Sequence record: LC739536.1
From: Escherichia phage phiWec187
Length of the DNA stretch: 64,000 nucleotides
Strand: one strand, 5' to 3'
Shown here: positions 1 to 64,000 of the stretch, in pieces
Layout: the number at the start of each line of letters is the position of its first letter
Numbering within the stretch: position 1 is the first letter of the stretch
The notes under the pieces: generated by a model
Told to the model about the DNA's origin: nothing
Database searches by the model: none
The model's input: the letters and a program-made list of their open reading frames with translations, nothing else
Program-made: the position numbers and the translations under genes

Positions 1-190
1 TCTCCTTCCAATTATTCCCTTCAGTAAAAATAATACCTTCATAAAACAACCATCTGGAACCTTTTTCAACAGGAACAGGAAGCTCTTCTTCAGTAAAGTT
101 ATAAACCTCTCTAGCATCTTCTAAAAGTGATGCAAATGTTTTTGGACTTACTGTTACGCGAGGAGCATTGATCAGTTGATCTAGCATCAT
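1..190 (-). CDS. hypothetical protein, 3' end beyond window start
   Basis: ATG at 188-190 (minus strand) preceded by AAGGAGG at 200-206; frame open to position 1. Confidence 0.4.
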   Translation of the reverse strand, partial: MMLDQLINAPRVTVSPKTFASLLEDAREVYNFTEEELPVPVEKGSRWLFYEGIIFTEGNNWKE

Positions 191-203
191 TCTACTATCC
201 TCC

Positions 204-530
204 TTACCAAACGTGTTGAGAAATAATAGTTTCCGTTTCAATGTTATATTTTTCAAGAATTTGTGCATAGGCTTCTTTTGCATTCTTATTTAGTTGCTCA
301 AGATCTACAGCTACACTTCCTTCGCCACCTTCTAAATAAATCCCATATATGCAATAAGATGCATCAGCGTCATAGAAAGGTGAGATACGGCTTAAATCAA
401 GACCTTCTTGTAAGAACCAATTAAAATCTCCATCAAATTCTTCTTCAATTCTAGGATCTTCTCCTACAGCCTCTTCCCATTTATTAAAAGGTGCACCCTG
501 TAACATACGCCATTCAGTGGCAACTCCCAT
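204..530 (-). CDS. hypothetical protein
   Basis: 108-aa ORF in co-directional gene array. Confidence 0.5.
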   Translation of the reverse strand: MGVATEWRMLQGAPFNKWEEAVGEDPRIEEEFDGDFNWFLQEGLDLSRISPFYDADASYCIYGIYLEGGEGSVAVDLEQLNKNAKEAYAQILEKYNIETETIISQHVW

Positions 531-666
531 TATCTTCCTCCTCTTCTTTTTCTTCCGTGTGAACGAAGCCTAAACCGTTACAATTCCAACACGGAATAAA
601 TTGTTCCATACTAACAATAAAATTCCCAGTACCACCGCAGATAGGACAAATACTTACATCATCCAT
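523..666 (-). CDS. small zinc-ribbon-like protein (about 47 aa)
   Basis: Not in ORF track; hand translation MDDVSICPICGGTGNF...CWNCNGLGF has CxxC...CxxC; stop overlaps the next start. Confidence 0.3.
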
Positions 667-668
667 TA

Positions 669-875
669 TTAAAGCTCCTCAATCTTTTCTAACATCTGTT
701 TTAACTCATTCTCTGTTAACAGAATTTCTGTGATACCATCATAAGTTTCTACCATCAGAGTAAAACATTTCTCTCCATCTGAACACACAAAAGCACCACC
801 TTCATCTTCTGTTAAGTCAGAATTAATATCTACATCAACAAAATCAATCATCTTTTTCTCCTTTGATAATTTCAA
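669..875 (-). CDS. hypothetical protein
   Basis: 68-aa ORF, acidic. Confidence 0.4.
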   Translation of the reverse strand: MKLSKEKKMIDFVDVDINSDLTEDEGGAFVCSDGEKCFTLMVETYDGITEILLTENELKQMLEKIEEL

Positions 876-1062
876 ACTTGGCTACACCATTAACTATAAT
901 GTGACCGCAAGACATAACTCCTAGCCAATGATCACCATTCTTTTTTAAACGTTTACCGTAAACATCACAGAAACCATTCTGTAATTCGGAAGCCTCATAA
1001 GAGGCTCCCTTTTCGAAAACGTCTTTGAAGTCAGAAATTAATCCAACACAAAGTAGTTTCAT
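844..1062 (-). CDS. hypothetical protein
   Basis: 72-aa ORF; start overlaps nrdB stop. Confidence 0.4.
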   Translation of the reverse strand: MKLLCVGLISDFKDVFEKGASYEASELQNGFCDVYGKRLKKNGDHWLGVMSCGHIIVNGVAKFEIIKGEKDD

Positions 1063-2147
1063 TAAAAGTCTAACTCCTCGTCATCACTTACATCTTTATT
1101 TGCTGAATTCAGTTTGTAAGCTGTAATTTGGATCTCCTGTGCTGCTGCTTGAATTTGATCTGGATTTAACCAAACATCCATCCAAGGCAGTGGACTTTTC
1201 TTCGGTGCACGGAATTTGTGTTTCATTTTCAGTCTGCGATAGATAGGCGCAGCATTGAAGTAAACCCAAAGTTTGAACAACTCTGCGTTACCACCAACGA
1301 TAATCCTTCCTTCACTAAACAGATAGTCACACCAATCTTCCTCTTGTCCAACTACCGTGTCAAGAATTTCTGTCAGAACGTAGATATTATCTTCGTATAC
1401 TTTTCTCCAGACAGGATCTTTCAGCAGTGCATCAATAATAGCATAATCCATTTTAACGTGCAATAGTTCATCCAACATAATTTTTTGAATGAGTTTAGCT
1501 GCACCTACAAACAGTTGCTGCTCTGCTAAGGCAAATGTTGCAGCAAAAGATGATATGAATTGAATGCCTTCCAGACCGATAAGTGCAATCATTCCTTTCA
1601 GAATCAGTAGACGAAGGTTATCATCCTTCTCAATCAGACCTAGAGCATACTTATGCCCTGCCTCTGCCAGATCACTCATTATCTCTTCAACTATACCCAT
1701 CCTCTGGAAGATTCTTTCGTTCTCCATAATCTGATCGATAACTTCATTTGGATTAGGGATACACTGACGAATAATTTCAGAATATGTCAAAGCGTGTAAA
1801 ACTTCCATTTCTGATTGCTTCATCATCATTGCACATGCTTCGTTGTTGCTTAAAAATGGTGCAAACAAAGTGATAATTGATTTAGCAAGTGAGTCATTTT
1901 CCCATTGGAAAGATAGGTTTTTGATCATAACATCATAGTTGCTTTTAGAACAAGCTACGAAATCTTTTCGTGTCTGATCTAAGTTTACTTCGTTTTCATC
2001 CCAATCTTGCTGTTTTTGTAGTTTGTACAGACGATGCATTTCTGGGTATGTTACATTAATAGAATCAAAAATACCTAACTGTTCTCCCAAAAATACAGGG
2101 TAGAAACCTTCTTTGTAAGTGTCGTTGTATAAATTAATCGCTGCCAT
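1062..2147 (-). CDS. nrdB: ribonucleotide reductase small subunit, class Ia
   Basis: 361 aa with R2-like length and acidic C-terminal tail ...DDEELDF; GGAGGA RBS upstream; adjacent to nrdA. Confidence 0.85.
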   Translation of the reverse strand: MAAINLYNDTYKEGFYPVFLGEQLGIFDSINVTYPEMHRLYKLQKQQDWDENEVNLDQTRKDFVACSKSNYDVMIKNLSFQWENDSLAKSIITLFAPFLSNNEACAMMMKQSEMEVLHALTYSEIIRQCIPNPNEVIDQIMENERIFQRMGIVEEIMSDLAEAGHKYALGLIEKDDNLRLLILKGMIALIGLEGIQFISSFAATFALAEQQLFVGAAKLIQKIMLDELLHVKMDYAIIDALLKDPVWRKVYEDNIYVLTEILDTVVGQEEDWCDYLFSEGRIIVGGNAELFKLWVYFNAAPIYRRLKMKHKFRAPKKSPLPWMDVWLNPDQIQAAAQEIQITAYKLNSANKDVSDDEELDF

Positions 2148-2469
2148 TTAAATCCTCCACAATATCACACATTGCTTTTATTGTATCAATGTGTTTTCTC
2201 TCCATACCATTCTCTATGTAAGCCTTCTCTAATGCGTTCCATACACTCTTTGTGAGTAGTACAGTAACCTCTCCGTCATATCTTGCCCTGGTTAAAGCAT
2301 ACCAGGTAGCTATGGGATCATTGGAAGCCCATATTTCAACACTGGAAAATTGAAAACCTGCAATATAATGACAACACCAATCGAATGTAAAATCTTTACT
2401 ATCTACCAGTGTATAATTTCCCCTGCGTCTTTGTGGTGTTGCCCCAGGTAATACAACTAATGTAGGCAT
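2134..2469 (-). CDS. hypothetical protein (start moved to internal ATG at 2469)
   Basis: Track start 2511 overlaps the nrdA stop and would translate a GC hairpin; ATG at 2467-2469 follows AAGGAGG. Confidence 0.45.
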   Translation of the reverse strand: MPTLVVLPGATPQRRRGNYTLVDSKDFTFDWCCHYIAGFQFSSVEIWASNDPIATWYALTRARYDGEVTVLLTKSVWNALEKAYIENGMERKHIDTIKAMCDIVEDLNGSD

Positions 2470-2482
2470 ATTCCTCCTTAAG

Positions 2483-2500
2483 AAAGGGGGGACAAAGCCC
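2483..2500 (-). terminator. GC hairpin between nrdA and next gene (attenuator or terminator)
   Basis: Minus strand GGGGGCTTTGTCCCCC then TTTCTT, then AAGGAGG and ATG. Confidence 0.4.
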
Positions 2501-2510
2501 CCTAGTTTCA

Positions 2511-4775
2511 TTACATTTTACAGGCGCTACACCCCTCGTCTTCAGAATCTTCTTGAGCGAGTGAGGATGCCGATTTTGTTCTGCTATTTAGATAGTACAA
2601 AGATTTACCACCAAGTTTTGCAAACTGAAGGATATATTGCATTTCTGATTTAATGGATAAACGACCACCTTCCATCTTAGAGTAGTCAATCCACTTATCA
2701 CATGATGCACCTTGATCTAAGAATTTAGTCAACAGGCCATATGCTTCAGCCATATCTTTATCTGGTGTATCCCAAGCCGATTGGTAAATATCTTTTAGTT
2801 TATCGTAGTCTGGCACAATAAACAGAACATTACCCTTTTGGCTTTGTTTATAAACTATAGTATCACGTACAGGATACACAGAGTTAGTCGTATTACTTAC
2901 AAGACTACTGGACTCATTTGGAGCAATAGCTGCTAATACGCTATTTCGGATACCACCTTGTGCAATGATATCTTGTCGTAAACCTTCCCAATCCATTTTA
3001 AGTTTAAAATTGCCAATATCGTCTACAGCTTTAGCGTAGGTATCAATAGGCAACCATCCTTCAGGCCATTTGGTTTTATGCATCCATTCTGCATTACCTT
3101 TCTCTTTTGCCAAACGAAGAGAAGCTCTTGCTAACCAATAATAATGTCTTTCTGCTAATTCGTGAATTAGTTTTTTGCCGTAAGGATCTGAATAAGTAAC
3201 AAAATTACTTGCCAGATAATGTGCAAGGTTTGTAATACCTACACCGATAGACCTACGTGCTTTAGCAGTGATTTCGTTATGTTTAAACGGATACTGCATT
3301 GTTTCAATAACATTATCAATAGTCAGAACGGTATAATATGCAACATCTTCATATTCTTCTGGTGTAACACGACCAGCTACAATAGAAGACAGGAAGCATA
3401 ATGCCAATTCTTGATCTTCTGTATTCTCACCTGTGAAAAGATCAGTCATATTGTGAAATGCTTTCGTAGGTAAGAAAATTTCTTGGCACAAGTTTGACTG
3501 GTAAATAACATCCTTAAACGGAGTATGCTTATTAGCATTATCCGCAAAGAACATATAAATACGTCCTGTCTCTGCTCTTTGTGTAATAATTTCTGCCAGA
3601 AGATCTCGTGCTTTTACAAACTTCTTCTTAATTCGTTTGCGACTAACTTTTTCATATACTTCTTCAAACTCTTCCTCGCTTTTATAAAGCGCCTCATAGA
3701 GTTCTGGTGCTTCGTCATAACTGACTAGCATCCAATCTTTACCTTTTGCTGCACGGCGCAGGAAAGCATTGTTTACTACAATAGAGTAATCAAGTTTATC
3801 TACTCGTTTTTCACTAACAGTAGTTGGGTTTTTCAAACGTACCAGATCTTCAAAATCAGGTTCTAGTATTGTAAACGTTACTGTTGCACTTCCACCACGA
3901 CTTGCTTGTTTTGATGCTCCAACACTTGTCTCCATCCATTTCAGATATGGTAAAAGACCACCGTGAACGATACGGTTGTTCTTAACACCTTGTCCTGTGG
4001 CACGGGTTTGAAGGTTAACACCAATACCTGCATTATTCAATGTATATTCATGCGCAAGATAGTTAGCAATTGCTAAAGATTCTGCTGTATCGTCTGCTCT
4101 AAACAGACAACAAGAAGCACTACCTTTAATCTTAGTACGCAAAGTTGTTAAATAAGGCGATGGTAAATTAATCTTAAGATCACTTACGTAGGTATATAGA
4201 CGTTTAATGTCTTCTACTCTGCGGTCTTTTGGTTGGATTTCCATTACCTTCATTGCTACACCAATGAATAAAAACTGTGGTGATTCAAAAACAACATCAT
4301 TGATCGCATCTTTCACAAGATACTTATCAACCATCTGGCGCAGTACGGAATAACCATAAGTTAGGTTTTTATCGTGATTGACAATCTTACCAATCTCAAT
4401 AATTTCTTCTTCTGTATAATCCATTTTCCCCCAATAGCCTTTACTTACAGACATATTGTAGAAATCCAGGAGGGAGGGGATATTGTGATATCCCCCATGA
4501 GCCTGTTTATAGATCATACCAAGAAGTAACCGACCTGCCATATCACTATATGCCTGATCTTTCTTATCAATACATGCTGCTATCATAGCTTTATGTAAAT
4601 CACGAGTAGGCACACCGTCGTAACAACGTTTAACAGCTTCGAGTTCGATTTCAGACCAATTTAATTTACCAGCAGCAAACTCTGACCATTTACGAAGTTT
4701 TTCTGGATTAAATTCTTCTTTCTTGCCGTTTGTTTTTGTTACATAACGGATAGATTTGCTTAGATACTGAGTCAC
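2511..4775 (-). CDS. nrdA: ribonucleotide reductase large subunit, class Ia
   Basis: 754 aa; N-terminal ATP-cone-like segment; NxCxE-like NLCQEI; C-terminal cysteine pair CSACKM. Confidence 0.9.
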   Translation of the reverse strand: MTQYLSKSIRYVTKTNGKKEEFNPEKLRKWSEFAAGKLNWSEIELEAVKRCYDGVPTRDLHKAMIAACIDKKDQAYSDMAGRLLLGMIYKQAHGGYHNIPSLLDFYNMSVSKGYWGKMDYTEEEIIEIGKIVNHDKNLTYGYSVLRQMVDKYLVKDAINDVVFESPQFLFIGVAMKVMEIQPKDRRVEDIKRLYTYVSDLKINLPSPYLTTLRTKIKGSASCCLFRADDTAESLAIANYLAHEYTLNNAGIGVNLQTRATGQGVKNNRIVHGGLLPYLKWMETSVGASKQASRGGSATVTFTILEPDFEDLVRLKNPTTVSEKRVDKLDYSIVVNNAFLRRAAKGKDWMLVSYDEAPELYEALYKSEEEFEEVYEKVSRKRIKKKFVKARDLLAEIITQRAETGRIYMFFADNANKHTPFKDVIYQSNLCQEIFLPTKAFHNMTDLFTGENTEDQELALCFLSSIVAGRVTPEEYEDVAYYTVLTIDNVIETMQYPFKHNEITAKARRSIGVGITNLAHYLASNFVTYSDPYGKKLIHELAERHYYWLARASLRLAKEKGNAEWMHKTKWPEGWLPIDTYAKAVDDIGNFKLKMDWEGLRQDIIAQGGIRNSVLAAIAPNESSSLVSNTTNSVYPVRDTIVYKQSQKGNVLFIVPDYDKLKDIYQSAWDTPDKDMAEAYGLLTKFLDQGASCDKWIDYSKMEGGRLSIKSEMQYILQFAKLGGKSLYYLNSRTKSASSLAQEDSEDEGCSACKM

Positions 4776-4786
4776 TTCCTCTCCTA

Positions 4787-5047
4787 TTAATTGTGCATGT
4801 TTAGAACATCTACATCATAACCGCCACGCATCTCGTTATATAAGCCATTTGCGTATAGAAAACCTTCAAAATGATCTATACCTTCAAAACCTTTTGCCTT
4901 TGCTTTGCGGTCTGCTTCTTGTCTTTTTGGTGATAATCTTTTAGATGTATCAAGGATAACTGTTACATTGCAACCTAATGTTTCATCAAAATAGACTTCA
5001 ATTTCACAGCCTTCATATTTATTACTTTCTGTCATTTGGCCTCTCAA
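4787..5047 (-). CDS. hypothetical protein
   Basis: 86-aa ORF downstream of nrdA. Confidence 0.45.
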   Translation of the reverse strand: MRGQMTESNKYEGCEIEVYFDETLGCNVTVILDTSKRLSPKRQEADRKAKAKGFEGIDHFEGFLYANGLYNEMRGGYDVDVLNMHN

Positions 5048-5458
5048 TTAGAATTCAGAATCATCATCTCGTGATGGATCATGTTCATTTCCGAAGTCTT
5101 CCATTTTGATATGAGAGCTACCCCAACCTGTAAAATCTTCTTCTCCAAAGTGCAAAATATCTACACCTTGATAGATTCGCTTATATTTATAGTCTTGTCG
5201 AACTGGGAAAGTATACAATGTAGTATTTGCAAACACCACACGTCGATTGTTGTTACTACGAATATTAACACCACGTTCTACTGTATAATGTCCATCGGTA
5301 GACATACCAAGCATTACTAATGCTGCTCGCAATGTGGTGTTATGATACTCGTGAGGAATTTTTCCTCCATGCTTTTTAGCCATTTCTTTCCAGATCGGTG
5401 TAGCCTTAATGGTAGACATACTTACGGTCGCCCAAATGGTTGTATTAATTAGTGACAT
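5048..5458 (-). CDS. hypothetical protein with acidic C-terminal tail
   Basis: 136 aa ending ...SRDDDSEF; own promoter and RBS upstream. Confidence 0.45.
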   Translation of the reverse strand: MSLINTTIWATVSMSTIKATPIWKEMAKKHGGKIPHEYHNTTLRAALVMLGMSTDGHYTVERGVNIRSNNNRRVVFANTTLYTFPVRQDYKYKRIYQGVDILHFGEEDFTGWGSSHIKMEDFGNEHDPSRDDDSEF

Positions 5459-5509
5459 AAATTCTCCTTCTCTCTTTTAAGGAGAGCATAGCTCTCCTAA
5501 CGTTAGCCT

Positions 5510-5538
5510 ATACTACACGAATCTCAATTAAAAGTCAA
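5510..5538 (-). promoter_or_regulatory. sigma70-like promoter on minus strand
   Basis: Minus strand TTGACT-N17-TAGTAT, then 5' UTR hairpin and GAAGGAG RBS. Confidence 0.45.
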
Positions 5539-5555
5539 CTATAATTTTAAGTTGA

Positions 5556-6527
5556 TCACCATTTTGTATGGTTCGTCAAAAGTTGACGATGTTGAATCCA
5601 ACCACAGAAGTTTCCACTCCACAAACGATGTTTACGATCCATATGTGTAATACCTTCTTCCCAAGAGGAAGGGAACGGAGGAATATTAATACCACCTTTC
5701 TGTTGTTTTAATCCTGACAAATCCATTTCTTTCATTGGCGTTGCCTGGTGTTCAAACGGGGATGCATGTACCTTTTGTCCAGACAGCAAACGAGAATAGA
5801 TATCCAATGCTTTATCTTTAGTATCATTCAACTTACGATAACTTACCTGAGCGCAACAAGAAGCTGAAATAGCTTTTGCTTCATCTTCTGTCAACATTTT
5901 CTCGTTGGAGAAGGTTTCACCCAAGAAATAACGGATCATACCAGTTTCTGGATCTCGATCACGATTAACGTAAGGTGTATGCCATTCTCCTGGGAAAAGA
6001 AGATATGGTTCAGAAGATTCATACAGTTTTTTAATTTCTTTAGCAAGAGCCTCAATAGTAGGATCTGCATCAGCATCTACGCGCAACCACAAGAAGTTTT
6101 CTAGTTCTGTAGTGGTTACTACAGTCTTCATACGCTGAAATGGTTCTAGTAGGCGGTTTGCAACCTGTTTATGATAACCAGCAAGGGCAAACTCTTCTGC
6201 AAAACGTGCAGCACTTAGTGCAGCCAAGTCCCACCATTCTTTTGCAGTATAACCTGCATCAATCAGGGCATCATGATCTGTGCCTTTATCTTGCATACCT
6301 GGTTGGTTAGCACCAAAACGATAAGGACGTGCTGGAGATTGCCGTACCATTTCAATCAGGGTTTTAACAGGGATAGCTCGACTTGATGCGGCATTACGAG
6401 AAAACAAACGATGCGTCATCAATTCAGAGTGAATGATTCGAGGATATTCAAGTTCAAAGGTAACAATATCCTTACCTTCAGATGTTTGAGAGTGTGCAAT
6501 AATTTTTGCTGAAATAGAATCTGTCAT
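5556..6527 (-). CDS. thyX: putative flavin-dependent thymidylate synthase (ThyX-like)
   Basis: Segment THRLFSRNAASSR resembles the ThyX RHR-x7-S motif; sits in nucleotide-metabolism cluster. Confidence 0.5.
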   Translation of the reverse strand: MTDSISAKIIAHSQTSEGKDIVTFELEYPRIIHSELMTHRLFSRNAASSRAIPVKTLIEMVRQSPARPYRFGANQPGMQDKGTDHDALIDAGYTAKEWWDLAALSAARFAEEFALAGYHKQVANRLLEPFQRMKTVVTTTELENFLWLRVDADADPTIEALAKEIKKLYESSEPYLLFPGEWHTPYVNRDRDPETGMIRYFLGETFSNEKMLTEDEAKAISASCCAQVSYRKLNDTKDKALDIYSRLLSGQKVHASPFEHQATPMKEMDLSGLKQQKGGINIPPFPSSWEEGITHMDRKHRLWSGNFCGWIQHRQLLTNHTKW

Positions 6528-6536
6528 TATTTCTCC

Positions 6537-7127
6537 TTAAGGTAGTAAAATACTTTCAATTTCTTCCCACTGATTATCTAAACCAGTGATAATTACATTA
6601 GGAAGTTTCTTTAACTCTTCCAAGTATGGATCTTCGTAAATAGTGTTGAAATATATTTTCAACGTTTCATCTGGAAATAGGACAAGATTTTCAGCCCTAT
6701 CGTCAATAGTTACGTCGCAAGGTAATAAGTATTTTTCTTTTGTTGCGAAAAAGCCATTACCAGATGTTCTACTAAAGTCCACTTTATCTAAAGATCGTGT
6801 TACGTGTCTATATTTAGAACTAAGGTGTCCACCCTTAGTGTGGCTTGCTATAGATATATTAGCTCCATTTGCAATTATACGATGAACAACATCTGTACTA
6901 TTAGGTACTACTCCCATAGTATCATATAGATGTTGGTTATCCCAAAAAGAGTAAGGATCTACACCAAATTGCTTTTTAAAATCAGGAAAATATTTCGTAA
7001 TATCATAATGCACAGTCTTATGTGCCTTATCAAATTTGATATTAGATCTACTTACCGCATTTAACCAATTTAACCATTCTATATCCGCAGGAGCTATTAC
7101 TAAATCCCAATCACATACTAGACGCAT
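6537..7127 (-). CDS. putative HAD-family 5'(3')-deoxyribonucleotidase (start at internal ATG)
   Basis: From M39 the N-terminus reads MRLVCDWDLV (DxDxV); later LPCDVTIDDR; track start 7241 overlaps tdk by about 130 nt. Confidence 0.4.
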   Translation of the reverse strand: MRLVCDWDLVIAPADIEWLNWLNAVSRSNIKFDKAHKTVHYDITKYFPDFKKQFGVDPYSFWDNQHLYDTMGVVPNSTDVVHRIIANGANISIASHTKGGHLSSKYRHVTRSLDKVDFSRTSGNGFFATKEKYLLPCDVTIDDRAENLVLFPDETLKIYFNTIYEDPYLEELKKLPNVIITGLDNQWEEIESILLP

Positions 7128-7674
7128 TATTTCTCCTGTTATAACATTTTCTACACATTGTTTCGTAAATGTCTTCTCCCCCAATAACAATCTGTTCTTT
7201 AGAGTCGATAAGTCTAGCATTAAAAATAGCCTTTCTTCCACATTTACAAATGCTTTTCAATTCTGTAATTGAATCTGCTATGGCTAATAACCGTTCAGAA
7301 CCTTCAAACAATTCTGTAGCAAAATCTGTTTTAAGTCCATAGCAGAATACAGGAATATCGTAATTATCTACCACATCTCCAAGAATGTCAACCATATCTT
7401 TAGTTAGGAATTGTGATTCATCCACAAATACTGCATCTACTGGATTTTCTTTAAGCTGTGTATAAATTTCCAGCATATCTTCTTTTGTTTTAACTGGTTT
7501 TGCTTCCTCTTTAATACCTATCCTAGAAGCAATAGCACAACCAGATCTGGTATCTAAAGCCGAAGTTAAAAGAAGAACTTTCATATTTCTTTCTTTATAG
7601 TTCCAAGCTGTTTGTAAAAGATGTGTGCTTTTACCACTGTTCATTGGACTATATCGGAAATAAAGTTTAGCCAT
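7111..7674 (-). CDS. tdk: thymidine kinase
   Basis: P-loop SPMNSGKST, VDESQF and C-terminal zinc-binding cysteines. Confidence 0.85.
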   Translation of the reverse strand: MAKLYFRYSPMNSGKSTHLLQTAWNYKERNMKVLLLTSALDTRSGCAIASRIGIKEEAKPVKTKEDMLEIYTQLKENPVDAVFVDESQFLTKDMVDILGDVVDNYDIPVFCYGLKTDFATELFEGSERLLAIADSITELKSICKCGRKAIFNARLIDSKEQIVIGGEDIYETMCRKCYNRRNNASSM

Positions 7675-7719
7675 ATTTTCTCCTCTAACGCTCCCATTTG
7701 TGGGAGCGATAATACTGTA

Positions 7720-8295
7720 TTATTTCTCTTCGTCAAGAAGAATTTTTACTATTTGTTTTCTTCGCTTACTTACTGTACTTTCTGGTGAAATTCCGCGCTT
7801 CGTTAGCCAATTTTTATCCTTTTTAGACTGGCATAAAGCTATCGCTTCTTTCTCCGCTTTTGCTTCCCTGAATGTCATATCGTGCTTGTCAGCATAAGCC
7901 AGGATAGCGTTACACTGCTTACAAACTACACGCAGGTCGTCTTCTGTTACATACAATAGGCGTAAAACAAAACTTGGGATATCTTCATAACAGGTTAATG
8001 TACCTGCTGCATTAATATGGTCTACTTGAAAGTCTTTCATACCTCCTGTATATCCACACAATTCACATTTACAATTCCAAACCTGTTTCGGTTTGCCTGT
8101 TTTCTTATCTAAAACTACATTGCCATCTTTATCCAACCTATCGGCTTTAAATCGTACAGATTGGATCTTTTTTATCTTATTCGGGTGTCTCACCCATGCT
8201 TTCCTTAAGCAACCCCTTAAATATGTATAAAAGGCTGCTTGAGTTTTCCAAGGTGTTCCATCTCCCCAAATAACTTTAGGTTCTTTATTTTCCAA
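7720..8295 (-). CDS. HNH-family endonuclease
   Basis: CKCELCGY...DHINAAG and CKQCN arrangement typical of HNH nucleases. Confidence 0.5.
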   Translation of the reverse strand: MENKEPKVIWGDGTPWKTQAAFYTYLRGCLRKAWVRHPNKIKKIQSVRFKADRLDKDGNVVLDKKTGKPKQVWNCKCELCGYTGGMKDFQVDHINAAGTLTCYEDIPSFVLRLLYVTEDDLRVVCKQCNAILAYADKHDMTFREAKAEKEAIALCQSKKDKNWLTKRGISPESTVSKRRKQIVKILLDEEK

Positions 8296-8479
8296 TAGTG
8301 CTCACCTTTTTAGCTACATAATCTCCAGGTGGAATGTTATACTTAAAGAAAAGCATACGGTCTAAACCAGCTTTACACATGTTTTCTGGGATTGTGATTG
8401 TATATAGGAGTTTATCTCCACGTTTATTGTATATTTTATATACTTCACCCTCTCCGTATTGTTTACCGTGAGAAGCCAT
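8285..8479 (-). CDS. hypothetical protein
   Basis: 64-aa ORF. Confidence 0.35.
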   Translation of the reverse strand: MASHGKQYGEGEVYKIYNKRGDKLLYTITIPENMCKAGLDRMLFFKYNIPPGDYVAKKVSTIGK

Positions 8480-8864
8480 CTACACTCTCCTTCAATGTTT
8501 CAATAGCATCTGCTGCTTCAATATACTTACCTTTGTACATTGCTTTTAAAGCCTTACGAACAAGATCATCGTCTGTGTATAAATCAATTAGCTGATTAGC
8601 TAACTCAATTTTTACAGGATTTTTTAAGTTAGGGTAGGCTTCATACAACATATTGTAATACTTATCACTTAATTCTTTTTCAATATGAATAACGTGAATC
8701 GCTTTGTTTAGGTTGATCACACGATCACCTTTGTTTCGACAAGCATACTTAGCTAACTTAGTGAAACAAGGAGTTGCACCAATTAGATATGCAAGTTCCA
8801 AAGGTTGCATACGCATACGTTTGTAGTGATCACCATCAATTTGAATATCCAGTGCTGTAGTCAT
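8463..8864 (-). CDS. hypothetical protein
   Basis: 133-aa ORF downstream of hairpin terminator. Confidence 0.45.
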   Translation of the reverse strand: MTTALDIQIDGDHYKRMRMQPLELAYLIGATPCFTKLAKYACRNKGDRVINLNKAIHVIHIEKELSDKYYNMLYEAYPNLKNPVKIELANQLIDLYTDDDLVRKALKAMYKGKYIEAADAIETLKESVDGFSR

Positions 8865-8871
8865 AAATCCT

Positions 8872-8902
8872 CCAAAAATAAAGGGGCTTTCGCCCCTTTT
8901 TT
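8872..8902 (-). terminator. rho-independent terminator, likely bidirectional
   Basis: AGGGGC-TTTC-GCCCCT flanked by T-runs on both strands. Confidence 0.5.
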
Positions 8903-8903
8903 A

Positions 8904-9866
8904 TTAAATTCCAATAACAGTGTTTACACGCTTCTCTTTGCTACGCAAATTAACACGTCCACGAGACAGGCTATTACATGATGTGCATCTTAGCACTTGG
9001 AATGTACTAACCGCTGTTGTGTAAACCTTACCAGGAACAACTTCAAGGTGCTCTTTACCGCAACGAGGACAACGAAGTTTTTCATCGTCATAGAATGCAG
9101 ATACGTTAGGATGTTGTGGAATCCACGCACGAAGTTTGATGTAAAGATCTCTAAGAGAAACAACATCACCATCATTGTATGTTTGCATACGGAAGAAGGC
9201 ATGTCTGTCCCCTTCACAACATGCTTTCCACAAAGGAAAACCTTCATTATCAAGTTTAAAGTTTTCTGTATCAAAATACAAACACATTTCTTTAAGCGCA
9301 TTAGAAGGTAGTGCAAACTGCTTCTTAGCTGCCTTGAGTGTATCAATTACAACATAATGTGATGGTGGCTCCATACCGTGAAAAGCAAAACGTTGGTTAA
9401 TATAAGCCTTATCAAACTTAATACCATTGTGCGCGATCACAATATCTGCATCGTCAAGTAAGTGCCAGAGATCTTGACATAATTCCCAATCATCTGTATG
9501 ATCTATGTCAAACAAAGGGTAATTGCTAAGGTTCTTACCTTCTACTTCCCCTGTTTCTAAGTCAGCAGATGAATAGGAAAGCAAGTAACCTCGACGAATA
9601 ACTTGTTCAGGTGCAATAAAGGCTTTGAAACGTGAGAAGCTATACACAATCTCCGGTGCTGTCTCTACGTCAATAATTTTAATTACTGGCCCACCTTTAT
9701 CTTGCGGAGCACCGCGATGTGGTGAATTTACACGAGCTAAGTAATCATTTACTGTGCTCTTCTTAGTAGAACTTCCCAACACCTCTTGTGCAATCTTACG
9801 CGAAGAATAACCTTGTGCTTTCATAGATACAATCAAGGCTTTCTGTTCGTCTGTTAATTTACTCAA
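8904..9866 (-). CDS. putative DEDD-type 3'-5' exonuclease with N-terminal HTH and C-terminal zinc ribbon
   Basis: IIDVETAP and IAHNGIKFD resemble Exo I/II motifs; CPRCG...CTSCN at C-terminus. Confidence 0.45.
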   Translation of the reverse strand: MSKLTDEQKALIVSMKAQGYSSRKIAQEVLGSSTKKSTVNDYLARVNSPHRGAPQDKGGPVIKIIDVETAPEIVYSFSRFKAFIAPEQVIRRGYLLSYSSADLETGEVEGKNLSNYPLFDIDHTDDWELCQDLWHLLDDADIVIAHNGIKFDKAYINQRFAFHGMEPPSHYVVIDTLKAAKKQFALPSNALKEMCLYFDTENFKLDNEGFPLWKACCEGDRHAFFRMQTYNDGDVVSLRDLYIKLRAWIPQHPNVSAFYDDEKLRCPRCGKEHLEVVPGKVYTTAVSTFQVLRCTSCNSLSRGRVNLRSKEKRVNTVIGI

Positions 9867-10897
9867 TGTTCCTCCTGCTCTGAAATATATGCTTGTAGCA
9901 TACTTTCAAAAGTTGTTTCATCATTCGCCCAACGTTTCATATATACCAACTGAAAAATTGTCTCTATCCATTCATCAGTTGTCATTTCTACTTCTTCACC
10001 ATCCCAAGAAGTAAATTTAACGCCATCTGGGAACCATTCATAATACTGATCTTTAACTGTCTGAAAAAGTTCAGCCTGTGTTTTACATTTGGAAATAAGA
10101 TTAAAGCAAGTAATATCTCCAAACTTAACATCGAAATCTTGGTAAGGTCGAATACTATCTGTCTTATCGCCCATTAGCATTTGATAAGCTAACCAGTAAC
10201 TACCCCAACCCTTAATTTCTTTTTTCTTACCTTTTTCTACGATCCAGATATCACCGATAGATTCATCAATCAGAATAATACAAGGATTTTTATAAACACC
10301 ATCCTCTTTATAAAAGTTAAAGAGTAAACTTGGTGTGTGCAAGCTATCTTTGTCGATAGATGCTACAATATGAGAAAACTTACCAGTTTCCTTGTAGGCT
10401 TTATACCCTGCATATCCATAGATTTCTAAAGCATCGTCTGCCTCAATACCAGTAACAACGTCACCGTTATGTTTTTCAACTAGATAATCTTTAGTATCTG
10501 ATAAATGGATTGGTCTTAAATCTGATCGTTCTGATTTATATTCTTTTGGCATTTTGAAAGAATGCCGGAAGGTTTTTCCTACCCCGATGACACCGCAATA
10601 CTTTTGAAGTTTTAGGTGATCCATCATCTGGGTTATTTTTGTCTTTGCAGCTTGAAACGTAAAAGAAATATTATCTGGGACTATTTGAACATCTTTTATT
10701 TCAAAATCTTCTCTAGAGAACAACTTCTTACCAGCAGCTTCGCGTTGCGCGTTAAGTGCTCCTAACCATCCTCCAATATTTTTTGAAGATTTACCCCAAA
10801 AATCTGTTCTTGTTTCAAACTCTTTTACATTACCGGAAGCCTTGTGTACAGCGTGGATTTTTCTTTGTTCTAAAGCTGAAGACGCTTGGAACGCCAC
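9863..10897 (-). CDS. putative 5'-3' exonuclease / flap endonuclease
   Basis: GIEADDALEIYGYAGY and IVASIDKD match FEN-family signatures. Confidence 0.5.
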   Translation of the reverse strand: MAFQASSALEQRKIHAVHKASGNVKEFETRTDFWGKSSKNIGGWLGALNAQREAAGKKLFSREDFEIKDVQIVPDNISFTFQAAKTKITQMMDHLKLQKYCGVIGVGKTFRHSFKMPKEYKSERSDLRPIHLSDTKDYLVEKHNGDVVTGIEADDALEIYGYAGYKAYKETGKFSHIVASIDKDSLHTPSLLFNFYKEDGVYKNPCIILIDESIGDIWIVEKGKKKEIKGWGSYWLAYQMLMGDKTDSIRPYQDFDVKFGDITCFNLISKCKTQAELFQTVKDQYYEWFPDGVKFTSWDGEEVEMTTDEWIETIFQLVYMKRWANDETTFESMLQAYISEQEEH

Positions 10898-10989
10898 TTG
10901 ATCGTAGTCTATTGCAAGAATTGTGTTCTCGTCAACATATTTGTGCAGGTCTTCCGGTTGGATTAAAATGTAACCGCTAATATTACCTC

Positions 10990-11202
10990 CTATTCATCAT
11001 CTGAACTCTCTGTTGAGAATGTTCGTGTGTATGGACACTGACGACTTGCAGAAACCTCTATAACCTTGTCGTACATACCGTTAGAGTAAAAACAGTATTT
11101 TGTACTTCCAGAAACTTGTTCTCCAGAATTAATTAAAGTTATTTGACCAGCATAAGAATAAGAACTGATTACTAAAAGTAAACCGACAAGAAGTTTTTTC
11201 AT
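10990..11202 (-). CDS. small secreted protein
   Basis: N-terminal signal-peptide-like MKKLLVGLLLVISSYSYA; own promoter upstream. Confidence 0.45.
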   Translation of the reverse strand: MKKLLVGLLLVISSYSYAGQITLINSGEQVSGSTKYCFYSNGMYDKVIEVSASRQCPYTRTFSTESSDDE

Positions 11203-11244
11203 GGTGTGTCTCCTTAAAAGCCCACCTAACTAAGTAGGTAGGCA

Positions 11245-11273
11245 TATTAACACATATTAAATTAGTAAGTCAA
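11245..11273 (-). promoter_or_regulatory. sigma70-like promoter on minus strand
   Basis: Minus strand TTGACT-N17/18-TAATAT upstream of signal-peptide gene. Confidence 0.4.
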
Positions 11274-11276
11274 GTA

Positions 11277-12161
11277 TTATTTTTGAATAGTTGACTTAAT
11301 AAGGTCTTGCATAATACCACGGATTTCATTAAAGCACAGAAGAACAGATGCTTCAAAAGATCCTTCTTCATCGTTAAAGTATTTAGGGAATTTAATACCA
11401 CTCAACTTAAATTCTTTATCAACAATAAAGTTAACGAAACCGTCATATTCCAGGCCAATGGCAACAACGTGCTTACCATCTTCCATAAGTTCTACTGCAC
11501 GAGATTCATAAAGGGATTCTTTACTCCATACAACCACACCTTCCGAATCTTCAAGTTTAATATAATTACCAAGGGTCAGTCGTTCAGCCTCATGTTCTTC
11601 TAAGATGGTATCAAAACCTTTAATAATGGCTTCTTCGTGTACACTAAACGGCAGGACTGGGAAAGTACCCAACACCCCACGAAGAAACACAGCAATATCT
11701 TCACTAATTTTCTTAGTACCATTAAGAACGTAGGTAATACTGTTTTCAGTGTCTACAACAACATAGTTATAGAAATCATCTGCCTCTGTCTCTGGGAGCA
11801 GAGAAAACACGATATCAGCCTCAATTGCTTTTTTACTTTCTTTGTCCAGGAAGAATTCTTTAGTAGGGTTTGCAGCAATAAACTCTTGTTCCATCTCCTG
11901 GAGTTTTTCATTAAGAATGCGTTTAACTTTTTTCTTGTTAACTTTCTTAACAGATTGCCCTACTTTAATAACCTCTAAACCAGAGAACACTTTTACATAG
12001 GAACCATCATCTTCAAAACGAACAAGACCAATGGTATGTGCTTGTTGACCCTGTGCCACAACAAAATCCAGCGGTTTGTCTGTTACTGTGTTCAGTGCGG
12101 AAATAGACAGACCATCACCAGAAATCAGGGTTACGCAAGATTTGAAATTTTTAGCAAACAT
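11277..12161 (-). CDS. hypothetical protein
   Basis: 294-aa ORF; weak N-terminal resemblance MFAKNF to RdgC-type proteins, not relied on. Confidence 0.4.
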   Translation of the reverse strand: MFAKNFKSCVTLISGDGLSISALNTVTDKPLDFVVAQGQQAHTIGLVRFEDDGSYVKVFSGLEVIKVGQSVKKVNKKKVKRILNEKLQEMEQEFIAANPTKEFFLDKESKKAIEADIVFSLLPETEADDFYNYVVVDTENSITYVLNGTKKISEDIAVFLRGVLGTFPVLPFSVHEEAIIKGFDTILEEHEAERLTLGNYIKLEDSEGVVVWSKESLYESRAVELMEDGKHVVAIGLEYDGFVNFIVDKEFKLSGIKFPKYFNDEEGSFEASVLLCFNEIRGIMQDLIKSTIQK

Positions 12162-12171
12162 AGTTTTCTCC

Positions 12172-12450
12172 TCAAATAATAACTACAAAATATTTTACAC
12201 CATCATATTCGACAATATGATCAGGATATTTAAATCCTTTATAAGATTTACCAAACAGACTAACAGCCTCATTAGCTTTGTTTTGCGGATTACTCAGCCA
12301 CTGTTCTTCTGTGTAAAACTTAAACTCTGTTCTCTTACCTTCTTTTTCTAAACCAACAATTTCCTGTGTGATATCTTCAATACCTGCATTCTTCAAGGAT
12401 TTGATTACCTGACGCAAACCGTGTTTAAAGATATCTTCTGCTGTTAACAT
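12172..12450 (-). CDS. hypothetical protein
   Basis: 92-aa ORF. Confidence 0.45.
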   Translation of the reverse strand: MLTAEDIFKHGLRQVIKSLKNAGIEDITQEIVGLEKEGKRTEFKFYTEEQWLSNPQNKANEAVSLFGKSYKGFKYPDHIVEYDGVKYFVVII

Positions 12451-12460
12451 AATACCTCCA

Positions 12461-12480
12461 ATAAGCCCCGAAGGGGCTTT
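12461..12480 (-). other. GC stem-loop in intergenic spacer
   Basis: AGCCCCGAAGGGGCT; no T-run on minus strand. Confidence 0.3.
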
Positions 12481-12485
12481 ATTTC

Positions 12486-13208
12486 TTAAGCAATGATTGC
12501 TGCGATATTAGGTTTAACAAAGGTAGATGGTTTCATAATTTTACCTTTGTCATCAAAGAATACGTACACCTTTTGAACTTCGTTATATACAGCATGTACC
12601 CCAGTATAAGAACCTTCTGCACGATCTTTGCTTCGCATCTCGATAGCATCGCACTCTTTTTCAAGAGCTTCAATAATATCCTTAGTTTCCCAAATAGCTA
12701 GGAGTTGCTTCTTGGTAGGATACTTGGACTCATTGCTATTCAACACTTCACGCATAACCTTCTTCTCGTTATAAACAGAACGCACCAAAGTATCTCGTGC
12801 CATACGGGTAAGTGTAAGAGACATTAAGGCAAATTGCAAGTCATTTTCTACCATTTTATCAAATTCAATGATAACATCGTAAATGTTCTCTGCCAGAACA
12901 TCTCCTGTTGGCATTTCCAGAGCTTTATCAACACCTTCTTTACCAAAGAACATAAACGCCAGGTAGGATGCTACCACAAAAATATCTGCTGCTGCATCAA
13001 GTAATTCAACGTGATCATTTTCCTGTGCTGCTGCTTGAAACTCTTTAAGTTCTTCTCGTACAAAAGAAAGTTGAGCTTCAAACATCTCTTGAGTAAATTC
13101 TGGAGTTACTCCACCGCGTGCCTTAGCATTCCAAGCAACAATTTGATCGGCAGCTTTGATAAAGAAGCTATTGTCCACTTTTACTTGTTTGAAAAAATTC
13201 TCGATCAT
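12486..13208 (-). CDS. putative MazG-like nucleotide pyrophosphohydrolase
   Basis: REELKEFQAAAQENDHVELLDAAADIFVV resembles the MazG EExxE...D helix motif. Confidence 0.4.
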   Translation of the reverse strand: MIENFFKQVKVDNSFFIKAADQIVAWNAKARGGVTPEFTQEMFEAQLSFVREELKEFQAAAQENDHVELLDAAADIFVVASYLAFMFFGKEGVDKALEMPTGDVLAENIYDVIIEFDKMVENDLQFALMSLTLTRMARDTLVRSVYNEKKVMREVLNSNESKYPTKKQLLAIWETKDIIEALEKECDAIEMRSKDRAEGSYTGVHAVYNEVQKVYVFFDDKGKIMKPSTFVKPNIAAIIA

Positions 13209-13217
13209 TGTTTCTCC

Positions 13218-13424
13218 TTATTTAAAATATTGTTCTAACAAAACACTAATGCGAACTACCGATTCGCCCATATACGCCCCAGCACAGAGGAAAACAACAA
13301 ATCTACAAAAATTGCAGTACCATTTGTCCACTGGAAACGAGGCTAACATTATAATTGCAATAGCAATTAACATCATAAGAACTGTTACTAATACCATATT
13401 ACCTCTTACTCTGCTGGTTCCCAA
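13218..13424 (-). CDS. small membrane protein
   Basis: 68 aa with two hydrophobic helices. Confidence 0.4.
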   Translation of the reverse strand: MGTSRVRGNMVLVTVLMMLIAIAIIMLASFPVDKWYCNFCRFVVFLCAGAYMGESVVRISVLLEQYFK

Positions 13425-14569
13425 GTACCTGGAATCATCTTACGTAAACGGACACCTGTTGGTTTCGTAGGTATTCCACCATCGGAAAACTCTTCATACT
13501 CAATCTCAACAAATTTACCAATTAACATTTCGGCATTTTCTGCTTTACGATAGTTAATGGTTTCATCTGAATCCTTACGCATCAGGAATTCGACTACTTT
13601 ACCATTTTCCATCTCTCCTGTCAATACCCCGTCACCATTTTTATCACGCTTTGCACTTACCACTTTAACTTCAAGCGTCTGACGTGGTTTACGTTTAATA
13701 ACATCATAAGAACGTTTATCGAATTCGTAAACACCTTTTGCGTTACGATACACCACACCTTCCGCTTTCTCGCGTAGGGCTTTTGCATAGAAAGCCTCAA
13801 ACTGTTCTTGGTTTTCAATGTACTCTGTATGTACTACACAAATAAGTTCATCTAAACCTTTATCTTCAACAACTTCTTTTAGAGCAGCCAAAACTTGAAC
13901 CCTCTTCTCAAATGGTACAGATGCCACAGGAACATCATATACATAGTATTTAAGAAGCGGTGTGTTAGCATTATGCTTTTTCCACGCACTATTAATTTGT
14001 TGAAGGCTAAGGACACCCAAGCCAGCAAAAACTTCACCGTCAAGAGGATGACCAACTACTTCTTTAATGAAGGTTGGAATTTCTTCCCAGTGAGGTGGAA
14101 GTTTATATACCTCCCCAGCTTTAGATAAACATTCACCTTGCATGTTAATCATTGAACGTAGACCATTCAATTTATATTGTGCATAACCTGGGAACAAAAC
14201 ACGGTCAGCATAATCTTTATAATCCTGACATTTCATGGGTGTGGAAGGAACATGGTTTTCAGCTTCCTCTTTTGTTTTATAATACCCATTCTTAAGTTGC
14301 TTTGTCCATTTGGCAAGAGCTTCTATTTCAGCTTGTTCTTCTGCTGTTGTTTCATTTGAGCGACCAATATTTTTAGGTTCTGCCGTATAAGATTTGCTAG
14401 TGATCTTTCCACCTAATTGACCATGAGCAACAGTTACAACACTACCTTCGGTATAGACTGACCACTGTCTAATTTTACCTGTAGAAGTTTTACCATACAA
14501 TGTAGGATTAGTTTGTTTCATCTTTAACCTCCAGTTGCGAAAGAACCCATTTAGCCATTTCAATTTCAC
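13406..14569 (-). CDS. ATP-dependent polynucleotide ligase (nucleotidyltransferase superfamily)
   Basis: Motif I KLNGLR, motif III LDGEVF, motif IV EGVVYR, motif V DVIKRK in correct order and spacing. Confidence 0.55.
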   Translation of the reverse strand: MKLKWLNGFFRNWRLKMKQTNPTLYGKTSTGKIRQWSVYTEGSVVTVAHGQLGGKITSKSYTAEPKNIGRSNETTAEEQAEIEALAKWTKQLKNGYYKTKEEAENHVPSTPMKCQDYKDYADRVLFPGYAQYKLNGLRSMINMQGECLSKAGEVYKLPPHWEEIPTFIKEVVGHPLDGEVFAGLGVLSLQQINSAWKKHNANTPLLKYYVYDVPVASVPFEKRVQVLAALKEVVEDKGLDELICVVHTEYIENQEQFEAFYAKALREKAEGVVYRNAKGVYEFDKRSYDVIKRKPRQTLEVKVVSAKRDKNGDGVLTGEMENGKVVEFLMRKDSDETINYRKAENAEMLIGKFVEIEYEEFSDGGIPTKPTGVRLRKMIPGTWEPAE

Positions 14570-14711
14570 CGTGTAGTCTGCCTAGTTCATAGGCATCATC
14601 AATATTACCACCAGTGTAATCATCCACCATAAAGTAAGGATCTTCACTACTGTTAGGCGCGTTTGCAATTCTCGTTAGTTCTTCAATAAATGTCATAGTT
14701 AACCTTACCAA
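14508..14711 (-). CDS. hypothetical protein
   Basis: 67-aa ORF overlapping neighbours. Confidence 0.3.
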   Translation of the reverse strand: MVRLTMTFIEELTRIANAPNSSEDPYFMVDDYTGGNIDDAYELGRLHGEIEMAKWVLSQLEVKDETN

Positions 14712-14929
14712 TTATACACAAGAGTTTGAATTTCTTCCATCAAATCTTCAAGATCTGTATCAACATATTCAGAAGATGTTGCCATAAAGTATGTAATCAT
14801 TATAAACCCTTCCGAAGAAAGGGCATCAAGGATATCATTAAACATATCTTCCATTTCAGTATTCTCACCAAATGAGAATAACATTTGTTGGTCTTCGCTT
14901 ACACCTTTAACATAGATGGCTGTACTCAT
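14705..14929 (-). CDS. hypothetical protein
   Basis: 74-aa acidic ORF. Confidence 0.4.
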   Translation of the reverse strand: MSTAIYVKGVSEDQQMLFSFGENTEMEDMFNDILDALSSEGFIMITYFMATSSEYVDTDLEDLMEEIQTLVYNW

Positions 14930-14932
14930 ATA

Positions 14933-15253
14933 TTAATCCTTAAGACGTTCATTTAAATCTGCAATAACATCACCTAAATCTTCACATTCCAGTGTTAACT
15001 CTGAAACTTGTCCACTCAAATAACAAACTTCTTCATTTAGATCTGAAATAATGTTTTCTAATGAATCTACTTGGTCATCATATGAACGTTTTGTTTCTTC
15101 AAGTTCTTCCGTAAGATCATTAATCAAACGGAGCAAAGATAAGATATAACCGTCTCCTGTCTCGTTCCTCCACTCACTTCCGTAGCGATAAATAATAATT
15201 TCACCATTATCAACTACTGTAAAATACTTACCTTCACCAGAATAAATTTCCAT
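14933..15253 (-). CDS. hypothetical protein
   Basis: 106-aa ORF. Confidence 0.45.
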   Translation of the reverse strand: MEIYSGEGKYFTVVDNGEIIIYRYGSEWRNETGDGYILSLLRLINDLTEELEETKRSYDDQVDSLENIISDLNEEVCYLSGQVSELTLECEDLGDVIADLNERLKD

Positions 15254-15262
15254 AAACTCTCC

Positions 15263-15667
15263 TTATTGTAGCTTAAGTGAACTGCGAAGACGTTCCTCTT
15301 GCTGATCACGAATATGTTGTGGAACCTCATGAATTGAATCGTTACCGTGCCTATTCTCCACAACTAAAGAAATAACTTGATAACCAAACTCTTCGGCAAG
15401 AGTTAAATAAGGTTTAAGTTCTTTTTCTGTAGTAGAGGTATTAGAAACAATAATCTTTTCAACACCATACTGCATATATTTTTGTACTTTGACACGACAC
15501 CATTGGTGTGCTTTATGGATATTCTCTTGTTTCCACTCATACACACCATCTTCAGTGTAGTGGTATTGATCTGCCTCACAAATAGGCCAATGATTTTCAG
15601 AGATAATTTCTGCTACTGTAGATTTACCTGCACCTGAAACACCACGTAAAATGATAAGTTGTTTCAT
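15263..15667 (-). CDS. P-loop kinase, polynucleotide-kinase-like
   Basis: N-terminal MKQLIILRGVSGAGKST Walker A. Confidence 0.5.
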   Translation of the reverse strand: MKQLIILRGVSGAGKSTVAEIISENHWPICEADQYHYTEDGVYEWKQENIHKAHQWCRVKVQKYMQYGVEKIIVSNTSTTEKELKPYLTLAEEFGYQVISLVVENRHGNDSIHEVPQHIRDQQEERLRSSLKLQ

Positions 15668-16600
15668 TTAGCCTCCAAAGAAGTTTTCTATTTCTTTACG
15701 TCGCTCTTGTGGATCTAGAGCAGCCCATTGAACCTTCGTAAAGTTATTTCGAAGCCATTCTAGCAAAGTATAATATTCTTCGTCAACAATTTGTTTAGCA
15801 TTGTTTGGGTTGTCCCAAATCATATCCCACTTCTTATTGCCACCACGCATAAGGAACTTCTTAGCAAGATAGTATGGTGACTTAATCTTTAAGAGTAAGT
15901 TAAACGGATAGTTTGTTTCACGAACAACAAAGCCTTCGTGTCGACAATGTTTAGACATTTCAACAACATCTGAAAATTTAATCATCGGATAAACTTCAGG
16001 ACGTTTAAATTTTGTAATAGATGCAATCCCATCAAGAACACCTTCAGGTAACATGAAACTTGTTCCATCAAGATTTTGAATTCTTGCTCCAATTAAGTAT
16101 GCGCCTGGTTCTTCTTCGACAATATGTGGATCAGAAGGATCACAGATTTCAAAAAGAAAAGTTGCTTTTGCACTCTCTGTCCACTTAATGAAATACTCTA
16201 TGTCGTCACACTCGGAAACAATACGGTTCTTTGCCATAATTGCGAAATCTGATTCTAGGCTCCCTGTTGTTGATACAACAAGTTTCCCTTTGTACACACC
16301 TACAGATGCCATAAAACCGTTTACTTTACGGACAGCATCTACAATTTCGTCTGCTGGAAGATCTGTACCATTTTCAAAACGATTAAAGATTTTAGTAAAA
16401 GGCCAAATAACAACATTGTCTTCTGAGTCAACAACCAACCCACGACAATCTAAAAGTCGTTTGTCAACGTTCCACAAATTATCCCAGAATACATTGTTTT
16501 TGTATTTAAGCACAGCAAGACCAGCATACTCTCCAGATTTAACTTCTTTTTTATGCACTAAACCTTTTGCAATCAGGTCATCACAATTGAACTTAGCCAC
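15668..16600 (-). CDS. putative RNA-ligase-like nucleotidyltransferase
   Basis: Motif I KVNGF, motif IV EGFVVRE, motif V LLLKIK with Rnl2-like spacing. Confidence 0.45.
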   Translation of the reverse strand: MAKFNCDDLIAKGLVHKKEVKSGEYAGLAVLKYKNNVFWDNLWNVDKRLLDCRGLVVDSEDNVVIWPFTKIFNRFENGTDLPADEIVDAVRKVNGFMASVGVYKGKLVVSTTGSLESDFAIMAKNRIVSECDDIEYFIKWTESAKATFLFEICDPSDPHIVEEEPGAYLIGARIQNLDGTSFMLPEGVLDGIASITKFKRPEVYPMIKFSDVVEMSKHCRHEGFVVRETNYPFNLLLKIKSPYYLAKKFLMRGGNKKWDMIWDNPNNAKQIVDEEYYTLLEWLRNNFTKVQWAALDPQERRKEIENFFGG

Positions 16601-16601
16601 C

Positions 16602-17153
16602 TTAATCTCCTTTGATTATCTTATGATGGTCTACAACAACAATATCACGCTTATCCATAATAGATATGATTTCGTCAAAATGCAAGATTTTCCCGTGTGC
16701 ATCCCAACCAACATCCAACATCTTCCCATACAAATGATCAGGGAATGATCCGTGAGAGTGTCCGTGTAGCATGATTGATCCATGCCCTTGTTTATTCCAT
16801 GCAGCCATAGGGTAATGGCTTAAGACGAAAAACAGCTTCTGATATTTCACTTCGTCATAATAAATCACTTCTCCATACTCTGCAAGCACTTTTCTGTGTT
16901 TACTGTAATCATGGTTCCCAACACAGTAAGTAATATCCCCTTGGAGACGGGAAGCAATCTTACGGGTATCTTCTTCAGTCCCGAAACAGAAGTCCCCAAG
17001 ATGGTACATCTTTACTCCTGGTGTTGTGGCACATTTATTCCATGCTTCGATCAGTGCTTCTGTCATATGCTCCATATCTTCCCACGGGCGATATTCAGGA
17101 GCAAACTCTCGGATACGTTTGTGCATAAAATGCAAATCACTTGTAATAAACAT
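16602..17153 (-). CDS. calcineurin-like metallophosphoesterase
   Basis: DLHF, GDFCFG, GNHDY and GHSHG metal-binding motifs in canonical order. Confidence 0.7.
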   Translation of the reverse strand: MFITSDLHFMHKRIREFAPEYRPWEDMEHMTEALIEAWNKCATTPGVKMYHLGDFCFGTEEDTRKIASRLQGDITYCVGNHDYSKHRKVLAEYGEVIYYDEVKYQKLFFVLSHYPMAAWNKQGHGSIMLHGHSHGSFPDHLYGKMLDVGWDAHGKILHFDEIISIMDKRDIVVVDHHKIIKGD

Positions 17154-17512
17154 TAGTATAATCCCTCGCTGAATAGTTCACTGTTGTGACCATTTCTTTC
17201 GTAGTTAATTTGTTTGGCGTTATCTGCAATGATATAAGCATCTTTGCGACTCCACCAATTATAATACTGATCAATAAACCCTTGATTATCAGGTAAGCAA
17301 AACAGTTTATCAATCAATCCTGCATCTTTTAAAACATTAAGTTGTGCAGATAGTACAGGATTTGCATGCCTAACACAAGGAATAATTAACTCTTCACCAT
17401 TGTTGAGAATATACTTATTCGCAGCGCATACTATAACACGTTGAGCATAGTGATCCTCACCAATCCAAGTAAGAGGTTGGTAACAAATATCATGTTGATT
17501 AGTAGCGCACAT
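17153..17512 (-). CDS. hypothetical protein
   Basis: ATG at 17510-17512 preferred over track TTG at 17515. Confidence 0.45.
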   Translation of the reverse strand: MCATNQHDICYQPLTWIGEDHYAQRVIVCAANKYILNNGEELIIPCVRHANPVLSAQLNVLKDAGLIDKLFCLPDNQGFIDQYYNWWSRKDAYIIADNAKQINYERNGHNSELFSEGLY

Positions 17513-17661
17513 CAATTTTCTCCGTACTCTTTTAATCTATCAGCGAAAAAACTGTAGTCAGGAAGTAAAAGATCATTACTCGTATTGCTCCAGTTTTCTT
17601 CCTCTTCATAGATAAAACGCCCTTCATCCTCTTCTTGCTCTGACCAAACTGAGTAATGCAT
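17512..17661 (-). CDS. small acidic protein (about 49 aa)
   Basis: Not in track; hand translation MHYSVWSEQEEDEG...; stop overlaps next ATG. Confidence 0.3.
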   Translation of the reverse strand: MHYSVWSEQEEDEGRFIYEEEENWSNTSNDLLLPDYSFFADRLKEYGEN

Positions 17662-17670
17662 AATACCTAC

Positions 17671-18045
17671 TTAATAGTTAACACGTTTAATTTCAACACC
17701 ATAGGATGAAATAAAATTTTCCTTAGCTAACATATATTTACCAGCAGCAGAAGGATTTGATGTATGAACATAGATAGTTTTAAGAGCATCCCATTCACCC
17801 GCGTACAACATACACTCTACATCTAAGAATGCATGATATCCTTCCTGATCTTCTCCAAGATCATTATCGAAGTGTATCTCTGAGATATCATTGAAATTAT
17901 CTTCATCTGAAATAAAAGATAACCAATCCTCAAAAGATTTTAACCAAATGGCATCCTCATAACCATAATCTTTAGGATCTCTTAAATCGTCTAACCAAAG
18001 AATTTTAGCCACTATTAACCCCCTTCCTGTTTCTCTTCTTTCCAA
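17671..18045 (-). CDS. hypothetical protein
   Basis: 124-aa ORF. Confidence 0.45.
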   Translation of the reverse strand: MERRETGRGLIVAKILWLDDLRDPKDYGYEDAIWLKSFEDWLSFISDEDNFNDISEIHFDNDLGEDQEGYHAFLDVECMLYAGEWDALKTIYVHTSNPSAAGKYMLAKENFISSYGVEIKRVNY

Positions 18046-18206
18046 GTTTTACCATTATCTACCAACTTCTTAGAAACAGCAAATCTTTCTCCATTGATAT
18101 AAAACAAATAAAGAATAAAGGATTTTCCTATAGTTACAGTATCTACTACTTCTACACGCTTCACACCTTGCATGTATTTGGCTTTACCTGAATAAATAAG
18201 GAACAT
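18015..18206 (-). CDS. hypothetical protein
   Basis: 63-aa ORF. Confidence 0.35.
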   Translation of the reverse strand: MFLIYSGKAKYMQGVKRVEVVDTVTIGKSFILYLFYINGERFAVSKKLVDNGKTWKEEKQEGG

Positions 18207-18484
18207 TACTTATTCCTTTTGTTGTTGATCACATCTAAAGCTGTGTAAGGCTTGTTTGTACCGCTGTATTCCAGAATAATTGGTACATATTCATAGACCA
18301 ACTCAAAAGTACCATACATAGAATCTGCAACTGAAATAAGCATTTCAGTGCTTTTGTCGTTCTTAATTAATGAAAATCTTGCCCCTGGTTTATTGAGCAC
18401 TTCATATTTCTTACCTGCTGTCAGCAAACCTGAATACCATTCATTTTGCACAACAGACAAACACTTCAGATAAGTTTTTCTCAT
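18206..18484 (-). CDS. hypothetical protein
   Basis: 92-aa ORF. Confidence 0.45.
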   Translation of the reverse strand: MRKTYLKCLSVVQNEWYSGLLTAGKKYEVLNKPGARFSLIKNDKSTEMLISVADSMYGTFELVYEYVPIILEYSGTNKPYTALDVINNKRNK

Positions 18485-18822
18485 TTCTTTTTGCTCCTTC
18501 TTTTAGGTTTCTCGTATAAACCTAACACAGCCGACTCTTTTGCGCAAATAGGAACTGACTTCATTCCTCGTTTTTTAGCTTCTGGTAGATTCAAAACCCA
18601 CCAGCCAAACCAGTACAATTCATCTTCTGTGAAAGGATCTGCCATAGGATCTGCATCACGTGCTTCAAATTTAGCAAGAGCTTCTTCTATCTTTTCTATA
18701 GGAGTATCAAAGACAAAAGCCTCTGTGTCAAATTTTTGTTTCTTAGGAGCGGCTTTTGCCGCCCCATCTTTAGATGCGCGCTTTGTTACGGATCGCTTCT
18801 TCGGTGTTTTCGCCATCAACAA
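18481..18822 (-). CDS. hypothetical basic protein
   Basis: Lys/Arg-rich N- and C-termini. Confidence 0.45.
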   Translation of the reverse strand: MLMAKTPKKRSVTKRASKDGAAKAAPKKQKFDTEAFVFDTPIEKIEEALAKFEARDADPMADPFTEDELYWFGWWVLNLPEAKKRGMKSVPICAKESAVLGLYEKPKRRSKKK

Positions 18823-19009
18823 CCTCCATGCGGTGTAAGAAATCTTGCTGGAATCGCCAATACTGTTGACCAGTCCTTACATCTTCGTAGATCACAACAG
18901 GATCAAATACTTTAGATACACCCGCTGGTTTAGGAAAGCCAACTACACGATATAAACCGCCTTTGCTAATACAAGAATATGTTACATCAGTTAAAATTTC
19001 TTTTTTCAT
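18770..19009 (-). CDS. hypothetical protein
   Basis: 79-aa ORF. Confidence 0.4.
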   Translation of the reverse strand: MKKEILTDVTYSCISKGGLYRVVGFPKPAGVSKVFDPVVIYEDVRTGQQYWRFQQDFLHRMEVVDGENTEEAIRNKARI

Positions 19010-19203
19010 TTCTTAATAAACTCCAATACAGGTACGTGATCAGCAGTTAAAGTTACACAATTGTAACTTACCTTTTCAACTTCAGAGAATGCTTCAACCC
19101 ATAGCAAGAAATTCTCTTTAGCTTCTTCATAATTCAATGTTGACTTAACAACATGGAACTCACCAAGGATGACTCTATAGATTGTTTGCATAGTTTGATT
19201 CAT
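19006..19203 (-). CDS. hypothetical protein
   Basis: 65-aa ORF. Confidence 0.4.
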   Translation of the reverse strand: MNQTMQTIYRVILGEFHVVKSTLNYEEAKENFLLWVEAFSEVEKVSYNCVTLTADHVPVLEFIKK

Positions 19204-19269
19204 TTATTTTTCCTTTGTTTAAAATGTGTTAAACAATCGCAAATGCTTGTGACGCACTTTGTGATCCCA

Positions 19270-19638
19270 CTAATTAATGTCAGCACTATGATTGTTGAGA
19301 GTATAGGATACTCCATCGCCCAAGTCAACATGAATCTCAACTCCTAACTGTCTTTCTAATGGTAAACGTTTTGAGAATTGATAATTACAAAGTTTACAGT
19401 CTAAGTCAAGCAATTCATGTTTGCTTAAACCTAGGATGATAACTTTGCTTCCCACTGTCCACTCAATACCTTCAAAGTTATCTCTTCTTTTCAAAATGTC
19501 AAGTAAGAAGATGATTTGTTGCCATTCCGTAGACAAGTCTTCTTCATAGAACGCAGAACAAAAAGTTTTATCATCGTAGAAAGCATACATTATGCCTCCA
19601 TCTATTGTTTCACTTCTAACGTAACGTGTGACCCTCAT
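19270..19638 (-). CDS. hypothetical protein
   Basis: 122-aa ORF; first gene of the minus-strand block. Confidence 0.45.
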   Translation of the reverse strand: MRVTRYVRSETIDGGIMYAFYDDKTFCSAFYEEDLSTEWQQIIFLLDILKRRDNFEGIEWTVGSKVIILGLSKHELLDLDCKLCNYQFSKRLPLERQLGVEIHVDLGDGVSYTLNNHSADIN

Positions 19639-19769
19639 TATTTCCTCCTGTACGGCTCTGTAACGAGCTAATAGCCTCTAAGATATGCAATCACCTTACC
19701 TCACAGTAAAACTCGTTACAATCGTTTTTAGGAGGTTTAGGTTGTACTTAAAAATAATCTAAAAAGGTG

Positions 19770-19798
19770 TTGACAAACGCAAAAAAGTATGCTACCCT
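19770..19798 (+). promoter_or_regulatory. sigma70-like promoter in divergent region
   Basis: TTGACA-N17-TACCCT, followed by GC-rich hairpin. Confidence 0.3.
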
Positions 19799-19979
19799 AA
19801 CCCCCGAAAAACGCCGAGCGCAGCGAGGGGGTGTTATCTAATCTTGTGATACATGATCTAACAGACAACTGAGTAGTCTACATATAGCACTATGTTATGT
19901 CTATAATACTAACATACATACTCTATACTAACAATAGATTCTTTATTAATTTTATTATTAATTAAATAATAAATATCTA

Positions 19980-20008
19980 TTGACTTTAGATCTATCTGTA
20001 TGTAGAGT
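19980..20008 (+). promoter_or_regulatory. sigma70-like promoter for Prs-like gene
   Basis: TTGACT-N17-TAGAGT with AT-rich UP-like tract 19920-19979. Confidence 0.5.
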
Positions 20009-20047
20009 AGAGAACATAAAGTCCTAACTCAACTAAGGAGATAAACA

Positions 20048-20941
20048 ATGAAAGTTAGTATTCTACATGGTGTTGACTGTTATGTTACTGATGTAGACGT
20101 TAAAGTCTTTACATTCTCTGGTGGAGAACAACATGTTCAACTAGATACGAATCTATCAGGTTTCAATCATGCTACAGACAGAATCTTACTCTCTTTAGAA
20201 GTAAGATCTGCTAAAGACTTGATGACTTTGGTTATGACTAAGAATGCATTGGACAATATGCTATATCATAAACCATATTGTGTTGATTTACTCATGCTGT
20301 ATGTACCGTATGCACGACAAGACAGAGTGTGTGAGCCTGGGGAAGCATTCGGAGTTAAAGCCTTTGCTTCTATAATTAATTCATTAAATTTCTCACGTGT
20401 TATCGTTGCTGATCCACATAGTGATGTTACTCCAGCAGTGTTTGACAGACTCTGTGTAATACCTCAAGAAGAGATTGCTTACGAAACTTTAAAGTGGAAG
20501 TTACGTATGGAGAATTTTGCTCTTGTTAGTCCTGATGGTGGTGCTCTTAAGAAAATATTTAAATTATCTAAGAAAATGTCTTTAGATGTGTTCTGTGCAG
20601 AGAAGGTTAGAGATACTGCAACAGGTGCTATTGTTCGTACAGACATTTCTGTACAGGATTTCAATAAGCGTAACCTGATGATCGTAGATGATATCTGTGA
20701 CGGCGGTAGAACTTTTATTGAATTGGCTAAAGTGCTACGTGCTCGTAACGCAGGTAAGATTGAGTTATATGTTACACACGGTATCTTTTCTAAAGGTCTT
20801 AAAGAGTTAAGTGAGCACTTTGACTGCATTCATTCTCTTAATGTGTGGGAAGATAACATCCAAGAAGATTCCGGTGTTCTTGTTAAGAATCAGTCAGATT
20901 TGCAACAACAAATTGTATCTCCATACGTGTGGAATTTTTAA
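20048..20941 (+). CDS. prs: ribose-phosphate pyrophosphokinase family protein (Prs-like)
   Basis: PYARQDR, DPHSD, VSPDGG and DDICDGGRT signatures; consensus promoter and AAGGAG RBS upstream. Confidence 0.8.
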   Translation: MKVSILHGVDCYVTDVDVKVFTFSGGEQHVQLDTNLSGFNHATDRILLSLEVRSAKDLMTLVMTKNALDNMLYHKPYCVDLLMLYVPYARQDRVCEPGEAFGVKAFASIINSLNFSRVIVADPHSDVTPAVFDRLCVIPQEEIAYETLKWKLRMENFALVSPDGGALKKIFKLSKKMSLDVFCAEKVRDTATGAIVRTDISVQDFNKRNLMIVDDICDGGRTFIELAKVLRARNAGKIELYVTHGIFSKGLKELSEHFDCIHSLNVWEDNIQEDSGVLVKNQSDLQQQIVSPYVWNF

Positions 20942-20951
20942 ATAATAAGTG

Positions 20952-20980
20952 TTGACAATAGGGAGTATGCTTAGTAAGAT
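20952..20980 (+). promoter_or_regulatory. sigma70-like promoter for NadV-like gene
   Basis: TTGACA-N17-TAAGAT; -10 lies inside inverted repeat GGGAGTAT...ATACTCCC. Confidence 0.5.
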
Positions 20981-21012
20981 ACTCCCACACTAACAAACAA
21001 GGAGACATAACT

Positions 21013-22746
21013 ATGAATATTTTTGCACCTTTTGCTACTGATTGGTATAAACCTGGTCACAAGCAGATGTACAACCAAAATACAAAACTCATTTTCTCTA
21101 ATTTAACTCCTCGTAATGATAAAAACTTTGCACACTATGCAGATCGTGAAGCACGTGGTGTAATTGTTTTAGGTATTCGTCGAGCAGTTACTGATGCTCT
21201 TGTAACTATGTGGGATGGCTTCTTTAAAATGTCTCGTAGTGCAGCAGTAAATAAATTTTATCGTATGTCTAAGAATGCATTAGGTGCTTCTGCTCCTTCT
21301 GCTGAATGTTGGGGAGAATTGCACGATTTAGGTTATCTTCCGCTAGAAGTTCGATCTCTGCCAGAAGGTGTTTTGTGTCCTATTGGTGTTCCTGTGTTTA
21401 CTGTGCATAACACTTTAGAAAAATTCTTTTGGTTAACTAACTATGTGGAAACACTCTTGTCAGATGAAACTTGGAAGACAATGACTAATGCCACAGCAGC
21501 TTTTCAGTATAAGCGTATCGCTATGGCGTATGCGATGGCAACGTGTGATAACATTGATCACGTTAATTTCCAGTGTCATGACTTTAGCCTACGTGGTTTA
21601 AGCAATATCGAAGATGGTTATAAGAGTGGTATCGCTCATTTGGCATCTTTCACAGGTACAGATAATATTCTGGCTATTGAAACTGTGCATGATTACTATG
21701 GTATTGATTATGATCAGTTTGTTGCAGGTTCTATTCCGGCAACAGAACATTCAGTAGCAACGACTAACATTGGAGCTATTGTTGAAGATCTGAAGAAACA
21801 TTTCCCACATCTTAAAGATGATGTTGATGGGCTTCGTTATGTAGCAGAGAAAGAGTTTCTTCGCCGCTATATTGAAGAAATTGTTCCAGAAGGTTTTTGT
21901 TCATATGTAGCAGATTCTTATGATTACTGGGCTGTCTTGACTCGCATTCTGGTAGAATTGAAAGAGTCCATTATGTCACGAAATGGTCGTCTTGTTATTC
22001 GTCCAGACTCAGGAGATCCGGTTAAAGTTGTTGCAGGATACAATGTTGAATCTTTTGATAACTATGAAGACCTTTTAAATAATGGTATTGCTACAGCCAC
22101 TGAAGTAGTACATTTGGCTGATGTTAATAAGTATTACAATGTTCTTCAGGATTGCAGTGTTGCTGATTGTATTGATGAAACTTATGAGATTCCTTATTGT
22201 GAAGCAGTAGGTTCTATTCAAATCCTTTGGGAAGTGTTTGGTGGTACTATCAACCGAAAAGGCTACAAGGTTCTTGATCAGCACATCGGTATGATTTATG
22301 GTGATTCTATTACTGTTGAACGAGAACACGAGATCTTACGCCGACTGAAGAAGAAAGGTTTTGCAGCTTCCAATATTGTATTTGGTGTTGGTAGTTATAC
22401 TTATCAGTTCAATACACGAGATACTTTTGGTTTTGCTGTTAAAGCAACAGGTAGTATCATCGGTGAACACGAAATTTTGGTAAGTAAGGAGCCTAAAACT
22501 GATCCTGGTAAACGCTCTGCAAAAGGTTTTATTAAGGTTGTTAAGGATACAAATGGTAAACTTTCTCTTGTGGATAATCTTTCTTTTAAAGATATCCAAG
22601 ATGAAGACAATGAGTTAAAAGTTATCTTCAGGGATGGTACGGTTATTACACCACAAGTAGAAGGACGTGATGAAACATTTACTGATATCCGTAACCGTGT
22701 TGATGTAGAGGTTCTTCGTACTATGGGAACCATCCAGGTTGACTAA
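21013..22746 (+). CDS. nadV: nicotinamide phosphoribosyltransferase family protein (NadV/NAMPT-like)
   Basis: 577 aa; N-terminus ATDWYKPGHKQMY is NAMPT-like; own promoter. Confidence 0.75.
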   Translation: MNIFAPFATDWYKPGHKQMYNQNTKLIFSNLTPRNDKNFAHYADREARGVIVLGIRRAVTDALVTMWDGFFKMSRSAAVNKFYRMSKNALGASAPSAECWGELHDLGYLPLEVRSLPEGVLCPIGVPVFTVHNTLEKFFWLTNYVETLLSDETWKTMTNATAAFQYKRIAMAYAMATCDNIDHVNFQCHDFSLRGLSNIEDGYKSGIAHLASFTGTDNILAIETVHDYYGIDYDQFVAGSIPATEHSVATTNIGAIVEDLKKHFPHLKDDVDGLRYVAEKEFLRRYIEEIVPEGFCSYVADSYDYWAVLTRILVELKESIMSRNGRLVIRPDSGDPVKVVAGYNVESFDNYEDLLNNGIATATEVVHLADVNKYYNVLQDCSVADCIDETYEIPYCEAVGSIQILWEVFGGTINRKGYKVLDQHIGMIYGDSITVEREHEILRRLKKKGFAASNIVFGVGSYTYQFNTRDTFGFAVKATGSIIGEHEILVSKEPKTDPGKRSAKGFIKVVKDTNGKLSLVDNLSFKDIQDEDNELKVIFRDGTVITPQVEGRDETFTDIRNRVDVEVLRTMGTIQVD

Positions 22747-22817
22747 ATAAAAACTTCGTGATAAGATTAAGGTAAGGAGAGCCTGCAACTGCCCTGGATG
22801 GGCTTCACGAAGGATTT

Positions 22818-23039
22818 ATGAAACAACATAATTTTTATTTTCGTTGCCGAGCCTGTAACAGACACTTGACTAATCACTCCCGTAGAGACAGGAATGGTAA
22901 TATTCAAGAGTCGGATCTATGCTCGATTTGTACAAGTTTGGCATTCGACGACAGTCCCGAAAGGGTTTATCAACATCAAAGTGTAACTGATCTTCTTCTA
23001 AATTACACAGCACCAGAGGAGGAATTAGATTTCACATAA
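22818..23039 (+). CDS. zinc-ribbon protein with acidic C-terminal tail
   Basis: CRACNRH...CSICTS pair; ends PEEELDFT, similar to the NrdB tail. Confidence 0.5.
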   Translation: MKQHNFYFRCRACNRHLTNHSRRDRNGNIQESDLCSICTSLAFDDSPERVYQHQSVTDLLLNYTAPEEELDFT

Positions 23040-23052
23040 TTAAGGAAACAGT

Positions 23053-23166
23053 ATGTCTACAGAAATTATTTTTGGCTTATCTGTTTTTATTGCTATTGTA
23101 TCTTTTGTATGCGGTTATACACTATTTTTATTGCTGTTGTATCTTTGGTATGCTGCTCTACACTAG
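23053..23166 (+). CDS. small hydrophobic peptide (about 37 aa)
   Basis: Not in track; AAGGAA RBS then ATG; hand translation is one transmembrane-like segment. Confidence 0.25.
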   Translation: MSTEIIFGLSVFIAIVSFVCGYTLFLLLLYLWYAALH

Positions 23167-23200
23167 GTTACAGATCAAGAAAAAATATTGTAAAAACTAG

Positions 23201-23230
23201 TTGACAACATAGCTAGTTATTTGCTAAGAT
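23201..23230 (+). promoter_or_regulatory. sigma70-like promoter
   Basis: TTGACA-N18-TAAGAT. Confidence 0.45.
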
Positions 23231-23260
23231 AAGCCCAAGTTAAACAAAAAGGAGAAAACT

Positions 23261-23527
23261 ATGACAGAACGTACTTATGGTAAAGAATTGATTGAGAAGC
23301 ACGTATTGATTGATAATAAAGGTGGAGCAATCTTTATTTTTGAACCTGAATCAGTTCTTACTGAAAACGAAAATGGTAGCGTTAGCCTTAAAACAGAAAG
23401 TTTGGTAATTGACTTCCTTGCTCTTCTGGATGAAATGGGGCTTCCTCACGAAGAAGAAGCAGCTATTGCTTTGATTGCAGTTCTTCTGGAGAAACGCGAA
23501 GCTGGTGAAATGACCCAGTATGCTTAA
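23261..23527 (+). CDS. hypothetical protein
   Basis: 88-aa ORF with promoter TTGACA-N18-TAAGAT upstream. Confidence 0.5.
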   Translation: MTERTYGKELIEKHVLIDNKGGAIFIFEPESVLTENENGSVSLKTESLVIDFLALLDEMGLPHEEEAAIALIAVLLEKREAGEMTQYA

Positions 23528-23534
23528 TATTCAA

Positions 23535-23610
23535 GGTTCCATAGCTCACTGACGAGAGCGCACACCTCATAAGTGTCGAGGGCAGGGATTGTAACCCTGG
23601 GGAACCACCA
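23535..23610 (+). tRNA. tRNA-Met or Ile2 (anticodon CAT)
   Basis: Hand-folded cloverleaf; anticodon loop CTCATAA; encoded CCA. Confidence 0.55.
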
Positions 23611-23641
23611 TTTAAAAGGAGGTGCTATGCATCTCCTATAT

Positions 23642-23727
23642 GCAAGTGTGGTGGAATTGGTGATACACATTGTGCTTAAAACGCAACGCTTAAATGCTTG
23701 AGGGTTCGAATCCCTCCACTTGCACCA
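23642..23727 (+). tRNA. tRNA-Leu (anticodon TAA), long variable arm
   Basis: 7-bp acceptor, loop CTTAAAA, T-loop GGTTCGAATCC, encoded CCA. Confidence 0.6.
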
Positions 23728-23743
23728 AAACCTAAAAATATCT

Positions 23744-23772
23744 TGACATTTACTTAGTTTTTTGTTATAGTT
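23744..23772 (+). promoter_or_regulatory. sigma70-like promoter within tRNA cluster
   Basis: TTGACA-N17-TATAGT, 10 nt before tRNA at 23783. Confidence 0.5.
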
Positions 23773-23782
23773 ACTATGAAAA

Positions 23783-23864
23783 CGGGGTGTATCTCACCTG
23801 ACTTCTAATCAGGCGTTAACCGAGTAATTGGAGTATGCAGGTTCGAATCCTGTCACCCCGGCCA
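23783..23864 (+). tRNA. atypical tRNA-like gene (possible anticodon TCT)
   Basis: Perfect acceptor and canonical T-arm; stem-loop CCTGA-CTTCTAA-TCAGG; D-arm region too short. Confidence 0.4.
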
Positions 23865-23882
23865 AAAAGTTTTAAAAACTAC

Positions 23883-23911
23883 TTGACAAGCAAGATAGTT
23901 TTATGTTAGAT
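23883..23911 (+). promoter_or_regulatory. sigma70-like promoter within tRNA cluster
   Basis: TTGACA-N17-TTAGAT upstream of tRNA-Ser at 23928. Confidence 0.45.
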
Positions 23912-23927
23912 TTAAAGTATGGTAACA

Positions 23928-24017
23928 GGAAGGTAGGGCGCAGCGGTGCGCAACCAGGTTTGAACCCTGGCCCATTGTAGCGATACGGTGATGGTTCGAC
24001 TCCATTATCTTCCTCCA
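23928..24017 (+). tRNA. tRNA-Ser (anticodon TGA)
   Basis: Anticodon loop TTTGAAC, long variable arm, encoded CCA. Confidence 0.6.
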
Positions 24018-24196
24018 AATTCTCTTAGGAGCTTTATGAATTATAAAACTATTGGACAGGTTGTTACCTGAGTTAAGATTGTAAATAATAAAGTTGTTTA
24101 TGAGTATTCTAATCTTCAACAATCCGAAGATGGTAAGAATATTCGTATGGTAAAAACAGAACAAAAAGATTCCGGTTGTTTTGAATAATTAAAAAC

Positions 24197-24282
24197 GGTA
24201 GATTGGTGAAATGGTAGCCACAACAGTTTGCTAAACTGTCGTCGGAAACGGCGTGTAGGTTCAAGTCCTACATCTACCGCCA
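24197..24282 (+). tRNA. tRNA-Ser (anticodon GCT)
   Basis: Anticodon loop TTGCTAA, variable-arm hairpin, T-loop GGTTCAAGTCC, CCA. Confidence 0.6.
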
Positions 24283-24416
24283 AGTTATCTTTAATGTAGC
24301 TTGTAATCTTACTTTAGCAGAGTAAACTTTCGGCAGATGGTGGCAGCCATTTTACCGATACCCCAATACTTCATAGCTAAGTGCCGCAAACACTGGCTAT
24401 TTTAAAGATAATTTAT

Positions 24417-24492
24417 ACATCGTTAGCTTAGTTGGTAGAGCAAGGTGCTTTTAACTCCAAGGTCGAAGGTTCGAATCCTTCACGATGTACCA
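24417..24492 (+). tRNA. tRNA-Lys (anticodon TTT), tentative
   Basis: D-arm GCTTAGTTGGTAGAGC; loop CTTTTAA with one stem mismatch; CCA. Confidence 0.5.
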
Positions 24493-24497
24493 AACAC

Positions 24498-24584
24498 GTA
24501 GGTATCGCATAGCGGCAATTGCTGGAGACTGTAAATCTCCTGCCCTTCGGGGCTTCGTTGGTTCGAGTCCAACTACCTGCACCA
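24498..24584 (+). tRNA. tRNA-Tyr (anticodon GTA)
   Basis: Anticodon arm GGAGA-CTGTAAA-TCTCC; variable-arm hairpin; CCA. Confidence 0.65.
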
Positions 24585-24591
24585 AATTAAA

Positions 24592-24676
24592 GATGGATTG
24601 GCCTAGTGGTTGGGCGACGGACTGTTAATCCGTGAACGAAAGTTCTAGCAAGGTTCAAATCCTTGATCCATCGCCA
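24592..24676 (+). tRNA. tRNA with anticodon GTT (Asn) and unusually long variable arm
   Basis: Anticodon arm ACGGA-CTGTTAA-TCCGT; 15-nt variable hairpin; T-loop GGTTCAAATCC; CCA. Confidence 0.5.
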
Positions 24677-24680
24677 AATA

Positions 24681-24749
24681 GTGCTTGTAGAGTTAATAGA
24701 AACCTCTAGAATTTTCTAGAATTGTAGGTATCAAATCCTACCAAGCAAA
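24681..24749 (+). ncRNA. degenerate tRNA-like element
   Basis: 6-bp acceptor-like pairing and T-arm-like hairpin but anticodon loop of 6 or 8 nt and no CCA. Confidence 0.25.
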
Positions 24750-24755
24750 TATTTT

Positions 24756-24830
24756 GCTCCTATCGTATAACGGCTATTACGGTTGCCTTGTAAGCAACTT
24801 ATCAGGGTTCGAGTCCTTGTGGGAGCACCA
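24756..24830 (+). tRNA. tRNA-Thr (anticodon TGT)
   Basis: Anticodon arm GTTGC-CTTGTAA-GCAAC; T-loop GGGTTCGAGTCC; CCA. Confidence 0.65.
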
Positions 24831-24852
24831 ATTTAACTCTAAAGGAGTGTAT

Positions 24853-25176
24853 GTGACAGAAAAAGAGTTAGAGAAATATTTTAATATCAATGTTTTCGAT
24901 GGCTTTGATGATATTGAAGATGTTGAAAGATATTATGAAGTAGAGTTAGATAAGGATAACATTGTAATTCTTTCTGCCACTTACGATTGTGCATATTATG
25001 AAGGCGAATCTCACGTTTATTTCTATGATATGAAAACATCTTTGTTTTATGAAGTACACGCATATCATTGTTCTTGCTATGGCTTAGAAGGTCAGTGGGA
25101 ACCTGAAGAAATAGGTGATTTGGACTTTACTATTGCATATCTAAACAGACGTGGTTCATCTACTATTTTAAAATAA
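24853..25176 (+). CDS. hypothetical protein inside tRNA cluster (GTG start)
   Basis: Track start 24754 overlaps tRNA-Thr; AAGGAG at 24842-24847 then GTG at 24853. Confidence 0.4.
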   Translation: MTEKELEKYFNINVFDGFDDIEDVERYYEVELDKDNIVILSATYDCAYYEGESHVYFYDMKTSLFYEVHAYHCSCYGLEGQWEPEEIGDLDFTIAYLNRRGSSTILK

Positions 25177-25190
25177 ATATCAAAAGCCTC

Positions 25191-25220
25191 TTGACAAAGG
25201 GGCTAATAATATGTTAGAGT
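25191..25220 (+). promoter_or_regulatory. sigma70-like promoter within tRNA cluster
   Basis: TTGACA-N17/18-TAGAGT upstream of tRNA-Gly at 25232. Confidence 0.45.
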
Positions 25221-25231
25221 AATATTGTTAA

Positions 25232-25306
25232 GCGGGTATAGTGTTAATGGTAGCATATGAGGTTTCCACCCTCCAGGTGCAGGTTCAAGTCCTGTTACTC
25301 GCTCCA
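25232..25306 (+). tRNA. tRNA-Gly (anticodon TCC)
   Basis: Anticodon loop TTTCCAC; T-loop GGTTCAAGTCC; CCA. Confidence 0.6.
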
Positions 25307-25737
25307 AGATTATTTAAATGGAATCGCTAGAGAAAATTTCTCTTTTCGCTCATGGTTTTCTCCTTCAAACTCTAGCGGTTCTTTTTAAGTGATTTTTTAG
25401 TTTATTGGAGATTCACTTCCTTAGTGTGAGCTAAAATCGAGGAGCCATCGAACTGTCTGATTAATGATTTGCGAATCATTATAGTTTTAAGACCCCGGTA
25501 GTTTTATGGTGTACCTCTTGAATGTGAATGATGACGGGTTTATGGTTATCCTGGTCGTTAAATATCCAAAAACCTATGTTCCCCTTGAGGGCTTGCGCAG
25601 GTAATGCCAATAAGTCCTGCATTTTCATTTAAAAGAGAATTTATAATGGAAAAAGATGAACTTAAGTATGCTAAGCCTCTGGCTTCTGCTGCACGAAAAG
25701 CAGTTCGTCACTTTGTGGTAACACTGAAGTAATTTAT

Positions 25738-25812
25738 TGGAGATTAGCCTAGTGGGAAGGCAACGGCCTTTGAAGTCGTGATGACTAGGTTCGATTCCTA
25801 GATCTCCAGCCA
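25738..25812 (+). tRNA. tRNA-Gln (anticodon TTG)
   Basis: Anticodon arm ACGGC-CTTTGAA-GTCGT; T-loop GGTTCGATTCC; CCA. Confidence 0.65.
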
Positions 25813-25819
25813 AGATTTA

Positions 25820-25895
25820 CAGTGCGTAGCGCAGTTGGTAGCGTGGGAGCCTTGGACGCTTCAGGTCGCAGGTTCGAGTCCTGCCGCACTGACCA
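25820..25895 (+). tRNA. tRNA-Pro (anticodon TGG)
   Basis: C1:G72 acceptor; anticodon loop CTTGGAC; CCA. Confidence 0.65.
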
Positions 25896-25900
25896 AATTT

Positions 25901-25975
25901 GCAGAGATAGCTGAGACGGATTAGTGCTACCCTGAAAAGGTAGAAAGGATGGATCGTTACCATCTCTCTGCACCA
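25901..25975 (+). tRNA. tRNA-Phe (anticodon GAA)
   Basis: Anticodon arm CTACC-CTGAAAA-GGTAG; CCA. Confidence 0.65.
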
Positions 25976-26052
25976 AATAACACCATCCAAGGAGTAGACT
26001 TGGTTAACTGTCAATAGCACATTGAGGCTTCTTACAGTGGTGTACTTATTAT

Positions 26053-26137
26053 GGCTAAGTGGTGGAATGGTATACACGATACGCTTAGAACGTATTGCCC
26101 CAAGGGATTGTGAGTTCGAGTCTCACCTTAGCTACCA
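26053..26137 (+). tRNA. tRNA-Leu (anticodon TAG), long variable arm
   Basis: Anticodon arm ATACG-CTTAGAA-CGTAT; T-loop GAGTTCGAGTCTC; CCA. Confidence 0.65.
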
Positions 26138-26152
26138 AATTATTACAGATTG

Positions 26153-26231
26153 TGCGGGATAGAGGAGTCTGGTCGTCCTCGCCAGTTTCATATGCTGGAG
26201 ATCATCGGTTCGAATCCGATTTCCGCCTCCA
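26153..26231 (+). tRNA. tRNA with anticodon CAT (Met or Ile2), mismatched first acceptor pair
   Basis: Anticodon arm CCAGT-TTCATAT-GCTGG; T-loop GGTTCGAATCC; CCA; 1:72 pair U-C. Confidence 0.5.
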
Positions 26232-26289
26232 ATAAATACCTCCCTTCTGGTGTAATGATTAAATTACATTGACACTTCAAGGAACTCAT

Positions 26290-26372
26290 AGCCGGGTAGA
26301 TTTAAAAGAGTATGGTACTCAATATGGCTCCAAACCATAGATCAGGGGGTTCGATTCCTCACCTTGCTGCCA
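26290..26372 (+). tRNA. atypical tRNA-like gene, possible tRNA-Trp (anticodon CCA)
   Basis: Anticodon arm TATGG-CTCCAAA-CCATA; T-loop GGGTTCGATTCC; CCA; D region too long. Confidence 0.35.
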
Positions 26373-26377
26373 ATTAT

Positions 26378-35296: not shown

Positions 35297-35845
35297 ATGC
35301 TTATAGCTAGTGACCTTGTACCTATGATCCGCATATTGGTATTTAACCCTTCACAAGAAACACTTCCTGATGCAATGATTGAACAAATCATTCAAACGTG
35401 GATAGATGTGCTAGGGAATGATGATGCCAATAAATGTGCTGTACTGTGGAACAGTCTGATCTCTGTACTTGAATACTTGTGGAATACAGACGTACTAAAT
35501 CATAATACACAAACAGGTGGTGCTCTTTCTAGAAAAGAGAAAGTTGGCGAAGTACAGGTTGAAGTAACCTTTGGTACTGGACAGACAGAATACATTTCAC
35601 CTTGGGAAAATATCTATAAAGGATATCTTGATGGTGATATGATGATACCTGGTTGTACTTCTGGTAGAGGTGTAACGAGTAAAGTATTAGTTGGTGGTGT
35701 TGATGCTCGCGAAATTGATCGTGTCAACAGTGATCCTAATTCAGTAAATGGTTTAGGTGGTGTTGGTAGTGTAGATCGACATACGAGAAATATCAAATAT
35801 ACCAGAAACTATGGCCCCATTGGTTACTACAGAAGGGATAAATAA
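35297..35845 (+). CDS. hypothetical head-tail joining protein
   Basis: 182 aa between capsid and tail genes. Confidence 0.3.
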   Translation: MLIASDLVPMIRILVFNPSQETLPDAMIEQIIQTWIDVLGNDDANKCAVLWNSLISVLEYLWNTDVLNHNTQTGGALSRKEKVGEVQVEVTFGTGQTEYISPWENIYKGYLDGDMMIPGCTSGRGVTSKVLVGGVDAREIDRVNSDPNSVNGLGGVGSVDRHTRNIKYTRNYGPIGYYRRDK

Positions 35846-36333
35846 TGAAATGTGAGATCACACGTGGCGATGATATGTCGTTAGATGAATATTTTATTAA
35901 AATGCTGGCTCTAGATAATATAGAAATAGATGCTGGTTTTCTTACTGCTGTTCGCCATCCAGAATCAGATCTCACTATCCCTGCAATTGCTGCCATACAA
36001 CAGTTTGGTAATGAAACAAACAATACTCCTGCACGTCCGTTTTTAACGGACGGTGCAGTCCATGCCAGTAAAGAAATACCTAAGCATTTTGAAGAAGTGT
36101 TTAGAAATTATTTACTTCGTGGAAGGGGTTTAGCTGCCTTTGAACCTATTGCAAAAGTTTCACGAGAATCTATTGCTAAAGCGATTGCTCTGCAACGTTA
36201 TAGACCGCTATCTCCTGTGACTATTAAAATCCGTAGAGATAAAGGTAACTACTCTTCTCATATTCTTATTGATACTGGACACTTAATTAACAGTATCGAA
36301 TCAGAAATCAAGAAGGGTCGTTCTAAAAAATAA
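35845..36333 (+). CDS. hypothetical structural protein
   Basis: 162-aa ORF, translationally coupled. Confidence 0.35.
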   Translation: MKCEITRGDDMSLDEYFIKMLALDNIEIDAGFLTAVRHPESDLTIPAIAAIQQFGNETNNTPARPFLTDGAVHASKEIPKHFEEVFRNYLLRGRGLAAFEPIAKVSRESIAKAIALQRYRPLSPVTIKIRRDKGNYSSHILIDTGHLINSIESEIKKGRSKK

Positions 36334-36334
36334 C

Positions 36335-36363
36335 TTGCAATAAGTCTGTTTTTGATGTATACT
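36335..36363 (+). promoter_or_regulatory. sigma70-like promoter
   Basis: TTGCAA-N17-TATACT. Confidence 0.45.
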
Positions 36364-36377
36364 AAAAAGGAGATACA

Positions 36378-36794
36378 ATGCTATTAGACCAATTTACTCT
36401 CCTTGATCTTACAACGTATCAGGGTCGTAAAAGAACCTATGTTCAAGATCCTGATTCGCCAATTTCCAATATGGGTAATACAGTAGCATACGAAGACTTT
36501 ACAATAGAGGCTGCAAGTTTGCAACCAATATCAGGTAGAACACTTCAAGCACTGCCAGAAGGATACAGATCTAAGGCACAATATAGCTTCTGGACAAAAA
36601 CAGAAATCAGAGGCATTCAGCAAGGATCAGATCAATTATCTGACCAAATACTAATAGATGGACAATGGTTTTCCATTTATTCTTTGAAAGACTGGACAAG
36701 AACATCTTTCTTAATACACACACATTGTGTTGCTATTCTAGATGACCAGAATAACACCTATTCTTATTCTGAGGAGGGTGGTAATTTTGGCTAA
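36378..36794 (+). CDS. hypothetical structural protein
   Basis: 138 aa; promoter TTGCAA-N17-TATACT upstream. Confidence 0.35.
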   Translation: MLLDQFTLLDLTTYQGRKRTYVQDPDSPISNMGNTVAYEDFTIEAASLQPISGRTLQALPEGYRSKAQYSFWTKTEIRGIQQGSDQLSDQILIDGQWFSIYSLKDWTRTSFLIHTHCVAILDDQNNTYSYSEEGGNFG

Positions 36795-37443
36795 TATCTA
36801 TGAACAAATTGAATTGTATGAAAATACGATATTATTAAATATCGCTAAGTTCTTACAAAGACTCGTGGGGCTTCCGGTTTATGTTATGGATAAGCCATTT
36901 GTTAAACCAACAACCCCATATCTGACATTACGTATTGTATCATCTGATGATTCAGGTGGTTGGTCACAAAAATATTCTTTTAGTGAAGATGCGTTTTCAT
37001 ATCTAATGGACAATAAGTATGAAATAGAACTTATGGCTTTTAGAGGAAGACCAATGACACTTTTAAGTTATGTTCTTGCGGCACTTCGTGGTGCAGATGA
37101 ATTAAAATACCAGTATCTTTATTCCAAAGGTATTAGCTTCTTGTCTGCAACAAATGTTGCACAGGCTAACACTGTTCTGGATGGAGATAAAACTGAACAA
37201 AGAGCGAGAATATTTCTTACATTCAATACTACGATGGTTATTGAGGATTTAGTAACTACCGAAATTGAAGCAATTAATATGAACATTCATTCGTTCAGAG
37301 ATGATTACGATGATCCTACTCCAATAGATCTTCCTTTGGATAAGATTTACATTGTTGCTCACAGAAGTAAAACCTATTACTTTACGACGACTGATGATGG
37401 ATCATTAATTAAGTATATCCCAACGGATAATTCATTGGAATAA
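36787..37443 (+). CDS. hypothetical structural protein (TTG start)
   Basis: Track start 36742 is inside previous gene; AGGAGG at 36772-36777 then TTG 36787. Confidence 0.35.
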   Translation: MANIYEQIELYENTILLNIAKFLQRLVGLPVYVMDKPFVKPTTPYLTLRIVSSDDSGGWSQKYSFSEDAFSYLMDNKYEIELMAFRGRPMTLLSYVLAALRGADELKYQYLYSKGISFLSATNVAQANTVLDGDKTEQRARIFLTFNTTMVIEDLVTTEIEAINMNIHSFRDDYDDPTPIDLPLDKIYIVAHRSKTYYFTTTDDGSLIKYIPTDNSLE

Positions 37444-37463
37444 AGTTTCTAACAGGAGCATAA

Positions 37464-38870
37464 ATGGCAACTTTTCGTGATAAGGTAGTTTCCGTAACCC
37501 TTACCTACGGTGCTACTTCAATTAGTGAAACACAGTTTGATATCCCTCTAATTCTTACAGGGCATAACGTTACTGGCAATCTTGTAGATTATTTCACTTC
37601 TTCAGACGCACTTCTGCAAGCAGGTTTTGGCACTGCCGATCCAGCTTATAAAATGGCAAAACTACTATTTGACGGTCTGTTCGCACCAGAACAAGTTATC
37701 GTCGGTAAGCGTGATGTTTCTAAAACGACTCTAACTCCAGTAGTTGAAGATAGTGCAACTTACGTTATCACTATTAAAGCAAATTCAAAAAGCAAGGACT
37801 TCAAGTTTGTTGCCGATGATACTGCAACTGCTCAAGAGATTGTTGTTGGTTTAACAGAAATGATCAACGCAGACGTAGTGTATAAAGAATTTTTCACTGT
37901 GTCAAACGATGGTAGTGTTATCACTGTAACCCCAGTTGCAGGTAAATACGCTACTATGGATAGTTCAGGATTCACAACTAACGTAGAATATGCAAATGAT
38001 ATCTTAGAAGATATTGCTAAAATTGCAGACTATGAAAACAGTTGGTTCTGGTTACTATCTGATTCTCACGCAGAACAAGATATTATCGATCTAGCAGGTT
38101 ATGTAGAAGAGCACGATAAAGTGTACTTCTTCTCTACCTCGCAACCAGGTGTTCTAACTAAAGAAGAAGATAACATTCTAGAACGCTTAGGTGATATGGG
38201 CTACAATAACACTTGTATGGCATTGTGGATGACTAACGCTGATACAGTGTTCCCAGAAGCTGCTGTAGTTGGTTCTATCTGCTCTGCAACACCAGGTACT
38301 ACTACCTTGCATGGTAAAACCCTTGTTGGTATCGAGATTGAAAAACTTGGTCAGACAGCAGAAAACTTTATCGTTCAACAGAATGGTAATATTTACCGTA
38401 AAGAACACGGTGTTCTGTTCTACCGTGATGGCTTCATGGTAAGTGGTTTCTATGTTGACTATGTGGTACACGCTCTGTGGTTCAAAGCTCGCGTAGAAGA
38501 ATCTCTGTTCGCTCTATTCAAACAGCAATCTATGCTTGGTAGTGGTGTTAGAGCAACTTCTGCTGGTCTTGCTTTGATTCGTCAGGCTGTTACTGCAAAC
38601 CCAATCCAAGTAGGTATTAACAATGGTTCTATTGCCAATGAGGTAGTAACTTCAGAGGAAACAGGACTTCTGGTAAGCCTTAAACCTACTATCTATATCC
38701 CATCTCGTGCAGATATGACTGATGCTCAAATCAATGCACGTTTGGTTGATGGTATGGTTATTGAATACGTATATGCTGGATTCTTCCACTATGTTAAAGT
38801 GCAGGTAAACGTTCTGACGAACCGCACTGCAAATAGCCAGAATTCCAATAGCTCTACTGTATCTTCATAA
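37464..38870 (+). CDS. putative tail sheath protein
   Basis: 468 aa in sheath, tube, chaperone, tape-measure order; hairpin downstream. Confidence 0.45.
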   Translation: MATFRDKVVSVTLTYGATSISETQFDIPLILTGHNVTGNLVDYFTSSDALLQAGFGTADPAYKMAKLLFDGLFAPEQVIVGKRDVSKTTLTPVVEDSATYVITIKANSKSKDFKFVADDTATAQEIVVGLTEMINADVVYKEFFTVSNDGSVITVTPVAGKYATMDSSGFTTNVEYANDILEDIAKIADYENSWFWLLSDSHAEQDIIDLAGYVEEHDKVYFFSTSQPGVLTKEEDNILERLGDMGYNNTCMALWMTNADTVFPEAAVVGSICSATPGTTTLHGKTLVGIEIEKLGQTAENFIVQQNGNIYRKEHGVLFYRDGFMVSGFYVDYVVHALWFKARVEESLFALFKQQSMLGSGVRATSAGLALIRQAVTANPIQVGINNGSIANEVVTSEETGLLVSLKPTIYIPSRADMTDAQINARLVDGMVIEYVYAGFFHYVKVQVNVLTNRTANSQNSNSSTVSS

Positions 38871-38876
38871 TTAAAA

Positions 38877-38900
38877 GCAGCGGGGGAAACCCCGCTTATA
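38877..38900 (+). terminator. hairpin after sheath-like gene (weak T tract)
   Basis: AGCGGGG-GAAA-CCCCGCT then TTATAT. Confidence 0.35.
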
Positions 38901-38928
38901 TGAAAAGTAGTATAAAAGGAGATCCACT

Positions 38929-39408
38929 TTGGATAAAATGCTTACTGGCGTAATGGCCTATGATCCTTCTCAAGTAATCCTGTCTTTGGGTGGTTGGGAA
39001 CCTTGGGGTTTCGCCGCAGATACCAAAATTGTTATTAACAAAACTAACGATATCATCAACCCATATTCAGGTACTGATGGTGACGTTTCCTTGGCTCTTA
39101 GTCGTAACCGTTTAGGTACGCTAACAATGTCACTGCAACGTACTTCCCCAGCAAACGAAGTTCTTGCTGCTTATGCACAAACGATGTATTCTACTCGTCA
39201 AGTAGCATTTAGCGTATATCTAGAAGACCCTCGCGGATATTATATCAGCACAATTGGTTGGATTCAAAGCCAACCGGACGACACTATTGGTGAAACTATT
39301 CAAGAAAACCAATGGGTAATTGGTCTTAAAGATGCAAGCCTACTTCGTTCTACTGTAGGTGTTGGTGTTAACGCACTTAACTCTATTAGTGCTCTAACTA
39401 TTCAGTAA
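38929..39408 (+). CDS. putative tail tube protein
   Basis: 159 aa after sheath-like gene; terminator at 39414-39440. Confidence 0.4.
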   Translation: MDKMLTGVMAYDPSQVILSLGGWEPWGFAADTKIVINKTNDIINPYSGTDGDVSLALSRNRLGTLTMSLQRTSPANEVLAAYAQTMYSTRQVAFSVYLEDPRGYYISTIGWIQSQPDDTIGETIQENQWVIGLKDASLLRSTVGVGVNALNSISALTIQ

Positions 39409-39413
39409 CAAAA

Positions 39414-39440
39414 AGGGCAGAAATGCCCTTTATTTTTAAA
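39414..39440 (+). terminator. rho-independent terminator after tube-like gene
   Basis: AGGGCA-GAAA-TGCCCT then TTATTTTT. Confidence 0.5.
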
Positions 39441-39451
39441 GAGAGGAAATA

Positions 39452-39934
39452 ATGGAACAACAAAAAGATAATACTATTGCAAAATTTGCTCGTCCAGAAG
39501 TAATGGTTGAAATTGATCTGGATGAAGGACGCAGTGTAAAATTTAGAGTTCTCAAGTGGAGTCCAACTAAAGTTTTTGAAAGGATTCCAGAACTAGGTAG
39601 TGTACTAGCTGTTCCTATGACAATGTATAATACTGCTCTTATGTCAGCAGACGAAGATCTAGAAGCTCGTATTGCTATGGCGCTGATCCAATTATTCAGT
39701 GGTCTGGAAGAAAAAAACTTAGCCGCATTCTTACGTAAAATTTTAGATGAAGTTTACACAGAAGCAGGTCACAGTGTTTCCGATAATTTTGATGAATTGT
39801 TTTTTGCTCACCCAGAATTAGTTGTTGACTTAGCTGCAAAAGTTCTTGAGGTGAACTATGCCCCTTTTTTCAAACGAGGTTTCGGAAAACTGTTGACCCA
39901 ATTTCAAGGAATAGAGACTCTAGCGAAGAGTTAA
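39452..39934 (+). CDS. putative tail assembly chaperone (zero-frame product)
   Basis: 160 aa immediately upstream of tape measure; slippery heptamers near 3' end. Confidence 0.45.
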   Translation: MEQQKDNTIAKFARPEVMVEIDLDEGRSVKFRVLKWSPTKVFERIPELGSVLAVPMTMYNTALMSADEDLEARIAMALIQLFSGLEEKNLAAFLRKILDEVYTEAGHSVSDNFDELFFAHPELVVDLAAKVLEVNYAPFFKRGFGKLLTQFQGIETLAKS

Positions 39935-40209
39935 GTCCGGCAATTAAATCAGCAATTGAAATTGCCTCACAAACCCTTAGCTTGACATGGTATGAAGTAA
40001 TTCTTTGTAAGGTAATTAAGAATACCTCCGAAACCTTGTCCTCATTAGATAATTATGGTGTAGATTATCTACTTAAAATTTATGAATATTTAACATTTGA
40101 AGACTATGTACAAGATCTTCACGTTAAAGATGCGGATATTAAACGTGGTCAACAGAGAACAATAAGAGAACTGGATACGGCTATGAAAAAATTAATTCCA
40201 GATTCATAA
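39862..40209 (+). CDS. -1 frame extension of tail assembly chaperone
   Basis: -1 frame open from 39850 to 40209; track ORF 39982-40209 lacks an ATG and is read as the fusion C-terminus. Confidence 0.4.
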   Translation, partial: PFFQTRFRKTVDPISRNRDSSEELSPAIKSAIEIASQTLSLTWYEVILCKVIKNTSETLSSLDNYGVDYLLKIYEYLTFEDYVQDLHVKDADIKRGQQRTIRELDTAMKKLIPDS

Positions 40210-40228
40210 GTAATACGGAGGATTACCC

Positions 40229-42208
40229 TTGTTAGAAATTAACACTTCCAAGATTAAGAATACAGTAACGTTTACTGTAGATAAAGACAGTTTAAAAAAT
40301 ACTAAAGACGCAATTAAAAACCTTAAAACTTTTACAGAATCTATTGAACCATCTTTAAATATGACTAAAATGCGTCGTCAATTTAAAAGTATGGAAGAGT
40401 ATGCTAAAAGAATAAGGCAGCAAATGTCAGGTCTTGGCGGCGGTAATCCTCCACCAATCCCACCAACCGGAGGTTCAAGCGGTGGTGGAAAAGGAGGAAG
40501 TGGTAGAGGTGGTTCTGGATCTTCTGGAGGACGTAAAACACCAGAGGAAAGAGCCGCAGAAGCCGCCGCTAAACGTGCAGCACTTGCTAATATGAAGCAA
40601 GACGATTTTAGTTTTAAAGCTATGCCTTTTACAAAAGCAGACAGCAGAATTCTAGAAAAATCTAAAAAGATTGTAGAAGAAACTGTTGAACTTTATCGTA
40701 AAGGTGTAATCACTAGCCAACAAATGAATAATACTTTGGCTAGACAGTTAGAAGAACTACGAAGATCTCATAAAGAGAAGAATGCACAACTTCTTGATGA
40801 AGAGAGAGCTAGACGCAGAATTGCCCGTCTGCAAGAAGCAGAAGATAAAAGAAGACAGCGTATCCGAGAAAGAGAAAGAAAGGATTTCGAACGTCAGCAA
40901 AGAAGAGAAAAAGAAGCAAGACAACGCGACAGACAACGTAAGCTATCTGGTGTAGGTAATGCTGCTATTGCTCTTAACCCTGCTATGTTTGGTGCTGCTC
41001 TTTTAGGTGCTGGTTTATATCAAGGTATAAGTAAAATTTCCGAAGGTATTACTGCATCGGCAGAGCGTGTTAATATGGTTAGTAGAGGTGGTCAGAACGT
41101 ACAGGTAAACCCTAACGCAATCTTAACAATGCGTACTTGGGGTGAAATGAACGGTGTAGACTCTGCTAGTATTATTAAAGCTATTGATAACCTTAAAGAC
41201 GTTCGTGAACGTTTAGGTAACACTGTACTCCACTCTGAATTTGATGAAAAATCAGGTAAATGGAAAGGTGGAGATAGTGGTATTAATGAAATCATGAACC
41301 AATTTGGTTGGACAAAAGAAGATGTTGCTAAATTCCAGAATAGACCTTTAGACTTTGTTCAAGCACTTGTTAATGAAGGTCAAAAAAGAGGAATGAACTC
41401 TGCGCAAATTGGTCGTCTGATGGAAAACCTTGGTGATGACTTAATGCACTACCAACGTATGTTTTTGGATAATGGTAAAGAGTTTATGGAAGTCCTGAGA
41501 ATGTTAAGTAATTCAGGTGCAACTCTTAACGACGAAAACATCCAAGCAGCACAAGATTTTGTTAAGCTAAGAGCACAAATTAATGCAGCAGGAGAAGGTT
41601 TTACCAATAACTTACTTGTAGGTTTTATGGATGGTTTAAAATCTGCACCAGATTTTGCAGAGAATATGAAAACTTTCCAAGAGGCTGCTCGTGGTCTTGG
41701 TGAAATGTCTGGTAGTATTGTAAGTAGCCTTGCAAAAATTGCAAAATATTTCCTTGATTTTTCAAATAAGGTTGGGCCAAAAAATAATACTAAAGAAGCT
41801 GTAAGAGATTATTATAATGGTACGCAGTATGGGTACGATGCACAGGTTGGTGGTAATCCTTGGGCTTATTGGCCTATTGGAAGAGATCAACATCTACCTG
41901 AAAATCAACCTTTAGGTAACTTTGATAGTAGTTTCTTAACTAGTGCCTTAAATCCAAGTGCTTCTAGTATTGGTTACAATAGACCTGATTTAACAGCATC
42001 TATGCTAACACCACGCCAAGGTGTTCCAGTACCGTTAAGTGTAGAGAATACAGTTGTTATCCCAGACAACGCATTCCAGATTAATGTTATTCCAGATGGT
42101 TATGGTTTTAGTAATTATCTAGATGCGACAATGAATACCAGTTTTAGTAACTTCTCACAAGGTTTAACTCTTCAGTTAAGCAGTGGACAATCTTCTACTG
42201 GTGGTTAA
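40229..42208 (+). CDS. tail tape measure protein
   Basis: 659 aa, TTG start after GGAGG; Gly-rich stretch and Arg/Glu/Lys coiled-coil; follows chaperone pair. Confidence 0.6.
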   Translation: MLEINTSKIKNTVTFTVDKDSLKNTKDAIKNLKTFTESIEPSLNMTKMRRQFKSMEEYAKRIRQQMSGLGGGNPPPIPPTGGSSGGGKGGSGRGGSGSSGGRKTPEERAAEAAAKRAALANMKQDDFSFKAMPFTKADSRILEKSKKIVEETVELYRKGVITSQQMNNTLARQLEELRRSHKEKNAQLLDEERARRRIARLQEAEDKRRQRIRERERKDFERQQRREKEARQRDRQRKLSGVGNAAIALNPAMFGAALLGAGLYQGISKISEGITASAERVNMVSRGGQNVQVNPNAILTMRTWGEMNGVDSASIIKAIDNLKDVRERLGNTVLHSEFDEKSGKWKGGDSGINEIMNQFGWTKEDVAKFQNRPLDFVQALVNEGQKRGMNSAQIGRLMENLGDDLMHYQRMFLDNGKEFMEVLRMLSNSGATLNDENIQAAQDFVKLRAQINAAGEGFTNNLLVGFMDGLKSAPDFAENMKTFQEAARGLGEMSGSIVSSLAKIAKYFLDFSNKVGPKNNTKEAVRDYYNGTQYGYDAQVGGNPWAYWPIGRDQHLPENQPLGNFDSSFLTSALNPSASSIGYNRPDLTASMLTPRQGVPVPLSVENTVVIPDNAFQINVIPDGYGFSNYLDATMNTSFSNFSQGLTLQLSSGQSSTGG

Positions 42209-42215
42209 TGCATAA

Positions 42216-42242
42216 AGCCTCGCTTCGGCGGGGCTTTTTATT
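42216..42242 (+). terminator. rho-independent terminator after tape measure gene
   Basis: GCCTCGC-TTCG-GCGGGGC then TTTTTATTT. Confidence 0.55.
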
Positions 42243-42246
42243 TGTC

Positions 42247-42278
42247 TTGACAAAGAGTTGTTTTTCGTGATAAAATGA
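42247..42278 (+). promoter_or_regulatory. sigma70-like promoter with extended -10
   Basis: TTGACA-N17 then TGATAAAAT after tape-measure terminator. Confidence 0.45.
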
Positions 42279-42323
42279 GTGATAAGGGAGAATGTTTCTT
42301 ATCACATTAAGAGGTAAAATTAT

Positions 42324-43040
42324 ATGGCAGCAAACACTCCAGAACAACACGTTCAAGCGGTTTATAAAGCGGAACAAGAAATAAATTCTACAAAAAACAC
42401 AAATAACTCTGCCTCTACTGTGAAAGGGGAGAATGGTTTTTGTATTTTAGCAAGTGTTTACAATAGTGCAAGTGATCAATATATTCAAAACTACCAAGCT
42501 ATAGTTTTTGATGCTGTTCCAAATATCGGTGTAAAACGTCAAGCTGATGTTACGAGCTATCCTGTAGAAAATGGTGCTAATGTATCGGATCACGTTCAAG
42601 TTAAAAATAATACTTTCTCTTTATCAGGAATGATTACAGAGACACCTGTAAGATTGATGCGAGATATGCTATATAGTGCTGGTGTTAACGGTACTCGTAT
42701 CAGTCAAGCAATTACTTACTTAGATAAAATATTTGATCAAAGACAGCCTATCATTTTAATAACAGAACATAAGGTGTATGAGAATGTTATTTTGAAAGGC
42801 ATATCATATGAATATCAAACAGAGTATGCAATGCAATTTGACTTGGAATTTGAACAAGTAAGATTAGTTTCTTACGGAGAAACCAACGCTATTGCACTTA
42901 AGACTCAACCAAATAAAAACACAGGTGTTAAGAACAAAACAAACGCAACAGGTAGCAAACCAGATGCTGATTTGAACAAACGAGCAGGACAAGCAACAGG
43001 CACTGAACATTTGAGTAATGACAGTCCAGATGGTAAGTAA
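42324..43040 (+). CDS. hypothetical tail/baseplate protein
   Basis: 238 aa after tape measure; extended -10 promoter upstream. Confidence 0.35.
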   Translation: MAANTPEQHVQAVYKAEQEINSTKNTNNSASTVKGENGFCILASVYNSASDQYIQNYQAIVFDAVPNIGVKRQADVTSYPVENGANVSDHVQVKNNTFSLSGMITETPVRLMRDMLYSAGVNGTRISQAITYLDKIFDQRQPIILITEHKVYENVILKGISYEYQTEYAMQFDLEFEQVRLVSYGETNAIALKTQPNKNTGVKNKTNATGSKPDADLNKRAGQATGTEHLSNDSPDGK

Positions 43041-43054
43041 TAAGGAGTAATATT

Positions 43055-43474
43055 TTGGCTATTTCATCTTATTCAAGAGTAAGTAGAAGCACTTCAAATA
43101 GCGGATATAACGCGGTATTTATTGATCAAAAGTTAGGTTATTCTTCTTGGTACTTACCTACAGAACAGTACCCAGATCAAACATATACAGTAACTCTCGA
43201 TGGAGTAGATTATGATATACGTTTGAGATGGAATACAAGAGATCAAGCGTGGCAAATGCAATTAGGATTATCAGGAGACAATCCTAGTGTAACTTTTAAA
43301 GTAACCAATGGTTTAGATCTTCTAGAACCATATAAGTATATAGAATCTGTGCCGGATGGTCAACTTTATTTGGTAGATACTGTTAAAATAAACGGTAGAC
43401 CTAATTACTATGACACAGGTGTAGATAAAAGATTTGCTTTGGTTTATATCGACGCTCTTCCATATCAAGCATGA
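43055..43474 (+). CDS. hypothetical tail/baseplate protein
   Basis: 139-aa ORF. Confidence 0.35.
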   Translation: MAISSYSRVSRSTSNSGYNAVFIDQKLGYSSWYLPTEQYPDQTYTVTLDGVDYDIRLRWNTRDQAWQMQLGLSGDNPSVTFKVTNGLDLLEPYKYIESVPDGQLYLVDTVKINGRPNYYDTGVDKRFALVYIDALPYQA

Positions 43475-43490
43475 TAAAAGGAGTTTTTAA

Positions 43491-44501
43491 ATGGCAGAAG
43501 AAAGAAATTACACAAAAGCTCCTGCACCAAATCTAAACAGAGCATACAAACTGTTAATAGGTACAGCTACTAATACTAAAGAAAAAAGGACAAAAAATTC
43601 CTCTTTCAAATCTACAGTAGACTTAGATACTAAACTAGGGGATGCTAAAAAATCAACCCCTAATTTGTATGTTATTACGGAGCACCAAATATCTTTCACA
43701 ATAAGAAAAGATAATAATAAAGATCCTAATCAAGCCGAGATAACTATTTATAACCTAAGTGATGATACTGTTAATTATATTAACAAGGGTATTCGTAACA
43801 ACTTGGCTGTTGCTTTAGCGGTAGGTTATGAAGGTCAAGAGTTAATTATGATCTTTAAGGGAACGGTGCAATGGGTGAGTGATACCTTTAACAATACAGA
43901 CAGACGTACAGTGTTACATTGTCTGGATGGTGGTATTAACATCTCCGAAGCAAGGACAAGCAGAAGTTATCCGAAAGGTACAAAAGTAAGTAAGGTTGTT
44001 AAAGATTTAGTTAAAGATTTAGGTACTACAGAAGGTAATATTCACGTAGACACAGAGAAAACTTTATCATCTGCAACAGCTATGTGTGGGAACACATCAC
44101 ATTACTTAGAAAGTATCTGTAAAGGTATTGATCATAATGTGTCAATACAAGACGGATCTGTTTACGTAACACCAAGATCACAAATGTCTAGCGCAAGATG
44201 CGCATATATTAGTGCAGAAACAGGTTTAATTGGTAGTCCAGAACCTTTCCACAACGATATTAAACCGACACAAAAAGTAACTAAATCTTCTAAGAAAGCT
44301 AAAAAGCCTACAGATGGTGTTAAGTTCAGATGTGAGATGAACGGTGCTATCCTACCAGAAAAAACTGTTTGGCTCAAGAGCCATAACTACGATGGTGGTT
44401 TTAAGGTAGTATCTGTTGTTCATACAGGAGATAGGGAAGGTAAAGACTGGACAACTGAAGTAGAGTCTGTATCTGTATCTGCAATTATTAAGAAGGGCTA
44501 G
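43491..44501 (+). CDS. putative baseplate hub protein
   Basis: 336 aa located before spike and wedge genes; assignment by position. Confidence 0.3.
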   Translation: MAEERNYTKAPAPNLNRAYKLLIGTATNTKEKRTKNSSFKSTVDLDTKLGDAKKSTPNLYVITEHQISFTIRKDNNKDPNQAEITIYNLSDDTVNYINKGIRNNLAVALAVGYEGQELIMIFKGTVQWVSDTFNNTDRRTVLHCLDGGINISEARTSRSYPKGTKVSKVVKDLVKDLGTTEGNIHVDTEKTLSSATAMCGNTSHYLESICKGIDHNVSIQDGSVYVTPRSQMSSARCAYISAETGLIGSPEPFHNDIKPTQKVTKSSKKAKKPTDGVKFRCEMNGAILPEKTVWLKSHNYDGGFKVVSVVHTGDREGKDWTTEVESVSVSAIIKKG

Positions 44502-44503
44502 AA

Positions 44504-45241
44504 ATGGATGCTTTAAATTTTGTAACAGCAATCCGTGGATTAATCAACGAGCAAGTTGCGGAAGTACATACATCTTTACCTGTAAGGGTAATTGGTGTAG
44601 ATTATGGATCTAAGACAGTAACTTTAGAATCTATCGTAAAAAATACCAGATCTACTGAAGATGAAATAGATTACCCAACATTCCACGATGTTCCTTTTAT
44701 GGTAAATGGTGGCGGTACAGGTAGAATTTCATTCCCAATCAAAGCAGGAGATATTGGTGTTGTTGTCTTTTCAGAAAGAGATCCGTCGAATGCTTTCCAG
44801 ACAGACGGAGATACAGCCAGCAGCGGAACATTAATTCAACCTTGTGGTTTGTATCCAGCCTGTTTTATTCCTAAGATAGCAACAGCTACAGATTCTTCAG
44901 AAGAAGTAGACTCTGAAAAAGTTGTTATCTCAAATAATAAGCAAACTTACGCTTCGTTTGATCCTAACGGTAATATATCTGTGTACAACACACAAGGTAT
45001 GAAAATAGATATGACACCAAACAGTATCGTCCTTACCGATGCAGGAGGGGGAAAACTTACACTGCAAGGTGGAACTATGACATATAAAGGTGGTACTGTA
45101 AATTTAAACGGTTTAACAATCACACCTGACGGTCGTATGACAGATAGTGGTGGCATTGGTTTACACACACATACACACCCTGTACGCGGTGTTGAAACTG
45201 GTGGTGGCACTGTTACTTCCGACAAACCAAATGGAGGTTAA
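44504..45241 (+). CDS. putative baseplate spike protein (gpV-like)
   Basis: N-terminal PVRVIGVDYGSKTVTL OB-like segment; Gly-rich C-terminus. Confidence 0.4.
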   Translation: MDALNFVTAIRGLINEQVAEVHTSLPVRVIGVDYGSKTVTLESIVKNTRSTEDEIDYPTFHDVPFMVNGGGTGRISFPIKAGDIGVVVFSERDPSNAFQTDGDTASSGTLIQPCGLYPACFIPKIATATDSSEEVDSEKVVISNNKQTYASFDPNGNISVYNTQGMKIDMTPNSIVLTDAGGGKLTLQGGTMTYKGGTVNLNGLTITPDGRMTDSGGIGLHTHTHPVRGVETGGGTVTSDKPNGG

Positions 45242-45244
45242 CAG

Positions 45245-45880
45245 ATGGGAATACCATTTGATTTAAAACTTGATGGTTCTAACGATTTAGTAATGGTGGA
45301 TGGTGATTTAACACTAACCACAACTAAAAGTGAAATTGCAGCACAGACGCTTGGAATAACACTTAGAACTTTCCGTGGAGAATGGTTCCTCAACTCTAAT
45401 TTTGGGGTTCCATATCTGCAAGAGATTATTGGTGTTGCCAAGAAGAAAGAGATTGTTGATCGCATTTTCTTATCAACTATCGCAAGTAATGTTTATATAG
45501 ATAATATTAATTCCTACACATCCTCTTATGATAGAGATGATAGGTATTACTCAATGAACGTTACTGTTACAGTTGGTGAACAAGTTGTTAGTGCTCTATT
45601 CAGTACACAGCCGTCTGAAGAATATATCTATCCAGAAGCTGGTGACGATAATGCAGCAATCACTTGTGAAGCATTTGAAATTGTTGAATCTGCAAATAGA
45701 CTCTATCGCTTTATTAACATTGTTGGTCTTCCTAAAGATACTTATTCTACTTGGTGGAATGAGTGGTCTAACGAGGCATTGATTGAAAAATACCTTGTTA
45801 ACGAAGCCAATAAAGGTCTTGCAACCAATTACAACTATACTATAACAGCAACAATGGGAGCTACAAATAATAATGGCTGA
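45245..45880 (+). CDS. putative baseplate wedge protein (gp25/gpW-like)
   Basis: LRTFRGEWFLNSNFGVPYL resembles the gp25-family core motif. Confidence 0.45.
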   Translation: MGIPFDLKLDGSNDLVMVDGDLTLTTTKSEIAAQTLGITLRTFRGEWFLNSNFGVPYLQEIIGVAKKKEIVDRIFLSTIASNVYIDNINSYTSSYDRDDRYYSMNVTVTVGEQVVSALFSTQPSEEYIYPEAGDDNAAITCEAFEIVESANRLYRFINIVGLPKDTYSTWWNEWSNEALIEKYLVNEANKGLATNYNYTITATMGATNNNG

Positions 45881-46346
45881 TTTAACTACAATCAAGGTGT
45901 CTGATCTACCTGTAACAACATCTGTTTCAGACACAGATTATTTTGTAACAGATCAATCAGGCATCACTAAGAAAACATCATTACGTGTTCTTCTTGCGGG
46001 TGCTGGTGTTACACGAAATCGTCTTTCTGCAAGGGGTACTGTTACAAACACCCTAGCTTTAGATATTAGCACGGCAGAGTATTTCTCTGCCACTTTATCT
46101 AGTCCAACTTGCAGTATTTCATTTAGTAATGTTCCAGTTACAACTAACATTGTTCAAAACTTTACGCTATCCCTACGTCAAGGCAGTGGAGCAAATAAAG
46201 TAACGTGGCCTCAATCTGTTAAATGGAGTTTTGGTCGCGCTCCTGTTTTGAGTTATAAACAGGGAGCTACAGATATTTTTGAATTTGTTAGTTATGATAA
46301 TGGAGCTACCTGGATAGGTAGTTTAGTGATGGCAGGAGTGATTTAA
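45873..46346 (+). CDS. hypothetical baseplate protein
   Basis: 157-aa ORF. Confidence 0.35.
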   Translation: MADLTTIKVSDLPVTTSVSDTDYFVTDQSGITKKTSLRVLLAGAGVTRNRLSARGTVTNTLALDISTAEYFSATLSSPTCSISFSNVPVTTNIVQNFTLSLRQGSGANKVTWPQSVKWSFGRAPVLSYKQGATDIFEFVSYDNGATWIGSLVMAGVI

Positions 46347-49222
46347 TGTCAAGAATTAAGCACAGAATTGACAATGTTTTTCAACTGATCGATGGACATA
46401 TTCAGTTCTTAGATCGTAATACAGGTTTAACTGTAGATCCTACAGTGCAACACTATGTATTAAACCCACAAAACGTTCTAGCTAATAACAGACACTTTAT
46501 AAACTGGACTGCTCAAGAAGGGCAACCAAACGGGGATGCTACAACAGAAGGTCAATCCGTGCTTATTCTTGGTTGCGCTTATGCATACCTAGCTTCCGGC
46601 GATACAAAGTATTTAGACTCTGCTAAAAAATATTGGCAAGCCTATATAGATTACTTCTTTGGTGGTCAACCTATCCCAGATCCGCCAGCAAAGTATCGCC
46701 CTAACTGGATTATTAACGGTAAAGAACCACGTCTTGCACATTATCCTCTTACAGATGATGGCTACCCTACACACGGAGGTTTTAAGGGTAGCTTAATGAC
46801 GTGGACTAACGGTAGAACAGTTATTCCTCATGGTGCTCCGCATTGGGGAGAATACCTTGACAAAGCATGGTTTGCTTTTAATGGTAATCTAGGATGGAAC
46901 TCTGTAAACGCTACAGTTTATGCTGTTAATGCAGATGGTACAACAGATTGGTCTAAGAAGGGAGATCAATGGGATGTTGATTGGATCATTGATCGTCTAG
47001 GACGTAAAGTTGATTGGGATGGAAATATCTTAGAAGAAGGTTTTCCAACATCTCAATACGGAACAGTTCAACTAAAAAATACTTCTGTAAATGGTACATA
47101 TAAATTTAACTATGCGACTTGTAACCCTGTTGAACACGGTGGTTATTTAATGGAGCGTAACACTATGTGGCATAACAGACCAGTTAACGTTCCGGTAGAA
47201 ATGGGCTTTCAGGATAATGCGTCAGATGCCGAAACTTGGTGGTGTGATGCTAATTACCTGATGTACCAAATTACAGGAGAAAGAAAATATTGGTTATGCT
47301 GGCAGTCTTCACTGTTAGTGTGTCAAGATTACTCAAACATTGATATGTTTGATAAATTCTTCCGTAAGTCTACATATGCAACTATTCCGTTTACAGATGG
47401 TATCTCTTACGATTATTCGTATCCATCTACAGCAATACCTAAATATTCAAGAGATACTTTAGGTTATATTGTTATTAGACAAGATGTTGCTGCTCAAACA
47501 ACATTAGAACAGCAATCCATTTGGTTTAAAGTTGATCAGAACTCTAAGTTACGAGTTCAGTTCCAAGGTGTAGATGACGCAGGACATGGTATCCTTTTCC
47601 GTCCAGAATTGAAGCTAAGTAATACCAAAGATGAAAATAACACAGTAACTTACCGTTGTGGCTTACCACTAGGTACAGCTAATATGACAAGCATGGATAT
47701 TCCATTATCCAGCTTTATGAGAAGTACCCCTCCAAATGGTGGAACATATATTATCGCAGATCCGCGAATTATTGTTGACTGGGGTGACAATACTGTGGTA
47801 CAATTTAAGTATGTAACAGGTATTACTGGAACTAATGATGACCAGATTGTTACTGCATCAATGGATACGGATGGTGGTGTCACTGTTGGTTTTTGGTTAA
47901 CCCCTACATCAAAAGCTAATGTTAAGTCTATCACATATAGAACATATGAAGATGACTTTAACATGACTATCACGGATGCTCAAGGTTGGAGATGGTGGGC
48001 TATGCTACCTAAAACGCAAGGAGCATGGAGTACGAAGACTTTATCAGCCTCTGATTTTAAGTTAAGTGCTTACCAGCCTAATCATCCAGAAACAGATCCT
48101 AAACCTTCAGCAATAAATCTTACTGCTGTAGATCAGGTAAATTTAGTTCTCGATACGGCTCCTGTCAATGGTTTAACAGGAACAATAGATTTCTATTGTA
48201 TTAACGATGTGCCTGAAAGATATTCGTCATCTTCTGGTGATGATTATACCATGTACTTCCGTATCACTGTACAGGCTTCAAGTCCTCATACTGCTAAGTT
48301 AGGTGATTGTACTATTATTGACTATAAGTTAAATAGTCTTAATTACACACCAGGAATAATTCCATTCTCTAATATCAGTGACCCAAACACTGCATTGTAT
48401 GATGGCTGGCGTGGTATTCCATACCCAGGATACCAATACCCTTCCTTATACTGTTTTGCAGGTAGAGATATTGATTGGACGCGTTTAAATAACAGTATCA
48501 ATTTCTTGTATGATTCTCAAATGTGGTTTTATAACACATTCGATCCTGTGATGCCTGGGCCTATGGCACAAGCGTATGTGTGGGATCGTTGGGATGCAAG
48601 AAAATACGGTGAACCAAATACGTTCACAATGAAACACTGGAATGAAAAAGCGTGGGATGGTTATGAAGCTCGTGCATTCTACTGTGCTTGTCATGCTGTA
48701 TACGAACTTGTACAAAGAGGAGAAACACCTCCTGAAAAACTAGTAACAGTTTGTAAAAATTGGATCAACTATCTTAAATGGTTCCAAGACAATAATGATG
48801 GAAGAACACCAACTATCTTTAACCCAGATGGTACAGTTCTTGCGCCTATAGATGACTTTACTAGTCATATGTCTGCACTGTTTATGGCGGGTTGTTCAAT
48901 CATGGGCTTGGCAGGTTATGATTCACAAATTCCAAACATTGGTATTGTAGCAGACAGATGTTTTGATCTGATTCAGCAAAACTATATTGTGCTTTCCCCT
49001 AACCATCCGATGAATGGTTCCTGGAGTGTTGCACCACGCCCAGATTCAGATAACGGAATGTTCTTTGGTTTCCATGCTGGAGAACTATTACGTGGTTTTG
49101 GTTTATATGCCTTGTATCGTAAACTAAACCCTCAAAACGCTTTACCAATTTTGGATAATAGTAACATACCAACACTAACTGTTCTAACTATGAATGATAT
49201 TAGTGTTGATGTAACCAAATAA
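46346..49222 (+). CDS. large structural protein, function unknown
   Basis: 958 aa inside baseplate/fibre module; Trp/Tyr-rich. Confidence 0.4.
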   Translation: MSRIKHRIDNVFQLIDGHIQFLDRNTGLTVDPTVQHYVLNPQNVLANNRHFINWTAQEGQPNGDATTEGQSVLILGCAYAYLASGDTKYLDSAKKYWQAYIDYFFGGQPIPDPPAKYRPNWIINGKEPRLAHYPLTDDGYPTHGGFKGSLMTWTNGRTVIPHGAPHWGEYLDKAWFAFNGNLGWNSVNATVYAVNADGTTDWSKKGDQWDVDWIIDRLGRKVDWDGNILEEGFPTSQYGTVQLKNTSVNGTYKFNYATCNPVEHGGYLMERNTMWHNRPVNVPVEMGFQDNASDAETWWCDANYLMYQITGERKYWLCWQSSLLVCQDYSNIDMFDKFFRKSTYATIPFTDGISYDYSYPSTAIPKYSRDTLGYIVIRQDVAAQTTLEQQSIWFKVDQNSKLRVQFQGVDDAGHGILFRPELKLSNTKDENNTVTYRCGLPLGTANMTSMDIPLSSFMRSTPPNGGTYIIADPRIIVDWGDNTVVQFKYVTGITGTNDDQIVTASMDTDGGVTVGFWLTPTSKANVKSITYRTYEDDFNMTITDAQGWRWWAMLPKTQGAWSTKTLSASDFKLSAYQPNHPETDPKPSAINLTAVDQVNLVLDTAPVNGLTGTIDFYCINDVPERYSSSSGDDYTMYFRITVQASSPHTAKLGDCTIIDYKLNSLNYTPGIIPFSNISDPNTALYDGWRGIPYPGYQYPSLYCFAGRDIDWTRLNNSINFLYDSQMWFYNTFDPVMPGPMAQAYVWDRWDARKYGEPNTFTMKHWNEKAWDGYEARAFYCACHAVYELVQRGETPPEKLVTVCKNWINYLKWFQDNNDGRTPTIFNPDGTVLAPIDDFTSHMSALFMAGCSIMGLAGYDSQIPNIGIVADRCFDLIQQNYIVLSPNHPMNGSWSVAPRPDSDNGMFFGFHAGELLRGFGLYALYRKLNPQNALPILDNSNIPTLTVLTMNDISVDVTK

Positions 49223-49230
49223 GGAAAATA

Positions 49231-51306
49231 ATGAAACAGGCTATTTTTACTGTAACTCGAAATACGAGAGTAAATGCCAGTTCATTCAGCTATAAGACCG
49301 TCGATGGAACGGCGGTCGCTGGTAGAGATTATGTAGCTAAACAGGGAACAGTAACGTTCCCTTCTGATGCAGATTCTGCTACTGTAGTGGTTGATGTATA
49401 TGAACGCCCGGCAAACTCTTTAGATCTTTATTTTACTCTTGAGATTACTAGCATAAGTCAAAATAACATGATGATCAATGAAGAAATTCGTTGTGTTATT
49501 ACGACTAATCAATCGAATACAACCCCGCTAACTTGGCCTGTTGTGAAGTCTAGAATGTTTGATCCTAAGTTTTGGACAATAGATTCTCAAGCAACAGAAA
49601 GTTGTTCTATTATCTCTAATGGTGATTCTTTCACAGCAAGAATGGTTAATAGGACAGTGGCTGGTCTTGCTGGGATTATTTGGTCAACTTACGATAAATA
49701 TGATCACAAAGGATTAGGCTACCAAGAACATTCTGATTTAAGTAAAGAAAAACTTTGGTTTAAAATGGAACTTAGTCAAGGTGTTCCTGGATTAAAAGAA
49801 GAAAAATTAATGCCATCCTTAACAGTGACACTGAAGGATGAAACAGTTCATTATATATCTCTAAACTTTTATGCAGAAGAAGTTTCAGAGGACGGTAAAA
49901 CAGCAATAATCAAATTAGATTTCTCAAATTTAAAATCTGGGCCAGAAAATGATATTGTTGTTGACACTACACAGATAGATAACATGTTCTTCTCCTTGAT
50001 TTCCGCAAGGTATCAAGAAATTGAAGATGTTATACCAGTAGACAATATAGATCTTTCCTTTAAGTTTACCATACTAGAGCCTGATACTGGTTACAGTATG
50101 ATGAATATGGGTAATTTAAATGTTCCGGCGCACACCATAAGAATGTGTACATCTTATGATGATATGTATAACCTAACCCCAGAGCGAGTTATTTCTAACA
50201 CCTATAGATTAGGTTATAGAGATATGATTAACCATTATAATGGTATGTCACACTATTATCAATTTAGTTGGGATGCTGGATCTAATAAATGGGCTTTGAA
50301 CAGAACAGAATATTTAAACCCAGCAACAGAGGCCTGGTTTGATAATTTCCACGCTAATGCAAAAGCTATGGGCTACACAGTAATGAACTCCTTAAGTTTT
50401 GAAATTATGAGTACAGTGTGTCCTGTAGAATGGGTACAACATACTTGGAATGATGATCTGGCTGCTACAGGTTATGAGCCACCAAGTTATGTTTTATCTC
50501 CTTCAATTGATGAAGGGATGAATTATTTACAAGGTGTAATAAATAAGATAGCTTCTATATCCGCTGCTAATGATCTTCCGGTTATTATTCAGGTTGGTGA
50601 ACCGTGGTGGTGGTATAACACAGCTACCAATCTCCCGTGTATTTATGATTATGCAACCAAAGTTGCATTTAATAATGAAACTGGATTATATGCACAAGAT
50701 GTTGGTACAGTTAAGAATTATAAAACTGGTACACCATATGATGAATATTATGCATTCTTATCTAAAACATTAGGACTGCGTGTTGCTAAATTTGCAACAG
50801 ATACTAGATTAGCATATCCTGGAGCAAAAGTTACATTGTTACCATTTGTACCATCCATCTTAGGTAACGGTATGATGGAATTTGTTAACTTCCCTAAAGA
50901 TTATTATATCCCAGAAAACTTTGACTTTTATTGTTCAGAATGTTATGACTGGTTGTTGGAAGGTCAGATGGAAAGATCTTTCGATGCTATCACAATACCT
51001 AATGAACAATTAGGTTTTAGTTATGATAAGATACATTATCTTGCAGGGTTTGTTCCAGATGCAACTCTAGCACCATTATATGGCTTTGATCCTGAATCAG
51101 ACTACAGAACATATTTGTGGAAAATGATTATAGGTAATATTGTATTGAATGACCAGAGGTTTGTTGGTTTGTATCAATACATATGGGCTTATCCACAAAT
51201 TATGGCAGATTCATTAACTGTTCTTAATTCAAAATCCCAAGTTTTTTATATGGGTAACGTACCTCTGAATGTCTTTTTACAAGATACAGTATATGTTTCT
51301 TCTTAA
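49231..51306 (+). CDS. large structural protein, function unknown
   Basis: 691-aa ORF following the 958-aa gene. Confidence 0.4.
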   Translation: MKQAIFTVTRNTRVNASSFSYKTVDGTAVAGRDYVAKQGTVTFPSDADSATVVVDVYERPANSLDLYFTLEITSISQNNMMINEEIRCVITTNQSNTTPLTWPVVKSRMFDPKFWTIDSQATESCSIISNGDSFTARMVNRTVAGLAGIIWSTYDKYDHKGLGYQEHSDLSKEKLWFKMELSQGVPGLKEEKLMPSLTVTLKDETVHYISLNFYAEEVSEDGKTAIIKLDFSNLKSGPENDIVVDTTQIDNMFFSLISARYQEIEDVIPVDNIDLSFKFTILEPDTGYSMMNMGNLNVPAHTIRMCTSYDDMYNLTPERVISNTYRLGYRDMINHYNGMSHYYQFSWDAGSNKWALNRTEYLNPATEAWFDNFHANAKAMGYTVMNSLSFEIMSTVCPVEWVQHTWNDDLAATGYEPPSYVLSPSIDEGMNYLQGVINKIASISAANDLPVIIQVGEPWWWYNTATNLPCIYDYATKVAFNNETGLYAQDVGTVKNYKTGTPYDEYYAFLSKTLGLRVAKFATDTRLAYPGAKVTLLPFVPSILGNGMMEFVNFPKDYYIPENFDFYCSECYDWLLEGQMERSFDAITIPNEQLGFSYDKIHYLAGFVPDATLAPLYGFDPESDYRTYLWKMIIGNIVLNDQRFVGLYQYIWAYPQIMADSLTVLNSKSQVFYMGNVPLNVFLQDTVYVSS

Positions 51307-51317
51307 GGATCTCTAGT

Positions 51318-51563
51318 ATGAGAAAATTTTTAATAGGTATGTTTTGTACATATCCTGATAATAAAGTCAGTTCTACTAAAGTTTGGAATGCTATTGGTAT
51401 GATTGTTATGTCCAGTATGTTTATTTATTTGGGAATTGATAAAGAAATTCCTGAATGGATGGGCTGGGCTTTTGTTTTTATGATCACACCATCCAGACTG
51501 ATGAAGAATTTAATAGATTTACGTTGGGGCAGATCACCTGCCCCTGATAAGGAGGATAACTAA
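51318..51563 (+). CDS. small membrane protein
   Basis: 81 aa, two hydrophobic segments, charged C-terminus; embedded among baseplate genes. Confidence 0.35.
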   Translation: MRKFLIGMFCTYPDNKVSSTKVWNAIGMIVMSSMFIYLGIDKEIPEWMGWAFVFMITPSRLMKNLIDLRWGRSPAPDKEDN

Positions 51564-53050
51564 TGGCAGATTATGGTTTAACAGATGCTGGTTTTGTCAT
51601 TCCAACGTTTGATGATATTTTAAATAATTATATGACAGCATTGAAAAACACTTTCGGTGCAGATACAGCTACATCTGAAGATACTGTCTTTGGTCAACTG
51701 TTTCGTATTATTGCATATACAGATTACACCCTTTGGGAAGGTATGCAAGGTGTTTACAATACCCAAACCTTAGATGGTGCAGAAGGTATTTATCTTGATG
51801 AAATTTTCTCTAAAAGGGGTTTTTATCGTAAAGCTGCTTCTGCTGGTAGTGGTTATGCTTATGTTAAATCTAACAATAAGGCAGCTTGGACTTATGAGCT
51901 AAGCACAGATGTTTATTTTAATGCCGATAACGATTTGACATATTATGTCAGTGCACCAACAATGTTGAATGCTAAGATTGGAGCATATACCATTTCTAAA
52001 GCAAACGCAACAGCTTCTGGTGAAACTTCTATTACTTTCTACATTCAAAGTGCTATTGACGGTGGTCTTAACAGTAAAACACTAAGTCCTAGCAATACAA
52101 ACTTTATTTTAGATCTCACGAATTTCATTAAAGCTAACGTATCAACAACAGATCGTGCTTTAGTATGGAATGATGCTAGTAATGTTTACATGGGTTATAA
52201 TCCAGAAGATAATGTTAACCCAATAGGTTTAGTAACACCAGTGAAATTTTACGCATCTATTGCAATAGGTACAAAATGGAGTGAAATTCCAGTTACGTGT
52301 TCAGACGTTGGTTATAATCCAGTAGGTACAGAAAGTATCACAGGTATTTCTTCAACGTTTACAGGCTTTTTAGATACAGGTAACTTCTATCCATTCTCTC
52401 CAGGTACAGATGTTGAAACAGATGCAGAATTCCGTTCTCGTTTCAATGATAATATGGATGAAGCTAATGCTGCTACTCGTGCTGCTATTGTTAAAGCTCT
52501 GCTACTGACAGATGGTGTGACAAAGGTTAAGATTTATGATAACCCTACATTACATGATCAGGAACATGCTCCAGCTATGACATTCCAGACTATTGTGTAT
52601 GGTGGTACAGCAGAAGAAGTTGCACAGGTTATTTATAATACTAAACCTATTAACACCTTAACCTATGGTACAACAGCAATTACTATCGTAACAGAAGATG
52701 GCGGTCAAGAAGTAATTCGTTTTTCTCCTGGTGACAATGCTGAATATTCACTTAAACTGATATATCAAACTGGCAATGGTAGTGTGTTAAGTACAACAGA
52801 AAGAGAAAATATTGTTTCTGCTCTTTCAAACCTACAGGCTTATTTTGAGTTAGGGTCAACAGTAACTAACGATCAGATAAAAGGTGTAATTTATTCTGCA
52901 CTTGCGTTCGGACGCTTGACTTCTCTCCGTGTTTATGTTAAACTTAATACTGAGGATGACAGTAAATATAATGAGGGAGATATCACTCCAGCGTACAATG
53001 TTGTACCATCCTTTGACCTTGATAATATTTCCTACGAGTACGGAGTCTAA
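51563..53050 (+). CDS. putative baseplate J-like protein
   Basis: 495 aa; position before I-like and fibre genes. Confidence 0.35.
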   Translation: MADYGLTDAGFVIPTFDDILNNYMTALKNTFGADTATSEDTVFGQLFRIIAYTDYTLWEGMQGVYNTQTLDGAEGIYLDEIFSKRGFYRKAASAGSGYAYVKSNNKAAWTYELSTDVYFNADNDLTYYVSAPTMLNAKIGAYTISKANATASGETSITFYIQSAIDGGLNSKTLSPSNTNFILDLTNFIKANVSTTDRALVWNDASNVYMGYNPEDNVNPIGLVTPVKFYASIAIGTKWSEIPVTCSDVGYNPVGTESITGISSTFTGFLDTGNFYPFSPGTDVETDAEFRSRFNDNMDEANAATRAAIVKALLLTDGVTKVKIYDNPTLHDQEHAPAMTFQTIVYGGTAEEVAQVIYNTKPINTLTYGTTAITIVTEDGGQEVIRFSPGDNAEYSLKLIYQTGNGSVLSTTERENIVSALSNLQAYFELGSTVTNDQIKGVIYSALAFGRLTSLRVYVKLNTEDDSKYNEGDITPAYNVVPSFDLDNISYEYGV

Positions 53051-53052
53051 AA

Positions 53053-53682
53053 ATGGCAGTGAGTGTTGACCATGTGACAACGTGGGATAGTATCAATGAA
53101 GATGTTAAAGACCTACTGATTGAAGATTTTAAATCTTCTCCGAACATTGTCAAACTACTCTATATCATTTCTAGCGAAAAACAAAAGATAGATCAGGCAA
53201 TGATCTATCTTGCCAAACACCGCTTGATCTCTACTGCAACTGGTAAGTATTTAGATCTTATTGGTGAAGAGATGGGGATGGAAAGAAATGGTGCTACAGA
53301 TGAAGAGTATCGTACAATATTAAAAATCAGGGCTTATCGTGTTGCGTCTTCTGGTACGCGAGATGATATCATTGATATGTTCGCTCGTTTTACAGGAACA
53401 GAAAAAGAAACGATCAATACATACGTTGGATTAAATAAAACATTCGACGTATTCTTTTATAATTTGTGTCTACAATCCGATCAGGCAGTAGCACAGTTAC
53501 TTAACGTTTTCCCGATCCTAAGTAGTTATCGCTTAGGTGCGAAAGCGGGTTCAGCCTTTGGTTTCACTTCCTATTATGCCACAACTCCACCTCATGGCAT
53601 AGGTGGTTTAGGTTCTCTTTACACAGAGGCTGAAGGAGATGATACAGGGCGAATGACTATGCTGATAGCTCAAATAGAATAA
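53053..53682 (+). CDS. putative baseplate/tail protein (gpI-like position)
   Basis: 209-aa ORF following J-like gene. Confidence 0.3.
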   Translation: MAVSVDHVTTWDSINEDVKDLLIEDFKSSPNIVKLLYIISSEKQKIDQAMIYLAKHRLISTATGKYLDLIGEEMGMERNGATDEEYRTILKIRAYRVASSGTRDDIIDMFARFTGTEKETINTYVGLNKTFDVFFYNLCLQSDQAVAQLLNVFPILSSYRLGAKAGSAFGFTSYYATTPPHGIGGLGSLYTEAEGDDTGRMTMLIAQIE

Positions 53683-53695
53683 GGAGTTACCCTTA

Positions 53696-54676
53696 ATGGC
53701 AAAGCCACAATACTACCCTGACTGGGCGACACAAACAGTAACCCTCCCAGGAACGGGAAACACAAACAAGATTAGACCAAAAGAAACCATCCGTAATGTT
53801 GGTATGGACTTTGGTCAGATTATGACTTGTGAAGAAATGAACTGGATCTTAAACAATATTGGGTCTTGGATTCGCTATATGCAAGATGAATTCTTCCCAA
53901 CATTGCCTACTACATATCTTCCTATAGTCGGTACTAAAATTACAATGGCAGGTGATGCTACAGGTGAAGTTACATGGAATGGTAATGCTGCTGTAACATT
54001 ATCTATTCAAGTAGTAGATAACAGTCATAATCACTTATCAGCTAACATTACAGACGCAACATCGAACCAAGTTGTAGGAAATGTCCTTGTTAAGCGTGAT
54101 AATGGTGGTGCTATCTATGCAGGTGATATTTACACTTGTGGTACAGGTGCTACAGATCCTGCAACATTATTTTTTAGAAACTATAATGGACAAACAGTAG
54201 GCAATATGTCTTCTGAACCAGGTGCAGGTGGTCAACTCTATATTTATAGAATAAATCCATCTACTGGAGGAACATCTTGTGGAGTCCGTTTGTATGATGC
54301 AGGTTATGTTTTAATAGACAATCCTCGTTCTAATTCTGGTCAAGATACTGGCAATGGTAATGCTCTTGTAAGATTAGATTATCTTAACTCAAGACTAAAC
54401 TCATTGCAAAGTACACTGCAAAATAATATTAACAACGTTAATAGCAACTTGCAAGGCCAAATTAATAACATTAACAATAGAGTTTCTTCTGTTGTGTCTT
54501 CTATCCGTCTAGGTACACGTATTAAAGCTGGTGTATCTGAATCTCCTTTCTATGCTGGTCACGTGATCACAGGTTGGGGTTTTGGTGATAAGAAAGAACT
54601 TCGTGGTGCTTGGTATTGGTCTGCTCCGCTACAATATTACATTAATGGTAGGTGGATAACAGTAACCAACGTTTAG
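53696..54676 (+). CDS. putative tail fibre protein
   Basis: 326 aa with Asn/Gln/Leu-rich coiled-coil and Gly-rich beta region. Confidence 0.4.
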   Translation: MAKPQYYPDWATQTVTLPGTGNTNKIRPKETIRNVGMDFGQIMTCEEMNWILNNIGSWIRYMQDEFFPTLPTTYLPIVGTKITMAGDATGEVTWNGNAAVTLSIQVVDNSHNHLSANITDATSNQVVGNVLVKRDNGGAIYAGDIYTCGTGATDPATLFFRNYNGQTVGNMSSEPGAGGQLYIYRINPSTGGTSCGVRLYDAGYVLIDNPRSNSGQDTGNGNALVRLDYLNSRLNSLQSTLQNNINNVNSNLQGQINNINNRVSSVVSSIRLGTRIKAGVSESPFYAGHVITGWGFGDKKELRGAWYWSAPLQYYINGRWITVTNV

Positions 54677-54688
54677 TAAGGAGAACAC

Positions 54689-55240
54689 ATGAAAAAAGAT
54701 GTTATTTACACTGGCTTTGAACTATATCAACCAGAATTGACAGAAGAAAATGTCATCTATCTTTCAATAGGTGCTGGTTTTCTTAAAGATAAAGATGGTA
54801 ATGATTGGTACGAAATTCAGAAATATTTATCCAAAAATTACCCTGATGCCTATTTCTTAACTCTAGATCACAACAATGTAGTTGTTGCAGCTACGAAAGA
54901 TGTTTCTACATATTTTCCCGCTGGTCTTACTGTTCTTGTAACATACAATGTTCCAGATAAAATAGAAGAAGAAAGCAACCTAGGGTCGTGGAGATATGAC
55001 AATGGTAAGTTTATTTCTCATAATGGGTTTGCAATAGAAGATGCCAACCTTAAAATGGAAAAAGAATTAACTTGGGCCACAAATCAAATATCTGCAATTC
55101 AAGATTTAGAGGAATTACAAGGTTTATCTGAAGAACAAAAAGATTGGTTAGGAAAAGTTAAACTCTATCGTGCAACATTAATTCAAATTAACGTTGAAGA
55201 TGCACCTAATATAACTTGGCCTACAAGACCTAAGAAATAG
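54689..55240 (+). CDS. putative tail fibre assembly protein
   Basis: 183 aa immediately after fibre gene. Confidence 0.35.
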   Translation: MKKDVIYTGFELYQPELTEENVIYLSIGAGFLKDKDGNDWYEIQKYLSKNYPDAYFLTLDHNNVVVAATKDVSTYFPAGLTVLVTYNVPDKIEEESNLGSWRYDNGKFISHNGFAIEDANLKMEKELTWATNQISAIQDLEELQGLSEEQKDWLGKVKLYRATLIQINVEDAPNITWPTRPKK

Positions 55241-55249
55241 GGGCAATGT

Positions 55250-55591
55250 ATGGAGCTAACAGAAGTATGGGATATCGCTAAAGAGGCGATTATCCCTCTT
55301 ATTGGCGTAATCTGGGTGGTCTTCAAACAGAAGATAGATGATATGGCAAGTGATTTGGATAAAATGGAAGACAAATACCGCGAACTAGAAAAGAAGTTGG
55401 TGTTTGTTGAATCCACTTATGCTACCAAAGCAGAACTTGCTCAAATGCTTAACCAGATCAACTCTACATTAATGGCAAATAATACTGCCTTAGAACAGAA
55501 GATTGAAAAAATAATGGATTTAAAAAATGCTCCTGTTCAATTAATGCTAGAGGAGATTACAAAGCGCACACAAAGTAAGGACAAAAATTAA
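55250..55591 (+). CDS. hypothetical membrane-anchored coiled-coil protein
   Basis: 113 aa; N-terminal hydrophobic segment then coiled-coil. Confidence 0.35.
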   Translation: MELTEVWDIAKEAIIPLIGVIWVVFKQKIDDMASDLDKMEDKYRELEKKLVFVESTYATKAELAQMLNQINSTLMANNTALEQKIEKIMDLKNAPVQLMLEEITKRTQSKDKN

Positions 55592-58005
55592 TGGCGAATT
55601 TTCCAACATATCCTGCTACGACACTAGAACAAGGTGTTGATCTGGTTATATTCTCGTCTAACCAGATGCATGATGTTATTAATGGGGATGCTACAGCAAC
55701 TGTAGAAACCGAAACAGGTTTAATACCTACACTGCGTAAAGCACTTGTTGATAACTTCTTCTTTAAGAGTCCTGTTGCTTGGTCAGCAGGATCAACTGAA
55801 ACTGTATTTAACCAGTTACGTTATTTTGAAAACGGTATCTTGAGTGGGTACTATTATGCCCCATCTGCCACTACTGCGAACCCTGTACCTATGCAGGGCA
55901 CACCTGTAGGGGACAGTAACTGGACTCTGTACGCTCTTAAAACTGAACAGTTAGCTTCAGATGTGTATCCTTGGTATTTTAAAGGTGCTACAGGATATGA
56001 AACAGAAATCAGTCCTCCTTATATCTTTGATAATGCTATTGTCACCATTAACGGTGTAATTCAGATTCAAGGTGAAGCATTTACTATCAAAGATAGTAAA
56101 ATTATTCTGGCAGAACCATTAGGTTTAGATCCGTCTACTGGTCTACCTAACAAATTGTTTGCTTTTATTGGTAAAACAACAGCTTCTACTTCTTACGTAG
56201 AGAAAAACCTTTTGTCATCTACTACTGGTGCAGCAATGGTTGGTCTTCCATCTGGAGGCAACCTGTTACAAGCTCAATACTTTGTAACGCCTGAGCAGTT
56301 TGGTGCAATTGGTGATGGAGTTACCGATGATACTCAAGCAATTTTAAAAACTATCACTTTCGCTAACACGAATAACATTCAAGTACGTGCAGATAAGAAT
56401 TATAGATTCACAAGCTCAATTGCTATGTCTGGTATTCGTTGGTATGGTGGTACATTCACTGGTAACGGTGGAACAATGATTTCTACTGTGTCCTGTTGGA
56501 TGGAAAACGTTCGCTTTGAAAAATGTTATGTTAAGATGTTAGGTGGTGATTGCCGATTCTATCGTAATATCTTCTCCAACGCAACATCTACAGCAGCATT
56601 CTTAATGCAAGCAATGACAAGTGAAGGTACGTTGGACTTCAGTTACAACGAAATGTATGGTTGTAAATATGCGATCCTGCAACAAGGTACTGGAGAAGTA
56701 ATGACCTACGGGCGTTACTCTAACAACTATATTCACGATATCAAAGGTGATGCTATTGAACTTAACGTAGTTCAAAAACACTACACTGAAGGTTTGATTA
56801 TCGAGAATAACCACATTGCTAACGTAGATGCTTCTGGACAAGGTGCAAACTGGGGTATTGGTATTGGTGTAGCAGGTAGTGGCCCATATGGTGTTGATGT
56901 TCCTGATTCACAATATGTACGTAATTTCAGTATCGTTGGGAATAGGGTTTACAATTGCCGTCAATGTTTACACGTTGAAATGGGTAAAAACTTCACAATA
57001 CGTGATAATGAAGTTTATCCTAACACAGCAGTTTCAACAGGTACAGGTTTAACTACTTGTGGTGTTGCATTATACGGATGCCAAGATTTTGAAGTTGATG
57101 GTTTAACTGGTTATCTGCTCAATGATCCGTCTGTTTCAACACGTATGGTCTTTATTGACTGGGGTGTTAACAGTGGAAGATATGCGGGGCCACCAATTAA
57201 CTTTACAATTAAGAATTTGGATATTCCAGAATCTTCAATTGAGATTGCAACATCTGGATCAGATGCCTGGGAAAACTCTACAATTGTTAGTAATATCAAT
57301 TGTAATATTTTTAAATGGCGTGGGCTACCATCTAGCTCTACCTTTAATAATATTCGTTGCCGTAGTATTGACTTTATTGGTCAACACGGAAGCGGAGAAG
57401 GAAGTGGTGGCGGTTTCTATACTCGCAGCCAATTCACGTATATGAAGTGGGTAGGATGTACAGCACTTAGCGGAGATGAAACAACAGTTTCTTTTGCTAA
57501 AATCTACACTGATCGTTGCGATCAGGTTGGAAATAACTTTGGTGTTCCAACTGCTGTTGATGGTACAGGTCATCGTGGGCCAGTTTTAACTACTATTTCT
57601 GAACAATATTTTACAGCTTATGATGAATTCCCAGGTGGGCGTGAATTCCCTACTGGAACAGTTATTCATTGTGCAAGCGGTAAAAAACATGTTGTTACAG
57701 TAGGTGGTGCTTTCTTTAGTGACAACGAGAAAATAAAAGCAACTGTTACAGGTCAAACCTATCTACAGTCTAATGCTTTAAACTGGGCTAGTAATGGCTA
57801 CGCTAAAGCAGCAGGTACTAAGATTGTTATTCCAGGTGCAGGTGCAAATGGCGGCGATCTTGTGACAACTATAGCACGTGCTACATATGTGACAAATAGT
57901 TTGTACACAATAGATATTGCAGATCCAATTGTAACACCTACAGCAGAGAATACACAAATTAAAGCTCTGAATCCTGTTACTTTTGTTACTGTCAATAATG
58001 CTTAA
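55591..58005 (+). CDS. tailspike with pectate-lyase-like beta-helix domain
   Basis: FGAIGDGVTDDTQAILKTI is the signature of right-handed beta-helix glycanases in tailspikes. Confidence 0.55.
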   Translation: MANFPTYPATTLEQGVDLVIFSSNQMHDVINGDATATVETETGLIPTLRKALVDNFFFKSPVAWSAGSTETVFNQLRYFENGILSGYYYAPSATTANPVPMQGTPVGDSNWTLYALKTEQLASDVYPWYFKGATGYETEISPPYIFDNAIVTINGVIQIQGEAFTIKDSKIILAEPLGLDPSTGLPNKLFAFIGKTTASTSYVEKNLLSSTTGAAMVGLPSGGNLLQAQYFVTPEQFGAIGDGVTDDTQAILKTITFANTNNIQVRADKNYRFTSSIAMSGIRWYGGTFTGNGGTMISTVSCWMENVRFEKCYVKMLGGDCRFYRNIFSNATSTAAFLMQAMTSEGTLDFSYNEMYGCKYAILQQGTGEVMTYGRYSNNYIHDIKGDAIELNVVQKHYTEGLIIENNHIANVDASGQGANWGIGIGVAGSGPYGVDVPDSQYVRNFSIVGNRVYNCRQCLHVEMGKNFTIRDNEVYPNTAVSTGTGLTTCGVALYGCQDFEVDGLTGYLLNDPSVSTRMVFIDWGVNSGRYAGPPINFTIKNLDIPESSIEIATSGSDAWENSTIVSNINCNIFKWRGLPSSSTFNNIRCRSIDFIGQHGSGEGSGGGFYTRSQFTYMKWVGCTALSGDETTVSFAKIYTDRCDQVGNNFGVPTAVDGTGHRGPVLTTISEQYFTAYDEFPGGREFPTGTVIHCASGKKHVVTVGGAFFSDNEKIKATVTGQTYLQSNALNWASNGYAKAAGTKIVIPGAGANGGDLVTTIARATYVTNSLYTIDIADPIVTPTAENTQIKALNPVTFVTVNNA

Positions 58006-58008
58006 TTA

Positions 58009-58032
58009 AAAAGGGGCGAAAGCCCCTTTATA
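58009..58032 (+). terminator. hairpin terminator after tailspike gene
   Basis: AAAAAGGGGCGAAAGCCCCTTTAT; same sequence as the 8881-8900 hairpin on the opposite strand. Confidence 0.45.
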
Positions 58033-58046
58033 AAAGGAGTAGTAAA

Positions 58047-60008
58047 GTGATTTTAACACGTCCAAATAGTGCCATTGCAGACATGGTAGAGTCTCGCTAT
58101 AGAAAGCGTAGAAGTTTTGCAAGTGGTTTTACCTTAAGAGATGCTCGTGAAGCATTGCTCTTTGAAACTGACGGTAACTACTATCAGTGGAAAGGTTCTC
58201 TACCTAAAGTTGTACCTGCTAACTCTACTCCTACATCTACTGGAGGGATTTCAGATACAGCTTGGAAAAATGTGGGTAATGCAGATGACATTGCTCAAAT
58301 AGAATCAGAATTAGATGCTATTGAAGCTGAAATTGAAGATCTTAGAGAATCCATTCCAGAGGCTGGTAAATCAGCTTACCAGATTGCCGTAGACAATGGT
58401 TTCCAAGGTACTGAGACAGAGTGGTTGGCTTCTTTAAAAGGTGATCCAGGTGCTCCATTAAAGCTACTAGGGACGCTATCTAATACCAACCAATTACCTA
58501 CAACTGGAAACAATGCAGGGGATGCATGGATTGTAGGCGAGAATATGTATGCTTGGGATGGTACTGCTTGGAGAAAAGTAAACTCACAGGGGCCAGAAGG
58601 TAAATCTGCTTATGAAGTATGGCTTGCAGCAGGAAACGAAGGTACAGAACTAGATTATCTTGCCGCAATTAAAGGTGATAAAGGGGAGCCTGGCCCAGAG
58701 GGGCCACAAGGTGTGCCAGGTAATAATGCTAATGGTTTTGATTACCAAGGCGCAGCTAATTCCGTTTCAGATCTTCCTTCTGCATCTCCTGGAAACACAT
58801 CTCAAGCATGGAGTATTGGTACATATCTATACGTGTCAAACGGTGTAGAATGGATCAATATGGGCGCTATAGTGGGGCCAAAAGGAGATAAAGGCGACAA
58901 AGGAGATAAGGGTAACACTGGTGATTCAGCTTATCAAGTCTGGTTAAATGCTGGTAACGTTGGTACTATTGACGAATATATTGCCTCTCTGAAAGGAGAA
59001 AAAGGTGATAAGGGAGACAAGGGTGATCAAGGTGAACAGGGTATACAAGGCTTGACGGGGCCAACTGGTGCAGGGTTGACCATTATTGACATTCTGACTA
59101 GCACTTCTGAACTACCACAAACTGGAGAAGATGGCGATGGTTATCTGATCAATAATGAACTTTGGGTCTGGTTGCAAGGAGCCACAGAGTGGACAAATGT
59201 TGGTCGTTTAGCTGGTACTCCAATCACTGCAAAAGGACACGTTGCGTCTGCAAGTGCACTTCCTCCTACAGCCAATTACGGTGATGCTTATCTGACGGAA
59301 GATACAGGTCATCTTTACATTTACACCTATGATGAACAAACTCAAACTGCTGAATATGTAGATATGGGTAGTTTGAAAGGTGATAAGGGTGAAAAAGGTG
59401 ACGCTGGTACTAACGGTACAGACGGTGCAACTTGGATTGTTAAAACAACAGATCCAATCTCTAGTGATGGTAAACAAGGTGATTATGCCTTTAATATCTC
59501 CACTGGCGAGGTGTTCTTAAAAACATCTGCAACTATCTGGACTTCTCAAGGTACACTACCTAGTATCACAGATGCACCTAGTGATGGTAAGACTTATGCT
59601 CGTAAAGATGGAGCATGGGAAGAACTCACTAATTCTGTAGATGGTCAAGATATAGTTCCAACAAAAGTAACAACTAATTTTATAGAGGTTACAGCATATA
59701 CTAACAATTCTGTTACAGGGGACTGGACACCTCCAGGAACACATAACATGAATGTGTTGAATCTTACTGGTAACTCTACTATAAAAGCATGGCCTGGTGT
59801 CGAAGATAGCACAAAACCTAAACCATTCTCTGCAATAGTTTATCTTATCCAAGATGCCACTGGAGGTCGTACTGTTACTTTAGATCCATCTTACAAAGTA
59901 ATTGGTTCCAGTGATATTAATACAGATCCTAACGGAGTAACAATACTACAACTAACATATTGTGGTGTTGGCGATTACGTGGATGCTATTGTTGCTAAAC
60001 GCACATAA
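58047..60008 (+). CDS. tail fibre with collagen-like and fibre-repeat modules
   Basis: Gly-X-Y runs (GDKGDKGDKGNTG, GEKGDKGDKGDQGEQG) alternate with three repeats of a GKSAYQ...WL...LKGD module. Confidence 0.55.
   Translation: MILTRPNSAIADMVESRYRKRRSFASGFTLRDAREALLFETDGNYYQWKGSLPKVVPANSTPTSTGGISDTAWKNVGNADDIAQIESELDAIEAEIEDLRESIPEAGKSAYQIAVDNGFQGTETEWLASLKGDPGAPLKLLGTLSNTNQLPTTGNNAGDAWIVGENMYAWDGTAWRKVNSQGPEGKSAYEVWLAAGNEGTELDYLAAIKGDKGEPGPEGPQGVPGNNANGFDYQGAANSVSDLPSASPGNTSQAWSIGTYLYVSNGVEWINMGAIVGPKGDKGDKGDKGNTGDSAYQVWLNAGNVGTIDEYIASLKGEKGDKGDKGDQGEQGIQGLTGPTGAGLTIIDILTSTSELPQTGEDGDGYLINNELWVWLQGATEWTNVGRLAGTPITAKGHVASASALPPTANYGDAYLTEDTGHLYIYTYDEQTQTAEYVDMGSLKGDKGEKGDAGTNGTDGATWIVKTTDPISSDGKQGDYAFNISTGEVFLKTSATIWTSQGTLPSITDAPSDGKTYARKDGAWEELTNSVDGQDIVPTKVTTNFIEVTAYTNNSVTGDWTPPGTHNMNVLNLTGNSTIKAWPGVEDSTKPKPFSAIVYLIQDATGGRTVTLDPSYKVIGSSDINTDPNGVTILQLTYCGVGDYVDAIVAKRT
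58880..59420 (+). repeat. collagen-like Gly-X-Y coding repeats
   Basis: Reiterated AAAGG(A/T)GA(T/A)AAGGG units at about 58881, 58990 and 59377. Confidence 0.5.
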
Positions 60009-60009
60009 T

Positions 60010-60035
60010 CAAAGCCCCTTCTGGGGCTTATTATT
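60010..60035 (+). terminator. hairpin terminator after collagen-like fibre gene
   Basis: AGCCCC-TTCT-GGGGCT then TATTATTT. Confidence 0.45.
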
Positions 60036-60047
60036 TAAGGAGATTAA

Positions 60048-62867
60048 ATGTATCCTATTCCTTTATTTATGTCAACAACATCAGCTTCAGTAGTAACAGC
60101 TACATCTATAACTACTTCCTCTATTGGTATTGCAATAGTTGGTGGTAAAAAACAACTGACATACACAGTTACACCGGAAGATGGTGCATTATTTGATATA
60201 GCTTTTTCATCTTCAGATAATACCAAAATGGTTATAGATAATAGTGGTATGATGGAGTTTGTTGCCGAAGGTGGTTTTGATGCAATAATGACAGCTAAAA
60301 ATAATTTAGGTGCTGTCTTAACTGATCAATCTGGTGGTTATGCTTCAGAATTAAGTGTGTACACTGAAAGTCTATCGGCTATGGATGTAGGCACTACTCA
60401 ACAGTTGGTTGCTACAATCAGTCCAGAAGGTGCTAAAGACCTTCCAGATATGGTAATTACATACACCACAACAGATCCAGAAGTAGCTACTGTAAGCCCT
60501 ACAGGGTTAATAACTGCTCTTAAAGATGGCGGTTGCCGTATAGGTTGTACTGCAACGTATCAAGGAACAGTTGTGGCCTCTGATAGGTCTTATTTAGGTG
60601 TTAATGCTATTCCTGTTATTTCTAATGTAACAGCCGTGGCAAACAGTTATGGAGACGTTCGTGTTGCTTGGGATGTAACTGATCCGCTAGACGGTGATAC
60701 TTATACTGTAGAAGTATTAGATTTAAGTAATAATAGTGTTCAGTGGACTACAACAACCACGAATACTTACGCTTACTTTGATATCTCTGACTCTATTCCT
60801 CTTTATGGGTTTGCTCCAACATACCTTAAAATTAGCGTTAAGAGCACCAAAGCAGCAGCCGTTATCTTTAATAACTCAATAGCTACAGATGATTCGTTCA
60901 TTAAAGAAGTTATTGTCTTTGCTGGACAAGATAACGTAAATGCACACTTTACAGAACTATCTGGTGCAAATAAAGCAGCAATGAGTAGCACAACAGCCCG
61001 TAATGCATATGCCACGCAACGTGGTTTAGCAAATGCTGAAGTTCTTCCGTTAAATACAGCTTCTGGATCATCAGCAGCAGATAAATATGCAGATGATAAA
61101 GCCGGAACAGGAACACCAGACAACTACTGGTATGATCTGGATAACACAGCAGATGGGCCATGCTTAACTAACTTTATCACTAAAGTCACACCTTATGCAA
61201 GTAAGGTTAAAGCCATTATTTGGGGACAAGGTGAAAATGATGCTGTATCAGCATCTTCGACTGTTGCAGGTAGGTACAGTAACACTACACGTTACCATGA
61301 TGCTACGATAGCCATCTTTGATAAGATGCGTACAATAGTTCCTGCTTCTCAAGCAAAAATTGTTTGGCAGATCCTAGGACGTTCTTATTTATATGGTGTA
61401 GAAGTTAATGGTGTGGATTGGCAGAAGTACAGAAATGTACAAAGAACCATCTCTACAGCACGTGATGATGTTATCATTGGTTCTTGGGTAGATGGTGCTG
61501 AACGTTACAGTGGTTATGTTTATGAAGAAGGTATTGATGGTCGTATCCATTATATTTCTTCTGTATACCAAACAGCAGCTACAAAACTTGCTAAATCAGC
61601 AGCAGACGGTACAGACTTAACATCAACGTCACCTGTTTGGGTTGATATGGCTGTTCCAACTGGAGCAACAGCTACTTCCCAATCTAATCAAGATACAATT
61701 TTAGCATGGGATGCTCAAGGCTATAGTAAACACTACTTCCGTAATATTAACGTCTTAACCGCATCTGTATTAACTGAACAAACGCTTAATACGAACAGTT
61801 ATACGTTTACCTATGCAGATCAAGTAGCACAATATGGCTTTGCAGCAGGAACTACTATATTTGATGTTGCATATTATGACGAAGCAAATGATGTGTTATC
61901 TCCTTTAGTACGTTTTAATGTTAACGTTACAGCAGGAACCGTAGAAGATAAACCTGTAGTGATGGATTATGATTTAACACAAGAAACTCTTCCATCAGAT
62001 GTTAAGGTTAATGGTGGGAACTCTTTTGCTCGTACTTCTGGAGATACACTTGTAGCCACTAACACCTTGGTTGCTCCGTTGGAGTATATTGGTACTACCC
62101 CTGTAGGTAGACGTGTAACAGCTAACACAGCTACACAAATTTTTGTCAACAACGCCTTAACAAGTGCAAGCCCGTGGGTAAAGACCAACTTAACTGTTGC
62201 AGCTTCATCTGATAACTCTCCGGTTGGAACTACTGCTAATGTATTCAAATTAACTCCGACTACAACCTCTGGTAGTCATATCTTAACTGCAACATATACT
62301 AACGCGTACAACATATCTGCCGGACGTAACTGGTCTGCCTCTGTTTTCTTGAAAGCGAACGGGATTACTAAGGCCAAACTAAGATTAAAAGCAGGAACTG
62401 AAGTTAATGAGGGTACTTTTGATTTAGCAGCAGGTACATTCACAGGAAGTGAAGCTAATATTATATCTATGGGCAACGGTTGGTATCGTGCTATTCTGCA
62501 TAAAACAGGGATAGCCAAACAGTCCTCCATAAGTTTTGAAATAATTGCCTTGGATGCAACTGGTGCGGAGATTTTCGCTGGAGATGGTACTAGTAACCTT
62601 GCAGTTTGGTTGCCACAGCTTGAAGGTGCTTCTACAGGAGAAACATCAAAAGCTGGATCGCCTTATGTCTGCACATATCCTGGAAATTTAGGAGGAGTAT
62701 CCTTCACTATACCAAGGAACGGACATACTGGTGTGGATGTTTACTATTCCAACGGAGACGTTGTTCGTGACGTATTCTCTGGTACGGCATCTACTTGGAC
62801 AATAAACTACTCCAGCTTGTACGATTGGGGATCAGTCTTTATTACAGGTTTGAAATATTACGACTAA
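60048..62867 (+). CDS. tail fibre / receptor-binding protein with Ig-like domains
   Basis: 939 aa; two Big_2-like segments in N-terminal third; Thr/Ser-rich; terminator downstream. Confidence 0.5.
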   Translation: MYPIPLFMSTTSASVVTATSITTSSIGIAIVGGKKQLTYTVTPEDGALFDIAFSSSDNTKMVIDNSGMMEFVAEGGFDAIMTAKNNLGAVLTDQSGGYASELSVYTESLSAMDVGTTQQLVATISPEGAKDLPDMVITYTTTDPEVATVSPTGLITALKDGGCRIGCTATYQGTVVASDRSYLGVNAIPVISNVTAVANSYGDVRVAWDVTDPLDGDTYTVEVLDLSNNSVQWTTTTTNTYAYFDISDSIPLYGFAPTYLKISVKSTKAAAVIFNNSIATDDSFIKEVIVFAGQDNVNAHFTELSGANKAAMSSTTARNAYATQRGLANAEVLPLNTASGSSAADKYADDKAGTGTPDNYWYDLDNTADGPCLTNFITKVTPYASKVKAIIWGQGENDAVSASSTVAGRYSNTTRYHDATIAIFDKMRTIVPASQAKIVWQILGRSYLYGVEVNGVDWQKYRNVQRTISTARDDVIIGSWVDGAERYSGYVYEEGIDGRIHYISSVYQTAATKLAKSAADGTDLTSTSPVWVDMAVPTGATATSQSNQDTILAWDAQGYSKHYFRNINVLTASVLTEQTLNTNSYTFTYADQVAQYGFAAGTTIFDVAYYDEANDVLSPLVRFNVNVTAGTVEDKPVVMDYDLTQETLPSDVKVNGGNSFARTSGDTLVATNTLVAPLEYIGTTPVGRRVTANTATQIFVNNALTSASPWVKTNLTVAASSDNSPVGTTANVFKLTPTTTSGSHILTATYTNAYNISAGRNWSASVFLKANGITKAKLRLKAGTEVNEGTFDLAAGTFTGSEANIISMGNGWYRAILHKTGIAKQSSISFEIIALDATGAEIFAGDGTSNLAVWLPQLEGASTGETSKAGSPYVCTYPGNLGGVSFTIPRNGHTGVDVYYSNGDVVRDVFSGTASTWTINYSSLYDWGSVFITGLKYYD

Positions 62868-62869
62868 TA

Positions 62870-62900
62870 AAAAAGGAGCCATTAGGCTCCTTTTCTTTTA
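62870..62900 (+). terminator. bidirectional terminator between convergent genes
   Basis: GGAGCC-ATTA-GGCTCC flanked by A-run and TTTTCTTTT. Confidence 0.55.
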
Positions 62901-62902
62901 TC

Positions 62903-63334
62903 TTAATCAGTGAAAATTACGCTCACATCTTCTTTAGAGAAGAGTTTATGATCTTCACCTTTTGTCTCAAGAGTTTCATACAGGTTAAGAAGTTCTGAAA
63001 CATCTTTCTCTACCAGTTTCTTCAATGTTGCAATTTTCTGTTTGCGATTCTTAATACGTTCAGCTACAACCTTACGTTGGTATCCGGCAGTACGATAACC
63101 TGAGAAAGTTACACCAGTAAGACTTGCAGTTACAGGATCGTAGTGACGTTCAATCTGAAATTTATTAAAAGGTACAGCGTCATCACGAATAATCTTACCG
63201 CCATTACTTACTTGACGAAGACCAGTAACTTGCTCAAGTCGTGCCATAGAAATCTTTGGAGACAGACCAGAATCCAGGTTCATACCGTTGTTAATCAGTG
63301 CTTTCAGGGTGATTTTGCTGTTCAGTGTACTCAT
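62903..63334 (-). CDS. hypothetical protein
   Basis: 143 aa; GGAGGA RBS 8 nt before ATG at 63334. Confidence 0.45.
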   Translation of the reverse strand: MSTLNSKITLKALINNGMNLDSGLSPKISMARLEQVTGLRQVSNGGKIIRDDAVPFNKFQIERHYDPVTASLTGVTFSGYRTAGYQRKVVAERIKNRKQKIATLKKLVEKDVSELLNLYETLETKGEDHKLFSKEDVSVIFTD

Positions 63335-64000
63335 TTAGTCGTTCCTCCGCTTGCTTAAAAATATTTACATCGGCTTCACAGCCTAAGTATTCTCTACCTG
63401 TTAAAAGTGCCGCAACTTGTGTTGTTGCACTTCCAGAGAAGAAGTCTAAGACTACATCTCCTTCGTTGGTGTGTATATTAATAAGGTCACAAAACAAAGT
63501 CAAGTGTTTTTGTGTTGGATGAAAACGATCTGCTCCTTGATAGATAGGATACTCGAACACACCCTTATGGTAGGAAGCATTGAAGGTTGGCTTCGAACCT
63601 TTAACACAAACAATAGCCATCTCTTTAGCGTTACTAAGGTAGTTAACACCACTGTTGATGGGTACAGGGTTTGTTTTAATCCATTCAATAGTACGGAACA
63701 TACGAAAACCAAGCGGTTCAAGGATTTCACGTAGCTCCTGGATCTTCCAGATATCATACCAAACTATACAAGTACCACCTTTTCTAAGCACCCTGTAGGC
63801 TTCTTTGAATACTTCTTTAAAGTAAGGAATATCTACAACATCCCAATCACCAAAGTTGTAAGATACACGGAATCTATCCGTATCTTTTCCAGTCGGCTCT
63901 CCAGATTGAAAATTTGTGTCACGAGAAATAGCATATGGTGGGTCAGTAAGAATCAAATCTACACTATTGCTTTCGAGGGTTTGCAGGTAGTTTAACGCGG
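63291..64000 (-). CDS. DNA amino-methyltransferase (DPPY motif), 5' end beyond window
   Basis: Motif IV DPPY near N-terminus and motif I LDFFSGSATT; frame stays open upstream of the track start to position 64000. Confidence 0.75.
   Translation of the reverse strand, partial: ALNYLQTLESNSVDLILTDPPYAISRDTNFQSGEPTGKDTDRFRVSYNFGDWDVVDIPYFKEVFKEAYRVLRKGGTCIVWYDIWKIQELREILEPLGFRMFRTIEWIKTNPVPINSGVNYLSNAKEMAIVCVKGSKPTFNASYHKGVFEYPIYQGADRFHPTQKHLTLFCDLINIHTNEGDVVLDFFSGSATTQVAALLTGREYLGCEADVNIFKQAEERLNEYTEQQNHPESTD

Follow-up and report, generated by a model that had tools for sequence, protein, structure and literature searches.

A probable colanic acid-degrading tailspike of the phi92 gp150 type in Escherichia phage phiWec187

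Escherichia coli and its relatives make a colanic acid slime under envelope (Rcs) stress, and phage resistance commonly arises through mucoid mutants that overproduce it. The closest described system for the locus considered here is gp150 of phage phi92, for which two structures are available: (i) PDB 6E0V, entitled 'Apo crystal structure of the colanidase tailspike protein gp150 of Phage Phi92'; and (ii) PDB 6E0W ('Bacteriophage Phi92 gp150'). According to PMC13450770, which cites Xu et al. (2025) on this point, gp150 reportedly hydrolyses a Glc-Fuc glycosidic bond. The same paper states that an enzyme of the gp150 type is already in use for the production of colanic acid oligosaccharides.

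The locus lies in a stretch of 64,000 nucleotides from Escherichia phage phiWec187 (LC739536.1; this whole stretch is hereafter the window), which is assigned to Justusliebigvirus and has phage inny as its nearest relative among the records (99.1% over 24 kb). An 804-codon open reading frame runs from ATG to TAA at positions 55591..58005 of the plus strand; the frame is real and its coordinates are exactly those given in the first-pass annotation, which had read the 804-aa product as a tailspike. This identity is borne out, as 801 of the 804 residues are the same in phi92 gp150 (YP_009012482.1; also 804 aa) and the DNA is 99.4% identical to phi92 gene 150. Besides, PDB 6E0V and 6E0W match aa 180-804, and PHROG 6117 'colanic acid degradation' matches aa 172-801 (E = 7e-270). 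The best alignment to protein cluster P0001, which has 180 member sequences, shows 100% identity over 100% of the query. About 55 phage records (Justusliebigvirus genomes) match the gene at 95% identity or more (95-99.6%), while the colanidase module is found in 254 phage records.

Chance is excluded as an explanation because of the 99.4% DNA identity to phi92 gene 150 and the 55 phage records at or above 95%. Very probably, the gene encodes the tailspike with which a phi92-like myovirus (Justusliebigvirus) attacks colanic acid, the spike being a colanidase and a hydrolase, with the activity being transferred from the 99.6%-identical gp150 of phi92. In this sense the feature is already known: it is a near-exact copy of a solved tailspike. 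The expectation that the phage degrades a surface polysaccharide holds, given phi92 gp150 and PHROG 6117; the proposed O-antigen or serotype-specific K capsule gives way to colanic acid (the M-antigen slime capsule), which by 99.6% identity to gp150 is the predicted substrate.

The immediate surroundings of the gene resemble those in phi92 as well. Positions 51323-60637 of the window are colinear with phi92 82595-91909 (99.2%), and the gene order is retained: baseplate J-like wedge, baseplate protein, fibre, fibre-assembly protein, 113-aa protein, colanidase, and collagen-repeat fibre. The colanidase gene sits in the tail-fibre/baseplate block, between the orthologs of gp149 and gp151. A ribosome-binding site, AAGGA (55577..55581, plus strand), lies 9 nt 5' of the ATG; in phi92, an AGGA site is annotated at the equivalent position and the start of gene 150 is identical. 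The ATG overlaps the stop codon of the upstream 113-aa frame (TAATG), an arrangement that suggests translational coupling. A scan for a tailspike-specific promoter returned 36 promoter-like sites versus 30.9 ± 5.3 in shuffled sequence, that is, no excess.

Eight nucleotides past the tailspike stop codon, the plus strand carries a GC-rich hairpin (GGGGC-GAAA-GCCCC followed by TTTAT; 58013..58029), which precedes the ribosome-binding site of the next fibre gene and may serve to end transcription, as a weak intrinsic terminator, or to stabilise the mRNA. With so short a T tract, it was not called in the terminator scan. The two genes that come next are likewise followed by similar hairpins (60012-60029 and 62871-62894).

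The tailspike is modular, consisting of (i) an N-terminal anchor; (ii) a beta-helix; and (iii) a C-terminal Ig-like domain. The anchor, or virion-attachment domain, spans aa 1 to about 126 (55591..55968, plus strand): aa 12-126 match residues 15-130 of chain g ('putative tail fiber protein') in 9CUY, a structure of the phiTE baseplate (E = 9.4e-18), and aa 9-116 match PHROG 4549 'tail fiber'. It is followed by a stretch (aa 124-179; 55960..56127, plus strand) that is, by its matches, a small beta domain that also occurs in other phages, in their tail-fibre and adaptor proteins. PHROGs 2710 and 11393 span aa 124-179, and aa 123-197 give weak matches to PDB sequences, namely 23sh_r 'tail fiber gp9' (E = 7e-4), 8es4_G 'Gp44' (E = 0.002), and 7y22_e 'tail adaptor protein' (E = 0.048).

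Homologs bearing PF26208 have only the first quarter in common with the tailspike (58-67% identity) and then continue with other domains (PF27114, PF12708, PF13472), so that the N-terminal module is joined to differing enzymatic domains in other tailspikes. Such modules are often exchanged and tailspike specificities change fast, which raises the question of whether this spike targets another glycan, such as an O-antigen or a K-capsule. This reading is very improbable. The entire catalytic domain is kept, and the three substitutions that separate the protein from phi92 gp150 (I282V, S528N, and I574V) are all conservative and fall on none of the columns that are invariant among homologs; a changed substrate specificity was rejected on these grounds. 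Moreover, the gene is 95-99.6% conserved in about 55 phage records whose hosts differ in serotype and include K-12, which has neither O-antigen nor K-capsule.

The catalytic domain is a right-handed parallel beta-helix, from aa 236 to about 650 (56296..57540, plus strand), as the first reading had proposed. In the AF2 model, a monomer model in which aa 1-205 are unreliable (pLDDT below 50), this span consists of regular short strands and most of its 10-residue blocks have a mean pLDDT of 85-98 (72-77 in the lowest blocks). A profile of 28 homologs compared with PDB sequences reached no solved beta-helix beyond 6E0V and, therefore, a fold search was needed. In Foldseek, 6E0V was the top match (E = 1.3e-84; TM 0.75 on target length) and was followed by parallel beta-helix enzymes and tailspikes only: AlgE4/AlgE6 epimerases, an alginate epimerase/lyase, GH87 glucanases, and the tailspikes Sf6, CBA120, HK620, and phi29 gp12. 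The Ig-like domain at the C-terminus (aa 704-792; 57700..57966, plus strand) matches Pfam PF20745 TSP_Ig-like at 55.1 bits (E = 9e-15; profile positions 2-85 of 86), above the gathering score of 27.9 bits, and its AF2 pLDDT is mostly 82-95.

The start of the helix is marked by the motif FGAIGDGVTDDTQAILKTI, to which the first reading had pointed and which sits at the N-terminal cap (aa 237-255; 56299..56355, plus strand). In a search of the whole window in six reading frames with the relaxed pattern G[AVIL]xGDGxxD[DN], it is the sole match. The region behind it, described earlier as rich in Gly, Asn, and Thr, is moderately so (G 11.8%, N 8.2%, and T 8.4% in aa 236-650), and aa 651-804 contain 11.0% G and 14.3% T. 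The profile search that the first-pass annotation had suggested did not bear out membership in Pectate_lyase_3 (PF12708, now Pect-lyase_RHGA_epim): the match is confined to aa 236-294 (profile positions 6-63 of 213; E = 0.03) and reaches 14.6 bits, below the gathering score of 27 bits. Another sub-threshold match, to the start of PF12218 End_N_terminal, covers aa 239-263 (E = 0.0047), and the Pfam search of the tailspike returned no Beta_helix or Pectate_lyase family above threshold. The likeness to PF12708 does not extend beyond the cap motif at the N-terminal end; both have the fold class in common, while the profile does not place the protein in the family. Here the GDGxTDD cap motif enabled a reader without tools to identify as a beta-helix depolymerase a protein that the Pfam pectate-lyase profile misses.

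Within the helix, aa 358-556 (56662..57258, plus strand) form a conserved core which is homologous to WcaM, a protein of the host's colanic acid cluster. NCBIfam TIGR04004 (WcaM) matches aa 358-553 with E = 4.7e-29, and in BLASTP aa 360-556 align with residues 165-352 of E. coli K-12 WcaM (32% identity, E = 1e-26). The scores of TIGR04004 (101.3 bits) and of the NF007517 WcaM profile (98.2 bits) stay below the equivalog cutoffs of 794.6 and 808, respectively; judged by these scores, the tailspike core is a WcaM homolog, not an equivalog. The core motifs GDAIELN, NWGIGIG, and CRQxxHVE are present in the tailspike and common to WcaM. Across the 28 homologs, as well as in a set including WcaM, seven residues are invariant or nearly so (D387, E390, W421, R457, Q458, H461, and E463). 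Three carboxylates, D387 (nt 56749-56751), E390 (nt 56758-56760), and E463 (nt 56977-56979), all on the plus strand, are invariant across the family, WcaM included, and their conservation makes them candidate catalytic residues.

These residues bear on whether the protein acts at all and, if so, by which chemistry. Some of the beta-helix fold matches are adhesins, such as PfbA of Streptococcus pneumoniae, and the spike might then bind colanic acid as an adhesin only, being catalytically inactive in the virion. We consider this the least probable of the readings weighed here, as all family-invariant polar residues are intact and, according to PMC13450770, the phi92 protein, which is 99.6% identical, reportedly acts as an enzyme. 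It is also improbable, if slightly less so than a different glycan target, that the spike is a polysaccharide lyase which cuts by beta-elimination beside the side-chain glucuronic acid, with no backbone hydrolysis. Glucuronic acid is indeed present in colanic acid (from the product names of WcaA and others), the fold neighbours include the alginate epimerase/lyase 8JAZ and the lyase RbmB (9OZD), and there is the weak match to PF12708. But this match is sub-threshold and limited to the cap, many hydrolases are likewise found among the fold neighbours (GH87; the Sf6, HK620, and CBA120 tailspikes), and three invariant carboxylates are what is expected of a glycoside hydrolase. Since gp150 reportedly hydrolyses the Glc-Fuc bond, 'pectate-lyase-type', the term used in the first reading, is a label that fits the fold and not the chemistry. 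The preferred reading is that of a colanic acid hydrolase.

On this reading, the protein is one of several receptor-binding proteins whose genes form the tail-fibre block. Judged from other tailspikes and from the phi92 protein of solved structure, the spike is presumably a trimer, in which (i) the N-terminal domain, from aa 1 to about 180, would anchor it to the baseplate or fibre network; (ii) the beta-helix would bind colanic acid and hydrolyse its backbone glucose-fucose bond, an activity and a bond taken from the literature, to release oligosaccharides; and (iii) the Ig-like domain would make up the C-terminal end. As for the position in the particle, PMC13450770 states that the 'fiber II' density of the phi92 virion was not matched by AlphaFold3 models of gp150. 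Cutting the colanic acid slime would give the virion access to deeper receptors, and the spike would then be a barrier-remover rather than an essential receptor binder. In the accessible portions of the reports on genome-wide K-12 screens, the receptors named are NGR and LPS (for Justusliebigvirus, NGR plus LPS GlcI), and colanic acid is not named as a receptor; therefore, the enzyme may be dispensable on non-mucoid laboratory hosts. Since it carries a conserved colanidase, the phage should cope with mucoid mutants which overproduce colanic acid.

The relationship with WcaM invites a further, tentative proposal. The phage colanidase core and WcaM possibly have one active site (D387/E390/E463, NWGIGIG, and HVE) and a common ancestry, in which case WcaM would itself be a colanic acid glycanase; we regard this as conceivable, with the odds somewhat against it. 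If true, WcaM would be a glycanase within a biosynthesis cluster, like the trimming enzymes of other exopolysaccharide clusters, and the phage enzymes and wcaM would descend from a common ancestor, possibly via host gene capture. This idea concerns the whole family and not the window alone. One phage homolog is already named 'colanic acid biosynthesis protein' in databases, so the homology to WcaM is visible in annotations.

With regard to significance, the analysis adds nothing to the biology; its value lies in the correct functional annotation of one Justusliebigvirus gene, whose product is a near-exact source of the enzyme already used to obtain colanic acid oligosaccharides.

Compared with known systems, phi92 gp150 is alike in length, genomic position (with orthologs of gp149 and gp151 at its sides), ribosome-binding site, start, and predicted fold. 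The two genomes differ in that the window genome has no endosialidase gene gp143 and contains a single 939-aa open reading frame downstream of the gp151 ortholog. The colanic acid-degrading proteins of jumbo phages of the 121Q/PBECO4 type, an unrelated lineage of about 350 kb, are 57-58% identical in the catalytic beta-helix and C-terminal domain, along almost the whole module; the copy in phage PBECO4 (58% identity) bears a colanic acid-degrading annotation. By contrast, their N-terminal part is different and shorter, the total being 713 aa and the coverage of the query 76%.

More distant relatives have the fold in common. Sf6, HK620, CBA120 TSP1-3, phi29 gp12, the AlgE4/AlgE6 A-modules, and GH87 belong to the same fold class (Foldseek E 1e-6 to 1e-3), and these pectin-lyase-like beta-helix proteins bear, where the helix begins, a GDGxTDD-type cap motif as the tailspike does, but they show just 9-15% sequence identity to it and act on other substrates. 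WcaM (b2043), whose gene closes the colanic acid (wca) cluster, is closer in sequence: some 200 residues of its beta-helix core are 32% identical to the tailspike, with the motifs GDAIE-N, NWGIGIG-AGS, and CRQ--HVE-GK, which comprise the equivalents of D387, E390, and E463. Unlike the tailspike, WcaM is a 464-aa bacterial protein which lacks both the N-terminal and the Ig-like C-terminal domains, and its annotation reads only 'putative colanic acid biosynthesis protein'.

The open reading frame at 55591-58005 (+) runs from ATG to TAA and encodes, at exactly these coordinates, 804 aa. An AAGGA ribosome-binding site was read 9 nt 5' of its ATG, on the same strand, the ATG itself overlaps the stop codon of the preceding 113-aa ORF (TAATG), and a hairpin (GGGGC-GAAA-GCCCC) lies 3' of the tailspike stop codon. 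The sequence FGAIGDGVTDDTQAILKTI corresponds to aa 237-255 (nt 56299-56355) and is followed by a region moderately enriched in Gly, Asn and Thr; in a six-frame scan of the window, a relaxed form of this motif gave a single match. The frame, the motif and the Gly/Asn/Thr-rich region described in the first-pass annotation are, in consequence, all present where they had been placed.

That annotation also proposed a tailspike which probably degrades or modifies a surface polysaccharide (O-antigen or capsule). The proposal is supported, and it can be sharpened to a colanic acid hydrolase by the near-identity of the protein with phi92 gp150, the characterised colanidase tailspike of phage phi92 (YP_009012482.1): (i) 801 of the 804 residues are the same (the changes being I282V, S528N and I574V) and the two genes are 99.4% identical at the DNA level; (ii) in a PDB sequence search, aa 180-804 were covered by entries 6E0V and 6E0W, 'Bacteriophage Phi92 gp150'; and (iii) PHROG 6117 ('colanic acid degradation') matched with E = 7e-270. 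With thresholds of 95% identity and 80% gene coverage, 55 phage records carry the gene; those that are annotated, among the records listed, mostly read 'colanic acid-degrading protein' or 'colanidase tailspike'. The feature is already known: phi92-like phages carry this colanic acid hydrolase tailspike, and the structure of a 99.6%-identical protein has been solved. As to its source, window positions 40000-64000 align at 99.1% identity with Escherichia phage inny, a Justusliebigvirus from Danish wastewater isolated on E. coli K-12, an identity which, judged from sequence, places the window in a phi92-like myovirus distinct from phi92.

The structure was predicted from an alignment of 28 homologs, with a mean pLDDT of 75.9. 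Confidence is high over most of aa 230-650 and 670-800 (means of 10-residue blocks mostly 85-98) and low at aa 1-205, and short strands follow one another in regular succession between about aa 264 and aa 646. The top Foldseek match in the PDB was 6E0V (E = 1.3e-84), 'Apo crystal structure of the colanidase tailspike protein gp150 of Phage Phi92'. Below it, only right-handed parallel beta-helix proteins were returned: the A-modules of the mannuronan epimerases AlgE4 and AlgE6, an alginate epimerase/lyase, GH87 glucanases, the tailspikes of Sf6, Dettilon, HK620 and CBA120, and phi29 gp12. Therefore, the beta-helix anticipated from the sequence is correct. The pectate-lyase profile suggested as a check in the first-pass annotation did not hold: PF12708 (formerly Pectate_lyase_3) scored 14.6 bits where 27 are required, over aa 236-294 only. 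The sole above-threshold family in the local Pfam copy was TSP_Ig-like, at the C-terminus (aa 704-792), and a family profile run against PDB sequences matched 6E0V alone.

The helix core is related to WcaM, a protein from the colanic acid (wca) gene cluster of E. coli. Residues 358-553 match the NCBIfam WcaM model (E = 4.7e-29, far under its equivalog cutoff), and aa 360-556 (window 56668-57258) share 32% identity with residues 165-352 of E. coli K-12 WcaM (E = 1e-26), whose gene was taken from the K-12 wca cluster (2503-3897 (-) in that stretch). Both proteins contain the motifs GDAIE-N, NWGIGIG-AGS and CRQ--HVE-GK. Homolog alignments that include WcaM as well as the phage enzymes show seven invariant residues, D387, E390, W421, R457, Q458, H461 and E463; from this conservation, we propose the carboxylates D387, E390 and E463 as candidates for catalysis. 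That WcaM has the same conserved core and the same three carboxylates as the phage colanidases suggests that it may itself be a colanic acid glycanase. A lyase mechanism for the tailspike is disfavoured, both by this invariance of the carboxylates and by the hydrolysis reported for gp150.

The protein is modular. Its putative anchor (aa 1 to about 126) matches PHROG 4549 and residues 15-130 of a tail-fibre chain in the baseplate structure 9CUY of Pectobacterium phage phiTE (E = 9.4e-18); then come a small beta domain (aa 124-179), weakly similar to fibre proteins and adaptors in other phages, the beta-helix (aa 236 to about 650) and the Ig-like domain. Many homologs have only the first quarter in common (58-67% identity), followed by other C-terminal domains, and the catalytic module is also found behind Tail_spike_N (PF18668), the P22-type head-binding domain (PF09008) and PF03906. 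Such recombination of N-terminal and catalytic modules is ordinary tailspike module shuffling. The catalytic module occurs in 254 phage records, which include (i) Justusliebigvirus (at least 95% identity); (ii) 121Q/PBECO4-type jumbo phages (~58%); (iii) phage 4MG with related records from Salmonella and Enterobacter phages, ~142-150 kb in length (~37%); (iv) phAPEC8 and similar Escherichia phages of ~150 kb (~33%); and (v) Cronobacter phages and several podophages of ~42 kb (~28-33%). Most records listed already carry a colanidase annotation. Four or five 'Campylobacter phage' records (host C. jejuni), such as MG065639.1 'Campylobacter phage A150', also carry the colanidase (~98.6% protein identity, genomes of ~146 kb); they are probably Justusliebigvirus genomes with a mislabelled host or from contamination.

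A different glycan target is disfavoured, since the entire catalytic domain is kept, the three changes from gp150 are conservative with none on an invariant column, and the gene is at least 95% conserved in phages from many isolation hosts, K-12 included. A purely adhesive role is likewise disfavoured by the enzymatic activity reported for gp150, which, according to PMC13450770 (citing Xu et al. 2025), is used to make colanic acid oligosaccharides. Phage J8-65, which also carries a colanidase, produces halos that expand on mucoid E. coli and makes such cells more accessible to T7 (PMC4179555). Most likely, the spike acts as a barrier-remover: it would cut colanic acid, allowing other fibres to reach their receptors, and would matter chiefly on mucoid, Rcs-activated hosts. 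The place of gp150 in the phi92 virion is unsettled, as AlphaFold3 models misfit the 'fiber II' density (PMC13450770).

Directly 5' of the colanidase, the 113-aa ORF (55250-55591, +) is a 'lipoprotein' according to PHROG 15210 and RefSeq. No cysteine was found in its sequence and, therefore, lipidation is impossible; the product resembles a hydrophobic helix at the N-terminus with a coiled coil after it. Downstream, the gp151 ortholog (58047-60008, +; GTG start) joins a Tail_spike_N (TSP1/Gp66-type) N-terminus to collagen-like repeats and an end weakly similar to fibritin C; this fibre has a branching-adaptor type N-terminus, as in CBA120/G7C-like phages. Farther upstream lie 15 tRNA genes (23535-26453, +; Met x2, Leu x2, Ser x2, Lys, Tyr, Asn, Thr, Gly, Gln, Pro, Phe, Ile).

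Several neighbours differ from phi92 (NC_023693.1). The next tail protein (60048-62867, +) is a single 939-aa frame with a Big_2 Ig-like domain, whereas phi92 has two short genes at this position, gp152 (203 aa) and gp153 (296 aa; annotated 'no RBS identified; weak prodigal statistics'). Positions 60638-60855 and 61932-62869 of the window are missing from phi92, where the 939-aa protein looks to have been split or shortened by deletion into gp152/gp153. The gp142 ortholog (49231-51306, +; 691 aa against 719 in phi92, with an unlike C-terminal end) has a Calx-beta domain and matches PF23844 and PF23845 (E = 8.9e-82), which in the N4-type 'non-contractile tail sheath protein' (N4-gp65-like) are the N-terminal domain and the TIM barrel; phi92 gp142 is named as the NGR-glycan-binding fibre in a 2026 preprint. 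Finally, unlike phi92, the window lacks the endosialidase gene (gp143, EndoN92): only 36 nt (51287-51322) stand in place of phi92 79652-82594, a segment that also spans the gp142 3' end and the gp144 5' end. The phage is therefore without a K1/K92 polysialic acid depolymerase, the enzyme that defines the phi92 host range. The endosialidase slot is a variable cassette site; the colanidase, by contrast, is conserved.

Follow-up and report, generated by a model that had tools for sequence, protein, structure and literature searches.

The window analysed here, a 64,000-nucleotide stretch of Escherichia phage phiWec187 (LC739536.1), carries on its plus strand an open reading frame at 58047-60008 that starts with GTG and encodes a 653-aa protein, in agreement with the position and length given in the first-pass annotation. 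The gene and its flanking signals are as follows.

58047..60008, +, coding sequence of the 653-aa fibre protein, orthologue of phi92 gp151 (ORF call, phrog_15437 match, comparison with phi92)
58035..58039, +, AGGAG ribosome-binding site 7 nt 5' of the GTG (same motif marked in the phi92 annotation)
58010..58029, +, GC-rich hairpin AAAGGGGC-GAAA-GCCCCTTT, 3' of the gp150 stop codon and 5' of the gp151 ribosome-binding site (direct sequence reading)
60012..60029, +, terminator-like hairpin directly 3' of the gp151 stop codon (terminator scan)

The hairpin at 58010..58029 (+) received no call in the terminator scan, because its stem has no T-run behind it. Short overlapping open reading frames of 62-98 aa on either strand had nothing gene-like about them and were set aside.

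By sequence, the gene is the orthologue of the already known gp151 of phage phi92 (YP_009012483.1), with 99.6% nucleotide identity, 99.4% amino acid identity and equal length, and its flanking genes and ribosome-binding site are identical to those of phi92. Unlike phi92, the phage of the window lacks the gp143 endosialidase and has an intact downstream 939-aa gene; gp151 itself shows no material difference. In 2012, Schwarzer et al. reportedly entered gp151 of phi92 as a 'potential tail fiber', and some GenBank records of orthologues read 'lateral tail fiber protein with type I collagen domain'. The tail-fibre family phrog_15437 matched residues 1-653 of the protein to positions 1-656 of its 656-position profile (E 0, 1360 bits), and the orthologues in 54 Justusliebigvirus records were 97.3-99.6% identical. 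On one side the gene is flanked by the colanidase tailspike gene and on the other by a further tail-protein gene, and these two neighbours were kept in the window, phi92, SD2, ECGD1, EC.P2 and alia, as well as in the Phapecoctavirus phages DE16 and phiWec179; a tail-fibre assembly gene also adjoins. A scan of IMG/VR gave two loci, one of them phage PD06 itself; isolate genomes were used for the comparison.

Domain organization of the fibre protein

Domain searches, repeat alignments and an AF2 single-chain model divided the protein into the following segments, in order along the plus strand.

58077..58277, +, N-terminal anchor domain, Pfam Tail_spike_N (PF18668), aa 11-77 (Pfam, PDB and fold matches)
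58281..58364, +, short coiled coil, aa 79-106 (AF2 helix, heptad register)
58365..58445, +, module A copy 1, aa 107-133, two-helix hairpin with SLKGD end (repeat alignment, AF2 helices 110-116 and 123-130)
58455..58586, +, module B copy 1, aa 137-180, four-strand beta unit with motif LP..G..GDAW.V...Y.W.G..W (alignment, AF2)
58599..58679, +, module A copy 2, aa 185-211 (repeat alignment, AF2)
58674..58721, +, Gly-X-Y tract 1, aa 210-225, 5 triplets (Gly phasing, orthologue alignment)
58734..58874, +, module B copy 2, aa 230-276 (alignment, AF2)
58875..58922, +, Gly-X-Y tract 2, aa 277-292, 5 triplets (Gly phasing, tandem repeats, orthologues)
58920..59000, +, module A copy 3, aa 292-318 (repeat alignment, AF2)
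58995..59069, +, Gly-X-Y tract 3, aa 317-341, 8 triplets, region of the Pfam Collagen match (Pfam, Gly phasing, tandem repeats)
59073..59213, +, module B copy 3, aa 343-389 (alignment, AF2)
59220..59375, +, module B copy 4, aa 392-443, extended by an inserted hairpin (alignment, AF2)
59379..59426, +, Gly-X-Y tract 4, aa 445-460, 5 triplets (tandem repeats, alignment, allele comparison)
59427..59555, +, divergent B-like module, aa 461-503, four predicted strands (AF2, alignment)
59559..59639, +, fibritin foldon-like motif, aa 505-531 (sub-cut-off Pfam, family profiles, residue register)
59649..60005, +, C-terminal beta-sandwich tip domain, aa 535-653

The match of aa 11-77 to Tail_spike_N was clear (E 3.4e-21, 75.6 bits against a cut-off of 25), the anchor domain was modelled by AF2 with a pLDDT of 86-89, and its PDB matches included 9vvr, 4oj5, 5w6f and 4qnl. 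In both sequence and fold, aa 18-90 resemble the N-termini of the tailspikes CBA120 TSP1/3/4 and G7C gp63.1; however, those proteins run on into beta-helix enzymes, whereas gp151 runs on into a shaft of collagen-like tracts and modules, and no enzymatic domain was detected in gp151. A fold search with the full-length protein returned matches mostly from this anchor, a domain that the first reading had also missed. The anchor is followed by a short coiled coil with I82, I85, L89, I92, I96, L99, I103 and A106 at the heptad a/d positions, in which AF2 placed a single helix at 81-102.

The first-pass annotation had described the protein as collagen-like stretches alternating with a thrice-repeated module, a picture that was correct as far as it went and left out module B, the coiled coil, the foldon-like motif and the tip. 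The three copies of the 27-aa module, here termed A, were found at aa 107-133, 185-211 and 292-318 and exceed shuffled expectation, with 14-16 of 27 residues in common, alignment z-scores of 12-16 and none of 500 shuffles reaching the score. A similarity of module A to DUF2934 was below threshold (E 0.08) and was set aside. Module B is present in four clear copies and one divergent copy (aa 461-503), the latter giving no detection with the module B HMM and missing from orthologue P0014. Neither module has a model in the copy of Pfam used or a solved structure detectable by sequence. Clustered at 50% identity, the proteins bearing module B numbered 2,613 representatives; a single protein held up to 16 copies, and the copies often alternated strictly with Gly-X-Y tracts.

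Past the shaft lies the foldon-like motif, for which Fibritin_C (PF07921) scored under its cut-off (E 1e-3, 19.5 bits against 21), while family profiles matched foldon-containing PDB chains at E 0.003-0.05 and relatives carry precomputed PF07921 matches. The T4 foldon and the motif are identical at 12 of 27 residues, including A-P-x-D-G, Y-x-R-K-D-G and W, and the monomer model placed two short strands at the site with modest confidence. Among the profile-search matches were the engineered collagen-foldon chimeras 1nay and 9gfr, in which, as in gp151, the motif is C-terminal to Gly-X-Y sequence; in orthologue P0014, the tract leads straight into it. Unlike T4 fibritin, gp151 carries the motif internally, followed by a 120-aa tip, and has no long fibritin coiled coil. 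A match to 8rk3 (JBD30) rested mainly on the foldon-like stretch.

The tip is homologous over the C-terminal ~125 aa to the 793-aa putative tail fibre of Pectobacterium phage phiTE (PDB 9cuy/9mjn chain g; E 3e-17), and fibre tips of rV5-like and PVP-SE1-like phages showed tblastn identities of 43-50% to it, whereas the shafts of all these fibres are unrelated to that of gp151. The tip is without an experimental structure, because the phiTE map model leaves out the C-terminal part. PF26209 is precomputed for this domain; a word-indexed search with the C-terminal 151 aa yielded four proteins, the PDB profile and BFVD fold searches being more informative. The tip is probably the receptor-binding end.

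The first-pass reading of the protein as a tail fibre was thus supported by the tail-fibre PHROG spanning its full length, by the anchor, by gene position and by the tip. That gp151 might instead be a head or neck appendage, comparable to the whiskers of T4 fibritin or the capsid spike of Pa223, is very improbable: members of the N-terminal domain family attach tailspikes to tail structures in phages such as CBA120 and G7C, the gene sits within a tail-fibre cluster with the colanidase tailspike on one side and another tail protein on the other, the tip is common to annotated tail fibres of rV5-like phages, PVP-SE1, phiTE, Ro1 and KpS8, and the matches to the Pa223 capsid spike were weak and were not counted as evidence of a capsid location. 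A 2026 cryo-EM study, in which an AlphaFold3 model of gp151 fitted no fibre density in the phi92 maps, terms the function of gp151 uncharacterised.

Collagen-like tracts and their variation in length

All four Gly-X-Y stretches quoted in the first-pass annotation were present, comprising 5, 5, 8 and 5 triplets, and four in-phase glycine runs of at least five were observed where 0.01 were expected (2000 shuffles). Pfam Collagen (PF01391) matched above its cut-off (E 8e-8, 32.4 bits against 27.2). Position X is occupied by Asp or Glu in 13 and position Y by Lys in 10 of the 23 triplets, 13 KG[DE] motifs are present, and the tracts are Pro-poor, with Pro at 6 of their 46 X/Y positions. Work on collagen peptides has established that Asp or Glu at X and Lys at Y (KG[DE]) stabilise Pro-poor triple helices. 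A PDB sequence search with the shaft alone returned just collagen peptides, at E>0.2. In the AF2 model, pLDDT was below 50 in all four tracts, a low confidence to be expected because a single chain was modelled, but one that lends the triple helix no support. A match to Mtd_N in the relative P0127 sits on low-complexity Gly-X-Y sequence and was discarded as spurious.

The strict triplet phasing, the richness in KGD/KGE, the flanking trimerisation motifs and experimental precedent suggest a trimeric triple helix. The tracts might alternatively be flexible glycine-rich hinges between trimeric nodes, their periodicity a relic of a 9-nt DNA repeat, which would suit Pro-poor tracts of just 5-8 triplets modelled with such low confidence and covered by no solved structure. 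We consider this unlikely, since glycine phasing is strict and all indels are whole triplets in orthologues down to 57% identity, and a mere linker would accept any length change; moreover, the KGD/KGE pattern is enriched, Pfam Collagen is over its cut-off, the length of tract 1 is fixed, and a triple helix has been shown experimentally in related prophage fibre proteins (PMC3368898).

Within the genus, the gene exists in two alleles, of 1962 nt in 46 and 1971 nt in 8 of the 54 records. The longer has an extra 9-nt unit, AAAGGTGAG, inserted between 59393 and 59394 in tract 4, next to otherwise identical flanks and within a region of 9-nt tandem units (59376-59402). It corresponds to roughly one clade, consistent with a single gain and no more than one loss in the 18 genes sampled. 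In the alignment of relatives, every indel consisted of whole triplets and fell inside tracts 2-4, with 4-10 triplets in tract 2, 7-9 in tract 3 and from 2 or fewer to 12 in tract 4, whereas tract 1 was constant in the full-length orthologues P0001-P0014. Three A and four B modules were counted in all full-length orthologues (57-98% identity), and within the genus the gene varied least in its anchor and tip. Length thus changed only rarely, and only in the collagen segments.

These data divide the earlier proposal that slippage at DNA-level repeats alters fibre length: it fits the Gly-X-Y tracts, with their whole-triplet indels and 9-nt unit, and fails for the 27-aa module, which kept three copies throughout. 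Comparing repeat copy number across related phages, as the first-pass annotation had suggested, gave a split result, with module copies fixed and triplet numbers varying in tracts 2-4. At the DNA level, too, the repeats were only partly as described. Tandem Repeats Finder reported only 9- and 18-nt periodicities, corresponding to Gly-X-Y sequence, and no exact direct repeat in the gene is longer than 14 nt (AAAGGTGATAAGGG, in two KGDKG stretches). The 81-nt copies of module A are merely 57-64% identical, with short seeds of 19-27 nt, and because of this divergence the module cannot slip.

It is highly improbable that the gene is a hypervariable, contingency-type locus at which frequent repeat slippage tunes fibre length and host range. 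Its 9-nt tandem units, the single 9-nt indel between isolates and the varying triplet numbers between genera would accord with such a locus, but frequent independent changes in repeat number among close isolates were not seen: only two alleles exist in 54 records from many countries and hosts, the longer is essentially one clade, the repeat units are imperfect (75-90% matches) with no exact repeat over 14 nt, and module copy numbers are constant in all full-length orthologues.

Less likely than not, the length differences between genera arose mainly from module shuffling, in which Gly-X-Y tracts belonging to separate fibre genes recombine, rather than from slippage. The wider family ranges broadly (A 0-19 copies, B 0-11, triplets 10-158) and has differing C-terminal ends, the protein P0018 of phage EP57 bears an in-frame deletion from inside the third A module to the end of tract 4, and PHROG 4549 has two separate matches, one to the N-terminal part of gp150 and one to the gp151 C-terminus. 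On the other hand, the sole DNA-resolvable indel is a simple tandem 9-nt unit with identical flanks, and the expanded tracts of orthologues are near-identical triplet runs, such as GTNGTNGTDGTNG, as local duplication predicts. Slippage and module shuffling are not mutually exclusive.

A proposed segmented fibre and its relation to known systems

We propose that the gene encodes a gp151-type fibre that is probably homotrimeric and segmented, with collagen tracts between nodes acting as length-adjustable spacers. The Tail_spike_N domain would dock the fibre on the baseplate or the fibre network, and trimerisation would begin at the short Ile/Leu coiled coil. The shaft would then consist of folded nodes, namely the A modules (three helix hairpins) and the B modules (four or five beta units), linked by four short charge-rich Gly-X-Y segments that are predicted to form collagen-type triple helices of ~4-7 nm each. 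With just 5-8 triplets and little Pro, the tracts would depend on the flanking nodes for their stability. The foldon-like motif would close the trimer ahead of the beta-sandwich tip, which may contact a conserved structure on the host surface. The Gly-X-Y segments would serve as spacers of adjustable length and the A and B nodes as fixed structural elements; because imperfect tandem units of 9 nt encode the segments, whole triplets may now and then be gained or lost by slippage during replication or by unequal recombination, a change presumably tolerated in tracts 2-4 and not in tract 1.

An experimental precedent is provided by EPclA-D, collagen-like side-tail-fibre proteins of Escherichia coli O157 prophages (Ghosh et al. 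2012, PMC3368898), for which trimers and a triple helix were shown and whose Col domains vary in length in steps of three residues. The likeness is one of architecture only: an attachment domain at the N-terminus, a coiled coil, collagen segments with a globular repeat between them, and a trimerisation domain on the C-terminal side. The EPcl domains PfN (PF08400), Pf2 (PF03406) and PfC (PF06820) were absent from the Pfam scan of gp151 at E<=0.1, and the EPcl collagen domains run to 111 aa and more, whereas the gp151 tracts have 15-24 aa each. With streptococcal Scl1 and Scl2, gp151 shares Pro-poor, charge-rich Gly-X-Y sequence of the bacterial type alongside a non-collagen trimerisation element. 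This resemblance is of composition only: gp151 has no LPXTG anchor and no V-domain homology, and the NCBIfam models of Scl1/Scl2 (NF038330, NF038329) and Lcl scored 28-47 bits in the Gly-X-Y region, far below their cut-offs of 325-500 (325-400 for Scl1/Scl2). Collagen-like segments in phage tail fibres, including whole-triplet variation, have been documented already, and in this respect the finding holds but is an ordinary one.

As fibre repeats, modules A and B are widespread and as yet uncurated, and their roles can be judged from position only. Tentatively, module A (a 27-aa helix hairpin with an SLKG-D/E end) and module B (a beta unit of ~45 aa) may be undescribed trimeric registration nodes that let very short (5-8 triplets), Pro-poor, non-hydroxylated collagen helices fold in register. 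The foldon serves experimentally to nucleate collagen peptides, and with its internal foldon-like motif gp151 might be a natural counterpart of the engineered collagen-foldon design. If A and B are true registration nodes for short triple helices, they would merit structural study and may interest designers of collagen-mimetic proteins.

The gp151 gene and its surroundings

The open reading frame proposed in the first-pass annotation was confirmed at 58047-60008 on the + strand, with a GTG start and a product of 653 aa. The gene is the orthologue of phi92 gp151 (99.6% DNA identity, 99.4% protein identity), and PHROG 15437 ("tail fiber protein") matches its product end to end. As in phi92, the gene is preceded by genes for tail-fibre assembly, for a small lipoprotein and for the colanidase tailspike (gp150), and is followed by one for a tail protein. 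The gene is already known and annotated: gp151 appears as a "potential tail fiber" in the phi92 listing and is counted among four conserved fibre proteins in relatives of phi92, and several GenBank records of the gene carry the annotation "lateral tail fiber protein with type I collagen domain". The assignment of genes to lateral fibres in the phi92 group was described as unclear in the BASEL paper, and a 2026 cryo-EM study of phi92, in which an AlphaFold3 model of gp151 fitted no fibre density, termed its function uncharacterised.

GC-rich hairpins flank the gene on both sides, a terminator-like one downstream (60012-60029) and one without a T-run upstream (58010-58029); they may serve to end or stabilise transcripts, or may mark the limits of a cassette. 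Comparison of window positions 49231-51563 with positions 278-5517 of the phi92 locus revealed the absence of the endosialidase gene gp143, indicating that the phage is a phi92 relative and not phi92 itself. A 691-aa ORF (49231-51306), encoding Calx-beta, NCTSP_N, and TIM-barrel_NCTSP domains, is followed after ~257 nt by the gp145 homologue at 51563. Downstream of gp151, a single uninterrupted 939-aa ORF occupies positions 60048-62867; its product has Big_2 domains and weakly matches SASA esterase, and it shares 98-99% identity with genes that in phages inny, ALITA, and alia are annotated 'tail carbohydrate esterase' or 'tail protein'. The matching phi92 interval is ~1.16 kb shorter and annotated as two genes, gp152 and gp153.

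Repeats and domains of the protein

Features of the gp151 orthologue (58047-60008, + strand; residue positions unless stated)
7 nt 5' of the GTG start, ribosome-binding site AGGAG
aa 11-77, Tail_spike_N domain (75.6 bits, cut-off 25)
aa 79-106, predicted single helix, with Ile/Leu at heptad a/d positions from I82 to I103 and Ala106 last
aa 107-133, 185-211, 292-318, three copies of the 27-aa module A
aa 137-180, 230-276, 343-389, 392-443, four clear copies of module B (pairwise z up to 8.4)
aa 210-225, 277-292, 317-341, 445-460, Gly-X-Y tracts 1-4 (5, 5, 8, and 5 triplets)
aa 461-503, B-like fifth unit, divergent in sequence
aa 505-531, foldon-like motif (12/27 identities to the T4 fibritin foldon, including A-P-x-D-G, Y-x-R-K-D-G, and W)

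The four collagen-like stretches and three 27-aa modules of the first-pass annotation were both recovered. Four runs of at least five in-phase Gly were observed, compared with 0.01 expected from 2000 shuffles of the protein, and the A modules have 14-16 of 27 residues in common, with alignment z-scores of 12-16. Repetition at the DNA level was weaker than had been implied: Tandem Repeats Finder detected periodicities of 9 and 18 nt only, all within the Gly-X-Y tracts. DNA identity among the three 81-nt A modules is 57-64%. No exact direct repeat in the gene exceeds 14 nt; the one of that length lies in two KGDKG stretches. Module B (LP..G..GDAW.V...Y.W.G..W..VG) is a second repeat that had escaped mention. 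No model for either module was present in the Pfam copy used, even for proteins with 16 B copies, and sequence search found no solved structure for either. A search at E<=1e-3 recovered module B from 2,613 cluster representatives (50% identity), and it alternates strictly with Gly-X-Y tracts in P0127, one of the relatives, and similar proteins. In an AF2 monomer model, the A modules form two-helix hairpins and the B modules four-stranded beta units (pLDDT ~80-86); the Gly-X-Y tracts are at pLDDT <50, as is to be expected of a single chain.

Tail_spike_N lies near the N-terminus, as in the CBA120 TSP1/3/4 and G7C gp63.1 tailspikes and several newer structures. Pfam Fibritin_C scored 19.5 bits on the protein (cut-off 21), and family profiles matched dozens of foldon-tagged PDB chains, including the engineered (Gly-Pro-Pro)10-foldon peptide 1nay. 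Only two observations would favor a location at the head or neck, namely weak Pa223 capsid-spike matches and the foldon-like motif. We regard such a location as very unlikely: the anchor domain, the tail-fibre character of the tip, and the neighborhood of the gene all argue against it. PHROG 4549, a tail-fibre family of 869 positions, matches aa 9-116 in the N-terminal part of the gp150 homologue (55591-58005) and, separately, the C-terminal tip of the gp151 orthologue (aa 526-653), which indicates putative mosaic exchange between these neighboring fibre genes.

Length variation among relatives

The window protein was aligned with phi92 gp151, its counterparts in four other Justusliebigvirus phages, and two Phapecoctavirus orthologues (~62% identity). 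All shaft indels were whole triplets inside Gly-X-Y tracts; the only others were gaps of one residue, which the two Phapecoctavirus proteins have in their C-terminal tip. In all 13 full-length orthologue clusters (57-98% identity), module A is present three times, module B four times by HMM, and the foldon-like motif once; tract 1 always has 5 triplets, tract 2 has 4-10, tract 3 has 7-9, and tract 4 from <=2 to 12. Among 54 full-length GenBank records within the genus, the gene is 1962 nt long in 46 and 1971 nt in eight, the longer allele having one added tandem unit AAAGGTGAG adjoining AAAGGTGAC in tract 4; the 101 nt around this difference do not vary among six phages. A neighbour-joining tree of 18 genes, built without bootstrap, places the longer allele in essentially one clade, with one short-allele isolate nested within, implying one gain and at most one loss. 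Change in triplet number is therefore real, and it looks like the product of 9-nt units slipping or exchanging unequally; it is rare and limited to the collagen tracts. The slippage-driven variation anticipated earlier therefore holds, as a rare event, for the Gly-X-Y triplets, but not for the 27-aa module, which is constant in the orthologous group. That the gene serves as a contingency locus is extremely improbable, being contradicted by the two-allele, near-single-event pattern.

Across a much wider family, proteins have 0-19 copies of A, 0-11 of B, and 10-158 triplets, and their termini differ, which points to module shuffling over long timescales. Differences between genera probably owe something to recombination as well as to slippage; recombination as their main source is less likely than not. 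Within the genus, variable sites per 100 nt number 0-5 in the anchor and tip and 4-14 in the shaft; that these two ends vary least within the gene is consistent with conservation of both the docking site and the host target, in agreement with what the BASEL authors remark about conservation of the fibre locus.

P0014, a 622-aa orthologue, is without the B5-like module, so that its foldon-like motif directly adjoins tract 4 (…KGENGQDGVSG-IPEAPNDAKLYGRKSQAW…), a counterpart in nature of the collagen-foldon constructs that have been engineered. Compared with orthologue P0008, P0018 (Escherichia phage vB_EcoM_EP57, 512 aa) lacks an in-frame segment that starts within A3 and extends through tract 4, so that tract 3, B3, and B4 are missing; either the fibre is naturally shorter or the sequence was misassembled, the record being only 130.7 kb. 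More distant relatives of 780-1090 aa (P0022-P0034, P0058) have 3-9 tandem foldon-like motifs (EAPxDGxxYxRxxGxW) followed by a different C-terminal domain. Gene copies with 98.6% identity to that of an E. coli Justusliebigvirus are present in unannotated ~146.4-kb records of "Campylobacter phage" A150, A145, C3, and A110a (MG065639, MG065645, MG065656, MG065689), and a further such record, A140, matches an rV5-type fibre tip; the Campylobacter host assignment of these records looks doubtful.

A proposed trimeric fibre

The best-supported reading is that gp151 forms a homotrimeric fibre, in which Tail_spike_N would provide the anchor, the coiled coil and foldon-like motif would nucleate the trimer, the folded A and B nodes would be held apart by short collagen-type helices, and binding would take place at the beta-sandwich tip. 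We infer, rather than observe, that the protein trimerises, that the tracts are helical, that A and B have a registration role, and that there is a receptor. A collagen triple helix rises ~0.86 nm per triplet, and the 23 triplets would add ~20 nm to the fibre. That the tracts are instead flexible linkers is unlikely: strict Gly phasing, whole-triplet indels down to 57% identity, the fixed length of tract 1 in full-length orthologues, and charge-rich composition (Asp/Glu at X in 13/23 triplets, Lys at Y in 10/23, 13 KG[DE] motifs) argue for a true triple helix. In collagen-peptide work, this charge-rich pattern is associated with stable Pro-poor helices. A triple helix is also suggested by the collagen-like fibre proteins of E. 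coli prophages, which were shown by experiment to be triple-helical trimers and whose Col lengths vary by multiples of three residues (PMC3368898).

Collagen-like tail-fibre segments and whole-triplet variation are already documented, and the original observation of collagen tracts and modules is correct but ordinary. What interest remains attaches to the uncurated modules A and B, and to the occurrence in nature of collagen-like tracts together with a foldon-like motif.

Follow-up and report, generated by a model that had tools for sequence, protein, structure and literature searches.

Phage N4 encodes a sheath protein, gp65 (PDB 9lc0, 9yf4, 9yf5 and 9yft; NCTSP family, PF23844 and PF23845), that carries two SGNH-like domains homologous to the middle domain of the protein described here. 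With a degenerate second SGNH-like copy, gp65 is still part of a functional receptor-binding protein (PMC13434306). In N4, the binding partner ascribed to this homologue is itself a protein, NfrA. N4 and the phi92-like phage considered below are both dependent on the NGR glycan on K-12.

Among enzymes, the relevant comparison is with the SASA / CE6 family (PF03629), which includes NanS (3PT5), At4g34215 (2APJ) and CAC0529 (1ZMB). The hallmark of this family is the block I Gln together with the block III (H)QGE motif, which form an inverted oxyanion hole, and substitutions of conserved residues in block I or block III abolish the activity of SASA enzymes (PMC9487903). NanS lacks the block V Asp, and both NanS and the CE2 enzymes operate as dyads (PMC10792757, PMC9487903, PMC12313940). 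The titles of two CE2 entries in the PDB, 2wao and 2w9x, describe carbohydrate bound non-catalytically in the SGNH active site. Of the SGNH-fold proteins catalogued, Oskar OSK (PDB 5A4A) alone has Asp (GDDFM) in the place of the nucleophile; it is non-enzymatic (PMC10792757) and has been repurposed for RNA binding (PMC10792757, PMC9487903). In phages, SGNH domains are present in tailspikes and fibres beside other receptor-binding proteins, as in G7C gp63.1, Possum, Moo19/B2, the Vi06 fibre and the Klebsiella prophage receptor-binding enzymes, which are described as deacetylating.

A further module, recognized by the NCBIfam model NF048003, is placed in the head spike of RcGTA, in the distal tail protein of Sf11 and in the baseplate-locus fibre described here (167 bits for a Rhodobacter protein, 88 for Sf11 gp17, 74 for phAPEC8 and 68 for our query). 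The RcGTA head-spike fibre has been found experimentally to bind capsular polysaccharide (PMC10218006). The homologous appendage of Sf11 gp17 is unmodelled and its function is unknown (PMC12724387), and its mechanism is therefore not transferable.

The stretch of DNA analysed here, hereafter the window, comprises 64,000 nucleotides of Escherichia phage phiWec187 (LC739536.1), which is a Justusliebigvirus (phi92-like) E. coli myophage. A complete ORF runs from ATG to TAA at 60048..62867, exactly where the sequence-only reading had placed it, and encodes 939 amino acids plus a stop. The late tail-fibre operon ends with this gene, and from its position we infer a role as a tail fibre; the ORF, its domains and its flanking signals all lie on the + strand. 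We favour, with moderate confidence, the interpretation that this gene encodes a modular accessory protein in which an SGNH pseudo-esterase serves as a non-hydrolysing glycan recognition module alongside a carbohydrate-binding module (CBM)-like tip, and that no deacetylation takes place.

The Shine-Dalgarno sequence AAGGAG (60037..60042) is located 5 nt upstream of the ATG, and phi92 carries the same RBS annotation. The gap between the ORF and the gp151-like fibre gene that precedes it contains the hairpin AAGCCCCTTCTGGGGCTT (60012..60029), a pattern match only and one with a weak T-run, which may be an attenuator or an RNA-stability element. Beyond the stop codon, an intrinsic-terminator-like hairpin and T-run (62871..62904; also delimited as 62871-62894), with a 10 bp stem in the arrangement AAAAGGAGCC-ATTA-GGCTCCTTTT, lies between convergent genes, and a terminator 3' of this ORF is also annotated in LR865361 and OX090893. 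Promoter-like sites around the ORF are at background, with 11 found versus 9.3 expected.

The layout of the protein comprises a short putative N-terminal anchor, two Big_2 domains, a cassette in which a SASA-type SGNH domain is flanked by β-sandwiches, and a swappable jelly-roll tip. The N-terminal peptide MYPIPLFMSTTSASV (60048..60092) matches MFPIPIFTIMTSTGV of phAPEC8_00180 and is presumed to be the virion-attachment anchor. It is followed by two Ig-like domains (aa ~16-191, 60093..60620) that Pfam assigns to Big_2 (PF02368) in two stretches, with 43.2 bits for the whole protein (E 3.8e-11) and 55.3 bits for aa 1-191 (E 6.2e-15), relative to a gathering threshold of 22.8 bits. The two Big_2-like segments proposed from the letters alone, quoted as TYTVTPEDGALFDIAFSSSDNTKM (aa 38-61) and ITYTTTDPEVATVSPTGLITALKDGG (aa 137-162), are thus borne out, and all quoted strings are found in the translation. 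This region is 62% identical to aa 411-587 of the phAPEC8 protein. A Pfam scan of the 939-aa protein detected no trimerisation element and no virion attachment domain, unlike neighbouring genes, of which 58047..60008 carries Tail_spike_N, collagen repeats and Fibritin_C. The protein is presumably present in the virion, and the bead-like Ig / SGNH / CBM layout, together with the one-per-monomer tip domain of Sf11 Dit, suggests that it is a monomer.

The cassette opens with a putative β-sandwich, spacer A (aa ~192-279, 60621..60884), which matches no Pfam family, and closes with β-sandwich spacer B (aa ~531-635, 61638..61952), whose β strands are of low confidence in the model. The two spacers are weakly homologous (29% over 69 aa, E 4e-4). 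In phAPEC8_00180 and in P0080/P0081, the two Big_2 domains are joined straight to the C-terminal module; the cassette is missing from the syntenic phAPEC8 gene and is common to N4-type sheath proteins. The cassette and the gp65-type 'non-contractile tail sheath' proteins are of common ancestry. Naturally occurring 628-aa short-form proteins end at spacer B, and their ORF is clean in several independent isolates.

Between the spacers, AF2, Foldseek and a profile comparison with the PDB all point to a SASA-type SGNH-fold domain without a Ser nucleophile (aa ~280-530, 60885..61637). The AF2 model of aa 275-545, prepared separately from that of aa 531-939, has a pLDDT of 93.8 and a pTM of 0.91, and its predicted architecture is the three-layer α/β/α, flavodoxin-like arrangement with a central parallel sheet that marks the SGNH superfamily at the level of fold. 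A Foldseek search of the PDB with this model yields 68 matches at E<=1e-3, of which the top 50 are all N4 gp65 or SGNH/GDSL proteins. The best is N4 gp65 (E 4e-12, TM 0.74-0.76), followed by ~65 SGNH/GDSL hydrolases, and the next matches include CE2, the SASA-type 1zmb, PatB, CE20 and TesA. Numerous phage SGNH fibres and spikes are recovered from BFVD. Single-sequence word-index searches with the SGNH domain or the C-terminal module returned 2-3 matches; an exhaustive HMMER search expanded the SGNH family to 77 representatives, and a profile query gave 95 homologues of the C-terminal module. Mixing the SGNH and C-terminal sequence sets causes MAFFT to misplace fragments.

The domain search suggested earlier for this protein gave a divided outcome, with Big_2 recovered and Pfam SASA (PF03629) found in relatives of the query at significant scores. 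The query itself falls below the SASA gathering threshold (14.3 bits when the whole protein is scanned and 16.9 bits when the domain is, versus 24.8), and its QGE likeness is therefore not significant by sequence alone. The likeness is nonetheless solid, because 15 of 23 SGNH family members match SASA at E <= 0.01 (best E 1.4e-13), full scans of distant members give 32-51 bits, above the threshold, and the model has an SGNH fold. The string IIWGQGENDA (aa 390-399), which had been likened to the QGE block of SASA-type esterases, is indeed the block III (H)QGE motif of this family (PMC9487903).

The nearest structure and sequence relatives are the domains of N4 gp65. The family profile matches 9lc0_I at E 1.3e-86, with the alignment reaching the start of the following domain, and in both proteins the SGNH-like domain is succeeded by the same type of β-sandwich. 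The closest homologues of the domain, at 38-51% identity, belong without exception to the NCTSP-type sheath proteins. By comparison, the phage SGNH esterase fibres are remote structural relatives (TM 0.40-0.58, 11-14% identity), and the family of the query is gp65-type. The query differs from gp65 in that its phage is contractile-tailed and in that it includes Big_2 domains and a tip of CBM-like type, both absent from gp65, whereas a Pfam scan finds neither NCTSP_N (PF23844) nor TIM-barrel_NCTSP (PF23845) in the query. Both of these domains are present in a separate ORF of the same phage, at 49231..51306.

These relationships bear on an alternative that we regard as possible but doubtful, namely that the SGNH-like domain has no ligand-binding role through its pocket and is a rigid structural or protein-protein module (a spacer, or a docking surface for other proteins of the virion or for a proteinaceous receptor), and that glycan contact is made by the C-terminal module only. 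It would fit with gp65 building a sheath, contacting gp64 and gp53 and being described as NfrA-binding (PMC13434306), with the degeneration of gp65 copies at the catalytic motifs, with the NCTSP-type identity of the closest homologues, and with a constraint that spans the whole domain and is not confined to the pocket, as expected of an interface. However, it leaves the intact Gln294, QGE and His501 of the query unexplained. At the sites checked, gp65 copy 2 is without Ser, QGE and His and copy 1 ends short of the His, whereas the query has lost the Ser only; the pocket residues (Q, QGE and His) have likewise decayed in 6 of the 10 other Ser-less homologues. Moreover, the SGNH domain is the sole non-Ig module of the 628-aa short forms, so it is probably their functional payload.

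The active-site positions were assigned from alignments and secondary-structure position. Block I is G293-Q-D295-N-V (60924..60938), within the string VFAGQDNVNAH (aa 288-298). This string is decisive for interpretation and was absent from the sequence-only reading. It retains the oxyanion-hole Gln (Q294) and places Asp295, encoded by GAT at 60930..60932, in the column of the nucleophilic Ser of SASA enzymes (GQSN to GQDN). In the model, Asp295 (model position 21) opens helix H21-27, immediately after strand E13-19 (β1). The Ser column of the family profile aligns to residue 112 of Fl8CE20_II, within the GQxNM motif; this residue is the catalytic Ser of the enzyme (PMC12313940). Block II, A338-S-G340-S-S-A (61059..61076; family consensus AxGxSAAD), retains the oxyanion-hole Gly340, and its counterparts are SGGTAI in 2APJ and EGGSSI in 1ZMB (PMC10792757). 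Block III is G393-Q-G-E-N-D398 (61224..61241), and thus the SASA / CE6 signature of Q294 plus Q394-G395-E396 appears to be present. Block V retains His501 (61548..61550) at the position of the catalytic base, with Gly498 at H-3 and Asp497 at H-4.

The canonical block V Asp (DxxH) is consequently missing from the query. This loss is not disqualifying, because NanS also lacks the residue and Gly occupies H-3 in 21 of 60 homologues, many of which have the Ser. The SGNH fold anticipated for this segment is therefore supported by AF2 and Foldseek, but the catalytic triad is not, given that Ser is replaced by Asp295 and the block V Asp by Gly498. Among the 60 homologues aligned, Ser occupies the nucleophile column in 50, the block V His (invariant column H227 of the family alignment) is present in 53, and Ser, G-E and His are kept together in 47. 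The query thus shares with SASA / CE6 enzymes the SGNH fold, the block I Gln, the block II Gly, the block III motif and the block V His, and differs from them in Asp295, in its sub-threshold Pfam score and in being the product of a fibre locus, with a presumed virion placement, rather than a soluble catabolic enzyme. The link to Oskar OSK is one of superfamily only, since OSK is without the His and most of the active-site contacts that the query keeps.

The replacement of Ser by Asp is conserved. Asp295, QGEND and H501 are invariant across 8 Justusliebigvirus genomes, and the Av-05 sister lineage, which is 48% identical, likewise carries Asp (GGDN). The GAT codon is two steps from any Ser codon. 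Other Ser-less homologues have an assortment of A, M, V, L and T at this column and have mostly lost the His as well. Within aa 280-530, dN/dS is 0.027, the lowest of all domains, an estimate from a small number of substitutions (1 non-synonymous; pS 0.06). Strong purifying selection that keeps the oxyanion hole and the His intact would also be expected of catalysis with a non-canonical nucleophile.

Because Asp295 stands in place of the nucleophilic Ser, no acyl-enzyme intermediate, the route taken by all characterised SGNH esterases, could be formed, and canonical deacetylation by this domain appears unlikely. The earlier proposal that the fibre deacetylates glycans is not supported on this point, as no SGNH enzyme is known to tolerate loss of the Ser. 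We infer instead that esterase activity is lacking and that glycans are bound by the SGNH domain and the C-terminal module; by analogy, glycan binding is the most likely role for the SGNH pocket. A literature search, which was not exhaustive, yielded no earlier example of a phage fibre whose SGNH domain is catalytically dead.

A bolder proposal, which we consider unlikely, is that Asp295 reflects a change of chemistry or purpose in a SASA-fold pocket whose oxyanion hole and His have been preserved in full by strong purifying selection in two phage genera. The domain would then be the first enzyme of the SGNH fold to use a carboxylate as nucleophile or base, with a bacterial surface glycan as substrate, or else a dedicated 'frozen-substrate' lectin for O-acetylated glycans. 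In the same proposal, the SGNH cassette of gp65 type would pass, as a mobile unit of receptor recognition, between the sheaths of N4-like podophages and the fibres of phi92-like myophages, both NGR-dependent.

It is also improbable that the domain is catalytically active, whether as a carbohydrate esterase or as a related hydrolase or transferase, with Asp295 acting as the nucleophile or with an Asp/His pair activating water, so that the fibre both binds and deacetylates a glycan. The remaining SASA active-site elements are kept (Q294, G340, Q394-G-E396 and H501; PMC9487903), the domain is the most constrained region of the protein, and its Asp is common to two divergent lineages. SGNH enzymes also accept odd triads, as in the CE2 and NanS dyads and the water-mediated triad of CE20 (PMC12313940), and active SGNH tail fibres are frequent in phages (PMC9569702, PMC11654681). 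However, neither the structural census (PMC10792757) nor the family review (PMC9487903) contains an SGNH-fold enzyme with an Asp nucleophile, the one protein with this residue is non-catalytic, and changes in block I or block III abolish SASA activity, as noted above. The query also fails the Pfam SASA threshold, and the GenBank name "tail carbohydrate esterase", given to the gene in ALITA and KMB37, is an automated annotation that probably overstates the function of the domain. Other names given to the gene are "non-contractile tail sheath" and "glycosidase".

The C-terminal module (aa ~636-939, 61953..62864) is an exchangeable jelly-roll domain of the CBM-like, GTA-head-spike-fibre type. NF048003 matches aa 694-863 at 68.1 bits, relative to a curated cut-off of 36, and relatives score 72-167 bits; some of the homologues carry Laminin_G_3 or CBM_4_9. 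The model is confident in its core only (pLDDT 86-97, versus 62 overall), and Foldseek matches it to CBM22, lectins and the Pa193 fibre. A comparison with the PDB yields 9occ_C at E 6e-20; we rejected 9OCC as an anchor for this module, because Sf11 gp17 is modelled there at residues 3-165 alone. Between clades, 111 of 303 residues differ and dS is saturated, which indicates an allele swap. The module is probably a polysaccharide-binding tip, and the suggestion that the fibre may bind glycans is plausible through this part of the protein.

Two candidate identities for the gene were rejected. Maffei 2021 and Sellner 2021 describe a 'glycan deacetylase tail fibre', which is the N4 Gp64 homologue at 49231..51306. 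The unassigned 'fiber II' of phi92 (PMC13450770) is still observed on virions of a phage whose copy of the gene is frame-broken and truncated. In addition, rV5-type Vequintavirus phages are reported to be NGR-dependent and yield no match to the SGNH domain, and the domain is therefore unnecessary for NGR use.

The phi92 copy has a 218-nt frame-breaking deletion and lacks the C-terminal third, and in ALITA the reading frame stops prematurely at codon 720; these truncations show that the phages can do without the protein on laboratory hosts. It is nevertheless very improbable that the gene is a dispensable remnant in decay that no longer has a function, since these lesions and the ~35 of 60 related genomes that match <80% of the gene are set against an unbroken ORF in at least 25 genomes, a dN/dS of 0.03-0.38 across the domains (all well below 1), the clean short ORF of independent isolates, a strong RBS and a terminator.

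In the interpretation that we prefer, the SASA substrate pocket (Gln294, Gly340, Gln394-Gly-Glu396 and His501) would be kept so that the SGNH domain recognises a surface glycan, plausibly an O-acetylated one, without hydrolysis. The C-terminal CBM-like module would make a second, host-specific polysaccharide contact, and together the two modules would lead to reversible adsorption and a broader host range while the receptor is not deacetylated.

These findings suggest that enzyme names moved onto phage fibres by fold alone need a test of the catalytic residues, and the esterase label is probably wrong in this case. The conserved natural Ser-to-Asp variant is a subject for study of the SGNH protein family. 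In phi92-like myophages, the TIM barrel of gp64/gp65 and the SGNH-like domain of gp65, which are the two halves of the N4 sheath, are both present but are encoded by separate genes, and this locus provides a case of domain-cassette exchange between the adsorption devices of podophages and myophages. With its long, short and broken forms and its swappable tips, the gene is a candidate host-range determinant among near-identical phages and a scaffold for tip swapping.

The protein considered here (939 amino acids) is encoded on the plus strand at 60048-62867, with an ATG at 60048 that a canonical AAGGAG sequence precedes by 5 nucleotides and a TAA at 62865-62867. A G+C-rich hairpin of 10 base-pairs followed by a T-run (62871-62904) follows directly after the stop codon and separates this gene from the minus-strand genes that converge on it. 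The latter encode a conserved hypothetical protein of the phi92 gp154 type (62903-63334) and a Dam-like N6-adenine methyltransferase (63291-63956), and their open reading frames overlap by ~44 nucleotides. The gene is the last of a late tail-fibre operon, and lies downstream of a short tail fibre and its chaperone, a colanidase tailspike of the phi92 gp150 type (55591..58005), and a gp151-like fibre carrying Tail_spike_N, collagen repeats and Fibritin_C (58047..60008). Its full length is 97.4-98.8% identical in nucleotide sequence to genes of phages inny, ALITA, alia, PaulScherrer, Paula, PHB05 and others, all of the genus Justusliebigvirus (Stephanstirmvirinae, phi92-like myophages). The gene is named inconsistently in databases, with labels that include 'hypothetical protein', 'tail protein', 'putative tail component protein', one BASEL label, 'non-contractile tail sheath' (KKE7M) and 'tail carbohydrate esterase' (ALITA, KMB37). 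The esterase idea therefore already exists in public annotation, solely as an automated label. On a larger scale, the GC skew of the window is negative over 1-20 kb and positive beyond, and this flip at ~20 kb coincides with the switch from minus- to plus-strand genes at the border between the early/replication and structural modules.

An earlier, sequence-only reading had proposed an Ig-like-domain fibre with a possible carbohydrate-esterase segment. The three peptide strings on which it relied are all present (residues 38-61, 137-162 and 390-399), and that observation is thus accurate to the base. Its Ig-like assignment is borne out by significant matches of two stretches to Pfam Big_2, with E-values of 3.8e-11 for the whole protein and 6.2e-15 for residues 1-191. 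By itself the protein reaches no more than 14.3-16.9 bits against Pfam SASA, under the 24.8 cut-off. An exhaustive HMMER search with residues 275-545 recovered 77 cluster representatives (14 at <1e-30); SASA is matched by 15 of 23 aligned family members (best E-value 1.4e-13), and distant members exceed the threshold with 38-51 bits. An AlphaFold2 model of the same residues, built on the family alignment, has alternating β/α topology (pLDDT 93.8, pTM 0.91). The SGNH fold anticipated by the sequence-only reading is present in this predicted structure, and residues ~280-530 are accordingly described here as a predicted SGNH/SASA domain.

Foldseek searches of the PDB with this model yield 68 matches at E ≤ 1e-3. 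The top matches are to the gp65 tail sheath of phage N4 (9yf5, 9lc0; E-value 4e-12, TM-score 0.74-0.76), followed by SGNH/GDSL proteins that include CE2 esterases, SASA-type 1ZMB, PatB, the CE20 enzyme XAC1771, TesA and acetyl-xylan esterases. Among predicted viral structures, the model finds numerous fibres and spikes of phages whose annotation reads SGNH, hydrolase or esterase (Possum, PPWS4, Vi06, Sf12). Moreover, the closest relatives of the SGNH domain (38-51% identical) reside in N4 gp65-type non-contractile tail sheath proteins (NCTSPs) that carry NCTSP_N and TIM-barrel_NCTSP domains, and the family profile matches N4 gp65 in two tandem copies (E-value 1.3e-86). This kinship is what a purely structural or protein-binding module of the N4-sheath type would be expected to display, and we consider such a role conceivable, if rather unlikely, for a domain whose SASA pocket is largely retained. 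In gp65 (PDB 9lc0_I), two SGNH/SASA-like domains lie in tandem at residues 434-602 and 717-1002; the first copy retains a Ser (GESQ) and has GQGDQD at block III, and its match stops before the His. An esterase-like fold in gp65 is not mentioned in the N4 structure paper (PMC13434306).

Active-site residues were compared with those of solved SASA-type structures and Oskar OSK by using a published motif catalogue (PMC10792757). Blocks I, II, III and V read GQSNM, SGGTAI, YQGESD and D-x-L-H in 2APJ; GQSNM, EGGSSI, HQGESD and D-x-I-H in 1ZMB; and GQSNA, RGGSAF, MQGEFD and R-x-S-H in NanS (3PT5), which uses a main-chain oxygen as the acid. Oskar OSK (5A4A) carries GDDFM, VSGLTI and NIGSVD, and its block V His is absent. 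The corresponding segments of the phiWec187 protein are G293-Q-D-N-V, A338-S-G-S-S-A, G393-Q-G-E-N-D and D497-G-R-I-H501. Two features define SASA proteins, namely a block I Gln beside the Ser in an inverted oxyanion hole and a block III (H)QGE that holds this Gln there, and substitution of these residues abolishes activity (PMC9487903). The sequence-only reading was therefore correct in treating the QGE block as a SASA hallmark, but its tentative esterase assignment encounters the replacement of the nucleophilic Ser by Asp295, which leaves the canonical triad absent.

Three observations place Asp295 at the Ser position. The nucleophile column of a MAFFT alignment holds Ser in 50 of 60 homologues, the Ser column of the family profile aligns with residue 112 in the GQxNM motif of Fl8CE20_II, where Ser112 is the catalytic Ser (PMC12313940), and in the AlphaFold2 model the helix after strand β1 begins with Asp295, at the point where the nucleophile canonically sits. 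In block V, Gly498 takes the canonical Asp position (H-3), a trait of the subfamily that is shared by 21 homologues, most of which keep the Ser. Absence of this Asp is tolerated elsewhere, as in NanS, CE2 dyads and the water-mediated triad of CE20 (PMC12313940, PMC10792757, PMC9487903). An active enzyme in which the Asp295 carboxylate serves as nucleophile or base would be compatible with the retained QGE block and His501, but would have to dispense with the Ser, and we judge it distinctly improbable.

Codon 295 is GAT, at least two substitutions from every Ser codon, and is identical in eight Justusliebigvirus genomes that cover the long, short and alternative-tip forms of the gene; QGEND and His501 are likewise identical in all eight. 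Asp (GGDN) and the His are also present in the protein of Avunavirus Av-05, which is 48% identical. Among the 60 homologues, Ser, G-E and His occur together in 47; the Ser is absent in ten, six of which have also lost the His, and only this lineage and its Av-05 sister combine Asp with intact G-E and His. Judging by the nearest Ser-containing relatives (P0007, P0008 and P0017, 48-50% identical), Ser is the ancestral state. Between the window and phage EmilieFrey, the SGNH domain has one amino-acid change in 251 codons (dN/dS 0.027, from few substitutions in absolute terms), compared with dN/dS values of 0.14-0.38 for the remaining N-terminal domains. Taken together, the conserved Asp, its presence in a sister lineage and the low dN/dS argue that the SGNH domain is functional and constrained, though not by a canonical acyl-enzyme mechanism. 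A decaying remnant is very hard to reconcile with this pattern.

On balance, we favour an accessory adsorption protein in which a deacetylase pocket has turned into a non-hydrolysing recognition site and is joined to an exchangeable glycan-contact tip. Two precedents are available for such a conversion. Oskar OSK, whose SGNH fold likewise has Asp in place of the Ser, binds RNA and is not an enzyme (PMC10792757, PMC9487903), and in N4 gp65 the second SGNH-like copy no longer has the Ser, the QGE block or the His, although it is part of a working receptor-binding protein. The C-terminal CBM-like domain would provide a second, exchangeable glycan contact, and the Ig-like and β-sandwich domains would act as spacers. 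In this model, the presence of the protein in the virion, its oligomeric state, the identity of its ligand and its lack of activity are inferences.

The C-terminal module (residues ~636-939) matches PDB 9OCC chain C, the distal tail protein gp17 of Shigella phage Sf11 (E-value 6e-20). Residues 3-165 are the modelled part of gp17, and its homologous C-terminal 'appendage' was called of unknown function (PMC12724387). The module also passes NCBIfam NF048003 'phage head spike fiber' (68 bits, cut-off 36), as do phAPEC8 (74 bits), Rhodobacter proteins (167 bits) and Sf11 gp17 itself (locus L014, 1012-2385; 88 bits). Fluorescence assays have shown the founding member, the RcGTA head-spike fibre, to bind capsular polysaccharide (PMC10218006), and the score of gp17 thus suggests by analogy that the Sf11 appendage may have a glycan-binding role. 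A profile search with the module returned 95 homologues, several with Laminin_G_3 or CBM_4_9. The AlphaFold2 model of residues 531-939 is confident in the core alone (residues ~700-870, pLDDT 86-97, all β), and this core matches Pa193 and E217 baseplate/fibre proteins, CBM22, the sugar-binding protein BT_4411, Nictaba lectin and a porphyran CBM. Between Justusliebigvirus clades, 111 of 303 module residues differ and dS is saturated, whereas the remainder of the gene is near-identical; this divergence reflects allelic exchange, as is typical of a host-specificity determinant. Klebsiella phage ZCKP1 carries a window-type tip at 94% identity.

Comparison of syntenic loci reveals several forms of this gene. 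In phAPEC8_00180 (locus L013, 1746-4421), the same N-terminal peptide and two Big_2 domains (62% identical) lead directly into the C-terminal module (63% identical) without the SGNH cassette, and metagenomic proteins P0080 and P0081 likewise fuse two Big_2 domains directly to the module. An RCC1-like β-propeller at residues ~40-331 of phAPEC8_00180, between its N-terminal peptide and the Big_2 domains, has no counterpart in the window protein. Phages muut, PD114, KKP_3264 and AMO3598 (L009-L012) carry a clean 628-residue short form that stops after the second spacer and lacks the module. Because 35 of 60 matching records cover <80% of the gene, the short form may be common, with direct confirmation in these four records. 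The SGNH domain is also encoded in four other records, labelled as Campylobacter jejuni phages (among them MG065639 A150 and MG065689 A110a, each 146,366 bp), at 97.8% identity to its E. coli Justusliebigvirus counterpart; an artefact or contamination probably accounts for this host label, rather than a true Campylobacter phage.

Some copies are broken. Phage phi92 (NC_023693; locus L007, 5405-7067) has a short form with a 218-nucleotide frame-breaking deletion, lacks the C-terminal third and appears in the annotation as genes 152 and 153, which accounts for the absence of this protein from the considerations of the phi92 cryo-EM papers. In ALITA (L001, 9001-11820) the reading frame ends prematurely at codon 720, and these two copies show that the gene is dispensable on laboratory hosts. 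Given the variants with and without the cassette and the weak mutual homology of the spacers flanking the SGNH domain, residues ~192-635 behave as an insertable unit of β-sandwich, SGNH and β-sandwich. The locus is a hot spot of domain-cassette exchange.

A 'glycan deacetylase tail fibre' has been invoked for NGR dependence (Maffei 2021; Sellner 2021). The present gene was considered as a candidate and ruled out, since the homologue in the window is the plus-strand gene at 49231-51306. Its product (691 amino acids) carries Calx-β, NCTSP_N (PF23844) and TIM-barrel_NCTSP (PF23845), and matches N4 Gp64 (9lc0_M, E-value 3e-28) and the N-terminal part of N4 gp65. Both N4-sheath modules are thus present in phiWec187, in two genes ~9 kb apart, whereas NCTSP_N, TIM barrel and SGNH form a single chain in NCTSPs. 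The SGNH domain has no match in rV5-type phages and is therefore not required for NGR use. The neighbouring gene at 46346-49222 (plus strand), in the baseplate/fibre cluster, encodes a 958-residue 'tail protein' (phrog_2871), for which a search for Pfam domains and sequence matches to solved structures found none.

The occurrence of SGNH domains in phage fibres and the esterase label on this gene in two GenBank records were already known. New are the residue-level description of a conserved, selected Ser-to-Asp replacement within an otherwise intact SASA pocket, the recognition of the SGNH domain as a gp65-type cassette, and an overview of the long, short and broken forms of the gene and their swappable tips. 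These findings are of value to specialists in phage receptor-binding proteins and call for caution in annotation, and they would amount to a mechanistic surprise only if the Asp proves catalytic. Phages with the long and short forms constitute a natural experiment on host range.

Follow-up and report, generated by a model that had tools for sequence, protein, structure and literature searches.

A phage methyltransferase gene and its small downstream neighbour as apparent remnants of a CATG-cutting restriction system

At the end of the 64,000-nt stretch of Escherichia phage phiWec187 DNA analysed here (LC739536.1; hereafter the window), the minus strand encodes a DNA methyltransferase, which raises the question of what this enzyme modifies and from what kind of system it came. 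The window belongs to a Justusliebigvirus (phi92-like) genome. The methylase frame has phi92 gp155 and bas60_0039 as orthologues, and we refer to its product as gp155. The gene itself is already known and ordinary, being labelled in dozens of relatives: phi92 gp155 is annotated as a methyltransferase in approximately 55 GenBank records. At least five different product names are in use for it in GenBank, some of which are wrong. What appears to be new is the apparent origin of the methylase and a small gene downstream of it in a restriction system that cut CATG and whose nuclease seems to have lost its cutting half.

Translation of the minus strand from 63998 to 63291 gave 235 codons with zero internal stops, reading ALNYLQTLESNSVDLILTDPPY...VLDFFSGSATT...PESTD and ending with TAA. 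The initial annotation placed the start of the feature at 63291, which is exact, the stop codon ending at this base, and described the gene as cut by the window edge. The cut is real but trivial, as only 8 codons are affected. The start sought beyond position 64000 was found in the gene of phage PaulScherrer (Bas60; 98.4% nucleotide identity), which has 243 codons, begins with MSEFVNNT just ahead of ALNYLQ and is preceded by a GAAGGAG ribosome-binding site. A database protein of the same length (P0001, 243 aa) is 100% identical across the window part of the methylase, and just 22 nt of coding sequence lie beyond the edge. The features of the locus are collected in Table 1.

Table 1. Features of the methylase locus at the end of the window; strand (.) marks a feature that acts in both directions.
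Feature	Position	Strand	Remarks
Bidirectional hairpin terminator	62871..62894	(.)	AAAAGGAGCC-ATTA-GGCTCCTTTT; between tail-fibre operon (+) and cassette (-)
gp154-like CDS	62903..63334	(-)	143 aa; phi92 gp154 'hypothetical'; PHROG 20244 'unknown function'
Long single helix	62960..63088	(-)	gp154 residues 83-125; predicted (AlphaFold) in place of the HNH nuclease half
gp154 part homologous to the N-terminal non-catalytic half of IceA1/NlaIII-type endonucleases	63053..63310	(-)	Residues 9-94; winged-helix-like fold
Methyltransferase CDS	63291..64000	(-)	Residues 9-243 of 243 plus 2 nt of codon 8; stop codon 63291-63293
GGAGGA ribosome-binding site of gp154-like gene	63343..63348	(-)	8 nt ahead of ATG, within the methylase coding sequence; GCAAGCGGAGGAACGACTAA-ATG
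Motif I FFSGSATT (FxGxG)	63420..63443	(-)	Residues 194-201; AdoMet binding
Central region, presumed target recognition	63507..63686	(-)	Residues 113-172, EWIKTNPVPINS ... RFHPTQK; best conserved part of the family
Motif IV DPPY	63933..63944	(-)	Residues 27-30; catalytic motif of amino-methyltransferases; aligns with DPPY of M1.HpyAVI

gp155 is a small single-domain β-class methyltransferase of 243 aa, in agreement with the class named in the initial annotation. Motif I lies C-terminal to motif IV and thus shows the circular permutation of the β class. The Pfam family N6_N4_Mtase (PF01555) is matched over its full length (profile positions 1-221 of 221, E = 1.6e-30, 107.2 bits against a cut-off of 26.7), PHROG 67 'DNA methyltransferase' is matched with an E value of 9e-56, and PADLOC ranks a type II methylase first (E = 7e-46). 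The AlphaFold model (pLDDT 81.7) matches only β-class enzymes, with a Foldseek probability of 1.0 for CcrM, M1.HpyAVI, M.BceJIV, M.RsrI, M.MboIIA, and M.PvuII. The top sequence relatives are adenine enzymes, and N4-cytosine enzymes also match the model structurally. DPPY in motif IV, as opposed to SPPY or SPPF, favours N6-adenine as the target, with N4-cytosine less likely, and these sequence features suggest that gp155 is probably an N6-adenine methylase.

Among solved structures, M1.HpyAVI of Helicobacter pylori, a minimal β-class N6-adenine methyltransferase, is nearest in sequence (PDB 5hek, E = 1e-28; also 5hfj). The two enzymes share a single domain of approximately 230-240 aa with the same motifs at its ends, can be aligned end to end, and both have a long loop after DPPY, which is of low confidence in the phage model (residues 33-62). 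However, their identity in the structural alignment is only about 26-28%, and the phage family pairs with CATG-type nucleases whereas M1.HpyAVI recognises GAGG.

This pairing emerged from a scan of bacterial and archaeal genomes, one per species, with the family alignment as the query, which returned 74 species loci with methylase homologues 45-57% identical to the phage enzyme; the same scan with the single methylase protein as the query returned zero loci. In 32 of the 74 loci, a PF05315 (ICEA) gene is located directly downstream on the same strand, and these adjacent nucleases reach Pfam scores of 99-367 bits. The same arrangement is present in 5 metagenome contigs, and in 16 viral contigs an ICEA gene adjoins the methylase homologue in either gene order. 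Against a general link, an adjacent nuclease is absent in about half of the bacterial homologues and in most of the viral ones. In the flanks of the family loci no other neighbour recurs, and in particular no second methylase, so that the family must protect against its own nuclease. The nuclease-less bacterial loci have no recurrent neighbour either, with a metallophosphoesterase being all that a Campylobacterales trio shares. Judged from gene order, the bacterial and archaeal members of the family serve as the only methylase in type II cassettes of two genes, the other gene encoding an IceA1/NlaIII-type HNH nuclease; such cassettes include loci of Burkholderia lata (L045) and Methanoflexus (L008).

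The characterised members of PF05315 are NlaIII and IceA1 only, and both cut CATG. As an isoschizomer of NlaIII, IceA1 recognises CATG (PMC2816704; PMC4202330), and NlaIII is blocked by adenine methylation of CATG (bioRxiv 10.1101/2022.07.20.500824). Within the methylase, residues 101-172 are 57% identical to the endonuclease-linked homologues, compared with 51% for the N-terminal part and 45% for the C-terminal part, and contain 27 positions that are at least 95% conserved. Because the family pairs with PF05315 nucleases and its central region is conserved, CATG methylation is predicted for gp155. The specificity, unknown in the initial annotation, can therefore be replaced by a prediction from association, namely that C(m6A)TG is the product of the phage enzyme. 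In this respect the locus resembles the NlaIII and IceA1-M.HpyI systems, in that its methylase homologues adjoin PF05315 nucleases and the predicted mark is one that blocks NlaIII. M.HpyI (hpyIM), the classical partner of IceA1, has been described as a separate, larger methylase, and in the C. jejuni ST-677 cluster hpyIM is accompanied by a second adenine methylase beside IceA1 (PMC4202330). M.Fnn23.I is a characterised CATG methylase.

The identity of only 45-57% between gp155 and the nuclease-linked homologues counts against the CATG prediction, and we considered whether the enzyme is instead a generic orphan anti-restriction methylase of another specificity, such as GAGG as in M1.HpyAVI or GANTC as in CcrM, in which case the nuclease link of the bacterial homologues would be irrelevant to the phage copy. 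Many homologues are indeed solitary, and the closest solved structures recognise other sites. Nevertheless, this explanation is unlikely given that the family is unusually uniform (mean column identity 64%) and most conserved in its central region, that PF05315 is its only recurrent partner and still has a piece beside the phage copy, as described below, and that the outlier among the tetramers in the window is CATG rather than GAGG or GANTC.

CATG occurs 89 times in the window where 220 occurrences are expected, which makes it the most depleted of all tetramers (rank 1 of 136); simulated counts had a mean of 219, a standard deviation of 13, and a minimum of 177. Across 114 kb of the genus, the ratio of observed to expected CATG (O/E) is 0.49, versus 0.81 in phAPEC8, a phage of the sister genus without the cassette, and loci without a nuclease have values of 0.57-0.75, a mild depletion there too. 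A CATG site protected by methylation need not be lost, and the deficit therefore fits a protective methylase only loosely. The pairing of a methylase with a two-fold deficit of its own predicted site may reflect layered evasion or a cost of methylation. The sites do not represent start-codon contexts, an idea that we rejected because just 3 of the 89 are at ORF starts, and no obvious clustering of the 89 sites in particular regions of the window was found.

The tetramer counts also bear on the BASEL records, in which the gene is a Dam-like GATC methylase that would act in replication, packaging, or evasion of mismatch repair. This assignment has the GenBank product name 'Dam-like N6-adenine methyltransferase' behind it, as well as a PDB relative labelled 'DpnA' and Staphylococcus phage homologues annotated as dpnA. 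However, the frequency of GATC in the window is close to that expected (O/E 0.94), E. coli hosts already methylate this site, and the nuclease partners of the family are of the CATG type, not of the DpnII or MboI type. The Pfam and NCBIfam matches include no Dam family (PF02086 or PF05869), PF01555 being the only Pfam assignment, and the faint PF02086 tags belong to two distant homologues and not to the query. We rejected the 'Dam-like' annotation for want of a significant match to Dam families, and a GATC specificity is very unlikely.

Downstream of the methylase, its 3′ end is overlapped by 44 nt by the gp154-like gene, which the initial annotation had missed. The two genes stay together in divergent phages: the same overlap is found in every phage locus with a methylase at least 63% identical (L082, L083, L085-L088), and none of the bacterial loci has a gp154-like gene. 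A Pfam search with gp154 gave no match, and no solved structure of IceA1, NlaIII, or gp154 was found; a profile-profile comparison (hhalign) aligned it with the IceA1/NlaIII-type nucleases at a probability of 97.2% and an E value of 3.8e-11. A full-length ICEA nuclease (P0214, E = 1.3e-5) was reached when 1.84 billion proteins were searched with a profile of gp154, and BLASTP of gp154 also matches it directly (E = 1e-10). On a phage-like contig, the P0214 gene follows that of a methylase homologue. The link came to light only in the exhaustive profile search, as a word-indexed protein search returned 4 close matches for gp154 and only P0214 itself for P0214. A structural match of gp154, the AlphaFold model of which has a pLDDT of 94.3, is 'ICEA1' of CeV-01B. 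gp154 contains neither HNH nor Cys4 motifs, and the nuclease invariants D-H...N...C..C...C.GC are without a counterpart in the alignments. The homology to the N-terminal half, together with these absences, suggests that gp154 is a remnant of an IceA1/NlaIII-type endonuclease from which the HNH cutting half has gone, apparently a new observation.

The phage locus thus lacks an adjacent co-oriented PF05315 nuclease and has a nuclease remnant without HNH instead, which is where it departs from the NlaIII and IceA1-M.HpyI systems. The methylase is an orphan insofar as an active nuclease gene is missing alongside it. As far as sequence comparison can tell, the phage methylase is a descendant of an IceA1/NlaIII-type system and stands outside any working one. 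Several GenBank records treat it as a type III Mod subunit or as part of an active phage-borne restriction-modification system, some under the name 'type III restriction-modification system methylation subunit', and complete pairs of methylase and ICEA genes do occur on some viral contigs. This is hardly credible for gp155, which is a single domain of 243 aa: the Mod structures match it weakly and over part of their length (Foldseek rank 43), the PADLOC E value for type III is 4e-12 versus 7e-46 for type II, no Res gene or HNH-bearing ORF was found in the methylase neighbourhood, and the downstream gene is devoid of any HNH/Cys4 motif. On the size, the missing Res-like ORF, and the type II PADLOC matches, we rejected the 'type III methylation subunit' annotation.

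The terminators at the borders of the locus hint at how the two genes arrived. A second, near-identical copy of the hairpin downstream of gp154 is located upstream of the methylase, just past position 64000 (L001 6242-6261), and phAPEC8, which lacks the cassette, has just one terminator at the same junction. A cassette of approximately 1.15 kb thus appears to have been inserted between the tail-fibre and replication operons, bracketed by the duplicated hairpin. It would be a disarmed restriction-modification system, with modification but no restriction: gp155 would methylate the adenine of CATG in phage DNA with AdoMet as the donor, this mark would block NlaIII-like cleavage, and gp154 would take the place of the nuclease gene, keeping the winged-helix-like N-terminal domain and carrying a long helix instead of the HNH half. 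We give a probability of roughly 0.65 to this reading, in which gp155 is a protective N6-adenine methylase predicted to act on CATG and forms, with the nuclease remnant gp154, a disarmed IceA1/NlaIII-type cassette.

Phage methylases have been reviewed by Murphy et al. 2013 (cited in PMC12210895). Like the orphan methyltransferases T4 Dam and P1 Dmt, gp155 has no active nuclease, presumably pre-empts host restriction, and presumably originated in a bacterial restriction-modification system. Unlike in those cases, the origin is visible here, with a conserved piece of the nuclease still attached and apparently under selection, and the predicted target site is strongly under-represented in the phage genome. 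The cassette would be a clear case of a restriction-modification system that a phage captured and disarmed, retaining the non-catalytic domain of the nuclease as a separate conserved protein.

The retention of gp154 leads to the question of what it does. Its winged-helix-like domain makes DNA binding plausible, and the long helix of the model may be a dimerisation element; the part that was kept also indicates which half of NlaIII and IceA1 probably recognises DNA. As a dimeric winged-helix protein, gp154 might bind CATG in the unmethylated, hemi-methylated, or methylated state. It might cover CATG on incoming or freshly replicated DNA until these sites have been modified by the co-translated methylase, poison host NlaIII-type enzymes, or read the methyl mark. 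In small size, helix-turn-helix/winged-helix-like character, and coding position inside an operon derived from a restriction-modification system, gp154 is like the controller C proteins, but it has no sequence similarity to them and derives from a nuclease, not from a regulator. R.DpnI carries a winged-helix domain that may be comparable to gp154. An attractive but tentative idea, which we consider possible rather than probable, is that gp154 is a nuclease cut down to its target-recognition domain and now serves as a novel phage counter-defence or epigenetic factor, the cassette being a conserved functional unit in several large-phage lineages and not a product of decay. In that case gp154 might represent a class of DNA-binding proteins, acting in anti-restriction or as readers, that has so far gone unrecognised.

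A purely regulatory role of the pair was also weighed, in which the methylase marks CATG and the gp154 dimer reads methylated or unmethylated sites to time transcription, replication, or packaging. The winged-helix-like fold, typical of transcription regulators, and the long helix would suit such a reader, as would the conservation of gp154 among phages (6 invariant residues in 27 aligned homologues) and the occurrence in Pseudoalteromonas phage J2-1 of a homologue with no methylase beside it. Protection alone hardly explains the CATG deficit, which under regulation would mean that only functional sites had been retained. However, the 89 sites show no obvious concentration at gene starts or by region, and the bacterial ancestry of the cassette is plainly defensive, which makes this role distinctly improbable.

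If gp155 acts as the protective methylase of a disarmed cassette, its effect should be confined to few enzymes. In the BASEL study, phi92-like phages were 'exceptionally susceptible' to all six restriction systems tried, namely EcoKI, EcoCFT_I, EcoRI, EcoRV, EcoCFT_II, and EcoP1_I (PMC8594841), so any protection by the methylase must be narrow, and the anti-restriction role proposed for the gene in the initial annotation can be put forward as a candidate function. Against a protective role in these hosts, no copy of the cassette was found at the DNA level in 5,426 complete E. coli genomes, and 72,556 plasmids yielded one weak ICEA match. The searchable literature gave no methylation data for any phage of Justusliebigvirus: the modification paper on the Durham collection does not cover the Justusliebigvirus phage Paula, and the papers on retron Eco2 and EHEC defence, although the subfamily is named in them, are silent on its methylation. 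CATG methylation, and with it resistance to NlaIII, is a concrete prediction for a genus much used in phage-therapy work and BASEL-type studies.

The open minus-strand frame at the right end of the window encodes a beta-class amino-methyltransferase, as the initial annotation had claimed on the basis of a frame with ALNYLQTLESNSVDLILTDPPY followed by VLDFFSGSATT, which is identical to our minus-strand translation. The gene is indeed truncated by the window edge, with merely 22 nt of coding sequence lying past base 64000, and the start sought beyond that base was seen in the PaulScherrer orthologue bas60_0039, a gene of 243 codons in which MSEFVNNT directly precedes ALNYLQ, with GAAGGAG and a hairpin terminator upstream. 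Across its window part, the methylase shows 100% identity to a database protein of 243 aa. The enzyme class was confirmed by library matches and structural comparison. PF01555 (N6_N4_Mtase) was matched over all 221 profile positions (E 1.6e-30, 107 bits, Pfam cut-off 26.7), PHROG 67 'DNA methyltransferase' with E 9e-56, and the PADLOC type II methylase model with E 7e-46, while a comparison with solved structures gave an end-to-end alignment to M1.HpyAVI from H. pylori (5hek; E 1e-28). The full-length AlphaFold model has a pLDDT of 81.7, and Foldseek retrieved only beta-class enzymes (CcrM, M1.HpyAVI, M.BceJIV, M.RsrI, M.MboIIA, and M.PvuII). The sole weak stretch of the model is the post-DPPY loop (residues 33–62), which despite its low confidence contains the family-invariant D49, R50, F51, R52, F57, G58, and W60; this loop probably becomes ordered only when on DNA.

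The gene call is ordinary and the methylase is already known as a gene, being gp155 of phi92. The 1.2 kb around it matches about 55 Justusliebigvirus (Stephanstirmvirinae) records at 98–99% identity, including phi92, PaulScherrer/Bas60, alia, and Antha, and among cultured phages the methylase is restricted to this genus (55 records at least 95% identical, next best 47%); phAPEC8, of the sister genus Phapecoctavirus, is without it. The names in GenBank vary from 'methyltransferase', 'adenine-specific methyltransferase', and 'Dam-like N6-adenine methyltransferase' to 'type III restriction-modification system methylation subunit' and 'hypothetical protein'. The 'Dam-like' and 'type III' labels are unsupported by the Pfam, NCBIfam, and PADLOC results. 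Beyond these annotations we draw three inferences, namely a predicted CATG specificity, an NlaIII/IceA1-type ancestry, and a conserved nuclease remnant adjoining the gene. None of the three turned up in the searchable literature, although this does not establish them as unpublished.

A search of 5.8 billion proteins with the methylase returned thousands of relatives, 42 of which, aligned down to 52% identity, are unusually uniform with a mean column identity of 64%. On large metagenome contigs (140–382 kb, presumably bacterial), a 57%-identical homologue is followed by a gene of PF05315 'ICEA', the family of IceA1/NlaIII-type HNH restriction endonucleases. When one genome per prokaryotic species was scanned with the family alignment, 74 loci with 45–57% identical methylases were obtained, and 32 of them carry a PF05315 protein next on the same strand, usually less than 50 nt away; the four such neighbours tested in Pfam scored 99–367 bits (cut-off 24). 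The remaining species loci have no recurrent neighbour, and the 103 genes flanking the ICEA-positive ones have unrelated housekeeping functions and include no second methylase that recurs. With no other recurrent neighbour or second methylase at hand, the family methylase must guard against its partner ICEA nuclease, and the two genes constitute a self-contained type II cassette.

IceA1 is described as an NlaIII isoschizomer recognizing CATG in PMC2816704 (citing Xu et al. 2002) and PMC4202330, and NlaIII is blocked by adenine methylation of CATG (bioRxiv 10.1101/2022.07.20.500824). In a comparison of the phage methylase with 48 nuclease-linked homologues, residues 101–172 are the most conserved (57% identity, against 51% in the N-terminal and 45% in the C-terminal part), and 27 positions in this central region are at least 95% conserved. 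In beta-class enzymes, the target-recognition region sits where this central region lies. From the ICEA pairing, the CATG literature, and the conservation of the central region, we predict that the product of the methylase is C(m6A)TG.

CATG is the most under-represented of the 136 strand-symmetric tetranucleotides in the window: it occurs 89 times where a second-order Markov model predicts 220 (O/E 0.40; runner-up CTAG, 0.62), and its count in 100 simulations had a mean of 219 (sd 13) and a minimum of 177. When the window is extended by the next 50 kb of PaulScherrer, the O/E over 114 kb is 0.49. Palindromic hexamers built around CATG are nearly missing from the 64 kb: CCATGG occurs 0 times, GCATGC once, ACATGT 4 times, and TCATGA 5 times, and inspection of 57688–64000 and of the whole window located no CATG in the last 2.3 kb, including the cassette formed by the methylase and gp154. 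In phAPEC8 (100 kb, database loci L084 and L166), CATG is at 0.81 and ranks ninth; the outliers are instead GTAC (0.35, compared with 0.79 in the window), GGCC (0.40), and CCGG (0.45). Tetranucleotide avoidance thus differs between the two genera, and GGCC is very low (0.19) in the replication region of PaulScherrer (L167). Pooled over the four cassette-bearing metagenomic phage loci, the CATG ratio is 0.53, rank 1 of 16 palindromes, and one of these loci has 2 CATG against 22 expected. Loci with solitary methylase homologues gave 0.57–0.75, so the signal is not exclusive. In our reading, the CATG deficit is a separate line of evidence for the importance of CATG to the phage lineage.

The gene directly downstream, which corresponds to phi92 gp154, is annotated as 'hypothetical', belongs to PHROG 20244 (function unknown), and has no match in Pfam, NCBIfam, or PADLOC. 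On two metagenomic phage contigs, both of which also encode ribonucleotide reductase and thymidylate synthase, a methylase 66% identical to that of the window is followed by an overlapping ORF of 128–131 aa that is 33–39% identical to gp154. In a viral-contig scan, a gp154-like gene held that position at all loci whose methylase reached 63% identity, and none of the bacterial loci has one. Among cultured phages, the 55 records with the methylase are also those with gp154, with Pseudoalteromonas phage J2-1 as one distant exception (33% identity), the sole homologue outside Justusliebigvirus. This conservation across phages suggests that gp154 is in use rather than decaying. No methylase adjoins the J2-1 homologue, and two genes upstream of it is a separate gene for a 'putative HNH endonuclease'.

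When 1.84 billion representative proteins were searched exhaustively with a gp154 profile, only 32 matched, almost all of them 100–143 aa long. One of them, P0214, is a 206-aa PF05315 protein with full HNH and Cys4 motifs, encoded behind a homologous methylase (46% identity) with a 4-nt overlap on a phage-like 47-kb contig (L169); this contig also carries gyrase/topoisomerase genes, a DEAD helicase, and many small ORFs. In a direct alignment, gp154 and P0214 are 37% identical across 76 residues (E 1e-10), and a profile–profile comparison, with 27 gp154-like proteins on one side and 23 ICEA nucleases on the other, matched gp154 residues 17–94 to nuclease residues 55–137 with a probability of 97.2% (E 3.8e-11). 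Of the 4,113 ORFs in the bacterial loci, a gp154 HMM picked out the ICEA ORFs alone. The residues invariant in the HNH half (D-H, N, and four Cys) are C-terminal to the aligned part of the nucleases, and the alignments show no counterpart of them in gp154. The confident AlphaFold model of gp154 (pLDDT 94.3) consists of a small alpha/beta domain, described as a winged helix, and a long helix of 43 residues, and Foldseek against viral models found helix-turn-helix proteins and a giant-virus 'ICEA1' (probability 0.98). The alignments, profiles, HMM search, missing HNH invariants, and models together argue that gp154 is an NlaIII-type nuclease reduced to its N-terminal, probably DNA-binding, half, the catalytic half being absent. 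Because the N-terminal domain of the L169 nuclease is the closest known relative of gp154, the L169 pair is a plausible intermediate. Three candidate roles of gp154 are considered: it may shield sites or poison an enzyme, read the methyl mark, or act in regulation.

The cassette sits at the convergence of the tail-fibre operon, which runs rightward, and the leftward replication operon, flanked by two near-identical hairpins of which the 64-kb window holds no further copy. At the same junction phAPEC8 has one terminator and no cassette, the conserved tail-gene end being followed by an orthologue of bas60_0040 (62% identical). The cassette resembles a Justusliebigvirus-specific insertion of the moron type.

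Coordinates of the cassette, its flanks, related loci, and other features of the window
Feature	Coordinates	Strand	Remarks
41-bp unit, repeated twice	23084-23165		just upstream of tRNA cluster
tRNA cluster, 15 genes	23535-26453	+	Met x2, Leu x2, Ser x2, Lys, Tyr, Asn, Thr, Gly, Gln, Pro, Phe, Ile
Tail-fibre ORF	58047-60008	+	collagen-like Gly-X-Y runs GDKGDKGDKGNTGD, GEKGDKGDKGDQGEQGIQGLTGPTG
Hairpin terminator 1	62871-62894		AAGGAGCC-TAAY-GGCTCCTTTT (TAAT/TAAC loops)
gp154 ORF	62903-63334	-	143 codons; 44-nt overlap with methylase; own GGAGGA site
Methylase ORF	open from 63998 to TAA 63291-63293	-	235 codons; from translation
Methylase loop 33-62	63837-63926		pLDDT about 40
Hairpin terminator 2	about 20-40 nt beyond 64000 (locus L001 6242-6261)		near-identical AAGGAGCC-TAAY-GGCTCCTTTT
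Complete methylase + ICEA pair	L169 5255-6621 (Logan SRR25621644, 47 kb)		4-nt overlap
gp154 homologue of J2-1	L165, MF988720.1 112975-113388

Most likely, the methylase would be produced from the leftward operon along with gp154, the 44-nt overlap coupling their translation, and would target the adenine of CATG on phage DNA during replication, so that the progeny would reach the next host shielded from NlaIII/IceA1-type enzymes. This predicted mechanism agrees with the anti-restriction role suggested in the initial annotation but narrows it. It only partly explains the CATG deficit, which is not a simple consequence of protection. In the BASEL study (PMC8594841), the phi92-like phages proved 'exceptionally susceptible' to EcoKI, EcoCFT_I, EcoRI, EcoRV, EcoCFT_II, and EcoP1_I. 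Such susceptibility is compatible with protection at CATG. To our knowledge, none of the recognition sites of these six systems contains CATG. Weak points of the protection mechanism are that literature searches yielded neither methylome nor digestion results, that our search did not show NlaIII-type systems to be common in the hosts, and that 5,426 complete E. coli genomes contain no copy of the cassette at the DNA level.

In PaulScherrer, the annotation of the tail-fibre ORF names a lateral tail fibre that has a type I collagen domain. The methylase and gp154 are also present in four unannotated 'Campylobacter phage' records of about 146.4 kb (MG065656, MG065639, MG065645, and MG065689), with 99% amino-acid identity to the E. 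coli Justusliebigvirus phages in both proteins, and the host assignment of these records looks doubtful.
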